Part shown: positions 1-64,000 of the stretch, one piece after another
How positions within the stretch are numbered: position 1 is the stretch's first letter
Layout of the letters: every line of letters begins with the position of its first letter
Source of the DNA: Glaucostegus cemiculus
Lineage: Eukaryota
Assembly (NCBI GenBank): GCA_976551045.1
Contig: CDPCPM010000060.1
Span: 25,916,001-25,980,000, forward strand
Direction: 5' to 3'
Length of the DNA: 64,000 nucleotides
Position numbers and translations under genes: made by a program
The notes under the pieces: generated by a model
The model's input: the letters and a program-made list of their open reading frames with translations, nothing else
Databases searched by the model: none
Told to the model about the DNA's origin: nothing

Positions 1-112
1 TGCCGTACCAAGCCTGGATAGGATGCTTTCTATGGTGCATCTATAAAAATTGGTGACATTGATCAAAGGGGACATGCCGAATTTCCTTAGCCTCCTGAGG
101 AAGAGAAGAGCT
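1..112 (-). mobile_element. Rex1/Babar-type LINE reverse-transcriptase fragment
   Basis: Minus strand reads LRRLRKFGMSP...NFYRCTIESILS, the same region as the 2011-2510 copy. Confidence 0.7.
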
Positions 113-1449
113 GGAGATGGAAGGTGAAGCAAGGATGGAAATCACAGCGAAGTTTAACTTTTCCAAAGATCAGGAAGCAATACTGGTATCGTCATCAATG
201 TACTGGAGAAAGGTCAAAACCTGACTAAGTCTGAGACTATGAATGCTTCACATCGCACAAAGAGGCAGATATAGTATGTATGTCAAACCAGAAAACGCTG
301 GAAACACTCAGCAGGTCGGCAGCAGCTGTAGAAAAAGAGAGAGAGTTAATGTTTCAGGTCAAAGTTGGATCAGTTCGATTGCTTTTGCATTGAGCCAGAA
401 TGGATGTGATGGAGCGAATGGCCTCCTTCGAGGCTGCAACATTCCTGTGAGCCTGTAAAGCAAAGTAATTAAAAAAGTAACCTCTTCTGCCTGTTAATCC
501 ACAGGCGCAGACTTCCCAATGCAGTGGATGGAGTTTCCAATCCTGGCACAGGATCTGAGTGGCAATTCCCCCATATAACGCTGGAGAGTCCCAGCAAGGA
601 CACTAATGTTGGAATAAAACGGTATAGCAATACACAAAGTGCTGGAGGAACTCAGCAGGTCAGACAATAAAAGGGTACATTTGCACTTTACAATTCCAAC
701 CTCGATAGGTTTTAAATTAAAAATACTCAACAGAATGAAAGAAACTGAATCTAGAAGCCTAGCATTTTTCAAGACAGATGCATCCATTAAACTTTATAGA
801 CAAGATGCAATAAGTTAAAGTTCAGAGGTCAAAACATTAGTAACTCCCACCATTTATCTTTTGGCAAAAGTTACAGAAACAGGGTTGTGAAAAGATACCA
901 AGACTGGGACCTCTGCCTTAACGCTGCTCAAACCTCTGCTTTAAACCATCGCAGACATTCTGTCTGGGGCCCGGGCCACTTGTGATAATGCATCTCAAGC
1001 TAGATAATCTGAGGCTGTTCCGAAGAAGGATGGAAATACAGGAAAACCTTTTCCGCTGTGGACCTCAGGGGCAAGATAGACCCAATAATATCTATTTTGA
1101 GAACCGTTCTCCATCTTCTTTCATTTTTGAAGATAAATTCACTGTACTTCCAAGGGAGCAATTATTTTTGTGCGCTATTATGGTTAACGTCTCCTTGGAT
1201 AATTAAGAAATATCTTTCTATTCTTTGGGGACATTTGTGGGATCACTTTAGAGACTCAGAGCTTTGACGTGCATGCCATTCTTGCTTGCTGAAGTTGTCT
1301 AAAAGTGGCTTAAATAAATAACCTGCAATAAAAGGAAAAACAATAATTCATGTATTTGTGTTGTTGAGTAAGATATGTTAAGTATTTTTCTGGGGAAGGT
1401 CAGGCAGATGGAAGATTAAAAGAGGAGAACTTCATCTGTAGGCTGGTGC

Positions 1450-1775
1450 TACAGGAGAGGAATAATTTAAAGGAAAGAGAGGAGAATAAAAGGAAGGAAA
1501 AAGAGGGAAGAAGGAGGAAAAAATAAAAAGAAAGGAATGGAAGGAAGGGGGGAAAAGAATGGAAGAAAGGAAAGAAAATAAGAAAACAGAATAAAGAATG
1601 AAAGACTGTGGAAAAGGGAAGGAAAGAAAGAGTGAAAGGAAGAAAGAAAGGAGAAACAGAATGAAAGAAAACAGGAAAGGAAGAAAGGGAGGAAAAGGAG
1701 GAAATGAGAATAAAAATAGAAACAAAGGAAGACGATAAAAGAAGAAAGAGAAATAAAGACAGAAAGCAGAAAAGA
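1450..1775. repeat. Polypurine (GA-rich) low-complexity tract
   Basis: About 320 bp almost entirely A/G on the + strand. Confidence 0.9.
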
Positions 1776-2010
1776 TTGGCATTTATGCCACACTTTTTAC
1801 AATCTCAGAATATCCTGAAGTACTTTACAGCCAACACTGTTCCTTTCTGAGTGTAATTACTGTCATGACACAGGGAATGAAGCAGCCAATTTGCATATAG
1901 CACAGTTCCACATACACTAATTAATGAGGTGAATGGATATACCTATGGATTTTTGTACAAATCAAGTGTGGCAAAGGGAAAGCTGTAAAGAGATAAGAAG
2001 GATTTTTCAA

Positions 2011-2510
2011 AATCAGAATCAGGTTTATTTTCACTAATATGATGTGAGATTTGTTGTTTTGCTTCAACAGTACAGTGCAAAAACATAAAAATTACTATAA
2101 ATTACAAAATAAATAAGTAGTAAAAAGAAAGGACTGATGAGGTAGTGTTTATGGGTTTATGGACCATTCAGAAGTCTGATGGTGGAGGGGAAGAAGCTGT
2201 TCCTGAAACGTTGAGTGTGGGTCTTCAGGCTCCTGTACCTCCTCCCCGATGGTAATAACAAGAAGAGGGCATGTCCAGGATGGTGAGGGCCCTTAATGAT
2301 CGATGCCACCTTCTTGAGGCACTGCCTCTTGAAGATATCCTCACTGGTGGGGAGGGTTGTGCCCATGATGGCTGAGTCTGCAACCCTCTGCAGCCTCTTG
2401 CGATCCTGTGCATTGGAGCCTCCATACCAGGCGGTGATGCAACCAGTCAAGATGCTCTCCACCGTAGAAATTTTCAAGAGTCTTTGGTGACATACCAAAT
2501 CTCCTCAAAT
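2011..2510 (-). mobile_element. 5'-truncated Rex1/Babar-type LINE (ORF C-terminus, 3'UTR and (TTCTGA)n tail)
   Basis: ORF 2157-2498 reads ESILTGCITAWYG...DRKRLQRV...HPGHALFLLLPSGRRYRSLKTHTQRFRNSFFPSTIRLLN, typical of the Rex-Babar C-terminus. Confidence 0.85.
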
Positions 2511-2794
2511 TTGTGTCTTTATGAGTAGGGTTCTGGAGCAAAGAAATTCTAGCACTGAAAAGTAAAAGAGAGAAAGGAAACTTCATGGAAGAGAGGAACA
2601 GAACTTTTTCATAGTAGGCATTCCTACAAGAGAAATGGCAAAGTGTTTAACAGTAATCCAAGCAAAACAACTGCAGATACAACAAATTTGAAATAAAAAC
2701 AGGAAATGATGGAGGTACACTTCAGGTCAGGCAGTATCTATTGAGAGAGAAACAGAATTCACATTTTAGTTCATAGAAGTTCATATACGTCCAT

Positions 2795-3160
2795 AGAATC
2801 TCATAGAAGTTTATAAAATGATGAGGGGTGGCCAGTCATAGACTTTTCCCCAGGGTTGGGGAGTCCATAACTGGAGGGCACAGATATGTGATACGAGGGG
2901 AGAGATTTAAAAGAGACCTGAGAGATAACATCTTTACACAGAGGGTGGTGAGTGCCTGGAATGAGCTGTCAGAGGAAGTGGTCAAGGCAGGTACAACTGC
3001 AACATTTAAGAGGCATTTGGATAGATACATGGAGAGGAGGGGCTTGGAGGGTTATAGGCTGAACGCGGGCAACTGAGACTAGCAGAGAGGATGCTGTGGT
3101 CAGCATGGACCAGTAGGGCCGAAGGACCTGTTTCTGTGCTGTATTACTCTATGATTTCTA
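2795..3160 (+). mobile_element. CR1-type LINE 3' end
   Basis: LFPRVGESITGGHRY...FTQRVVSAWNELSEEVV...FKRHLDRYM, followed by the gggccgaagg...ctgtgctgta tail. Confidence 0.9.
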
Positions 3161-3394
3161 TGGTTTTCTTTTTTACCTTGCTCACCCCTCATGGTTTTTG
3201 TTTCCCTTCTTGGTTCTGATGAGATGTTGACCGAATCTTGCTTCCTCATCTTTCGTTATCAAACGTCTTTGGCTCACAGTCCTCCAGACAGATTAACAAG
3301 CATTCACTGCCCTCTCTCACACAGCTCCAACAGCATTTGTGTCATCCTGACTCCCTGATCTCCACCCAATCACAAACATTCCTTTTGTTTTCAG

Positions 3395-3645
3395 TCATAG
3401 AGTCTTAGAGAGATACAGCTTGGAAACAGGTCCTTCAGCCCCTGAATCTGTGCTGACCACCCATTTACAGCAGTCCTACATTAATCCCATTCCCCCACAT
3501 TCCCCTCAACTCCTTCCAGATTCTACCACTTCCATTACAGTGGCCAATTAACCTACCAAACGGCACTTCTTTGGGATGTGGGAGGAGACTGGAGTACCCG
3601 AACGTAAACCACGCAGTCACAGGGAGCACATGCAAACTCTACACA
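3395..3645 (-). mobile_element. V-domain SINE with CR1-derived tail
   Basis: Reverse complement of the V-domain core (tgtgggaggagactggagtacccg) joined to a CR1-type tail (gaaacaggtccttcagccc). Confidence 0.65.
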
Positions 3646-4837
3646 GAAATACAAGAAAACTTAGGATTATTCTCTTGGGGGGGAAACAAGATTTACTAGA
3701 GATGTTGAAAATAATGAAAGGTTTCAATCGACAGGACGAAGTTTTTTTCCCTGGGCAGGAGGCCTGGTAGAAACCACGGTAAAGATAATTGGCAAAAGAA
3801 CCAGAGGGGAGATGAGGAGGTTGTTTTTTAACCACCAGGAATGTGCCACCTGTAAGACTGGTGGAAGGAGGTTCAATGGGATCGTTCAAAAGCCTGAGTA
3901 AACACTCGAAGAGGAGAAGTGTGCAGGTTGACAAGGAGAGCAAGGGCAAGTTGGACTGAATGGATTGCAGCATTAAAGTGCTTAAACAGCGTTCATTCTA
4001 TCTCCAGAGAATGAAGCACAATATCTAACAAGATGCAGGAGGAACTCTGTGGGTTAGGCAGCATCTGTGGAAGGAAATGGATAGTTTGGGTCAGTAAAAT
4101 TGGATGGTTTCTTTTTGCCTTTTATGTGTTAACTTCAAAATTGCCTTCAATATCCTCCAAAGAGAATAATCCTAATTTTTCCACATAACCGAACTCCCAT
4201 TCCTGCTAACCTCAAGAAATCTCTTCCATATCCTTGCTAAGGCCCCGACATCAGTCCTAACTGTAGTGCTCAGAATTCATCATAAAGCATTTGACTTTTC
4301 AACTACTCTGTATGGGTTATTTCTTAAACAATTACTTTGTAAACTTGTAGCACCACTGCTTCTTTTTAAGTCCACTGGAAAATTAAAAATTATAATTGAA
4401 TGAGTTTAAGTGTTTCAGTCCAATGCATTTCTTTTTAAATGCTGCATGTTTTAGCAACAAATGAATTTGTCATTTTGGAATTGTCAGCTGATACATTAAA
4501 CCTGATTGCTCCATGAGTGTCTGGATGTCACAAATAAACATTTCCACCTTCCTGACTCCTTATCTGTCTTAAGGTAACTTTTTTTAACACAGAACTCAAC
4601 AGAAAGTCAGCCAGCTTTTCCACCTCAATAAGTATCTCCATAGATTCCAGTGGTGGTCAGCACCTAATGTCAGTCTCTCATCAGAAAGACTTGCAAGTTC
4701 TTTTAGCATGTCCCAAACTGGTTGGAAATCAAAGAAGCACTTTTGAAATGTTGGCACTGTGTTTGTGGAGAAAATAGGCAGTCACTTTCCCACTCCAAAC
4801 TCCCACAAGCAACAACGTAGTAATGACAGTAATAATG

Positions 4838-5180
4838 GAGACACAAGAGATTCTGCAGACGCTGGAATCTGGAGCGACACACACAAAATGCTGGAGGAAC
4901 TCAGCAGGTCAGGTGGCATCTGTGGAGGGAAATAAACAGTCGACGTTTCGGGCCGAGACCCTTCACCAGGACTGGAAAGGAAGAGGGCAGAAGCAGAATA
5001 AAAAGTAGGGGGAGGAGGAGGAGGAGGAGCACAGGCTGGTGGGTGATAGGTGAATCTAGGTGAGAGAGGGAAGGTAGATGGTGGGGGAGGAGAGATGAAA
5101 GTGAATGATGCGAGAAGCTGGGAGGTGATAGGTGGAAGAGGCAAAGGGCTGAAGAAGTAGGAATCCAATTAGAGAGGACA
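4838..5180 (-). mobile_element. Penelope-like element terminal (pLTR) fragment
   Basis: Shares the GAGACACAAGAGA(C/T)TGCAGA..GCTGGAATCTGGAGC terminus with many copies in the window and contains a hammerhead-like motif. Confidence 0.7.
4937..4974 (-). ncRNA. Minimal type I hammerhead ribozyme-like motif (one core substitution)
   Basis: Minus strand: CAGTC-CTGGTGA-A-GGG-TCTCGG-CCC-GAAA-CG-TC-GACTG. Stem I CAGTC/GACTG, core CUG(A>G)UGA, stem II GGG/CCC, GAAA, loopless palindromic stem III, GUC cleavage triplet. Confidence 0.7.
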
Positions 5181-6751
5181 ATGATTTATTTTAGAAATAT
5201 CAATGGAGGGATAAAAGTTGCTCAGAGATTGAAGCTGACTTTCTGAACTTCAAAAGCAATAATTCCATGGGTTCTTCTATGTCTAACAACTACAAACTTC
5301 AGTAGCAATCAAAAGACTTAGAGACAACTTCTTTCTGCACAGACAGCTGAGATGAACTGACAGAAAGGGCAGTGGAAGGAGATTTGATGGGAAAATTGTA
5401 AAGGGCGATTGTCTAAAATCAGGGTTGTGATGAAAGAGCAGGGAGAAAGGGTCCAGTTGGTTAGCTCTGTCAAAGAGTCATGTTGGAACAATGGACATAA
5501 AGGGCTTTCTCATTCCTTTGTAATATCAATTCAGTCCTAAGTAACTACCACGTTATTAGTCTCTTGAGAATTTGTAAAGTCACGGAAGGCACTTTGGCAA
5601 GTGACACGCATATTATGGTTCAACACCACACACACTCTCCCACTTAGAGTGTTTACTGTGTTCACCAAGGGGGCCAGATCTGTTTGACCTCATCCCGCCA
5701 ACTCTGCAATTGCTATTTGCCATCACCAAAGTCTGTGGTCTTCTGCTGCGGAAGTAGAGAGCCAATCTCACTGGCCTGAGGCATGCCTAAATCCATCGAC
5801 CACTGGTGAGGAGGCTCTGCCCCTGAAACTCCCCAAAAGCTTTGACAGCTGGAGAAGTCCCGCCCCCAGCTTTGCTGGCTGTAAAAGATGTCATGCAGCA
5901 GGTTTAAATCTCTCTGGTATTGAAGTAAATATTTAAAAAGTATTAAAATGATTTTAAAAAACTTACAAAATAAAAAAAATTGCCAAAACTAAATCATATA
6001 AATAATTACAAGCATTAAATGTAATAGAATACATTTAAGGAAAATTAATATAACTTCACCTTTCCCTTCTGATCTGGAGCCTTTCAATCCTCATCCCAAC
6101 TATTGAGGACTTGGAACTTTTGCCAGCCTCCTGTGGGGTCCAGCAATGGAACAAACTGACAGGTTCATCCTTCCGCTATGGCAGCACATGCACGGAAGTC
6201 CAGAACGTACTTCCATTTAAATGGCAGAACTCTGGCAGTTCAGTTCGGAACCTGTGAGACCCGGCCCACAATATTGTGCTGCTGGGTACAGCCACAGAGT
6301 GTGGTACCAGCAGCAGTGACTTAGCCTGTATGGTGAGGAGAGGTACGACAGACAGGGGGCAGTAGCAGTATTGAAAATGTTTATAATTATATTCAAGACT
6401 GGTTACCAAACCTACAGGACATAAAAGCACAAGTTGCTGTGGCATCTTTACAAGGTGGAAACCTTACAGAAAAATTGCTTTGATGGGTCAAGTCAAGTCG
6501 AGGTTACTGTCTTGTGTACAAGTACGGTGAGGTACAGTACAATGAAAAACTTGCTTGCAGCAGCACCACAGGCATGTGGTACAAGCAACACACAGAATAT
6601 CAGTTACGCAAATGGATATGGATCAACACTGGTTCTCTTCATTACATTTAACCCTTCCTTCTTTTCCCTGTTTCAGCACTTTTGCTATTGTAATATAATC
6701 AAAAGGTGAGATAAGATGAGAATATAACCAATAGCTGTAGGGGCAATCCAT

Positions 6752-6955
6752 CCATAGAACCATAGAACCATAGAACAATACAGCACAATACAGGCCCTTC
6801 GGCCCACCATGTTGTGCCGTCCATCAAACCACACCTCACTATCTAACCCTTTCCTCCCACATATCCCTCTATCCCACATTCCTCCATGTGTCTATCCAAC
6901 AATCGCTTGAACCTGTCCAACATATCTGCCTCCACCACCACCCTAAGCAGCGCAT
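6752..6955 (-). mobile_element. CR1-type LINE 3' end
   Basis: (CATAGAAC)n tail, caggcccttcggcccac, and VVVEADMLDRFKRLLDRHM on the minus strand. Confidence 0.88.
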
Positions 6956-7409
6956 GGCCATGGCCATATTTCACCTTGAACCTGTTGTACCATTCAATAC
7001 ATTTATGGCTGTTCCTCTGCATCTCCCTGCCCCATCTCCATATCTTTTGATTCACTGAGTATCCAAAAATCTGCACATGTGTACCTCAGTGACTGATGAT
7101 CCTCAGCTCTCTGGGGTAGTCAGATCTCTGAGTAGGGAAATATCTCCTCCCCTTGGTCATAAGGTGCTGTCTTCTTTGTTTGAGACATTGCCCATTCTGG
7201 GGAAACAGCCTCTCCAAATCTACTCTATCAATCCTTAATATTGTAAGAAGCAAGATGTACATTTGCATTCCACTTGTCATGTAACTTTACAACTAATGAA
7301 GTATTTCTTAAAGCATTGTCACAGATGTAATGTAGGAAACACAGCAGCTGGTTTATGCCCAGCAAGCTCCCAGGAACAGCATTCTGATCATAGCTAGATA
7401 GAAGCAGCA

Positions 7410-7745
7410 TAGTAACATAGCATTCAGTACTTCTGCCTCACAGTTCCAGGGAACCAGTTCAATCCTGACCTTGGATTGTGCCAAGTTTGCACATTCTCTC
7501 TGTGACTGTGTGGGTTTCCTCTGGTTGCTCTTTTCCCTTCCAAATCCTAAAGATATGCCATGAGGTTAATTAGCTAATGGTAATTATCCCTTAGGCCAAT
7601 GGCAAAGAGAATCAAAGGGGAGTTGATGGGCATGTGCAAGAGAGAATGAGCTGCAGTGGTTCAGGGAAATAAGGAGACGGGGAATGGAACTAATGGGATT
7701 GTTCCCCTGGGAGTATGCATGGACCCAGTGGGTTGAAAGTCCTCC
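7410..7745 (+). mobile_element. Old V-domain SINE
   Basis: B-box-like gttcaatcct and the core gtgtgggtttcctctggttgctc. Confidence 0.65.
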
Positions 7746-8460
7746 TAATATGTCATAAGTATAAGAAGTAATAGTTCTAAATAATGTTGATTAAGTATCA
7801 GCCCTTTAAAGTAGAACCTTTGGAGTTTTTATGCCCATTTGAGAGAGTCAATCATGCCTCAGTTTAAACCACAGCCTCCAATAATTTGCACCCCTTTTGG
7901 GATTTTTTATACTTAAGTATTTGGAGGGGTCTTGAACCCATTACCTTCCGACTCAGAGACAAGAGAGAAATCGACAGAGATGCAACTGATTAACCTAAGC
8001 TCACAGAAATACGTTTGCATTGTAGTTTTCACATCCTCCGATGGGACAAAGACCTTCACGGCCAATGCATTACTTGCGAGATAAACTCACTGTGATATGA
8101 ATGCAAGTGTGGCAGCTAATTTACACAGACAGAGCTCCCATATACACACAAAAATGTAAATAACGAGTCATTCTATATTTTGGCACTATTGGTTGGCAGT
8201 GGAATATGAGCTGATGTATCAAAGGAATGTTCCTGCTCTTCTGTGATGGAATTTTCTACCTGCAGGGCCCAATGGGCCTTGGATTAACAACTTGCCTCAA
8301 AGACTTAATCTCCAGCAACACAGAGTACTGCCCCAAAATGTCACCGTATTTTTGTATATGCAGGATTAAACCTACAAAGCTAAGAATGTTGCCCCTGAGC
8401 TCAGCTGCAGAAACAGGCGATTTGGCCCAAATTGCCAAGCCTAGTATTTAACTCAAGATA

Positions 8461-8665
8461 GTTTAGTTTGGTTTGGTTTATTTTATTAATAATGTCACAT
8501 GTTCTGAGATACAGTGAAAAGCTTTTGTTTGCATGCCATCCAGACAGATCATTCCATGCATAAATGCATCGAGGTAGTAAAAAGAAAACAGAATGCAGAA
8601 TATAGTGTTGCATTTACGGAGGAAGTGCACTGCAGGTAGACAAATAAAGTGCAAAGGCCATGATG
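8461..8665 (-). mobile_element. Rex/Babar-type 3'UTR fragment
   Basis: Homologous to 49700-49950 and 55720-55930; ends in ttttcactgta...catgtgaca..aataaa on the minus strand. Confidence 0.6.
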
Positions 8666-8779
8666 AAAAGATGCATATAACCTGTCCCTGTTTCCATTTC
8701 TCATCTTATTTCACCTTTTCATTATTTTAAAACAAGCACCACAAAGGTGCAGATAAGTGAAAAGACGGAAGTGTTGAAT

Positions 8780-10490
8780 ACAATGAAGTTTTGAAAGAGT
8801 TGGCTATAGAGTCAGTGAATGCTCTGGTTATCATTTTCCAAAATGTTATAGATTCTGGAATTATTCCTGCAGATTGGAGGGTGCTAAGTGTGACCCCACA
8901 GACAGAGAAAACAGGGAACTACCAACCTGTTGGCTAATGTGACTGGTAGGGAAAATGCTGGAATCTATATCGAAGGATATAATCACAGAACACATTGAAG
9001 AGAATAATAGAATTGAGGAGAATCAGCATGGATTCACAAAGGGGAAATCATGTTTGACTAATTTGCCAGAGTTCTTTGCAGATGTGTCTAGTAGAACAGA
9101 TAAGGAGGAACCAATGGATGTGGTGTATTTGGATTTTCAGAAGGCTTCCAAAATAGGTCCCACGCAATAGGTTGGTCAACAAGTTAGAGCATACAGAACT
9201 GGTGTAACATAGTGCCATGGACTGAGGATTGGTTATGGCACAGAAAGCAAAGAGTGGGAATAAACAATCCATCTCAGGTGGAGAGGCCATGACTGGTGAG
9301 GTACTATAGGGTTTGGCACTTGGTCCCAGCAAATCCTGTATGAATTTTATATATTTCCATTTTCCCCTCCTAAACTAGAGAATCTAACCTACTCAATCTC
9401 TCCTTGTATGGAAAAGCCACCATCTCTGGAACCAGTCTAGTGTATATCTGCTGCACTCTTTCTGTGGCAAGTATATCCTGGATGAAGACAAAAACTGTGC
9501 AAAATGCTCCAGGTGTGGGCTCACCAAGGCCCCATACGATTGCAGTAGCACACCAACATAGCAGTTACATTCACAATCTATATCAACAATTTGGCTAAGG
9601 GGTCCAAATATATTTCCAATTTTATGGTCATACAAAACTAGGTGGGATTCCAAGTAGGGAAGAGAAATTTATGAGACTTGAAGCGATTTAGATAAGCTGA
9701 GGGAATAGGGAAGAACATAGTAGGTTAAATATAACATGGAAAAATGTGAAATGTTCTACTTGATGAATAAACCAGAAAAGTGGTGTATTTTTTAAATGGT
9801 GAGAGGTTGGGTGCTGTTGACATTCAAAAAGACTTAAGTATGTTGTACACAAGACACTGAAAGCCAACATGCAGCTGGACAAGTAATTAATAATGTAACT
9901 GCTATGTTGGTGTGCTACTGCAATTATATGGGGCCTTGGTGAGCCCACACCTGAAGTATTTTGCACAGTTTTTGTCTTCTTCCAGGATTTACTTGCCACA
10001 GAAGGAGTGCAACAGAAATACACTGGATTGGTTCCAGAGATGGTGGCTTTTCCATACAAGGAGAGATTGAGTAGGTTAGAACTGCATTCTCTAGTCTAGG
10101 AGGGGAAAACTCATGGAAATATATAAAATTCATACAGGATTTGCCAGCTGGATGCAGGCAGTATGTTTCCCCAGGCTGAAGAATCGAGAACCAGGGGGTC
10201 ACAGTCTCAGTATGAGGGGCAAGCCATTTGGGATGGCCAGGAGGAGAAATTCCTTCACCCAGAAGTTGGTCTTTCTTTGGATTTCTTTCTCCACGAGGGC
10301 TGTGGTGACTCTGTCATTGAGTTCATTCAAAACAGAGGTCAGGGGCTTCTGGATATTAAGAGAAATGAGGGACACTGGAAAAATGCAGGAAAATTGTGAT
10401 GAGGCAAAAGACCAGCTATGATCTTAATGAATATTGAACAGACTTGAAGGGCCAAATGGCCTCCTCCTGCTCCTGTTTCTTCTGCTTTTA
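8780..10490 (+). mobile_element. Decayed CR1-type LINE (RT domain to 3' end) with an internal inverted insertion
   Basis: NQHGFTKGKSCLTNL.EFF...MDVVYLDFQKA; degenerate GVPQGSVLGP and FTIYINDL motifs; C-terminal GHSL...RRNSFTQK; tail gaagggccaaatggcctcctcctg. Confidence 0.9.
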
Positions 10491-10540
10491 TGTTCCCCGC
10501 CCTACTCCATGACTCAGAAGCTTCTTGTTCTGATTCCCTC

Positions 10541-10980
10541 TCATCACACACCTGTACCATCCTGCTCCCTCATCACACACCTGTACCATCCTGCTCCCTC
10601 ATCACACACCTGTACCATCCTGCTCCCTCATCACACACCTGTACCATCCTGCTCCCTCATCACACACCTGTACCATCCTGCTCCCTCATCACACACCTGT
10701 ACCATCCTGCTCCCTCATCACACACCTGTAGCATCCTGCTCCCTCATCACACACCTGTAGCATCCTGCTCCCTCATCACACACTTGTACCATCCTGCTCC
10801 CTCATCACACACCTGTAGCATCCTGCTCCCTCATCACACACCTGTACCATCCTGCTCCCTCATCACACACCTGTAGCATCCTGCTCCCTCATCACACACC
10901 TGTACCATCCTGCTCCCTCATCACACACCTGTAGCATCCTGCTCCCTCATCACACACCTGTAGCATCCTGCTCCCTCATC
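10541..10980. repeat. Minisatellite, 29-bp unit (TCATCACACACCTGTA[C/G]CATCCTGCTCCC), ~15 copies
   Basis: Head-to-tail near-identical units with no spacers; overlapping ORFs show 29-aa periodicity. Confidence 0.97.
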
Positions 10981-11391
10981 TCTGCTTCATTTTGGAGGCA
11001 GAGAGACTTCTAGATATTAAGGAAACCAAGGGATATGGGGTTAGTGCAGGAAAGTGATGATGAGGTAAATTCAGCCGTGGTCTTACTGAATGGCAGAGCA
11101 GGCACTAAGAGCCAAGTGACCCGCTCCTACTTCTTGTTCTTATGTTCCCAGACTCAACATCATCTTCTCTAAACCACTCCACCATGCAGTAATCTCACAA
11201 CCCTCTGCATAATGACATTCTTCCTCACTTGTGTATTCTCTTTTCTAATAGCTACCTTAGCTGTCGGGAACCCACTGTTCCCTTGTTCCCATTGTTCCAG
11301 ACACATGCACGTGGAAGGTTTTGCTGTGGCCACCCTATCAGCCCCTTCGTAATTCTAAAGACCTCTATCAGGGCACCACATGCATAAAAGT

Positions 11392-11648
11392 GAGGTACAA
11401 GAGACTGCAGATGCTGGAATCTGGAGCAAAAAACAAAGTGCTGGAGGAACTCAGCAGATCAGACAGCATCTGTGGGGGGGGCGGAATTGAGAGTCAACAT
11501 TTCGGGCTGAGACCCTTCACCTGGACCTTCATCTATCAACCCTTCATTCGTCAGATGAAGGGCCTTGACATGAAACGTCGACAATCCATTTCCTCACACA
11601 GATGCTGCCTAATCCACGTGTTCCTCCAGAATTTTGTTTTTTGATCCA
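11392..11648. mobile_element. Fold-back Penelope-derived element with candidate TSD
   Basis: Two inverted pLTR-like arms; flanks CCACATGCATAA (11376) and CCACGTGCATAA (11646). Confidence 0.75.
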
Positions 11649-12584
11649 CGTGCATAAGGGGTTCAGAATAAAGCTATTGAAATGCATTGTGAGTTAGGGA
11701 ATTTCAAACCTTTTGGATTCTTTGTTGGGGTAGAAATTAGTCTTTAGAACTAAGCACACTGCACTCTGAATCCAATATTCATTTCCATTAACTTCAGCAA
11801 TGAAAGGGGGGTTTCAAGAGAGACAGATGCACCTGTACAATGCCTCTGTTAAATAAAGGCAGGGTTTTGAAGTTACTTACACTTCTTGCAAAAGGCTGTA
11901 TAAGACCCTCAATAAGTTAACATTGGCCCTATAAAGAAATGAAATACATAGCTCTCAGTAGACACATAGCTTATATTGGCTATCTATGTTTACCCAATTT
12001 TATTGCTGGCGACTAAATAAATCATAAGAATTTGGACTGCAATCAAGAAATAAAAACATTTTTGCATAGTGTCACATAATTCTTTGCACAGTACAGTGGG
12101 TTAAATCTCTAGTAGATTGATATCAAGTTAAAAAATAACTTTTAATTGATTAAAATAACAGTTTGTATTATTTATACAGAAATAGAGATCAGGAAGCTAA
12201 TGGTTTTGGTCAGTAAGACAAATAGTTTTGATGTGAAAATGCTGCCTTTTGTAACATTGAGACTATTCTCACCACTGTCAGACAGGCGGAGAAAGCATTT
12301 ATATTTATTTTAATGAATCATATTGACTTTCAAGCTAACCTTCATCTTCCTGATTTTAATGTGAGGGTAGATATATGTACAATAATCTCTTGACCCCCCT
12401 AACTTATAAATGGCTCTAGGGAGTTTCAATCTTCCTGGATTGTCCATTTTTGTTTAAAGTTCACAGGTTGTACTCTGTCACGCAGATACAAACCCTAATG
12501 TTAGTAAGTCTGTTACTGTAACATTACATCTAAACAACTAAAGTAAATATACAGGAATAATCTCAATACAACTTGAAGGCACTT

Positions 12585-12870
12585 CCAGTCCCATGCCCTA
12601 TAATCCCACCCCCTCCAATCCCAGGACTTTCAATCCCATTCCCTTCAATCCCATGGCCTTTAATTCTATGTACTCCAATCCTCTCCTCTCCAACCCCACG
12701 TCCTCAGTTCCCATGCCCCAGTCTCCCTCTTCTCCATTCCCATTCCCTCCAACCCCCATGCTCTCCAATCACATTCCTTCCAGTCTCTTCCCCTCCAACA
12801 CCATTTCCTCTATTCCCATGCCCTCAATCCCTTTGACCTTCAACCTTACCTGATCCCATTCCATGCCCTT
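12585..12870. repeat. C/T-rich low-complexity tract (degenerate CCCATG/CCAATCCC motifs)
   Basis: Pyrimidine-skewed short motif repeats. Confidence 0.7.
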
Positions 12871-13378
12871 TCATTTATTGGATACTTTTAACCTGTGACA
12901 TGGTGTGTACAGGACTAGCTGCCAAGTAAACTGTGTGACAGATATCAACAAATAAACTTATAAAACTGAATAATGCTGTCATAATATGTCACTGCAGTAA
13001 TCTTTAATAAATCAGTCTGAAACAGCCAGAACATAAAGGTTGTGGTTTCCCAAAGTGCACAGATAGTGAGTGCTTGAACTAGTAAGTACATGAGTACGTG
13101 TGTTTGAGTGTGTATGTGCGTGTATGAACATGTTGTGAGTGTTTGTGTGTCTCGCTAACACAAGTGTACAAATTCATGTGCATATGTATGATATGCCTAC
13201 TTCCTGTGTTGTGATTTCTTTTGTGTAATTGGAGAGTGCAGTGTTTGGGCACTGTCTGAGCTGTGCATAATGTGTTTGTTTTGTGTAATATGTGTGGTTT
13301 GTGCAGTCAGTGTTTTTTGTGCGGTCTCTGTGCATTTGGAGACTGTATTTTCTGTGCAGAATGTTTTTGATTTATGCC

Positions 13379-13379
<1 letters not shown>

Positions 13380-13434
<55 letters not shown>

Positions 13435-13680
13435 GCACACGTGTGCCTCTGTGTGTGTGCGCACGTGTGCCTCTGTGTGTGTGTGTGTGTGTGTGTGTTT
13501 GCATGTGTGCCTCTGTGTGTGTGTGTGTTTGTGCTTTGAACAGTGTCTGTCGTGAATGATGTGTATATCTTAAGCATTGTGTGTCCTGTATATGTGTATA
13601 TTTTAAGCAGTGCGTGTATGTGTTTTGAGCAGTGTGTGTGTGTGTGTGTGTGTGCGGTGTGTGTGTGTGTGTGTGTTTTA
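13380..13680. repeat. (GT)n microsatellite and degenerate TG-rich flank
   Basis: Pure (GT)n at ~13380-13429 followed by interrupted GT runs. Confidence 0.95.
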
Positions 13681-14750
13681 TATGATATGTATTGTTTTGA
13701 GAAATGTATTTTTTTTATTTTTTATGCTGTACGTGTGTGTATGTGTGTTTTGAGCAGTGTATATGTTTTTATAACTATGAATGGAGTGTAACATCTAAAG
13801 GGGTCTATTGTGTATGCAAGAGTTGAATCTTGGGTCAAAAGCCCTTGTCTGTAACCTCAGACTGGAATTCCAGATGGTGAAGTCAGGAATAGTGGTAGTT
13901 CTCAGTTCATCAATTTCATGTGCTTGGGATCTCTGCACTAGGTATATGGGCTGCCTCACAAGCCAATGTGGCATTAATGGAGAACAAATTGAGACATATC
14001 CTCTTTTTAATTAGTTCCAGAATCATGAAGATTTAACGAGAAGAAGTGCTCAGTGGACCGTATAAGACTGTTTCACCGTCCACCAGTTGAAAGCTTCTAA
14101 ATACTGAACTCTGTTCTGCCAACCTGATAAAAATGTAGGGCAATAAAGATTTTAATGACACCTCACAAACGGTGTTTACTGAATGTGTTTTCAATGGGTC
14201 TGAAAGTATTGAGTGTCCTTCATAGGAATAAGATTAGTCAAATCAAAGTCATTTCACAGCATGCTGATAGATGAACCTGTGGTCAGATAAAGGCATATTG
14301 TTGCTTCTGAATTTATAACATTCATATTTTTGTGTTATGAAAAATGTGTTTAGTGGATATGATTGGAACTACAAATGTTTATCAGAGCTCCCACTGTCTC
14401 CCTCCCCATTCCAAATTTCGCAAGCTTATGATATGCTGCTCAGGAGCTATTTTCCTCATTCTGCACAATCCCACACCCACTGAATTCTTTGCAAACAGTA
14501 GGAAGATCTCCTATGCTTTCTATTCCTGGTTAAATGCTAGTGGTATCCTTAAAGAAGGCAAGATTTAACTTTAACTAGCACCAGTAATGTTCTTTTCAAA
14601 CATCCAATGTACTCTAAATCAATGAAATACCCTCAGCGATCTCCAGTACAAAAGGCTTGGAACTGAGCAGGTTTGAAAGAACTCGATGTATTCTGAATGT
14701 AGGTACTGATCTTTCTTGATCTTTAACAGCAGTTTTTGTACACCTGAGGT

Positions 14751-14950
14751 AAGATCTCTTTATTAGTCACATGTACATCGAAACACACAGTGAAATGCAT
14801 CTTTTTGCGTAGAGTGTTCCGGGGGCAGCCCACAAGTGTCGCCACGCTTCCGGCACCAACATAGCATGCCCACAACTTCCTAACCTGTACATCTTTAGAG
14901 TGTGAGAGGAAACCGGAGCACCCGGAGGAAACCCACACAGACACAGGGAA
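14751..14950 (-). mobile_element. V-domain SINE (5'-truncated), Rex-like tail subfamily
   Basis: Highly similar to the 16212-16516 and 21823-22119 copies. Confidence 0.9.
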
Positions 14951-15184
14951 AGTGGGGAGAATGTAATTGTTGAATGTTACTTGTAAGTAACTCTGGGCTT
15001 TATGTGTAACTATATACTATGCAAAAGAACTTAAAAAAACATTTGTACATGATACTTACAATGCAGGATGAAGCAACACAAGAGAAACTGAGCGAAGTTT
15101 TTGGAAGCTCATGATCCACTTTGGGAATCCCAAATGTGTGAGTTTTTGGATTTTGGATGTATTTGGGATATTCAGACTGGGGAT

Positions 15185-15520
15185 CTTTATCTGTTGAAAG
15201 CTAGCTTCTGTTGTTGTATAGGAAGCTAGGCAGCGAGTTTCTGCACAGCAAGATCCCACAAAACAGATCAGATGAGCAGATCACATTTTTTAATGGTGAT
15301 CATTGAAAGGTAAATATTGACCAGGATAACAGGGATATTCAGAACAATGCAGTGGGATCCCTTATATTCATCTGAGAGAGCCGATGTGGCCTTCGAACAC
15401 CTCTTATGACAGACAGTTGCTCTGACAGTGCTGAACCTCCTCGGAACAGCACTAGAGCATCAGTTCATCGTGCTTGTTTCTGGAGTGGGACTTGAAACCA
15501 GCACCTTCTGAAGTGGGAGG
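15185..15520 (-). mobile_element. Ancient Deu-domain SINE (SacSINE/AmnSINE-like)
   Basis: Reverse complement contains TTTGTGGGATCTTGCTGTGC and the head sequence ggtttcaagtcccactccag. Confidence 0.7.
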
Positions 15521-16034
15521 GGGGGTGGGGGTGCTGCCAGCGAGCCACAACTAATGGAGCAGGTTGTCCTGCAGGACGTCATTTCACCCAAATATATTGA
15601 TACGTGAGAACAAAGCTCTAAGACCCCAAATGATACTATAGTCTGATTAGCTTGGACCACAACTGCTTCCACTGCCCTTTGAAGGGTTCCAAAGACACGC
15701 ATCTTTCTGAGAGAAATAAAAGCACTTTAATTTGGGGGAAAAAAAGGATAGAGAGGCAGAGAGGTCAAGACCAGTGGAGAATTCCAGCGCTGGGGCCCAG
15801 GTGGGTAGGTATGGCTGTTAAAGCTGAAGCAAAGGAAATTAAAGATTGCAAGAGGGACAAAAGTGAAGGAAAGTGTTTGGAATGTACTAGGCTGGATAAG
15901 GTTATAGAGATAGGAAGAAGCAAGACCAGGGAGGCATTTGAAAAGAGAGATGAGAATGAGAAGGATTGTTATTGCTGGCTAAGTAACAGAGGAGCAGTCC
16001 ACCTCTGAGAGCCATAATATGATGTTACTCTTGA

Positions 16035-16565
16035 AAGTTATTTATACAGCAGGGAAACAGGCCTTTCAGCCCAATGCATCCATGCCGACCAATTTGCCTA
16101 CCCAAGCTAGTCCCATTTCTCCAGGTTTGGCCCATATCCCTTTAAAGCTTTCCTGTCCATGAACTGTTTAAATGTTGTAACTGTATCCATCTCGACCACT
16201 TTCTCTATCAACCACGGTAGTGTAGTGTAACACTAATAGAGCTAGTGTAACACTATTACAGCGCCAGCTACCCAGGTTCAATTCCAACCGCTGTCAGCAA
16301 GGAGTTTGTACGTTCTCCGCATGTCTGCGTGGGTTTCCTCCGGGTGCTCCGGTTTCCTTCCACATTCCAAAGACGTACAGGTTAGGAAGTTGTGGGCATG
16401 CTGTGTTGGTGCCGGAAGCGTGGCGACACTTGCGGGCTGCCCCCAGAATATTCTACAGAAAAGATGCATTTCACTGTGTGTTTCGATGAACATGTGACTA
16501 ATAAAGATATCTTATATACCCACCACCCTGTATGTGAAAAAGTTGCCCCTCAGATCCCTTTTAAG
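16035..16565 (-). mobile_element. CR1-type 3' end interrupted by a SINE
   Basis: CR1 sequence at 16035-16210 resumes at 16517-16565, either side of the SINE. Confidence 0.8.
16212..16516 (+). mobile_element. tRNA-derived V-domain SINE
   Basis: B box ggttcaattcc, core GTGGGTTTCCTCCGGGTGCTCCGGTTTCC, tail ...catgtgactaataaagatatctt. Confidence 0.9.
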
Positions 16566-16635
16566 TTATTGTTGCAAGGGAAGTATGACAATAAATCTTT
16601 TATCAAACCATAAATAATGAGCAAAGATTAGTAGC

Positions 16636-17132
16636 AACACAAGAAACTGCAGATATTGGAATCTGGGACAACAGACAAAAAAATGAGAGGAACTCAGTGG
16701 GTCAGGCAGTATCTGTGATAGGGGTATACCTTATATAAGATGATGAGAGGTATTGGTCAGGTAGATAGTCACAGGCTTTTCCCCAGGGCTGAAATGGTGG
16801 CCACAAGAGGACATTGGTTTAAGGTGCTGGGAAGTAGATATAGAGATGTTGGGGATAAGTTTTTTACTCAGAGAGTGGTGAGTGCGTGGACTGGGCTGCC
16901 GGAAACGGTGGTGGAGGCGGATACAATAGGGTCTTTCAAGAGACTGTTAGATAGGTACATGGAGCTGAGTAAGATAGAGGGCTATGGGTAATCCTAGTAA
17001 TTTCTAGTGTAGGGACATGTTCGGCACAGCTTTGTGGGCTGAAGGGCCTGAATTGTGCTGTAGTTTTTCTATGTTTCTATGTAGAGGGAAATGGACAGTC
17101 AATGTTTCTGGTCAAGACCCTTCACCTGGACT
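16636..17132 (-). mobile_element. Penelope-like terminal fragment split by a CR1 insertion
   Basis: The element stops at ...gcagtatctgt (~16716) and resumes gtagagggaaatggacagtc (17081). Confidence 0.7.
16730..17080 (+). mobile_element. Young CR1-type LINE 3' end
   Basis: MMRGIGQVDSHRLFPRAEMVATRGH...FKRLLDRYME; nearly identical to the 58155-58640 and 31755-31958 copies. Confidence 0.92.
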
Positions 17133-19705
17133 TAAAATTAATGACTGCTGGTTATACAATTGCACCTGTTTGAAATTCCTCCTTGAATAATTGCCTTGAA
17201 GTTCTAAGTGCCAGGTTGGCAGCTTCAGAACCCCTCTAGGCAATGAGAAGGTAGGTCCAATATTTATGGTTAATGACAAAGGAACAGCCACCCTGCTAAC
17301 CTCGAGGAAATCTCCTCATAAAGTCCTAGCAACCTCTGAAGCGAGAGCTCCCTTTTGCAATGTCAGGCATCAGTTCCACAGGTCCCCAAGCAACTTGCGG
17401 CTCTGATGTCAGCAGAACATTAAAATATTCTTCAAGTATACCAGGAAATAAGAAGCTTAACTTTTAAATAACTTCTTATCTACTGCACTGAGTGATAAAG
17501 ATTGGCACATCCATTTGGTGGAAAAATATTAAAAGCAGAATATCTTTTAATTGGTGAGAGATTGAAATGCTTTCAGAAGACATGGATGTCCCTCTACAAT
17601 GTTACTGTGAATGTTCAGCAAGCAGTTAGGAAGATAAGTTTCCTTTATCACAGGAGGTTTTGAGTAGAAGAACGCTGAGCCAAGTCCCGTGGTTGCCTTT
17701 TAATGCTGGACCTACGTTCTTTAATCCTCCATTGGCCCCAGAATTGTACTGACCATTTCCCCCAATGCTCACTGATCTAACTCCCACACCCCAATCACCC
17801 AAGGCCTCCAAGCTCACTGATCCCCCAAGCCCCCCATCTTCCAATCCCACAGAGCCCTCTGTCTCCACTTTAATCCAGTTCATTATCTGATTGACAACCA
17901 AACCCAACCCACCCCATGATCCTGTACCACCCCTAACCCTCCAACCTGACTCATACTACTACCCTGCTCCCCCCACCGTCACCCCCATCCCAGGTGGTGC
18001 TCTTTCCATCACCCAAGGGGCTCCCTCAAATCAGACCTGTCCCTGATGGCACCTTTCCTTTGGAGGAGCATATTTATCGAAGGCCTCAGGCACTGCTGGG
18101 GTTTGCAGCTATGGGCCCACAGAACAGTTGCTGGTGCATCGCTCAGCAGTCATACAGTACAGTGAACCAACAACTGTTCGATGTGGACCCTTCACTGCAA
18201 ACTACAGTGGCACATGGAAGAACAGGGGGCTGTACAATCTGGGTCAGTGTTCATCCCTCAACATAAAACAGATTAACAAGTCACTTATTTCATTTGCCGT
18301 CTTTGGCACTTTGCTGTGCATAACCTGCCTGGCATGTTTGTCCACCCAATGACTACAGCTCAAGAGAAACTCATCAATATAAGATCTTTTTTTTCCCCAT
18401 AATCTCCTCAATAGCTAAGTGAGTAGAACAGCAGGCACCTCAGTCACCTGTTCAGAGGAAGGTGAGGGCATTGCTTAATGTTATTTGCTTGCAGCCTCTC
18501 CTTGTCCTGCCACTGTGGGAACTTCCACATAACCTAAACAAAGCAGCTTAACAGAGCTCGTGTTTGAAGGGTGAGGAGGAAGTGTTACATGATTAATAGA
18601 CAGAAGCTGGGTTCTGCAGGTGCAAGAGCACTCCTACGGGAGTAAGTCCTTCTCATCTTTCTTCGTCCTCACATGGGATTCCTCATGGTGCAATACTTCA
18701 TGATCCTTAGAATGTCAAGTCTTTTAATCCAGGTTTCTTGTACTTAATTTCTCTGTTTCTTGTGCAAACCAGTACAATGAGGCCTGAAGCTTTGCCCGAT
18801 GTCATAAGTGGGAGGTTTAAAGCCTGTGTTGAGAATTCTTCTGGGGAATTGACTGCCCTGGCAGGAGGAGCCATCGACCTCCTGGCTCTGGGTGAGGCCT
18901 CGACAGAAGCCAGATACCAGAAGTGCATCTCCAGCTACAATCAGCTTCATCCCTTTGGCTTCCCTCCCGCCCTCCATCCTACTGTATTCAAGGGACACAC
19001 TGCCCTCTAGACAGGATGGCCAAAGTTTTCTTCAGAGGACAGATTGCCTGTGGAGTCCAACAGACAGGAGTAGCTTTCCTCAGTTACTTGCCACCCATGA
19101 GTCTATCCTTAGGAGCTGGGCTCATTCTCTACACTTATTGGATGCTTGTGGAGAGGTTAAGTTGATGTCCAGGTCAACTTATTTGTCTTATACATTGAAC
19201 TGGGGATAGGATTTCATCTGTGATTGCTTCTGCTAAACACCAACATCCATTGTGCTACACCTCTTGACGCTTGGCTCCGTCGACCACAGTGTAAAGCAGG
19301 GATGGGAGTGGGCGGGAGGGGAGTGCAAGGACGGGGACTCAAGGCAGATCAGAGTGCCAGCGTCCATTTGTGCCATCTATCCCTTGGATTAGTAAATCAC
19401 AGAAGGAGGCCATTCAGCCCCTCAATTCACTACTGGTCTAATCCAGCCTTCCATTTCTACACTGTTGTGGGTTGCAGATCTTCAAGTACTCCGTTTAAAT
19501 GTGATGAGGGTTTTTGCCTTTTCCAGCCCCTCAGGCAGATTTCCAGACCCCAAATGAGTGAAAATGCTCTTCCTCATCTCTCTCTAATCCTCCTACTGAT
19601 TACAGCATGAAATTATAATCTCTGCCCGTCATCCGCTCTGGTTATTTGACAAATCAACTTAAATCTGTGTCCTCTGGTTATCAACCGACCTGCCACTGTC
19701 AAAAG

Positions 19706-19918
19706 GAGACACAAGAGACTGCAGGTGCTGGAACCTGGAGCAACAAGTGATCTGCTGGAGGAACTCTGCGGGTCGAACAGCACGTGTGGGGTTGGGGGGG
19801 GGGGGATTGTTGAGAAATTGGCAGGACCCGATGCAGGGTTTTGACCTGAAATTTTGACAGTTCCTTCCCCCCACAGAGTTCCACAGAGTTCCTCCGGGAG
19901 CCAGATTGTTTGTTGCTG
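19706..19918. mobile_element. Fold-back Penelope-derived element
   Basis: GAGACACAAGAGACTGCAG terminus plus an inverted partial arm ending gagttcctcc..cagattgtttgttgct. Confidence 0.75.
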
Positions 19919-21822
19919 CTGTCAAGACCCGTGATGATTTTAAACCCCTCAATTAAATCTCCCCTTAACTTTCTCTTGAGGACAATCTCAATTTCTTGTT
20001 GGCCTTTTGGTAATGAATAATGCAGGCTTTTAATTAGGCCATTGGAAGATGATCTTGGCTCAGAAGGAAATGCACTACCCTTCTACCAGCCTTTCTGCTG
20101 GCTGAACTCAATGAGAGAAGTCAGTCAAATCTTGCATGAAAGCAACATAAAAGATTCTCTTTCCCCTCTTTGTTTAATCAATTTCAGCACACGTTCAAGC
20201 CTCTTTCTCTTGTCTAAATAAAGGAAATGGCAGCTTGACATGGCTCCCAATGGGTTAAGCTGTATTCATCTATAGAATGAGTTACTGGCGGCTGTTATTC
20301 CTACTAGGGCCAAAAGAGGGTCACGTTCACTATCCATCTACTGTCTGTGGTTGCTCTACTCTCCGAGGCTATTGGTTAAAAGTTGTAAAGAGAATGTAAG
20401 TTTTGACAGATATCTGGTTGGTTGCCTGTTTTTACAGTTGGACTCTGAACTTGCAAAGGAAACAGCAAAGGGCCTGTCTAGAAATACTTGTGATTCCCTT
20501 TAGAGATTGACTACCTTGGATGCTTGGAAGAAGAGGCCAGAGTTCAAAGGGAGAATCAAGGGGTTAAGAGAATTCCCTTTTCCTATTGAACTCATCCAGG
20601 AGTGAAAATAGTTTGCTCTCTCACCTCAGTTCTGTTTACCAACGTACCTTGTGCTGTGGCACAACAGTGTTCAGTATTTGGGAAATGTTTGGCTCCACTA
20701 TTTACTGGCATTGCATAGCTCCATCCTCCGCAGATTATCTATTTGGTCCATGTTTGCTTGTTGGGATGTTACTGTAACACGTGTCGAGGATCGTTAGTTA
20801 TTATTGGTCCCTAGACAATACTAAGTTCGAGAGGGTGAAGGAGTGACATACAGAAGATGCAATGAAGCGTGCCTGAAGAAAATTATACTGCAGCCAAGAA
20901 ACACAGTTCCATCCTGTACTCTTATAATAGTCCCATTGACTGGACAACAGGATTATCTGCACTTAAGTTTTCTCTCCCTTATTGGTAAGTTATTTTTCAG
21001 GGGTCACCTATGTGTCAGTAGGTTACACACTTGCCTTTGAAGCAGAAGGCTGTGAATACTAGTGCTGGCTCTGTGCAAAATCTAGACTGATACTCAAGTG
21101 CACTCTTGAAAGAATGCTGCACTATCAGGAGGGACATGTTTTGGATGAGACACCAAATTCCAGCTGCATCTTACCTTGTGGGCAAATTAAGACATCCTAT
21201 TGCACGATTCTGAAAAATGTGAACGATTCTGGAAAATGTGAACGTTTTCTGAAAAACGTTATGTCCTGACAAATTATATTTCAACCAGGTTCAAGAAAAT
21301 CCAGATTCCCTGGTCAATACCACAAGGTTGTTTGAGGAAGGTTTCTGTGTCTAAATTGGGTTCAACAGTGTCAACAGTGACTATACTTCAAAATGATCAT
21401 TCATGTTGTCAAATATCTTACAATCAATTCAATATTTTGGGGTTTCTCTACATCTTGTAATCCACAAAATCTGGCCTTTATGCTCCTTTCTCAGGTCTTT
21501 TTGGGTTCCTGTGCCGATTTCCCACACCCTTAGTAACATGTTCCAGATTCTGAAGACACATTATGAACAGAAATACATCATATTATTTACCTGTGATATA
21601 ATGGTGTCCCTAAGTTTAATAAGTCCTAGACTGATTGTGATGGACCCAACCCATTGCCTGGAATCACTACTTGTGGATCCCTCCTGCCTAGCTAGTCTCA
21701 CTGGCCCTCCATACTCTCACATACAGTGGTAAGATCTCACTACCAACTGGCCCCAGGTGGTAGATGTGGAGTTCCCACCCCAAAATCCTGCTAACAGGAT
21801 TTGACAGCTGGCAAAACTGGCA

Positions 21823-22119
21823 GGCATGGTAGCATAGTGGTTAGCATAATGCTTTACAGCACCAGCGACCCAGTTCAAATCCGGCCACTGTCTGTAAGGA
21901 GTTTGTACATTCTCCCTGTGTCTGTGTGGGTTTCTTCCGGGTGCCCTGTTTTCCTCCCACATTCCAAAGACGTACAGGTTAGGAAGTTATGAGCGTGCTA
22001 TGTTGGCGCCGGAAGCGTGGCGACACATGCGGGCTGCCCCCCAAAAATCACTAAGCAAAAAATGTATTTCACTGTGTGTTTTGATGTACATGTGACTAAT
22101 AAAGATATTATATCTTATC
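21823..22119 (+). mobile_element. Near full-length tRNA-derived V-domain SINE
   Basis: Pol III A box TAGCATAGTGG (21830), B box GTTCAAATCC (21873), V core and tail. Confidence 0.92.
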
Positions 22120-22964
22120 AAAGCTTCTGTCAAAGCTATCATTACACTGTTGTAATGTAGGAAATGAAACAGGCAATTTAAGTGCTGGGTCACACAGAAA
22201 TACAATTAGAAATGTAATAGCAATGAAATAATATTTGTAATATTGTGGATTGAGGGATAACTGTTGGCTGGGTCATCAGGTATAACTGCCCTTCTCTTCT
22301 ATCCCGTGGGATTTGTAAGTTTACTTAATGGATCAAATGGGATCTCTGCATAAAAGACAGCACCGACAACAGTGCAGCAATCCCACTGCACTGCACTAAG
22401 TTATGAATTCACAGCATTACAAATGTGAGCATCCTCAACAGAGTCATGTCTGACACATCTTTAAGAAAAATAAAAGTACAGTTAATTCTATCACAGAAGT
22501 GCAGGAAGTAACCTATTAGTCGGCAATGGAAACAACAGCACGGGTCCTTGACATGAAAGATTTGAAATGTTCTTATGTTATGATTAAGATAAAACTTCCT
22601 TTGGAAGTAAATGTGGGGAATGCAGATCAAGGCTATACAAATGTACAGTATTATTGGAACTATTTTAACAGGATACTCTATAAATGTATGTTTGTTATCC
22701 TGGATCCCGCTCAGGATAACTGACAGACAAACAGATAACATACATTAAGGCAACACAGCACTATACACAAATGTGAAGTCACACTGCATGCATTGTTCTA
22801 ACATCCAGCATCATTGAGGTGCCCCCAAAGATTTGGCCAACAGCCATTCTTTAGAACACATTTAGGACAGAAACCTTCCAGATATTAATTAGAAACATGT
22901 GGTATGAAACATTTAGAAACATGAATTCATACAGTAAAGAAGAAGGTCATTTTGGCTCATTATC

Positions 22965-23215
22965 CTAGAACATAGAACAGTACAGCACAGGAACTGGCCC
23001 TTCGGCCCACCATGTATCTGCCAACCGTGATGCCAATTTAAACTCATCCAATCTGCCTGCTCATGGTCTGTATCCCTCCATCCCCTGCCTGTTCATGTGC
23101 CATTCTAAAAACCTCTTAAATGTTGCTATCATACCTGCCTCCACTACCTCCCCGGCAGCATTTTCCAGGCACCTACCACTGTCTGTATAAAGAACTTGCC
23201 CCGTACACCTCTTTT
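22965..23215 (-). mobile_element. CR1-type LINE 3' end
   Basis: tagaacatagaacagtacagcacagg...ggcccttcggcccac. Confidence 0.85.
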
Positions 23216-23414
23216 ATCCCTGTAGTAGCTCTTTGAAGGACGTTTCACAAATAACCTCATCCCCTGCTTATTCCACACAATCCTGCATTCAATAGTGTGC
23301 CTAAATCATGCTTCCCATGATGGGAAGAAGATGATTTACATAGTCCCCTTGCTCAATGTCACCCTGAAGTGCTTCACGCACACAGAATTAGTTACAATAA
23401 ATGTAAGTCAAAAA

Positions 23415-23620
23415 ACTACTGAAGCTGCAAATCTAAAATAAAAATAGAAACTGCTAGAAATACTCATCAGGTTGGGCAGCATCTGTGGAAAGAGAAGCAG
23501 AGTTAAAGTTTTGGGTCAAAGACCCTTTGTCAACATTGGGAAAGAGAGAAAACAAGTTCTAAGTTTGCAGAGAGGGTTGGGGAGGGATGGAAGGGACAGA
23601 GAGAATATTCAGATAGGGTG
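23415..23620 (-). mobile_element. Older Penelope-like terminal fragment
   Basis: ctgctagaaatactcatcaggttgggcagcatctgtggaaagagaa...gggtcaaagaccct; related copies at ~285-365, 2670-2770, 36760-36810 and 39100-39155. Confidence 0.6.
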
Positions 23621-24474
23621 AGGCTAGTGTTATATACTCTATATGAAATCATCTGGTTGATAGGTTAATGAAGGAAGACTGAGAAAGAGAACATGAACAA
23701 AGGGATATAAAAGCTGTGAAATGCAGAGCTGTAGAAAATGTCTAGCAGGTCAGGCTGTGTTATTGGAGAAAGAAGAACTGAACCAATAATACAGATGATG
23801 ATGACAGCAGAACTGCTTTTTGAGTTCCAATCCCACTCTCAGAGGGTTTCAGAACATCTATCCTGGGGTGAATCAGATCTTGGTTGGAGGTGGGGAGGTT
23901 GTGAAGGGGTATCTGACACCTTTATTAGGGTACATAGTCTCGTGGAAGGCAAATTCTCAGAAAGTTCTTATTCCAGGGACCTCGCCAGACTAAGAGGGTC
24001 TGATGTGATGGATCTTGGTCAGATGATGAGTTGCAGAAAATTACTCCAGTTCCCACAAGCAGTTCTTAAGGACACTTACCATCCCCCAAATACTGCCTTC
24101 CTCCTCCTTCAGCTGCCAGGCTCCCTGATGTATTGTTGAACCTACAAAGCAGGTCAGAGCAGAGAACTCCAAACTCTAATTAACTGTAGTCACCTCCAGG
24201 AAGGGTCCCACCTTTGCTAGACCGGCAAAAGGTTGAGCAGGATAAAATAATTGGGCAGGACAGGTTGGGCAAAAGGCAGGGCAGGGTCAGTTTCAAATCT
24301 TAAAATGTTATCATCATGCCCAAATCCAACCCACCTTCCCAAGGATTTCAGGCTGTAAGTAGGCAGAAGGGCTGGAAAAGGGCAAGGAGGAAGAAATGAA
24401 CAGTAGGCATGGTCTATGACAAGGTGGAAATCAAGAAAAATTGACCATGGAAACATGGGGCAAATGGCCTCTTA

Positions 24475-25100
24475 GAGTCATAGAGTCACCCAGCATGGAA
24501 ACAGACCCGTCAGCCCCATTGGCCCATGCTGCCCAGGATGCCCATCTAAGCTACTCCCATTTGCCCATGGTTGGCTCATTTCCCTCTAAGCCTTTCCTAT
24601 CCATGTACCTGTCCAATTGTCTTTTAAAAGTTGTTACTGTACCTACCTCAACCACTTCCTCTGACAGCACATTCCATATACTGACCACTCTCTGGGTGAA
24701 AAATTTGTCCCTTGGGTTCCTATTAAATCTCTCCCCTCTCACCTTAAACCTATGCCCTTTACTTCTGATTCCCAAACCCTGGGAAAAAGGCAGTGTGCGT
24801 TGACACTGTCTGTGCCCCTCATAATTTTATACACCTCCATAAGATCACCCCTCATGCTCCTACACTCCAATGAAAAACATTCCATCCTGCTCAACCTCTC
24901 TCTATAACTCAGTCCCTCGAGTTCCAGCAACATCCTCGTAAATCTCCTCTGCACTCTTTCCAGCTTCATGGCATCTTTCCTATAGCAGGGTGACCAAAAC
25001 TCAACACAATATTCCAAATGTGGCCTCACCAACTGCTTGTACAACTGCAACATAACGTCCCGACTTCTATACTCAATGTCCTGACTGATGAAGGCATGTC
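24475..25100 (-). mobile_element. CR1-type LINE 3' part
   Basis: MLQLYKQLVRPHLEYCVEFWSPCYRKD...LERVQRRFTRML and GHRFKVRGERF...FFTQRVVSIWN. Confidence 0.93.
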
Positions 25101-26129
25101 TTCTGTGCGATAAATTTCCATTTTCATAATTCTGTAATTAATTGGCTGAAGGGATGAGGTAACGAGGCAAATAGGATGTAACCAGCCAAGCAAAGAAACA
25201 AAAGATGGGTCTGTAGGAGGTGTAAATGACAATAGCAGAAATCCCACTCACCTTATTGGAGGGGACAATGGTTATCTGGTCTCTGGGACTCCTCTTCAAA
25301 AATGTTGACCTAAACAGGCCGCCAAGTCCCAAAGATGTCTCTTTCAACACTTTCTCAATACTACACTGGGTGGGACATTGAGCTAGGTTACATTTCATAA
25401 ACTCTGAAGCAGGACTTGTTTTTGTTGAACTTAGTTCACGGATAAGAGTTCTGTCAACTGAATCAAATGTAATGGATATAGCTAATATTTTCTGTACAGT
25501 GGAAGGTCATTTGAATATTGTCCCCATTCTACCCATGAGAAAAGTTATGGACATTCAAGGTTCCAAAATGTCAATACAATGGAAATATTGTAATGTTTTA
25601 GGATGAGACCAATCCAAGTACTGTGTGTTTATTCTATTATGTGCATCTTTCACAAAAGTCACATAAAAGTTGTTGAATAAAAATATGATGTGATTGGAAA
25701 ACAAATCTCAGGGTGTACTCCTCAAATCCCTTGTATTAAGTCTATGAAGGTACTTTTATAATTGCCAATTGGCACTTTGATGTAGTATTGATGCATTCAC
25801 TGGAAACATTTCTTATATGGTTAAGTCATGTAAGGCGGCCAAGCGGAGGTGGCTCTCTGTTATCACTAGTTTTTTAACACTCCATGACTAAATATTGAAG
25901 AAGTCCTTTTATAGCTATCCAGCATAAGGTACAATCCATCCTAATAAATAATCTGTTTGATCCACAACGGATGGTAAAGTATACCAAAATCTCTGTAGGT
26001 AATTGCAGTAGACATTTTAATGTTATAAATATTTTATTTGGAACGAACATAAGATTGTGTCAGAACAACTAATCCACAACTACTCAGGGAGGCTTGCATC
26101 TCAGCTTGAAACTGCTATCACACCAGAAC

Positions 26130-26465
26130 CCAAAGATTGTGGATCCATGCCCCACTGAATCTTCACTCAATCTGAAGACAGATATTCTTTGGCCTTGATG
26201 TTCGACCAAGGTCCTATCTGTTGAAGATCTCTTAAACAGGAAGTTCCCCTAATGACCTGGCCAACATCCTTAAATTAGTCAGAAACAGAACAGCTTAACC
26301 TGTCATTTGTTTCATTGCTGTTTGTGGGATCCTGCGGTGTGGAAGATAGCTGCCATGTTTGGCTACATTATAACAGTGGACTGCTTGATGGAAATACTGA
26401 TTCATGTGAAGGACTTTAAGTCCTTCTCAGAGATATGATCAGGTGCTGTATAAATACGAGCCTTT
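26130..26465 (+). mobile_element. Ancient Deu-domain SINE
   Basis: cattgctgtttgtgggatcctgc...gctgccatgttt...ggtgctgtataaatacgag. Confidence 0.65.
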
Positions 26466-27404
26466 AGTAAATTGTTTGACAGCCATTAAGTTTATTTTTG
26501 CTACAGTTTATTGGACCTTGGAGTTTATAACTGTGAAAGCATCTTTAGTTTCCTGTAAACATAAGACCTTAATACAGTATTTCAACAATTTTCTATATTA
26601 AGAATAAATTAAACTTTTTTATCACGTAAATGTTGAGCATTGTAAAAGATGAACTCTCAAACATTATGCGTAATACCCACTACTTGTTAACAGGTGACCC
26701 ATAATTATTGAACGGCTTCAGATCCTGAGCCATTTTCCCCTTGGCCTATTGTCCCTGTGAAAGATATATCCAACTGGTCCCATTTCTCTCCCCTTTCTCC
26801 AAAGCTCTGCAATTTTTTCCTTTCAGATATCCATATAGTTCCTTTGGGAAGTCACTGTTGAGCCAGCTTTCATCAGCCTTTTAGGCAATCATTCCAGATC
26901 CCAGCAACTCATTGCATATTAAACTTTCGCCTCTTCTCTGCTGCTTCTGCCAATTCCCTTAAATCTAAGTCCTCTGGTTACAGACCCTGTTGGCAGTAAA
27001 AACGGTTTCACTTAATCTACTCTATCAAAAATTATGAACACTTCCATTAAGTGTCCTCTTAACCATATTTATTCTAAGGGGAACAATCTCGAATCCTCCA
27101 GTAACCTCCATTCCACTGAATCTTTCCAGTAAATCTCCTGAAGGCCTTCACGTCTTTTCAGGACTGAGCTCAGGGCTCCAGGCAAAGGATGACAAGTGAT
27201 TTATGAAGTTGCTGTATCAAATCTTCCCACGTAACCTGTGGGGGATTATTGCGCACATAGTGCTGAAAAAATACCTGGACAAGCACTTAAGGAGCCATAA
27301 CGTACAAGACTTAAGAACCAAGACTGAGAAGTAGTTTATATCTGGCAGGGATGTAATAAGCTGAGTGGCCTCTTCGGGCCCTATAAATTTCTATAATCCT
27401 AAAT

Positions 27405-28078
27405 TCCGTGCCGAGTCCTTCATTACACAGCTGCTCAGGACACACCTAGACAAAAACCCATGCATCTTTTTCCATTCCTTCCTGGTAAAAGTGCATTCCT
27501 GAAGCCGACGGGCAACATTCCCAGTGGAGCCATCGCGCAGGCAGTGTCGCGCGTGTCACCGATACTCTGACGTCCCGCGAGGTCTTGGTGCTCGATGGAA
27601 ATTTCTGGCGGTGGAGTGTTTTGCCAAATGACTTTCAACAGTCCACCCGTGGAACTCAGCGGGTCGAGCAGCATCTATGTGAGGAAAGGAACTGTCGATG
27701 TTTCAGGTCGAAACCCTGCAGGGTCCTGATACCGGGTTTTGATGTGAAACGTCGACATTCCCTTTCCTCCCACAGACGCTGCTCGACCCGCTGAGTTCCT
27801 CCGGCAGATTGGGTGTTGCTCCAAATTCCAGCGTCTGCAGCCTCGTGTCTCGACTTTGACACTCTGCTTGGGGGATCACCCCGTAGGATACACTGCCTCC
27901 TTTGCCTGCAGGACTGATGACATTTTGTGCAGACCATTGCATGATTGGATAGTGAAGCATTCTCTAAGGGACTGGTGGTACGGTTCAATACAACTAAAAG
28001 GACTGTGTCCAGCAATATGGCCAGACTCATCCTTCACAACACCTAGGTACTACCCCAGCATGTAGTAACACAGTGTTT
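27405..28078 (-). mobile_element. Decayed Tx1/L1-clade LINE ORF2 C-terminal fragment, interrupted at 27636-27851
   Basis: Minus-strand frames give IMQWSAQNV, QSVKVIWQN...EISIEHQDLA and LQECTFTRKEWKKMHGFLSR, as in the C-terminal zinc-binding region of Tx1-type ORF2. Confidence 0.7.
27636..27851. mobile_element. Fold-back Penelope-derived element with 6-bp TSD GACTTT
   Basis: Arms GGAACTCAGCGGGTCGAGCAGC and GCTGCTCGACCCGCTGAGTTCC are exact reverse complements; GACTTT at 27630 and 27852. Confidence 0.85.
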
Positions 28079-29299
28079 ATTAAACCAATGGTCTTTAGGT
28101 GTTAATATGGTTTTATTTACTGAGCTGGAATGAGGAGGTGGGAGGGTGGGGGAGGATACTTACTGGTGGCTTCCTACATGAGGGTGGAGCTATGTGTGAT
28201 TCACAAAAGCATTAAGCCTGATTATGCATCTGTACACTTTCCTTTATTTCAGCCTATTTTGTCGCGATCTCCGGCACTAGAGAACCAACCGCAAAGCACG
28301 AGGTGATGTGGTTGCCTTTCTGAATGAAGTAGATTGTCAGCATTTGTTGGAAGGCGCTAGGTAGCCAGGAATGCATTGGAATTCTCTTGCATTGGATCTG
28401 TGAGTAAGATCCTCGCCTCAGTGCAAGGAGGGGTAGATGCTAGCTGGAGTATCAACATCAATCATTTCCTGCACCATCCCACCTCATGTCTCATCAAACT
28501 GCCTCTAAAACCTGGAGAGAATTTTGTAAATTGGTTCGGGATGTCCAGTTGAGGCAGGTGCAGAGACAATGTCTTTTTTTTTAAGAAACAAAAAAGGCAG
28601 AGTTGCAGAATAATGATTGCCAGAGGTAAGTTACAAGGCTGTAATTCATTTGAGATCCTGATGATATCGTAAACTGTGAGTGCATCATTCAAGTGTTTCA
28701 CAAATGCCAGAAGAGCCTTCTGAATTATAACCTGAAGGTGGAATTAACTACAATTGGTAGGTCATTCATTTCATTATTCACTCCTGTCTGTTTGCTTGCT
28801 GCAAAATGTGTTGCAGCTGTCTCTGCGTTCTCTGAGGCACATGTTCCATGCTCACCTCTTTGGACCCGGTGAGAGGCCATTGGCTGGTTTGCAGACGTGA
28901 AATAAGGGTGGTCTTGAATTTGGGTGTTTTAATAGGGAACCCACCTCTGGTTTTATTCACTTGCAAGGAGGCTTTACAGGGGAGGTGGAGGCCTTGTACT
29001 CACTAATACACAACTTACTTCTACCCTCTGTCCTATGTGACACCTTTTACATCTTCTTGATGCCTCAAAGTACTTTGCAATCAGTTACAGTTGACAGTTG
29101 TGCTTCGGGCATCTGGTCTGTGCGCAGCATGATCCCAGATAGGCCAAATAACCCTTGTCAGTGTTGTAATGATTCTATCATATTATGATAATCAAGCGCT
29201 TAAGCTTTTCAGACTGAGGGCCAGGTTTAAGTCAGGATCCTGCTCTTTAATAAGTGTTGCTTGATCTTTTGTGCCTGCCTATAAATAATACAAGGATAC

Positions 29300-29745
29300 T
29301 ACCTGGACCAGAGGCCTGGGTTATAGCAAGAGGTTGACCGCGCTGGATCTTTATTCCTTGGAGCCTAGCGGAATGAGGGGTGACGTTTATAAAATCATGA
29401 GGGGTATGGATGAGTTGGAGGGTCATAGTCTTTTCCTCAGGATTGGGGAGTCCATAGGTAGAGGGCACAGATATGAGATAAGAAGGGAGAGATTTAAAAG
29501 AGACCTAACTTCTTTACACAGAGGATAATGAGTACCTGGAATGAGCTGCCAGAGGTATTATTCGAGGCAGGTACAATTGCAACATTTAAGAGGCATTTGG
29601 ATAGGTACATGGAGGGGAGGGGCTTGGAGGGTTATGGGCTGAATGTGGGCAACTGGGACTAGCAGGGAGGATGCTGTGGTCGGCATGGACCAGTTGGGCC
29701 GAAGGGCCTGTTTCCTTACTGTATTACTCTATGACTATGACTAAT
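29300..29745 (+). mobile_element. CR1-type LINE 3' end
   Basis: LDLYSLEPSGMRGDVYKIMRG...; same subfamily as 2795-3160. Confidence 0.9.
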
Positions 29746-29914
29746 ATGGTGAATATTTAACATCTCCTCTCTGTGCTGTGGTGGTGATGGATAAATTACA
29801 GGGCTGGTGTACATAGACCAGGGCCAGTGTTTAAATCCCACCATGGCAGATGGTAAACTTAAACTTCTGTCTCTCTTTCTCTGTCACCATTGCCTTTTAT
29901 GTCTATGTGTTGTC

Positions 29915-29930
29915 TTCTCTTTTTTCTTTC

Positions 29931-29970
<40 letters not shown>

Positions 29971-30005
29971 CCCATCTCTCTCTTTCTTTCTTTCTTTATC
30001 TCTTT
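29915..30005. repeat. (CT)n microsatellite / polypyrimidine tract
   Basis: Direct inspection. Confidence 0.9.
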
Positions 30006-30334
30006 TACACCCCCCCCATACTTTCAGTCATTGGTTCATCCACCCCCCGCCACCCCAAAAGTCCTCTCTCAGTCCAACGCACCTCACAACAATGAGGGCC
30101 TTGTTCAGATTTCACCCATCGCTCTTGAACTACTTCCAGTTCCTTGCTGGTTTTACTGTTGGCAGTCATTTGTGATTAACTCATACTACAAGAACCAATT
30201 AAATGCCGTAAATGCCTGTGTGCACATTTACAAATACTGTTGCGCTCTCCTGTGTTATGAGTGCATGGGTTAGGAAGACACAAATATGAACAAGTATACA
30301 TAGGGTTAAACTGACCGGCACAAGGTTGTGTATT

Positions 30335-30830
30335 GATAGATGGAACAAGTGGAAAGAGTGCAGAGAAGATTTACAAGGATGCTGCCAGGACTGAGTTACA
30401 GGGACAGGGTGGGCGGGCTAGGACTTTATTCCTTGGAATGCAGCAGATTGAGGGGTGACCCTATAGAGGAGTATAAAGTTATGAGGGGTATAGATAGGGA
30501 GAATGCACATAGTCTTTTTCCCAGGGAAGGAAAGGGGAGTTAAAGAGGGCATAGGTTTAAGGTGAGAGGTTGAAAGATTTAAAAGGGACCTGAGGGGCAA
30601 ATTCTTCACACAGAGGGTGGTGGGTATATGGAATGAACTGCCAGAGGAAGTGGCTGAGGCAGTGACAATTATAGCATTAAAAAGAACATTTGGATAAGTA
30701 CATAGATAGGAGGGGTTTAGAGGGATATGGACCAAATGCAGGCAAATGGGACTAACTTGGTGGGCACCATGGTCAGCATGGACGAGTTGGGCTGAGGGGC
30801 CTGTTTCCATCCTGTATTACTCTATGACTA
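30335..30830 (+). mobile_element. CR1-type LINE 3' end
   Basis: VERVQRRFTRMLPGLSY...LGLYSLE...RLRGD and the CR1 tail. Confidence 0.92.
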
Positions 30831-31754
30831 AAGTATTTCAATAAATAAAGAATTAAAAACCGAGTATCAATAATGGATTGTCTTAAAAACCATCTAGTTA
30901 ACTAATGTTTATTAGGGAAGGAAGTTTGCCATTGTTACCTGTCTGCATTATATATGATCTGGTCCACTATTGTAATTGATTCTTAACTGCCCGACGGATG
31001 ATTTATGGACAATCAATGCTGGTCTGCACCCCATGAATAAATAAATCTGAAAGCCGGTACCTCAATACGTATATCCCTCTTGAGTTGTGCTGAAGCATCC
31101 CTTTGGAACATGGGACTTCAGCCCCAGAGTAAAGCTTGAACATTTAATCTCTATAACCCAGATCTGACGTTTTGCCAACAAAGTTAGGCTGAAACCCTGA
31201 AAGAGAAAAATGCCTAACTAGAGGCTGCAAAAAGACTTGAAAAGTTTAACATTAGTTAATTGGAGAAAACCTTAAAAAGGATTTTTTTTAAATTTACCGC
31301 ACTGACCTCCATCTTCAACATGAGACACTAACCATCGATATTAAACTCAGATAAAGTGTGCTCTGCAGAAGGTGACACAAAAGATACAAGGAGTAAGCTA
31401 CTGCAGCTGGGTCTGCTCCTACTAAAAGCAGAACACTATGTAAGCCTAATGGGGAATAGAACCAAGCTGTTTTATTGTGGTCTACAGATTTATTATGCTG
31501 TTAAAATATCACATATCTGGTACTTGGAGATCTTACTAAACTGGGAGGTGCATATTTTTGACCTTTTTGCAGTTTCTTAAATTAAGCATAAAATGCCTTT
31601 TCAAATCCATGAGCCAGGATTTTAAAAATAATCTGCCTCTGAGTGCTAAATGGAGAATAATTCCGCATTATGTTTTAGCTGCCATTTTAAAGGGAAAACC
31701 GTGCAATAAGTATGTGACTGGATATCAGCTGAACGTTTGACACGTATTTATGAA

Positions 31755-31958
31755 TAGAACATAGAACATAGAAAAACTACAGCATAATTCAGGCCCTTCG
31801 GCCCACAAAGCTGTGCTGAACATGTCCCTACACTAGAAATTACTGGGCATACCCATAGCCCTCTATTTTACTTAGCTCCATGTACCTATCCAACAGTCTC
31901 TTGAAAGACCCTATCGTATCTGCATCCACCACTGTTTCCGGCAGCCCATTTCACGCAC
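31755..31958 (-). mobile_element. Young CR1-type LINE 3' end
   Basis: (ATAGAAC)n tail; reverse complement of the 16900-17080 sequence. Confidence 0.9.
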
Positions 31959-32099
31959 AGTGTGTTTAAAAGTCTAAGCAATACCTAATGAGACTTTATT
32001 TTAGTACCATTTCTTTATTATAACATCAGGACTTATTACATCTCTTCCCATTCTAATTTATTCTTTCCCAGGTTTGTTTCTACTTCTCTAGTTTTTGCT

Positions 32100-32860
32100 T
32101 CCCTTTATCATGAGGGGTCTCCATTGTAAGATCCCACAGATGCCAATGTGATAATGACCAAATAGTCTAACAGTGATAAATATTGTCCACAATAGTGGGA
32201 AGAATTCTCCTATTACTCTTCAAAATAGGGCCATGGATAGTTTATATCCAGTTGGGAAAGTAGCTGGGACCTTGATTTAATGTCTTGGGATTTGGCATCT
32301 CTGACAATGCAGTTGTCCAACAGTACTGCATGTCGATGTGAATACAGTGCTCAAGTCTATGGAGAGATACTCTGTGGGACTTTGATAGTGTCCTGCACTT
32401 TAGAACCTGAAAGATTCTCATTAATATGTAGGTCAACAGCTAACAATTGTCAGTTTATCAGTAACAGGTGTCAATATTTTTTTCTGAGTTGAAAGGTCGT
32501 GGCTACAATCCCTCTCCGGGAACCTTAACAAAATCCAGGCTGACACTATAATTTAGCACTGGGGAAATGCTGCAACGTTGAAAGTGGTGACTCGTGAATA
32601 GGCTGTTAAACAGAGGGATCTCTCCGCTGAACACTGTTAGAAGAAGATGTCCTGGTCAATATTTATACTTAAAAGTCTGGTCTGTTATGTCAATGCTGGG
32701 TGTGGGAGCTTGCTGTGTGCAGCTTGTTTTCATGTTTTGCCATGTTTTGTCATGTTTTGCCATGTTTTCTATGTCAAAACAGTGTCAACATTTCATTTAA
32801 AAAACTATCTTATTGATTATAAAATGATTTGGCGCACCTTATAGTTGCTATAGGAATGCA
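32100..32860. mobile_element. Two ancient Deu-domain SINE remnants in opposite orientations
   Basis: aagatcccacag (minus-strand copy, ~32128) and gtgtgggagcttgctgtgtgc (plus-strand copy, ~32700). Confidence 0.55.
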
Positions 32861-34149
32861 AAATTCAATTTTTCTTTAAGGAAAAATGTTCCTTTTTATT
32901 AGAATGAGGCATGACCAGAACTTAAAGTAACATCTTAATTCTGTTTCGTGAGGCACCTTATTAATGCTTCCCAATTACATTGTTGATATAAATGTATGTG
33001 TTTCCCAGAATGTAGAAACTTATTCACTAGAGGATGAAAACCAGTTTGTTAAAACAGGAGAGTGCAGTGCTGAATGCAGTGCAGCACAGTGTACTGTATG
33101 TGGCAAACTAGGATCAGCTCCTGATAATGGTAGATCTCAAGCACTGATTCCAAACCGAAAGCTAGAGGGCATGAGAGTGCTTTTGTCAAAAGAGTCAATG
33201 TTTAAAAAGAATTCAAGAAAACCGTCATTCAGAGTATTGCAGGAAATAAGCAGTAACAACAGGAAGTTGCTGGTAGCTATCGAAAGTTGTGTATTCGATT
33301 AACATTATGAACAATTACAACAGCAGACATTTCTGATAGCAACTGAATTTTTGGATTGTCCATCTGTCCTGTGACTCACATAACTATTCATTGTTGTATG
33401 TATTCAAATTGATTCATTTGAAAACTAATGTTGCATATTTCAGTTTAACAAGTAGCCCAGAAACCATTGCTTCATTCACTGCAGAAGTACCCTCCCTTTG
33501 TTTTCATCTGTTGGTGGCTATAAGCAAATAAACTTGGAGTTCAGCGTCAAAGAAGTCAAGTGTCAAAGGTTCAACAGCTCTTTCCTCTGAGTCAGAAGGT
33601 TCAAATCTCCATCTGGTCACTTAAGCACATAACTGTGGTGGGGTTCTGAGGGAGTGCTGCACTGTAAGAGCTTCTGTGATCATTGAGATACAGGTCCAGA
33701 TTTTATGGCCTATACTTATTGCCCCAACTCTAACTGTTATTTAAGTTTATCTCAGTTGAATCTGAAGGTCTATGCTCCCAGCCCAAAGCATCCCAGAGTT
33801 CCAGAACGAGGCTCCAAACCATAGGAGAGCAAACTGCAATCACAAAACTTCTAAAGAAGTTTTTGACAGACTACAAAGCCATGCTCCAGCTTTGCCGTTT
33901 GTCAAAGTGGTCAAGAAGCTAAATGTTTCCGCATGCCCCAAATCCCTTTTTAGCTAATTTGAAACATCTCCAACAATCTCCATTGAAATCAGTGGACTCC
34001 CAGATCCTGTTCCAAGACTAACCTGGCATGGGATCTGAGAGCCTCTCCCCAATATTAGTGCTGGGAAATGTCAGCAAGATGCAGTCACGCCATCCTGCTG
34101 CACTAGATCCAGGACAGTATACCATGGTCCTGCCTGCCTTCTCACACAG

Positions 34150-34385
34150 AAGGAGGTCAAAGTATTTCTCTAGCATCTGGGCCAGTTTTTAGTCCTCAAC
34201 CAACACTATTAAAACCAGTTATCGGATCATCTGACGTGCTTGTGGGATCTCACAGCGTACAAATTGCCTGCCGGATTTCCTCCTTTGCAATAGTGACTAT
34301 GCTTTAAAAGTCATTAATTGGCCATCAACTGCTTTGAGATGTCCTGAGGTTGTACCAGGCACTAGATAAATGCAGGTTATTTTTC
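34150..34385 (+). mobile_element. Ancient Deu-domain SINE 3' part
   Basis: tgtgggatctc...aaattgcctgcc...gtgactatgcttt...gatgtcctgaggttgt..aggcactagataaatgcagg. Confidence 0.7.
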
Positions 34386-34441
34386 CTTGGCAGATGGAGT
34401 ACCATCGTCAAGAAATTGTCTACTACTAATAGACTTGGTGG

Positions 34442-34580
34442 GAATCAGAATCCGGCTTATTATCACTGACATACGTCATGAAATTTGTTGTTTTGCGGCA
34501 GCAGTACAGTGCAAGACATAAAGACATAAAAATTGCTATAAGTTACAAAAATAAATAAAAAGTGCAATAGAGGAATAACA
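34442..34580 (-). mobile_element. Rex/Babar-type 3' tail fragment
   Basis: Homologous to 2011-2140 (gaatcagaatc...gcagtacagtgcaa...ttacaaaa). Confidence 0.75.
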
Positions 34581-36889
34581 GTGAATCTAATAAGCATTTT
34601 CTGTGATAAAACTTCAATGCTTTTTTTCCCTTCCATGTTGTTCTTTTTAAATTTTAAGTAAACAGGATTGTGAGAACAATCATCTTTTGTCTAAGATACT
34701 GAGGCTGTGTGGTTCACCTGAACTGAGACACACTGACATTGACCTTCACTGCTGGTAGTCAGAATTGCTATTCGGGGTATGGCTGGGATAGAGAGAGAAT
34801 GATTCATTTTCCTGGACTCACAAAACCCCATTGCAGATGACTTAGCTCCTGGAACTGGAGCTGCTTCAACTGGTGTGAAAATATAGCTTGGTGTTTATTC
34901 ATTATAGTTAAATTGATATGCAAAGTGTGTCAGAACTAATTATGCTTCTCTCTGCATTGATTTATCAATAAATTGCAATCCTGAGGACATGCAACCTAAA
35001 TTTTACATTGATTTATTTCTGCAGACATTTTTTGAATCCCAGAATTTGTGGTCAGTTTTGGATTTGCTGCCGACCTTGAGGAAATCTCTTCACAGAGACA
35101 CTGCAGTCTCGTTAGCAAGCAATTTCCCTTCCTCTGTAGGCTGTAGGAACCAGGCCTCAGTTCAAAGGGACCTCTGATGTCCAGCAGCCTTGATGTCATC
35201 AAGCTGGCTGTGCAGCTAATTACATTGTAAAAAAATTCTCACAAAAGGAAAAAAGGAAGGAAACAGAAAAAAAATTAATTTTCCAGATATTATCCAAAAT
35301 ACTAAATAATGACTGAGATATACACATATGATTTAAGGTCAAAGATGAAATATCACAAGATAAATAGTTGTTAAAATTAAAATCAATTTTATTTTGAAAT
35401 ATTAATGCAAAGGGGTTGCAATACATATCCTTTTGTTTTGAAACAAGTAGTTTGATGAAGCAGTAAATGTGGTTTACTACCCGATAAAAATTCAATTAGA
35501 CCTCATGTAACAGTGCAATATTTTCAGGGTATTTTAGTTTAGAAATAGCTCTGAAAATGTAAGTGATTTCTTGACTCTGGCAGCAAAGGCTGCAAACAGC
35601 ATAGTAACTAGGGGATTAAACTAGGCGTGCATGGGACCTGAAACGGCGGCAATTCCTTTTCCCCTACACGTTTCCTCAGAGTTCCTCCAGCTGATTCTCG
35701 CCCTAAGGTTGCTGTCTGTTTCAGCCAATAATTGTGGCAAATCCCTTTAGGTTCACTGTGAATTTTAGCACAACATCTACTTCAATACCGAGGAATTGTC
35801 TGAAAATTCGAAATGAAGAAAAGATTAAGGGTGATCTAATTGACATGTTGAAGATGATTCAAGGATTTGATAAGGTTGATAAGAGTGAAAGCATTTATTT
35901 TGGTTGCAGAGTTCAGAATTAGGGAACATATCCTTAAAATTAACTCTGGACTATTCAGTGCTGATGTCAGAAAGGAATTCTTCATGCAAAGGGCAGTGGA
36001 AGGGCAGGGCTCGCTTCCCAAAGGCTGTTTTTCATGGTGAGAAGGAATCATAGAGTCATACAGTACTGAAACAGTCCCTTTAGTCCACCACATCTGCATG
36101 CATCATCAAGCACCCGTATGCACTGAACATTCACTAAAATGAAGCGCATTTAGTAGGTGGAGGGTTCAAAATAAGTGGATAATTTTTTGCGGAGCAGTAT
36201 TAAAGTTTGCAAAGCAAATAAATCGAGTTAAGTTACAGACCATAATAATCTAATTGATCGATGGAACCTGAATAGCCTACTTCTGTTCCTTTATTCCTAA
36301 GACATTTTATAAGCCCAGTTCATTGTTTTGCAATTGCATAGTAAGAAATCTCTATCCATCACACAAAGCTGGCAGAACACCAACTACACATTCCAATCTG
36401 TTTGTTAAAAAGGCCTGTGTAACAACATCACGATAAATTGTTAATAAAATAGCTGTACTTTTAAACTACCTTCCTGCAGAAGCAGAGGGACCGTCTTATC
36501 TACTCTCCCTTAGTTTGTAGAGCATGCAAAAAGTTTGAATGTTCATTTCCAGTTAGTGCCCAATTAGGACGCAGTGAGTAGTAGCTGTGACTCTCTCTGA
36601 CATGTAGAGCAGTACAACCTACCATAAATAGTGAACAGTACTGGGATCAGCTGGCAAATACTTGAAATTCAGTTTACTAGACTGAATAGCACAAAGGTAA
36701 AGTGATTTAACTCACTATTTTTAACGCAGAATTTTGACCACATCACTTTCATGTCAAACGAAAACAGAAAAGATTGGAAACACAGAGCAGGTGATTCAGC
36801 ATTTGTTGAAAGAAAAGCATTTTAATGTATTGGGTCTGGGACTGTTTGTATTCATCTTTATGAGATCATAATCATTATGCAGAATCTTG

Positions 36890-37501
36890 CTGTACATGAA
36901 TTGGTTGCCACATTTCCCAGTGTATGAATTCCTGTACGTGAATTAGCTGCCACGTTTCCTAGTGTATGAATTCCTGTACATGAATTAGCTGCCACGTCTC
37001 CTAGTGTATGAATTCCTGTACATGAATTAGCTGCCGCATTTCCCAGTGTATGAATTCCTGTACATGAATTGGTTGCCACATTTCCCAGTGTATGAATTCC
37101 TGTACGTGAATTGGTTGCCACATTCCCCAGTGTATGAATTCCTGTACGTGAATTAGCTGCCACGTTTCCTAGTGTATGAATTCCTGTACATGAATTAGCT
37201 GCCGCATTTCCCAGTGTATGAATTCCTGTACGTGAATTGGTTGCCACATTCCCCAGTGTATGAATTCCTGTACTTGAATTGGTTGCCACATTTCCCAGTG
37301 TATGAATTCCTGTACATGAATTAGCTGCCACATTTCCCAGTGTATGAATTCCTGTACGTGAATTGGTTGCCACATTCCCCAGTGTATGAATTCCTGTACT
37401 TGAATTGGTTGCCACATTTCCCAGTGTATGAATTCCTGTACATGAATTAGCTGCCACATTTCCCAGTGTATGAATTCCTGTACGTGAATTGGTTGCCACA
37501 T
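36890..37501. repeat. Minisatellite, 42-bp unit (GTACATGAATTGGTTGCCACATTTCCCAGTGTATGAATTCCT), ~14.5 copies
   Basis: Head-to-tail units, each with an EcoRI site; minus-strand ORFs show 14-aa periodicity. Confidence 0.97.
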
Positions 37502-39939
37502 CCATTTAGTTTCAAAAATTTAGTTGTACAGTCTTTTATGACTTCCTACTATTGTTGAAGGCACTATGCAAATACAAGTCTTTCTTATTTTCCTTAATGA
37601 GCACTGCTGAGATTTTCATATTTGTTCACTGTTTTGATACTTACATGGAAAAGACTCCATGGCGATAAAGAACCTTTCAAACAAAGGTGTCTGGACGGAG
37701 TGGTGATTTATGGAATATTATTCTATCATCTCTTGGGTTTGAATGTGGCACTGTGCAACTTGCCAATGCTCCCTATCTCTCTCGAGCTCCAATTTAATTT
37801 AGTGCACATCTCAGCGAAATTCAGTCTTATTTCACTGAATATCTCTGTAAGCAGCTTTCTCTGGAAAGAATCCACCAGCAGGAAGAGCTTCAACCAGACC
37901 AGACCTGAGGCAACAGTAGTATGATGTGGCAACATGTGGTATTAGTGTGGAAATGATGGCGTAGAAAGCTAGCACAGACCTGATCAAACTCATTGTAAGT
38001 GAGCAAAGATTACAGAATGATGTATTAATACTGAGAATTCTTTATTTTATGGTAAACTACAATCTATCAGGCCACCTTTTAACTTTTGGTTGTCTCTGGC
38101 TCCCTTATTAGGCCTCAGAGTTTTATATCTTTAGCTTATTACCGGATTTATACTACCTCCATCTCTAACCATACATTCCCTGCTTTATTGATTCCAGAAA
38201 GGAATAAAGGGAGTCACAGCAAATGAAAGGGTTTGTAGTAATAGTTAAATGAGACCATGAGGAAACCAAATTAATGAATTTAAACCTTCTTTGCATCATA
38301 TCTTTGATATGAGATCAATTCAATTAATTTTTTAGGTTAGAGTTTATCACAAATAGTTCAGGTTGTTATCTCAGTTGTCTTGCAATTTTTTTTATCTGCC
38401 TTTAACATGACTACAGAATACAAAGGAATATCAGTTTGGGTTAAAGATGTACTAATAAGCCATAATTTTATATGATTTGTTTGATGCAAGGATACAGCAA
38501 TAAACCAATGGGAAGTTGATGAACATTGGTACATTTGCAAGGAACTTCCTGCCTATACTGTCAATACGACTGTAGCAATTGTAAACGAACCATTTGCAAT
38601 AGCATTTTTCAAAATTCCATCTTTTATTTAAGTGCTGGCATACAGATGTAGGCGTTTTCCTGAGCTGAGAAGAGCAATGGGGAGGCAATGCAAGCAATTA
38701 CTGCAAGAGTACACTCTCAAAGCCTATCACTATTGAAGGGTCTGTCTTTCCAATGAATGAAACTCTTAAACATTAAAGTTACCTCTCTGCTACATTACCC
38801 CTGAAACCACATTATCTGAGCATTATTATTTTGCATTGGATGACCATACTCTGTAACAAATTGACAATTATATGCCTACCATGTCCAGTGGTGGGCCAAT
38901 CGGCCCATTTGGTTTGGGCTGTACGGAAATCTCCTCCCAGCCTCAGTGCTCCAACACACAGCGGCAATGTGACCAAGTCTAACTGCAAAAGGCCAACTTG
39001 GAATACACACAGCAAGACGAAATAGCCCTGATCTCCGATAAAATATTTTTTTAAAAAGAAAATGGAGGGTATTTCTCCATTGGTCAATTATTTGAACAGA
39101 TGCAGAATAAATGGAAACAGAGTGCTGGAAACACTCAGTGGGTCAGGCAGCATGTGATAGATACACATCAAGCATACTTCATTAGCTGTAGCGCAGTTCG
39201 GAAACACTGAAGTTTGTGAGAATCATCATATATTTACTTTCAACGCAAGCAATGTTACTTGCAGTATCAAGGCAGCAACTGGACATTCATGGAATTTGCC
39301 CTGAGACCAACCCGGTGAAACTGAGGTCAACTATCTGCATCAAGATGGTCCCTCTCTCAACATTAGATGGGCAATTTGCCATCTGTTGGATTGAGACTGA
39401 CACGAGCAAGTCCGGGGGGTTACCGCCTGCCATACGCCATGCATCCAGTCTCAAGCCTCCTCCGCCAGTGGTTAGTCCGGGGAGATGGCTCCCTCAGCAC
39501 CAGCCGCACACTGCGGAGTTGATGTCGAGCAAAATACGGCAGATGCTGGAAACCTGAAATTAAACACAGGAGGAATTGGAAACACACAGGCAGGTCAGGC
39601 AACAGTTGTGCAGAGTTGACTTGCCAGGTTCATGAACCTTTTATATTAACTCCTGCCTTCTCTCCACTGATGCTCCCTGACCGAGTATTTTCTGATCTGA
39701 TCCCTGTTTCCAATACACCTTTCAACCCAGGTGCAAGGTGCAGTTGGACTACTTTTGTCAGCAGGGGTGTTAACGAATCAGGAGAGCATGGTGAGGAGAT
39801 AGAGTCAACATTCAGATCTGCCCGGGTTTAACTGAGTGGCCAGCAGACTGGGCTGGATGGCCTCCTCCTGTGCCTTTGCAAGTGTTCACCTGTGTCAAGT
39901 GGTTTCCCTTTATTGGCCGGGTGGGCTATAAATCGGAAT

Positions 39940-41520
39940 TAAAGTTTGGATTGACGAGAGGAGGTGTCAGGAGTTCCTGGGAAGGGTATCCCGCCACTTG
40001 GCCCCATTGTTACAAACTTTGCATTCAACCTCCCTTCGTCATGTCAGCTGTAAGAGCAGCGGGGGGCGGATTCAGGGATGGAAACGAGCAGGATGTCCCA
40101 TCCACACGCTCTGGACATTTGAACATGGGAAGAGGGAGTTCCGCACATTCCCAGGACCCTTCAGCTGGAAAATCCAGAATTCCAACCGATTCCCCAACGT
40201 GGCCGCGACTAGCGCTCGCCGTCCCTCGGCGGGCGGCGGACGGGATAAGCTCAAACTGTCTCCCGCCCCCTCCCCTCCCCATCCTTTCTGTTCCACCCAA
40301 GTTGTGCTGCGTCCAACTTTGAGCCCACTGCGACGTTGCGCCAACGTTGCGAAACGGCCCAGTGTTGCTCCTTAGAAAGCTGCAACGTTGCTCTTGGATC
40401 GACGCAAACGAAACCGTGCAAATTTCCGTCCAAGTGCAAGATCTGGATTGGGACCAAGCATCCAGGCGACAGGCAGACATTGCGTGGGGGATCTTCCCTG
40501 ACAGTTCAGCCAGGACAAGGGCTTTGTATCACAACACTAGACCAATGTAGAAAGCCCACAGCCCCGCAATCTCGCTCTCACCCCCCACCCCCACCCCCAG
40601 TCAACCCCCAACATCAGTGCGAGCGGGAAGGATTTCACCTGAGAGGGATTAAGTTTCCTTTAGATGCTTCCATGAGCCAGGTAGACAATCCTAGCTCATT
40701 CGTTGACCCGTCATGTTCCGCCCACCCCAACACATCCTGAAGTAAGAGCCCCGGGTCGGCGATGTACCCGGAATACACACGGTTGTCAGTTTCCTTTGGT
40801 TCCAAACTTCGTAGAAATGAACAGGAGACGTCCCCCCGCGAAACGGGCAGTGTGTAGAAAATGAGTTAACCGCGCAGACTGACTCTTTTCGTTAAAACAA
40901 AAGTAGACTTAATTCTGGCAAAGTTTGAGATCTTAAAAAGTCACTCGTAGTAAACTTAATTATTTCCAAAAAAAAAGTGGGGCTCGGGGTTTCGTGTAAT
41001 AAATTGGACGGTGAACTGGTTCTCTTCCAGTGTACATTGAAACGCGCCACCTAAGATGGACACCTAACGAGAAGGGGAAGGCACAGTCTCTGCCGTGCCT
41101 GCAGTGTTGATGGGTTACATAGAACGGGGAGCTGGAAATATAATTGGAAGAGATGGTGGGGGGGTTCCTTAACGTTCTTACCAATGACTTCAGAACAGAA
41201 TTGAACGAAAAGCCGCCCGCCGAACGAAGTTCCAAACTGCGATGGGTGACATGTGCCGTTTTGTCAAGTGTTCTGAATTTAACTAGCGACAGTGAAAATA
41301 AAACGTCAAGTTTGCACTAAGGATGGGGGTTAGAGGCAGGGAGGGGGGAGGGGTGATGGCGAGAAGACAATGCAAGTTGCAAACACCTTTCAAGGCAGCA
41401 GCGAGTTTGCTGATCCTGGGATCAACTGGTGTAAACATATCCCTCTTCCCGCACTGAGCGCCACAGACATTACCTTTACAATGGTTGCTGTATTTCCAAA
41501 GCACGCGAAAATAAATTTGC
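39940..41520. promoter_or_regulatory. Upstream CpG-rich region 3-4.5 kb 5' of the WT1 ATG
   Basis: Visible CpG enrichment (e.g. ggccgcgactagcgctcgccgtccctcggcgggcggcgga), a GC box (CCCGCCCC ~40262) and GCGTGGGGG at 40482; no recognisable transposon. Confidence 0.6.
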
Positions 41521-43739
41521 CTTCGGTCCCTGGAATATAACTTTGGACAGTGTTCCAGCTCTCTGCCACTCCCGCTGTACCGACAACACTGCCTCTCCCA
41601 AGGTGTTTGTTTTTAACAGCATTAATTCTGAACCTCCAAACATATCAACTCAGCTTTCTACACACCCTTTCTATCCAAAGAATCGTTTCAAATTCAAATA
41701 ATTTTAATCACTCCGCTATCTCCCAACCTGCAAAATTCGTTCTTAACCTGCCTTTTCATTCACTTTAAGCAAAGAAAAATATCAAATGATTTAAAGTCTT
41801 CCTGCAAAGTTCAAGTTTCGCCATCCAATTTGGATTTTTGAATAAATTACTATCCTCTTTTTAATTTTCTCTTCGTCTTATTTTTTTCCTTAACTAATGA
41901 TTTAAAACAAAAATCAACCGCTTAAAACGTGTTTAAAAATAATATTGAAATGTTTGACATTCTGCGGGAAATAACAAGCTTTTCCAGAGACCCCGACACG
42001 TTCACATTTGGTTAAGTTTGTGTGTTGTAAAAACAAAATCATACACCTGGCCGGTCTGCCTTCCCTTTCAAACCCTCCTGTGTTCTCCTTCCAGCTGCCG
42101 TCCCAGTCACAAGTCAGAGCGATCTATCGAAGGATTGTGCGGTGCAACTAACTGTAAGCGAAATAATAATAATATTAATTTCAATAAACACGCAATTATC
42201 TTCCACATTATGCGCAGGGCTCAACTCGATTTAAAGAAGGTATGTCAGATCTCAGCAGGTTGGGGCAGAAAAAACGTCATTTTTTCTTCCCCTCAATCGT
42301 TTAGCAGGCAAAAAAAAGATGTCCCAAAATGGGACGTGCTCGTCTTCCTCTTTATGTGAGGCATTTTGAGTGGTCAAGAAATGATTGCTGTCTTTCGGTA
42401 ACTTTTTCTCGTGGTTATTGATTAATGGGTCTTTTCCTTAACCTCCACAAAACTGTTTGGAACTTTTGATGTGATTATTGTTTTTGGGCCGTAACAATAA
42501 AGCCATGGTGCCATTTTGTACCTTCACCGGCACACATGCCCTTCCTAAGTGTGTCGAAGCATTTGTATGGGAGCTCCGGGGTATATTATCTAAAACGAAC
42601 CATTCTTCTAACACAGCTGTTACTGTAAAGAAATCATAAAGACGCAATCCGACCGGGAAAGTTGAACATCGCCCCGTGTCACTCTTCAAATTTTGTGGCT
42701 GTGAATTTTATGAATGCCTGCGATTAGAGCGGCGGCAAGATATGAATGAATATAATTTACAGCTCAGTGTAGTTCAGCGTGTGCGTAAACACAGCCACAG
42801 ACTGCAAATTCATGTACTCAATTACTCTGTAGAAATCTTTCTGTGTCACTATAAGTGTTCCGGCACCGAGGAACAAATTCGGTCCAGCATGTCACACTGC
42901 AGAGTTTATTATAAAATGTTAACAAATTAACACCATGTTTTTTAAAAAATAGAAGCGTGTGAAATGCACGACATAACTGCGCGACTCGCACCTGTTTCCC
43001 TGAACTCTTGCCACTAGCTGTCCGCTGGTGTGGATTTCACCTGTGTACTGACTTCAGTCTCCATTAACCTGAACTGTTTTTTTTTGAAGACAGCAAATTT
43101 AACGAGCTCTGTTTAACTGACCATCAGACCCCTGGACCGTGTGAAAATTAAAAGGAAAACATGCCAGGCAACAAGTAATCGCCTGCGAGGGGAGACTTCA
43201 TTAACGTTTAAATGCCGTTTATGCGCTGCCCGCTTCTTTAATGGATTGAGGTCTGTCACTTGGAACTGATGTCTCTCTCCTGTTCGGTGATTTTTTTTTT
43301 CTTCTGTAAAGCTAATGGTTCATTTATATTTACACCATCCCCTCGTTCCAAATAGCCAGCACACCGGTCAATAACCCCGTCGTGTGCAGACTAAGATTAA
43401 GCAATAATTTGATAGTTAACACATTCAGGGCAAATGACCAACATTTTATTGTTGTTGCTCTATTGTAACTCAATCTACAATTAACTCAGTGTACAGCTAA
43501 TTACAATACATTGCCCCATAACTGAGCAGTGACCACAGAATAAATTTTAATTTTTTTTTAAAGACCCACGCTCATCACCGAGATGTTACTGGAATGAAGT
43601 GTGATTGTCGAATTAAAATCGAAAAGGATTTATTCTTTAAAAAAAAACCAAAACATAGTTCATCCACAGGTTTAAAACGCCCAACAAATACGAAAGCGTA
43701 ATTTCTTGCCCGATTTATAAACTGCCCAATTTCAATTTG

Positions 43740-45290
<1,551 letters not shown>

Positions 45291-46466
45291 AATCTGGACA
45301 TTTTTTATTTAAAGAATAATAATTTTCCTCAGCTGGTATCTGACCGTGAGTGCGCACTGATTTATTCCAGAATACTTCCTGACCCAAATTTCAAAAACCG
45401 GCATCAGTTCTCGTTTAATGGACTAAATTAAAACAGAAAATACCGGAGTCACTCAGATGTCTGATCTGCTGAGTGTTTCCGACATTTTCTGTTGTTTTCC
45501 CCCAGATTTCTAACATTGTTATTTACTGTTTAAATGGTGCTGTGACTGTCAGAGGCATATTGAGGCGAGTGCAAGTTTTTTGAGGGCGAAATGAAACTTT
45601 GACAGGAGTGATATTCTAAACTTCATGTAGATATTCACCTGGATGTAGAGGCGTTTGCACCAAATAGCGATGAACACTGACTGCATTTATCAAAATCCCC
45701 TTTAGAGATGTGGCAATGTCCTGTACAAAATGAACCATCAAAAGGATAGTGAAGAAAATATAAAATGCATTGCAGATGTTTTTGTCTTTTCTCGTTCCCG
45801 CGCTGCCAGTTTTGTTCAAATTAAGTGATTTTTTTTTTATGTACTCGTATAATCTCGATTACCAACTAAAAACTGACAGGTAGAAGAAAGACTAACTATG
45901 GATGTAATACCTGGAGGGAAAATAAACTTGTTTCGTTGTAGGAAACGTTAACTGACGATACCGAGGTTCTACCGAGATAATAATTCTCTCACTATTTATA
46001 ATACACGCAAACCTCGAACATTACTGCCAATGAGTTGTAGCTCATTTTTAATGAGTCATATAATCTTGCTTTTGAAGGGCAATTTAAAGGTCAGTGCGTG
46101 ACATGAACCCAAGTAATTGGAATCTGTAGCCAAGTAAAGAGGAAATTGTGCGAGATCTTAAAACGGCGATAACCCCAAGACGTTAGTTTTAACGGGAGGG
46201 ATCCACTCGGTGTCTGTACAGAGAGGGCACCGGTGACGGCTGGTGCGCCACTAAAGTTTATTGAATAGACGAGAGTTACATCATTGTTGTGAAGGTTGTA
46301 ATGCGGGAAGGAAGGAGAGCGAGTTATATTTAAACTTATTGATCCTATTCTACGTGTTGCATTAACATTTACCATAGCGGATCTCCGACTAATGGGTTGA
46401 TTTTAAAAATATCTGGTGTCTTCTAAATTCATATTTCGCTTCTCTTTGAAAATCCTCATTTTTAAA

Positions 46467-46652
46467 NNNNNNNNNNNNNNNNNNNNNNNNNNNNNNNNNN
46501 NNNNNNNNNNNNNNNNNNNNNNNNNNNNNNNNNNNNNNNNNNNNNNNNNNNNNNNNNNNNNNNNNNNNNNNNNNNNNNNNNNNNNNNNNNNNNNNNNNNN
46601 NNNNNNNNNNNNNNNNNNNNNNNNNNNNNNNNNNNNNNNNNNNNNNNNNNNN
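46467..46652. other. Assembly gap (186 N)
   Basis: Run of N bases. Confidence 0.99.
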
Positions 46653-49600
46653 TAACTCCCCTCAGACTTGCTGATATAAAAATAAAGAATTTCACTGGAA
46701 TTTGACTTTTAACAACGAAGGCATGGAATGAACGGGGGAAGCAGAGTATTTTTATCAAGGAACACTGCTTTAACAGATTAAAGTGTCAGTAACTGGGAGT
46801 GAGTAGGTTGCATCTGAACATTAAAAAAAAACTACAGATACCTGTAATCTGAAATAAAACCAGAAAATATTGGAAGCACTCACAGGTGCTGCCTAACCTG
46901 CTAAATGTTTCCAGCATTTTCTGTTTTTATTTATTCTGCATCTGTTTGACTTGGCCAATGGGGAAATAATTACGTCTTCTTTAAAAAGAGACATTTTCGT
47001 TTGAGAGCAGGACTGTTGTGACTAGCGGCGCCCGTGCTAAATTGTTCCTTCGCGCTTGTTGACGTCGCTGCTGTTATGCACGATCATCAAGGGTAGAGGG
47101 TCTCCGCACAGAACGAACCAGGCGGGCCGAGCGGCCTGCTACAGACGCACATGCTGCAGAGTAGATTTGGCATCTCAAGGTTCACTGTCTGGCCGGAATG
47201 CTGGTCGTGGGAAAGACGTTACCTTGGTGCGAAGATTACCTTCTGCCAAGTCTGGCCCGGGCGGTGTTAAAACGCGACATCTCCCTTTACAGAGGGCACA
47301 GCTGCGCTCCCCTCCCGAATAACGAGAGTCTCGGAAATCTGGGGAACGTCAGCGATTTTTCAGCACACTCCAATCAATTCCCCCCCATTTGACATCCCCG
47401 ATAAGACCTTTTAATTAAAAAAAGGGACCTGGATATCAATTAATTTGTTCGGAACTAAAGGTGGGGGAGGAGGGAGGGGAGAGTATAGAGGGCGATATCA
47501 CAACCGTCCCCCCACCCCCCAAACTTTGCGAGACCAATTTATACCGGAAGAACGGCAGCCGCAAAGAATCTAATCCTACTGCTTTGAGCAAATTTGAAGG
47601 TCATCGCCCCAGTTGCTTGGCTTCTCAAAAACGAGCCTCAGTGTAATCTCTGCGACATTTCCTAAAGTACTGGACTGCCAAAAACTGCCGTTATTCCTTG
47701 CAAATATGCAGACTTGATAAAGGAATCAGTGAAACAAAATACAGCCATTAAACAGACGTGTGTTGTCTATTCAAAGTCCTATTTACAGGGAGGTCCACTG
47801 CACAGGATGATTCGGGGGGGAAAACAGAAATGTCAAAACACAGCAAACACATTCAAAAAGGTTTCATCACAGAACCTTGAAATTCAAACCGGAGTAGGAA
47901 TATTTGAACAGCGCAGTTTCACGCGTTACCGAGTGATTGATAAATCCTGGGGGTTATTTGGGAGCAGAATTCCAAACGCCGGATCTGCGTTACGTTTTGT
48001 TAATTTTCGAACTCCCATTTCTAAATTAGGTTGAGGCCTCCGCGTTTTGCCCATTAGTAATATCCTAGTTGTTCGCGGGGATATTTTAAACTACAATAAC
48101 GTGATTTTATTTATTTTAACCATCCGGTTTCGGATAGAAAAATAACTTTTCCATCATTATCGCCAAAATAATGTGATAAATGAACAATATAATTTATCCT
48201 GTTATTCTGAAGGACTTTCCCAAGCTAGTTTACAATGTCCAGCCTAAACTATTCGCTAGGTGTGTTTGATAACCAATTTCAAATCTGTCAGCGTTTGGTG
48301 ATAGATAATCCGCCAACACTGTCAAGAGTTAGCCGGTGGATTCTCTGTAGTTTTCACCACCTTAAATTTGAGGTTTAAATTTTTATTTCGTAACATACTA
48401 AACCTCAGATCCGCTATTACACCGTTTTATATATTAATTCTATATTTATTTCCCATGCTATTGGATCTGGGGGATTGTATATAACTGTATCCCCCCAAAA
48501 AAGTAACGAATCGTTCGCAAAATTTTAAATCAGGATCCTCTTAAATCAACTTTAGCATACATTTAAATGTTGACATTTGTGCATATTTCGGGAATCGGAG
48601 ATAATTTCCGTGCCACTTTAAGTTTTTTTGCTCGTGTTGTCGCTTAGCTTACATTAAAGTGGGGGAGGGTTTGAGGAGCTGGTCGCTCGGAGGGTATCAG
48701 TGTCGGCGAGTTTATAGCTGGATCGGGGACAGGTAACTCGCTCAACTCGGCCCGAAGCCGTGTGCTGATATACCATCGGGTCCACCAACTGTTGGCCTGT
48801 GGATTTAACCCCGAAAATATAAACGTGCATCTAGTCATGACAACCGATTTATGCGTGAAAGCGCTTGTTGGGTGTTACAAAGAAACCCGAATATTGCATT
48901 TGATTCTGTCGTTGACTCCGGGAAAGGATTATAACCGATGTGATTCCGTGGACGTGACGTGTTTGTGGCAATTCCGATGAAAGGAACACGCGCAATTTTC
49001 ACCCTTATCGAATTATGCGTCAAATGGGCGTGAATCGGCCCTTGCCCGCAGTTCAAGTTGACCGCCGGCTGAGTTATGAACGAAAAAGAACTCTTTAAAC
49101 ACACACACACACACACACACACAATTTCAATTAGATCAGGAATCCGGCGCTGATTTATAAACAGACGAGACAATTTAAAGTCTGTGTTAATTGGGGGCGA
49201 GGAGTTACTTGGTTATTTATTTGCACTGAGCCAGTTTGCTTTAGGTGGGCGAAGGCAATTGAATTTTTTTGTACAGGGCGATGGAGCGGCGGCAGTTTTT
49301 TTTCCCCCCTTGTTTCGGGCGCAGACTCGGGCGTGACCCCGGGAGCACATCCCCGATTAATCCCACACCTTGCACCTTGTCGGCGCGGAGATGAAGACGG
49401 TGAGAAGAACAAACGCGAAGACAGCCCACTCACAGGGCTATCAAGAGAAGCCTTCCTGTTATAAATTACACCCATTAATTTGGAATCAACGTCCCTCTTG
49501 TGTTTTGATTCCATCACCAAAAAGGCTCGGTTTACTGCATGTTGAATGCATTTGATTTTGTTATTTTTCTTCCTGAAACGTGCAGACGCTTTCCCGGGAA

Positions 49601-49699
49601 GGGACTTGCACGAACACAACAGCGTCTTATACATTCCCATTGCATTTAATACCGAGCACATTTGGGAATTCATTCTAAGTGCCATCAAGCCAAGTGATG

Positions 49700-49950
49700 G
49701 TGAGGTAGGGCATTATCCCAAGTCCTGCTCTCTTGATCTCCCAGTCTACCTCGTCCTGGCCCGTGCACTGTATTTGTCTACTCGCCTTGCACAGTGTCAG
49801 TAACCGGAACATTATATTCTGCATTGTGTTTTTCTCCTTTTGCGTTACCTCGATGTACTTATGTATGGAACGATCTGTCTGGATGGTACACAGACAAAGA
49901 CTTTTCACTGTCTCTTGGTGCATGTGACAATTAATAAACCAATTACCAAA
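49700..49950 (+). mobile_element. Rex/Babar-type 3'UTR fragment within WT1 intron 1
   Basis: Reverse complement of the 8461-8665 and 55720-55930 family. Confidence 0.65.
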
Positions 49951-52900
49951 CACTGCAGCGTTAACGCACAGGTGTGGTCTCCGCGCCCACAGTACCGCGA
50001 GGATCAGCTCAAAGCGAGGATTTCACAGATAATAGAAGTCGGCAGCTACATCTGAAAAGACAAACGTGGAATAAATGTACTCTGAACACAAGAACCAGGG
50101 AATTTCACAAACTAAAGACATTCGTTTTAAAGCTGCTCCTGCAATGGAGCGCGTTTTGCTCTGAGTTTTGGGACATTGTCCTTTTTTTGTTGAATTAAAT
50201 TCAACCATCCCCGAATATTCAGGAATTACATTCCGTGCATTTTGTTATCCGCCTCGCTGTAGGGATATTTCCAAATGCGCCGTTTACCTGGACTAAACTC
50301 GCTATTTTAAATGCTTTTGATTTTATTTTAAGACCAGTTCCTCTAAAGGAGCACTCGAAGTCTTTAAATTTTAGACGGAATGGCGCGGATTAAACATTCG
50401 CAGGGTTAGAATCCCGTTTCCAACTCAGAGCGAGCTCGAATAGACGCAGGTCTCCGAAATAACTTCACTGATCTTTATCAGCTATTCCAGAACAAAATAC
50501 ATAACGAATGTTCGCAGGCCGCGACTGCAATTAACATTGCTGTTCAAAATTAGGAAAGGTGAACGAGTGCTATCCCATGGCCGCAATCTTGTTTATAGCA
50601 ATCAAAAGTCGGAAGAGTTGAAATCAAGGTCTTAAATAATTGCAAATTTACTGTAAAATTAGCTGCAACACTTCATTTATCGGTATGCACAAGTTATGAC
50701 AGGAATTTTGCATGCCTGAATTGTCCCACCGATGTTAGGTAGCCATGTCTTGCAACAGACTTTTGGACATTCGATAGGAGCCACTGCATTAATTCAGTGG
50801 GAAGGGTGGATCGCACAGCGCCCAGAATTTCGCCAAATGCGACGAAACAGCGCGTTATGTTTCTGCTAAAACTATTGCAGCAGCAACGACCGGGGCTGTT
50901 AACTCCGCGTTTAACGTTAGCAACATCTCGCCGCTTCATTCCTCGGCCCACATTTCGACTCGGTTATTTCGTACCTATTATTTCGTATTAGCAAAACTTC
51001 GTATAAATTCTATTTTTTTTTTTGGTGTGCTTTTGTTTTACGGTTTCCGCTTTGATTTTTTAAATCAGTTCCAAACCGCCCTCTCTTTCGCTTTTATTAA
51101 AGTCTTCAGCCGATTTCAAATCAGATGTAAAATCAGAGATTTGCATTTCCACAGAGTCACAGTGCTTCTGGAGCTGTAACCTTGATTCCAACAGTGAATA
51201 CACGCATTCTGTAGAGGGATACGGATAGACATTGAACGTATGTGCAGAGGAATCTTAAACAATTAAAAGTTCGCAATTCACGCGAATGTATCTGTACAGA
51301 TGTGTGGATTTGGTTGTGGAGTACGTGGATCCAAAAACTGCATTGTTCTACAGAGAACAAGCATTTCTGTGATTAAAATAAGTAGCCAAATTGTTGTAAT
51401 ACCGCGCAGAAGCAAAATCATTGGGGAATATGGAGCCGCAGACGAACAGATATCTGGTGGTGTTTCCCCTGCGTATAAACCCCGGATTATAACGTCTGCA
51501 TGATTATTTAAGGGACTTATCTCAACGAATTTTGAAAACTGTTTAATTAAAAATCAAAGGATATTAATGGGACAAGATTGACCTTCCTGGTTGCAAGGTC
51601 GGGAGACTTACTAACGGGTCAGATTTATCATTGAGAAGTGATATCTGACTTTGATAATTTAGGTCCTTATACATTGACGCTGCATCTGAGGTGGGTCAGA
51701 GGCTGTTTTAAGGGGCCCCCATTGTTTCGTTTTCCCAGAACTTTCTCCCACATGATGGGTAACAGGTACACCCAGTCATGTCTTCGTTTACCTTGAATTC
51801 TCCACTAAACCTCTTCAATGCAGTTTTACCTCCCGACTCATCGCTTAACGCCGAAACCAGGATTATATTCCCGCATCATTCTTGCGGGAAGGATATATAA
51901 ATTCGCTGAATCTAGTTTTATTGAACGCGGTAACAGTTTGCCCGAAGTTCAGACGTGTTCTGAAGGTACATTTCCTTGAAGCGCCCCGTTTACTCTCCAG
52001 ACGTGAAGATCTTTATTGGGTTCAATTTGGAGCTTGTCAAAATCATTCACAAAGTAGTTCATTAAAGTAAAGTGTTTATATCATGTCTCAGTTTTAAAAA
52101 AATGTAGATACGATTGGTATGCAAGACAAGCTTTTCACTGTACCTCGGTACAAGTGACAATAATAAACCAACACCAATACAATAACAGCCTACGCTCCAT
52201 CAACCTATTTTCATAACGCGGGGCTTCAAGATAATGAACGATTCTATTTATTTTCCTCGTCACCTCTTTGAAGCCCAGGTCTGCCTGGGTCTGCACACCA
52301 ATGACACTACCTTGGAATAATAATCAACGCTTCGAGCCAAACACTGCATCATTCTGTTTGTGTTATTAATTGCCCTGCTATAATGTGGGGAAGGTTTAAA
52401 TGAGAGGGTCAGCTACCGTTCCTAAATTATTTTCCTTCATATGCCTTTTGTGAAGATTTGCCTCCTGTGTAGTGTAATTTTTGTCAGATTACATCAAATG
52501 GAGCAAGATGACATTCCAGCCTAACCCCATGTGTGATCTTATCAGCTTCCCCTCTTCTCACCAAATACTTACAGATAAAATTGGATTTTGTTGTGTGAAG
52601 GAAAGTGATTTATATATTACCTAATGAACCACTGAGGTTGGACTAAGTAAAGAATAACAGGCTGCTTTGGAAGTGGAGCAGAAAGCTGTACCATGACTGA
52701 ACATTTCTGACAACAGCAGTGAAGTCTGGAGTTCACTGCAACCAGCAGTGGATCATAAATTCATCAAAATCAAAGATTTTACTGCCTTCTGTAGCTTGGT
52801 CCCATTGTTTTATGTACTTACTGGTAGTATAGGTATTGATCTCCTGGAGAGTAGTCCCTGTGGAGTTGGAACACAAGGTCATGGGATGGGCGGTTCCTTA

Positions 52901-55719
52901 GGGTACAAGCACTATCTGAGCAGAACCATTCATGTGGACAATGCACAAACTAACTGATGCTTGGACTTTCAATGGACACACTATAAATCAGGGTTAGGTT
53001 GGTGTGTTTCAAATAATATTCCTATTATGTGGACCTGTCACTTCTAGCTAGAAGTTCTCTTGAATTAATTTTATGCAATATTAATAGGTAACCCATGATC
53101 TGGAATAGAGCCACTTTATTCATCTGATTTATTATATAATAAGTTCTTCCATTTTGGAATTGAATTTTGCTATTGGTCTTCACACAATTCGGACTTATAG
53201 GTTAATATATCCCATTTCTCCCACTGGACACTCCCATATAGCTTTTCCTTAGTTTCTAATGCTGCCACCAAGTTGTATCATTTGCGTTCTTGGCAAAGTT
53301 GAGACCAAGTTTGCTGATGGAGTTCTACTTTTATTGTCATTTGATGTATTCTTGTGTTCTGCTTCCAAGGCCAAGTTATTTTTAACATGATGAAAGACTG
53401 AAACAAGAACTGTGACACAGATTATCAAAGGGAATGGAGAATGCAAAGTAAAAACAGAAGACAAGCATGGTTTACTTGGGAGGGAAATGCCGAGGATACC
53501 ACACTAACATTAACTGAGTGTATAAGTATATTGCAAGGATATATTCACAGAATCAGTGAACTATGCAGCACGTAGGAGTCCATTTGTTCTCTCATGGTCC
53601 TGCCTGTATTTTGAAAGAATAAGTCTCATGTTCCAGTTTTTCTCCTGCACAGAAATGCATTTATTTATTCCTTTTCAAACACTTATTCAATTTCCCCTTT
53701 TAAGTTATTATCAAAACAGCTTCCGCTGTGCATGCAGGTGGTACATGCCAGACTGTAGTAATTCCGCATGTTACAAACAAACCCCTCGTTTTCCTTCTGG
53801 CTCTCCTGTCAACTATCTTAAACATCTTGCAGTAAGTTGCTTGGAGTTTCACAAAATTATTTACATTTGCACGTGCATTTGTGTTCCAAATGTTTGCCAT
53901 ATAAAAGCAGGACATGGCATTCAGCATAAAAGATCATTTGGCAATCATTAAAGTGCTAAGATTTTCTAGATCCTTTGTAATACTATCCTTTATAAAAGCA
54001 AAATATAAATGGTTGGGAATATAATTGTTTGAAGATAGCTAATTCACATTATTTGAAGGTCATTTTGTTGATTAAGACCAAGGAATGATAAACAAATGAT
54101 TCTCGAGGAACTCCATTAATCAAGCTTCTGGCACGAAATTATCGAGTTCTATGTTCTGAAAATGTAAAGGGAGACTGGAAATTTTAAGCACACCATGAGT
54201 ATATAGCCCACAAAGGTTATATGTACATATTCTCTTCTCAGTTTCCATGAGCAACCATCTTCTCTAAGTCTCCATGTTTAGTCCAGCAACCAATCATACT
54301 GCCTTCAGTTAGCAGACTGCAATTATCTCCTAAACCTTGCACAGAGTTCAAACATGAGGGAATTCTGCACATGGACGTTAGACAGACACATAAAGCTCCT
54401 TTCCCCAGGTGGTGCTTTCTTTTAATGATACGAGGGAAAAGGAGAAGCCTCTCATTTGTCATAACATTGGCAAAAGTCAAGGCTACACTTATAAAGTTCC
54501 CAAGAGGTCCAATAGATTGACTAGATACATTCAAAATGAGGCTTAACGTTAACTCTCCTGTGAGGGACCTTACCAGGTATGTTATGAAAGTAATAATATT
54601 GGGATACGTAATATTCCCCATGTTGTCTTTCTTTAGTGATGCTTTTATGGTCACAATGCAATATGGCTTTGAGTCATGGATTATTCCTTGGAGATCTGTG
54701 TTGGCATATTAACCATCAACGTTCTGAGGCTGAGACATTTGCTGCTGCATTCTGCTCAATTATTGTTTTTCCTCTTCTGAAGGTAGGGACTCACTCTGAA
54801 ATAATCTTGGATTCTCTCTGTCTTTAATCAAGTAAAGTTTTTCCTTTGCGGGCCCTGAGTCTCAGCCATGAGACGGCACAACTTAGCTCGTTCCAAGCCC
54901 AACTCAATACCACAAGCGTGATTTCTAATAGCCGCTGGACAGAGATCAGAAGGACTGCTTGTACCAGTGTTTCCTTTCTTGCTTTATTGAGACACTTCCT
55001 CTGCTGGTGTGCCAGGTAAGACCAGCTAATATACAGGCCCAGAGATTTAGCATGACTCTCTCCTGACTGTTGAGGAGTTGTAGTTTACCCGTGGACCACC
55101 AAGGAAGCTATATTATAAGTTTTCATAAATTGTATAATAAGTGCAGAAAATGCCCAGAAGTTCAAGAGAGAGAAAAAGAGAGGAGGCTTCAGACGTATTG
55201 AATTGGCACAATTAGTTCCAGCTAAAGGTCACAGTCTGGGCTGGTTTCAACTGGGTCGCTTTCCAGTTCTCTGATATTTTCCTGTTCTTAATGATTGATA
55301 TAGACAGGAACTTTACCAAAATTCAACTAATCCCCCACCTGGTGCTTCCAGTTTCTACAATGTCATGATAACTGTTCCAGGTTCAATAGTTTGGATTTCT
55401 GGAAACATTTTTAAAGCACACTTCTACTTCAGACCAACAATGCCCCTAAGAAGCTGGCGGAAGAAGTGGAATATTAAGTATCATTACAGTTAAAAATGTT
55501 ATGCTGAAAAAGTCAGCCAGCAGAAGTCTACCAGGTCTGACTATCATCGCGCACAGATGATACCAAATTGGGAAGATACAATTGCTGTTGACAAAAAGTA
55601 TGACTGAACTTGCAGAATGGGTATGTAATTAGCAAATATGTCACACTTTAATAAATGCAAGTGTGAGATGATACAATTTGATAGGATGATTAAAATGATC
55701 ATTCTGATTGGTATTGGCA

Positions 55720-55932
55720 TTGATTTGTGTTTATTATTGTCATATGTACTGAGATGCAGTGAAAAGCCTTCATTTTGCTTGCCAAGCAATCAGATTGTGC
55801 CATACATAAGTACATCGAGGTAGTAAATAGAAAACAGAATTCAGAATATAGTGTTACAGTTACAGAGAAAGTGCAGCGCGGGTAGACAAATAATGTGCAA
55901 GGACCATGACTGGGTAGATTGGGAGATCAAGG
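55720..55932 (-). mobile_element. Rex/Babar-type 3'UTR fragment
   Basis: gtttattattgtcatatgtactgagatgcagtgaaaagc...catcgaggtagtaaa...gtagacaaata. Confidence 0.65.
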
Positions 55933-56087
55933 GGGGTCATGTTTTGCTGTAAGACTTTGTTCTTCTGTGGTTTAATTAATATTAGTTATATTCAACTCTG
56001 TCATATCTTTGGATGTCTATTTTTTTTTGTCTCTAGTTATGCCAGTGTTTTCTTCCCTTACATTACAATAGAGAGGCCACCAAAAAC

Positions 56088-56300
56088 TGTTACAGTGCCA
56101 GCGATCGGGGTTCGATTCTCGTCGCTGACTGTAAGGAATTTGTACATTCTCCCGTGTCTGCGTGGGTTTCCTCCAGGTGCCCTGGTTTCCTCCCACAATC
56201 TAAAAGATGTATGGGTAGTTTGGGGCTTTAAAATGGGCGGCTCGGACTCGTTGGTCTGAAAGGGCCTGTTACCACGCTGTAAATAAAATTTAAAAATTAA
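56088..56300 (+). mobile_element. V-domain SINE with CR1-like tail
   Basis: B box ggttcgattc, V core, and tail ggtctgaaagggcctgttaccacgctgtaaataaa. Confidence 0.8.
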
Positions 56301-58154
56301 AGAATTTAAAAAGTACTCCTTTGACTGTAAACCACTTTGATACGTTATGAAGTTATGAACAATTTTAAATAAATGCAAGCTCGTTAATTCGTTTGATTCA
56401 ATTCCAGGCTTCCTCCCTCCCTTGAAATCGAGAAAATGTTTTATCACCCTCAATTCATTGTTGTAAACCATTTCTTTGGGACATGCCAGTTCTGCCCCAA
56501 AGTCGAAAAGGAAACCTTGCCAATTATTCAAGTGTTTTGTCTTCCCATTGTAGCTGTGACTGTCCATTCCTCCGGCTTACATTAACAAGCCTCTACAGGG
56601 CCAGGGTTGACAGTTGGATTCTTCATTATGTCTGATTTGTCCAAGCAATTGTTTCTTATCTTTCTAGATAGTCGGCCATTCAGTCTGACCTGCTGTTTTC
56701 CTCATTCAGGACAGCACTTTCTTTACAGTTCAGGAACTATGGTGATGTCAGTAGCAAAGTACTGACCTGAAATAAGTTTATGAGGAAAGGGAAATGTTGC
56801 GTCATTTTAATTACAATGGAAATAAGAAAGGTCATTATCCATACCATACACTAATCTTTTAACTACTGCTTTGACCACTTGGATCCAGATCTTTGCTTTA
56901 TTTTCTGGTCTAATTACAATAATGCAGTTCTGCCTTAAGCAAGGCTAAGTCCATTTTTTTTGTTTTTATTTCTGAAGTTATGAATTCTGATGTTTTTAAC
57001 TGTTATGTATGATTCCCAATGTATAACTAACATTGCGCAGCCAGTGACAGAGCAAGCTTCCCATGCCCCCATAGTATAATCTAAGATGTCATCTCAACCA
57101 ACTGCATGGTTTAACAGTCATGTGAACTATTGGCTGTACATGAACCCTTCCACTGTTACTTCCTCCTCATAAACTTTGCAGAACCTTCCTCTTTTCCACA
57201 ACATATCTACCTGATTCACTTCCCAGGGCAAACCTCACCAGTGTATACAATAATTTTATCATACTCTCAATCACTAATCATTTTGACCATTAACTTGGAT
57301 TTAAGAAGATACTTAATTTTCCAATCGCTTGGTGGTTTACCCTCCAAACCACGCACTACCTGCCTGGGAATTATATTTCTGTTCCTTCATCATCATTGGC
57401 TTTCAATCCTGGAACTCCATTCCTAAAATGAATGCGTCAGGGACGCCAGCAAGAAAACTGCCATGATTTTCATGTCGGCCACTCACCGCCACTTTCTTGG
57501 GGGCGATCAGCATTAGGTAATAACTGGCGGCCCTGCTAGTAATGGCCACAACTCACAAATTAATGTAAAAATAAATCTTTTCTACCATTAATTTCTGTGC
57601 ACCATTCCCCGTCCTTGTTTGGAGATCTTGAACTTGTCCTCCAACTTTATTTAACTTGACTCACAATGTGTGTTCATTCTGTATCTTTCTACAGGCACTT
57701 TCTTTATATTTAAGCTTATTTTGGAGCACAAATGCTGTAAGTGGACAGAAATATTATTCCTTAGGCACTTTATCCACTACTGCCTTTCCTTCTACATCAT
57801 TCCTATTCTGTTTTACTTCAGTTTCCTTCCACCTTTTATCCTTGTTTTTGCTGTTTGAGGTTTCCTTTCGGTGACACATGTTCCATATTTAGCAGTGTCC
57901 CACCCTTATGTCAATGCAGTTGGTCCTAGGCCCAGAATCAGACCACGTTGACCACTGCTCCCCTCACCTTCCTCAGCTTCCTCTTTCCAAACCTCCATTG
58001 TTTTGCTTTGGACGGAGCGATGGTTCGGTCACTTTCCTTACAATGCGGTGTGGAGCATCGACCAGCGGCACGCAAACAAGTCAAAGGGAGTAGCACTGTT
58101 TCCTCACCACGTCTTTATATAGGTGATAGTGAAATGCAAACTTGCCACAACATG

Positions 58155-58640
58155 CTATAGAAGCTATAGAGAGGGTGCAGAGGAGGTTTACGAGGATGCT
58201 GCCTGGAATGAGGAGCATGCCTTATGAGAGCAGGTTGCGGGAACTCGGCCTTTTCTCCTTGGAGAGAAGGAGGATGAGGGGAGACCTGATTGAGCTGTAT
58301 AAGATGATGAGAGATATTGATCGGGTAGATAGTCAGAGGCTTTTCCCCAGGGCTGAAATGGTGGCCACAAGAGGACATAGGTTGAAGGTGCTGGGGGGAA
58401 GATATAGGGGAGATGTCAGGGGTAAATCTTTTACTCAGAGAGTGGTGAGTGCGTGGAATAGGCTGCTGGAAATGGTGGTGGAGGCAGATACGATAGGGTC
58501 TTTCAAGAGACTGTTGGATAGGTACATGGAGGTAAATAAGATAGAAGGCTATGGGTAAGCTTAATAGTGTAGGGACATGTTCGGCACAGCTTTGTGGGCC
58601 GAAGGGCCTGAATTGTGCTGTAGGTATCTATGTTCTATGT
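58155..58640 (+). mobile_element. Young CR1-type LINE 3' end with an uninterrupted ORF2 C-terminus
   Basis: AIERVQRRFTRMLPGM...LGLFSLERRRMRGDLIELYKMM...FKRLLDRYMEVNKIEGYG* followed by the tail. Confidence 0.94.
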
Positions 58641-58802
58641 TCTTTGCCTTTTGTAATGAGGTCATGTGTTTCTGGAATTACAAAACCAGGGGTGGTTATG
58701 TTGAACCTCTGTAAAATACCAGTTCAGGGGCAATTCTGATCACTGAGGACAGCTGCAGAAAACCCTTAGAATGGTCCTCAGAGTGAAGGACCTCACTTAC
58801 TT

Positions 58803-59222
58803 GGAACAGTGCAGCACAGGAACAGGCCCTTCGGCCCACAATGTCTGTGCTGACCATGATGCCAAATTAAACTAGATCTACTTATCTGCCTACATGTGAA
58901 CCACATCCTTCCATTATGATCATGTGCCGGTCTAAATGCCCCTTAAATGCCACTATCATGTCAGCTTCCACCACTACACATAAAAAACCTACCCCTGCTC
59001 ATCTCCTGTAAACTTCCCCCCTCTCACCTTGAAACTGTGCCCTCTAGTAGAGAGGAGAAGCTGATATTGTTTAAGAGGCAGGCACATGAACAGGCAGGGA
59101 GCGGAGGGATAGGGACCATGTGCAGGCAGATGGGATTAGTTTGGATTGGATCGTCGTCGGCACACACAGTGTGGGCCAAAGGGCCTGTTCCTGTGATGTA
59201 CTGTCCTATGTTCCATGTTCTT
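58803..59222. mobile_element. Two CR1-type 3' ends in inverted orientation (minus 58803-59048, plus 59065-59222)
   Basis: cacaggaacaggcccttcggcccac at the left and its reverse complement gtgggccaaagggcctgttcctgtg at the right. Confidence 0.8.
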
Positions 59223-60200
59223 AGAACAGCAAAGGGGGAATTGATAGGACTGCTCAAAATCATCAAGGGTTCAGACACAGTAAATAAAAAGAAAATGTTT
59301 CCATTGGCTCAAGAACTGGGAATCCAGATTTCTGATGAAGGGAAATGAGCCAACTGTAAAATAAGGAAAGTGTTCGTCACTCAGCAAGTTGTGATCAGGA
59401 ACTCACCGTCCAATTGGCTGGTGGAAGCAGATTCAATCCCAGCTTTTAAAGGGGAATTGAAGAGATTCGTACTGGACCAAGAAATGGTGGGGAGTGGCAG
59501 TGTCAGGACTGGTAATGCTGAGAGCCTGTGCTGACTCAATGTGCCAGTGGCCTTCTGTGTGCTAACGATTCTACGTGACTACTTCCCTTGTCGCTCAGAT
59601 ACATTTCACAACCTTTTTGAAACAAGTTGCTTTGAATTGCAATGACAATTATTTATTAGGGAAGAATTTGAATTAATTAAACATACAGATTGAATAGTTG
59701 TTTTAATTAAAAACCGAGCCAATTTCTGTGTAGTACTGAGGGCTGCAGCACAGCTGGAGGTGTCCCCTTTCTGAAGAGGCACTGGGATAGAGATGACACA
59801 GTGTGACACAAGCGATGGGGAGTCTCAGTACTCTCAACTCCAGTAGGAACAATGTAAATCAGATTGTTGATTCATTGTCCCCCACTTTATACTGTTGCAC
59901 TTTGATGATCCAGTGCACAGGGTGTACAGTGAGTGGCCACTATCCATTAACAACTGTTTTGCATTTACAGGGTTGATGTTTAATACCTGTCTCCTCTGAC
60001 AGATTAGTTGGATCTAACCCATTCATGGTTCTTTTGGAAGAAGTGAAAAGCCAATATCTCCCCCTCAACCAAAACCCTTAAAATCAGACACATTTCATTA
60101 GTTAATTGTGGGATCTTGCTGTGTGAAAATTAATTATTGCTTTTACCAAACACACCTGCCATGCCTGTACTTTAAACGTTGGTAGAAGTATGGGAAGTAG

Positions 60201-60437
<237 letters not shown>

Positions 60438-62844
60438 TAAAACATCAAACCAGTTTTCTTTCTCCTTTCTATCAATCCTAACAGTTGAAAGAATATTACT
60501 CTTAATGTAAAGTTCCAATGCCTTGGTCCATTCTGGGCTGTGAAATAGCTTTTAATATTTTAAAAGTTCATAAAAACTAATTTTGAAAAGTCTGGAATAT
60601 GTTTGTATCTGTGCAATTCACAATAGCTAATAGTCAGATTGATTAAACTGTAAAAGAGTCCAAAGCAAGTTCATTTTACTGATGTTACTAAACAGGCTAA
60701 TATGTTTATCTCCTCCCAGAATGAGAGCACTAATGTCAATGCTGCATGTGATGTCCATCCCTAATTGTCCCAGAGAAGTTGGTGGTGTATGTTTCGTGAC
60801 ATCAAAATGGCTTCAGTAGTAGGATGTTGGGAGAGCTGTAAGACCCAGTTTACATGGCTTATTGGGCATAAGTGTGGAAAGAAATGCTGTTCATCCACAT
60901 TCAGTCTATAGCAGGTGGCAATGCCTGTACGACTTATTTACAATGCTGTAAGGGAGTATTTAAGCCATGTGTTTTTATTTAGGTAATAAAGTTTGTGATT
61001 CTCAAGGACTCCATGCGAAACTGGTAGGCAAAAGCTCAATAAACTTGTCTGAAGTTCTATTTTAGTGGTGGTGTAGGTTAAACAGGTTGAAAGGTTTGTT
61101 GGTGCAGCAAAGAAAGGAATTTCAGGTGAACTTGCTACCCCAGCATGGTCTAATATAGCAAGATATAATTTCACATTATGTATTTCAAAATTAATTACAT
61201 TATTGGACATGTTATACGGCTTCTCTAGATAGCCCTCAGCATCTGATCATGAAACTGTTTATTAACTCAAATTTGGCAGTTAAATGCTGGGGAAAAAATG
61301 AATATCTATTAATTGTGAAGAGAAAATGAGAATATTAATCAGAATTAACTAAAAAGTGGTTTACATATCATTTGAATCTGAGCTGAGGGTAGATATATAT
61401 ACTTAAGATTTTTATTTGGATTATTTGGATCTTTTATTAATTATTAAGACTGCAATGAGTTATCATCACTGAAACTGCCCGATAACTGCCTCAGAGAGAC
61501 TTGCTGCTCTCAGCAGGCCGGGCGGCATCCGTGGAGATTCATTGTGCATCATTTTGGTTTTGTATCTAGATTCCAGATCAGCAGCAACTTGTTTCTCGAG
61601 TATTGCTGCTCTCAGTGTAGTCCTGCTATGCTGAAAGATCAGAGGGAGGACCTGAAATTCCACAGTTCATGACACAATGCATCCCGTCCTCTTTTTGTTG
61701 CAACTTGTAAAATTAGTCAGAAATGTAACAATACTTTAAACTTTTCATTGACCTGGTTGACAAAGAAGCGTGATGCTGTTTGCCACATTAAACAACCTCC
61801 ATCCTGAAGATGTATGGTAGTATAGGATGTAATTTTAACTATAAAGAGAGTTACCCTGGGCAGAACTTACAATATTGGTGAGGTGTGAATCAGGTGGCTA
61901 TGATAAACCCCCTCTCTCCATTGCCCCAACCACCACATCACTCACAGTTCTACATTCCATTAATGTCAATAGGAAGGAGAATGAAGCGGTTTACCATCAG
62001 TTTTACACCCAGGGCCATCCCTAGCCACCACCCCCAGCAGTGAACAGGCCTGACCCTTCCATTTTAACTTCACACCGGTTCCAATTGTGCTAAACCACGC
62101 TCCAAAATCACTGCAGCTGCAGCCTGTTTACTCATTCACATGAAAAAGTTTACACTTGCTCCCTGCCAGAAAAGACCGTAACAATATTGCCTTTTATAAA
62201 TACGTTGTTCTGAAACTGCTCCTAATGCATGTTCTGCAGTGACTTGTTACAGCTCCCGAGCACATTATGTACATCATTTCAGATTACTGGAATACATCAC
62301 AGATACAAATGGGCAAATATTGCACTGTATAAATTTAAATAGATTGCAGCAATATAACTGTAGATCTTGTGTCATGACTTTGGAAACATCCATTGGTTAA
62401 GATTTTCAACTCACTTTTAAACAGTTTAGAAAGTTAATGAAACATTTCTTTTTAGTGCATTATTATTGCCACATGATTGTACAGGGGCAGTGTTATCATG
62501 AAAACTTCACACTGAGGCCACCATTACTAAAATCTTAAATATGCAGCAGGCAGCCTGTTAAGCAATTGAGAAAGACTTTTCATTGAAGTGTAACCTCAAA
62601 CATGCGACAGTTCTAATTTATTTAATTATTGAGGAGCAGTAAGTTTTCAAGATCATCATTAAGCAAAGTTACAACAGCAGATCAAAATATCGTCACATGG
62701 AAGACCAATCTCACTTGCTCTTCACACTCATGATCCTTATGGTGACTGGACCTCGGCTGGCACAGTGTAGAAGCCCCCTCTCTTGGAGTAGCGCGATAGA
62801 AAGCAAGCTGGGGCCTTCTGTCGAACCAATCAGTGATTGTAACA

Positions 62845-63042
62845 ACAATCTCTGGAAGATCTCACCCGGTCGAACAGCATCTGTGGTGGGAAGGAAATGT
62901 TGATGTTTTGGGTCGAAACCCTGTGCCAGGACCTGAAACGTCGACAATGCCTTTCCTCCCACAGACGCTGCCTGACCCTCTGAGTTCTTCCGGTAGATTG
63001 TTTGTTGCTCCAGATTCCAACATCTGCAGTCTCTTGTGTCTC
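62845..63042. mobile_element. Fold-back Penelope-derived element in WT1 intron 2
   Basis: Inverted arms ending ...CATCTGCAGTCTCTTGTGTCTC; flanks TGATTGTAACA (62834) and TGATTCTAACA (63046). Confidence 0.78.
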
Positions 63043-64000
63043 TGTTGATTCTAACAGTTTTTAATTGTCTCTGGCATTCAAGGACAGCTAAAACCCATTA
63101 AAATTGAAGTGAACAATAATAAAGATAGGCTTTAAAAACCAAAAAAACAAGTTAATTAAAAGCAAATAAAAGCACATAGAAATATTTAGAAACTCAAGCA
63201 AAATTACTTTAAAGCAACTTACTTTTTCTTTTACCTCCTAAGTTGTGCCCTACAAATATCATTGGAATCAATAGGGTCTCAAATCCTGCATCAGATCTGA
63301 CCTGTTGCAGGATCTGGGTGACAATCTCCTGTGTAGTGACGAGGAGTATGTTGGCCCTGGGGAACAGGTTGTGTTCTGGCTTCTGTCAGTAATCACCGAC
63401 CTCCACAGTTCACAGTGTGTGCACCTAAAACTGGTCTTCCTTTTACCTGCAAACGCTGATTGTCAATGAACTTGTCCGAAGTCATGCTTTGTTGGAGGTG
63501 TAAGTTAAATAGCTTGAAAGCCTGGTTGGTAGAGCAAGGAGAGGAATTTGATGAATGTCAGTGGTTCCCGTGGTCTTCACAGGCAGACGGTGGTAGGTGC
63601 TTAGAACTCAACTTAGATACCATTTGGTGCTGAGTCAATTGCTAATTTAAATGTGAGGTTGATTGACTTTTTTGGCCACATAGGGATATGTGGAGAAGGA
63701 GTTAGGTCACTCACCAGCCATTCACTGCAGAACAGGTTTGAGAGTTCAAGCAGCCCAGTCCTGTTCCTTTCTCCTAACCTTCTTCACCTAACCTGATCAG
63801 AGTATGCCTCCAGATGTGAGTTTAACTTTAACTTACACCTCGCCAGGGACAAGTAGGTCGGCTGCATTCAAAGCATTGTTTACATAAGCAATAGAATCAA
63901 TACAGATACACATCTCAGCTAATGCTTACTTTAGTCTCCAGAGTTGCATGAACATTATTCTTCAAAGAAATGATGCAGTTATTGTAATAGGTCAGGCTAA

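What the first reader, a model, noticed from the sequence alone, without database searches (positions are those of the whole stretch)
27630..27857. Fold-back, hammerhead-bearing mini-element inserted as a unit (clean TSD inside a Tx1 ORF)
Seen: a 216-bp element made of two inverted arms, flanked by GACTTT on both sides (27630, 27852). Removing the element and one GACTTT gives, on the minus strand, CAG AGT GTC AAA GTC ATT TGG CAA (QSVKVIWQ), a continuous Tx1-type ORF2 peptide, so the pre-insertion site can be reconstructed. Each arm carries a degenerate CTGATG..GGG-loop-CCC-GAAACGTC hammerhead-like motif, so both strands would encode one. Known: Penelope-like elements carry minimal hammerheads in their pLTRs and often form inverted ends. 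Inference: this is a non-autonomous, hairpin-forming, PLE-mobilised family (retrozyme- or MITE-like) in elasmobranchs that may be poorly described as an element in its own right.
Basis: partly seen in the sequence, partly recalled or inferred. Interest (0 to 1): 0.7.

Follow-up and report, generated by a model that had tools for sequence, protein, structure and literature searches.

The report
Penelope retrotransposon run-off hairpin stub
This hairpin-shaped insert is two back-to-back scraps of the end piece of a very common Penelope-type jumping gene in a likely shark or ray genome, a known layout with a broken ribozyme motif, and its only extra interest is that such scraps stop at what is likely the jumping gene's transcription start, a clue to how these elements insert.

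Summary
Observation largely right, interpretation mostly wrong. The 216-bp fold-back and its 6-bp target duplication are real; paralogues of the host retroelement show the empty site. But it is not an element that spreads as a unit. Each arm is the hammerhead-bearing terminus (pLTR) of an abundant RT + GIY-YIG Penelope-like element. Most genomic copies are single arms (63 of 74 in 864 kb); fold-back centres vary, left and right arms show no lineage-specific bases, and 76 of 84 carry the 34-nt tail on one arm only: the published inverted-pLTR-plus-tail layout. Neither hammerhead here has an intact core. One sharper point: arms stop at the first bases of the hammerhead (24 of 34 within 11 nt), about 31 nt below a TATA-like box shared by all subfamilies, not at the cleavage site. 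I infer run-off cDNAs primed on both target strands from two start sites near the RNA 5' end and joined by microhomology. The scan found this kind of stub before on other DNA and in this genome.

The parts
27630..27635 (+). Left copy of the 6-bp target-site duplication
   Evidence: single copy in paralogous empty sites
27636..27720 (-). Inverted, tail-less arm: Penelope pLTR piece, reference 742 to 659; ends before the hammerhead CUGA box
27694..27720 (-). Hammerhead remnant of the left arm (stem II, GAAA, AUC, GAC; no CUGA box, no 5' strand of stem I)
27721..27722 (.). Two bases at the head-to-head junction that match neither arm's reference
27723..27819 (+). Forward arm: pLTR from reference 652 (one base inside the inferred transcription start) to the tail-less end (748)
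27723..27756 (+). Minimal type I hammerhead motif, decayed: A for G8 at 27731, C for A9 at 27732 (subfamily trait), stem II broken; family cleavage site would follow 27753
27773..27837 (+). Conserved 9-bp stem (27773-27781 with 27829-27837) whose 3' strand lies in the tail; this copy has a compensatory C-G for U-A
   Evidence: 97% of cells paired, two pairs with two-sided change
27820..27851 (+). One-sided 32-nt tail (34 nt in the reference), between the two recurrent 3' ends of the family
27852..27857 (+). Right copy of the target-site duplication
27413..28071 (-). Host: decayed C-terminal fragment of a non-LTR retrotransposon ORF whose paralogue carries zf-RVT (L1/Tx1 type)
11392..11648 (-). 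Another fold-back of a sister subfamily, different centre (652/639)
19706..19917 (-). Another fold-back, different centre (697/654)
62844..63042 (+). Another fold-back, different centre (670/652)
4838..5146 (-). Single arm with pyrimidine-rich 3' UTR upstream (no inversion)

Best explanation
The element is a pair of very short pieces of the terminal repeat of an abundant Penelope-like retrotransposon, joined head to head inside a 6-bp duplication, and it was likely built at the moment of insertion rather than copied from an earlier hairpin. Shown: the parent has the layout pLTR - ORF (RT, Cys linker, GIY-YIG) - pLTR; the hammerhead and tail sit just upstream of the start codon and again after the 3' UTR; copies end at two fixed points 34 nt apart; arms stop preferentially at the first bases of the hammerhead, about 31 nt below a TATA-like box. 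Inferred: the transcript starts there; the element protein nicks both target strands 6-16 bp apart and primes one cDNA on each, one from the tail site and one from the tail-less site of the 5' pLTR; both run only 60-130 nt before they fall off at or near the RNA 5' end; the two cDNA ends anneal by 2-3-nt microhomology and repair completes the hairpin. The product lacks the TATA-like box and, in this copy, any intact ribozyme core, so it is likely inert.
For: Parent: the finding's own end follows RT-EN coding sequence in 4 of 30 long copies (L341); a 523-aa frame has 274 homologues, the full ones about 900 aa with RVT_1 and GIY-YIG, the closest named ones from rays and sharks. The end runs straight into the ORF start in 14 of 30 loci (two doubtful) and 17 of 20 loci, four of them of the finding's subfamily at 86-88% (L357, L359, L360, L363). 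De novo formation: (variable centre and length, no arm-specific lineage, tail on exactly one arm in 76 of 84). Stop point: 24 of 34 forward arms reaching 646-656 stop there against 12% expected (p 2e-15); upstream DNA of the 15 single arms listed is not UTR (pyrimidine 0.23-0.62 against 0.85), and three have 10-16-bp duplications right at that point. TATA/TTTAT at -38..-23 in 54 of 77 long copies against 0-5 in twelve control windows; TCAGTC at the start in 58 of 77 (its last four letters were part of the search pattern). Same template for both arms: shared non-majority bases 1.84 against 0.70 per 100 sites. Tail-less arm alone reaches the stop point in 26, tailed arm alone in 13 of 76, as expected if the tail-less RT runs ahead on the same RNA. 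Recurrent 670/652 junction (5 of 76) sits on a shared GAC. Duplications: score >= 8 in 9 of 30 against 1.3% of 600 shuffled flank pairs. Literature: inverted 5'-truncated copy and one-sided 30-40-bp tail (PMC8557442; PMC3846280); a purified PLE protein cuts and extends both strands and starts RT at two internal sites that bound the tail (PMC11167929).
Against: No RNA data: the transcription start is inferred from motif position and copy ends only. The same boundary is also a pyrimidine tract followed by CAG (35 of 41), so a splice acceptor is possible. Arms of one element share variants, which gene conversion or self-priming would also give. 21 of 30 fold-backs have no clear duplication (arms are 8-10% diverged outside CpG), one of the nine is a CT repeat, and this copy's 6-bp duplication is shorter than the 10-16 bp seen elsewhere. 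12 of 76 fold-backs have neither arm at the stop point and 7 of 84 have two tails. The 84 pairs include loci picked for likeness to this copy, so the 'both arms at the stop point' class is inflated.
Confidence: 0.8

Rival explanations
1. Same parent and de novo origin, but the inverted arm is made by self-priming: a single cDNA (or an antisense template) folds back at its end and is extended on itself.
For: Proposed for head-to-head PLE junctions in PMC3846280 (passage). Arms of one element share variants; short palindromic words lie at many junctions.
Against: In 26 of 76 fold-backs the tail-less arm reaches the stop point while the tailed arm starts further in; a tail cannot be copied from a tail-less cDNA. 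The inverted arm's outer end coincides with the second 3' end of single arms.
Confidence: 0.1
2. The hairpin is a non-autonomous family (retrozyme- or MITE-like) that is transcribed whole and re-inserted as a unit by the Penelope machinery.
For: Abundant: 7 fold-backs in 800 kb outside the window, 11 in 864 kb with it, so very roughly 25,000-36,000 in the genome; lengths cluster at 190-230 bp; one junction recurs 5 times in 76; non-autonomous PLE derivatives exist (bioRxiv 10.64898/2026.07.22.740005).
Against: Variable centres, no arm-specific diagnostic bases, continuum to 852 bp and to coding copies; length clustering follows from the fixed stop point; no TATA-like box in the unit; in the whole-unit fold both ribozyme motifs are paired with the opposite arm; retrozymes are head-to-tail tandems, this is head-to-head.
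Confidence: 0.05
3. The 5' boundary of the arms is a splice acceptor or the ribozyme cut rather than the transcription start.
For: Pyrimidine tract plus CAG directly before the hammerhead in 35 of 41 long copies; in Drosophila virilis Penelope the intron ends at helix I (PMC4209133). Five arms start at 680-684, around the cleavage site.
Against: Where ORF pieces are joined to this point, none of the 6 junctions that could be mapped has a GT donor at the last aligned base in full-length copies, and positions differ; single arms with exact duplications carry no extra exon; a TATA-like box lies at -31. Cleavage-site starts are not in excess (5 of 50, expected 2.8, p 0.14).
Confidence: 0.04
4. A DNA-transposon MITE with terminal inverted repeats.
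For: Short, palindromic, high copy, flanked by a duplication.
Against: The inverted repeat is not terminal on the right (32-nt tail outside); duplication length varies 6-16 bp; the sequence is the end of an RT-EN element.
Confidence: 0.01

Closest known systems
Insertion units of endonuclease-positive Penelope-like elements: pLTR, adjacent inverted 5'-truncated copy, one-sided 30-40-bp tail, TSD (PMC8557442 Fig. 2 legend and text; Adineta Pen2a_Av in PMC3846280; passages seen)
   Same: Head-to-head inverted copy, tail on one end only, variable 6-16-bp duplication, pLTR-ORF-pLTR parent, pLTR overlapping the region before or at the ORF start.
   Different: Both copies are cut down to about 100-130 nt with no ORF between them, in tens of thousands of copies, and stop at one preferred point.
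Minimal hammerheads (min-HHR) of metazoan PLE pLTRs (PMC4209133, parts 1-2 of 4 read)
   Same: Type I order, extra base after position 9, G10.1-C11.1, palindromic helix III remnant; the paper already reports pairs about 100-700 bp apart on opposite strands and mostly single motifs from truncated PLEs.
   Different: This subfamily has C at position 9 (112 of 277 arms); this copy has further core and stem II damage. Sharks and rays are not mentioned in the parts read.
Anolis Poseidon (PAc) in vitro system (PMC11167929, parts 1-2 of 4 read)
   Same: Two RT start sites bounding the tail, in a stem-loop about 110-150 nt downstream of the hammerhead; both strands cut and extended; uncleaved RNA is the main template.
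   Different: In PAc the ORF starts inside the hammerhead; here the ATG lies about 37 nt after the tail. The paper does not describe ORF-less fold-backs in the parts read.
Non-LTR retrozymes of animals (bioRxiv 10.64898/2026.07.22.740005, parts 1-3 of 5 read)
   Same: Non-coding, pLTR-derived, type I hammerhead, reported for one cartilaginous fish.
   Different: Defined as head-to-tail tandems with at least two complete hammerheads on one strand; this is head-to-head with none complete.
L1 twin priming and retroviral strong-stop DNA (both recalled, no call)
   Same: Two primers on one RNA give an inversion joined by microhomology; a cDNA primed near the RNA 5' end runs off after a fixed short length.
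   Different: In L1 the inverted piece covers a different, upstream part of the RNA; here both arms cover the same part.

Membership tests
Endonuclease-positive Penelope-like element (insertion product) | Parent with one ORF holding RT and C-terminal GIY-YIG | tested here: met
   L269 frame: RVT_1 E 0.0026 and GIY-YIG E 0.051, both below Pfam cut-offs; full homologues carry both; finding's end follows RT-EN sequence
Endonuclease-positive Penelope-like element (insertion product) | pLTR-ORF-pLTR partial tandem | tested here: met
   L348 has both repeats around the ORF; end runs into ORF start in 14 of 30 and 17 of 20 loci
Endonuclease-positive Penelope-like element (insertion product) | Adjacent inverted 5'-truncated copy, head to head | tested here: met
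   30 of 58 loci picked by 3' end; 11 of 74 in sampled blocks; 832-bp arm on coding copy L263
Endonuclease-positive Penelope-like element (insertion product) | Optional 30-40-bp tail on one end | tested here: met
   Two 3' end classes 34 nt apart; exactly one tailed arm in 76 of 84
Endonuclease-positive Penelope-like element (insertion product) | Target-site duplication of variable length | tested here: met
   9 of 30 against 1.3% control, 10-16 bp; 6 bp here, checked against empty paralogues
Neptune clade of PLEs | Cys-rich finger between RT and EN; placement on an RT tree | tested here: inconclusive
   A Cys motif lies between RT and GIY-YIG in the translations, the trait named in PMC8557442; no tree with reference elements was built
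Minimal type I hammerhead (family level) | Stem I, CUGANGA, extra base, stem II, GAAA, C-G remnant, NUH | tested here: met
   Majority bases over 277 arms fit, except C at position 9 in 112; stem II 92% and stem I 80% of cells paired, no two-sided changes in either, so no covariation proof
Minimal type I hammerhead (this copy) | Intact core and stem II in each arm | tested here: not met
   Right arm A for G8, C for A9, stem II broken; left arm lacks CUGA; only 8 of 277 arms keep the tested core letters
Minimal type I hammerhead (this copy) | Self-cleavage | not testable with these tools
   Needs an in vitro assay
Non-LTR retrozyme | Head-to-tail tandem with at least two complete hammerheads on one strand | tested here: not met
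   Head-to-head, none complete; definition
Non-LTR retrozyme | Circular RNA intermediate | not testable with these tools
   No reads available
Unit-propagated non-autonomous family or MITE | Fixed centre and length, arm-specific inherited mutations | tested here: not met
Unit-propagated non-autonomous family or MITE | Terminal inverted repeats and fixed-length duplication | tested here: not met
   Tail outside the inversion; duplications 6-16 bp
Tx1 clade (host element) | L1/Tx1-type ORF2 with C-terminal zf-RVT; placement in Tx1 | tested here: inconclusive
   Paralogue L127 has zf-RVT above cut-off and matches the host at 31-38%; one RT + zf-RVT homologue; the name Tx1 is recalled, no tree built

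The most novel reading that the evidence does not exclude
These stubs are a genomic record, in tens of thousands of copies, of Penelope integration: two cDNAs primed on opposite target strands from two start sites in the 5' pLTR of one RNA, running off at a TATA/initiator-defined 5' end that coincides with hammerhead stem I, with the ribozyme cut playing little or no part. The subfamily that did this carried a changed core base (C at position 9), so the motif may be kept as an RNA 5' signal rather than as a nuclease.
Probability: 0.5. Interest if true: 0.5.

Novelty: new member of a known kind. Interest (0 to 1): 0.27.

Why it matters
As an object it is ordinary debris: repeat libraries should file these hairpins under their Penelope parent, not as a MITE or retrozyme. 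Its value is as data. How PLEs make inverted repeats and tails is stated as open in PMC8557442. The fixed stop point, the one-sided tail and the lead of the tail-less arm give exact predictions for the existing in vitro system and for 5' end mapping in a cartilaginous fish.

Tried and rejected
Rfam scan: three chance hits, no ribozyme. Pfam on the window flanks and on two short PLE frames: nothing useful; PDB sequence search of the L111 frame: 0 hits; a homologue search among longer proteins with that frame: none, answered later with a better frame. The Atlas look-up returned no result. Sequencing runs: no RNA holder listed; this says nothing on expression. One search used the wrong locus and found an unrelated young repeat. 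One search compared the wrong paralogue frame; redone. Splicing from ORF donors to the hammerhead: rejected, no GT at the last aligned base of the 6 mappable junctions of 14 listed. Arms starting at the ribozyme cut (lead from e1-9162017): no excess. A-to-G editing scar (lead from e1-9141068): none in this copy (3 A>G of 18 and 3 of 13 changes), and similar spectra on both arms in 55 fold-backs. Single arms do not fold better than shuffles (z +0.3, -0.4, -1.1, +1.1). Rows dropped before counts: two duplicate loci (L177, L203) and one doubtful inversion (L197); the 58 loci include this copy and the query copy. Block B4 (100 kb) had no copy and is counted. Literature searches without a description of this shark/ray family or of a run-off model: 4 papers, none relevant beyond a review; 0; 2; 2, listings only; 3, listings only; 0; 0. 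The library lacks most subscription papers; Lunse et al. on dimer-cleaving PLE hammerheads was not held (title seen only in a reference list), and Dfam and Repbase could not be searched, so the family may already carry a name. Supplements of the bioRxiv retrozyme paper were not seen and may list this family for its one cartilaginous fish.

Full report
Observation. The window holds GACTTT at 27630 and 27852 around 216 bp. Arms of 78 nt are 82% complementary and the unit folds far better than shuffles (z -11.9). The duplication is genuine: paralogues of the host element run across the empty junction (13 alignments from 19 loci) and show the hexamer once. The host is a decayed 660-bp piece of an L1/Tx1-type ORF (zf-RVT in a paralogue) with a stop four codons before the junction peptide. 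The hairpin is asymmetric, with 32 nt outside it on the right. The hammerhead claim holds only in part: the left arm stops before CUGA, and the right arm has A for G8, C for A9 and a broken stem II.

Copies. The window lies in a 2.85-Gb genome; the element drew 6110 first-look candidates, of which 40 were scored. In eight 100-kb blocks plus the window there were 74 insertions, 63 single arms and 11 fold-backs; scaled up this is very roughly 230,000-245,000 ends and 25,000-36,000 fold-backs over all subfamilies, with wide spread (one block had none). The 3' ends of single arms fall in two groups about 34 nt apart.

Parent. Single arms often continue upstream through a pyrimidine-rich UTR into a GIY-YIG frame. 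The finding's own end follows RT-EN coding sequence in 4 of 30 long copies, for example L341. Walking 5' through the RT reached the ORF start, and there the same hammerhead-plus-tail piece lies directly before the start codon: 14 of 30 loci, two doubtful, and 17 of 20 loci, four of them of the finding's subfamily. L348 shows pLTR-ORF-pLTR. Homologues are about 900 aa with RVT_1 and GIY-YIG; the closest named ones come from rays and sharks, which is the basis for the host inference. A Cys motif between RT and EN suggests the Neptune clade; no tree was built.

Is the hairpin a unit? To avoid choosing copies by their centre I picked 60 loci by the 3' end alone; 58 were unique, 30 had an inverted arm, with 27 distinct junction pairs. 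Over all fetched DNA there were 84 head-to-head pairs: 76 with one tailed arm, 7 with two, 1 with none; 68 distinct junctions in 76; no column separated left from right arms after correction for 91 tests. Lengths run from 146 to 852 bp, and coding copy L263 has an 832-bp tail-less inverted arm. A family copied as a hairpin would keep one centre and arm-specific mutations. It does not. Duplications are enriched (9 of 30 against 1.3%) and vary from 10 to 16 bp. This is the layout described for Penelope-like elements: an adjacent inverted 5'-truncated copy, a one-sided 30-40-bp tail and a short duplication (PMC8557442, passages; PMC3846280, passages). Pairs of minimal hammerheads on opposite strands 100-700 bp apart are already reported (PMC4209133).

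Why so short and so alike? Forward arms stop at one place: 24 of the 34 that reach reference 646-656 end there, against about 12% expected from the rate elsewhere (p 2e-15). That place is the first strand of hammerhead stem I. It is not an alignment artefact, since the DNA upstream is not UTR and three single arms have exact duplications there. In long copies of all subfamilies a TATA-like word lies at -38..-23 (54 of 77, controls 0-5) and the start reads TCAGTC in 58 of 77; that these are the usual TATA spacing and an initiator-like word is recalled, and TATA plus initiator in a pLTR is noted in PMC3846280. In Drosophila virilis the promoter is internal and the start lies in the pLTR (PMC2377424, passages). 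The cleavage site shows no excess of starts (5 of 50, p 0.14). The boundary also looks like a splice acceptor, but ORF pieces joined to it show no GT donor at the 6 junctions that could be mapped.

Mechanism. Shown steps: parent structure, two 3' ends, one preferred 5' stop, one-sided tail, variable centre, duplication. Inferred steps: the RNA begins at stem I; the protein nicks both strands and primes one cDNA at the tail site and one at the tail-less site of the 5' pLTR; both run off after 60-130 nt; their ends anneal by microhomology (the one recurrent junction sits on a shared GAC). The arms of one element share rare bases 2.6 times as often as arms of different elements, which fits one template, and the tail-less arm alone reaches the stop point twice as often as the tailed arm alone (26 to 13), which fits one RT running ahead of the other. 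A purified Anolis PLE protein cuts and extends both strands, starts at two internal sites that bound the tail, and uses uncleaved RNA (PMC11167929). A conserved 9-bp stem with two compensated pairs closes on the tail and is a candidate for the start-site structure. Against: no RNA data, most duplications have decayed, 12 of 76 fold-backs have neither arm at the stop point, and gene conversion or self-priming could explain the shared bases.

Ribozyme. The family majority fits a minimal type I hammerhead, but only 8 of 277 arms keep the tested core letters, mostly through CpG decay, and 112 have C at position 9. Core changes usually cost much activity, with rare natural exceptions (PMC3088659, passages). 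Stems I and II are mostly paired but show no two-sided changes. In the whole-unit fold both motifs pair with the opposite arm. This copy is likely inert.

Verdict. Real, inserted in one event, and a new instance of a known kind. My reading was fixed before I looked at earlier notes; those notes report the same kind of stub in other shark or ray genomes and in this one and are not independent support. I found no paper on this family or on a run-off model in the searches, but the library is partial and Dfam and Repbase were not searchable. Interest 0.27; the mechanistic reading would merit about 0.5 if confirmed.

Noticed in passing
window 44412-44879 (+): First coding exon of a Wilms tumour 1 (WT1) gene, Pfam WT1 E 2.4e-57; the insertion lies about 16.5 kb upstream of it. 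No link shown.
   Followed up: partly
L326, L330, L324, L321, L366, L370 and others among L311-L372: Many copies consist of pLTR, a 200-500-nt ORF start, and a second hammerhead end that begins at the same stop point, joined at differing ORF positions without GT donors. They look like template jumps from the RNA 5' end and are better candidates for short non-autonomous units than the hairpins.
   Followed up: partly
L057:3144-3342 (G000:C29): A 199-bp repeat with 40 scored copies at 93-99% identity, nearly all 98-99%, and 3784 candidates: much younger than the Penelope ends; not identified.
   Followed up: no
reference position 661 and 656 across 277 arms: Subfamily-wide changes in the hammerhead core: C for A9 in 112 arms (the finding's subfamily) and A for U4 in 36 arms.
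   Followed up: partly
window 36858-37505: A tandem repeat of about 39 bp that stays open for 215 codons on the minus strand; probably a minisatellite.
   Followed up: no
L052-L053 (G000:C29, block B3 near 19000-21073, minus): A 682-codon open frame that resembles a retroviral-type pol (motifs recalled); observed only.
   Followed up: no
window 46467-46652: 186 N; nothing can be said about them.
   Followed up: no
G000:C524 and G000:C108 (L292-L294, L299-L307, L309, L310): The same PLE fragment with the same flanks recurs many times along each of these contigs, which points to large segmental or tandem duplications.
   Followed up: no
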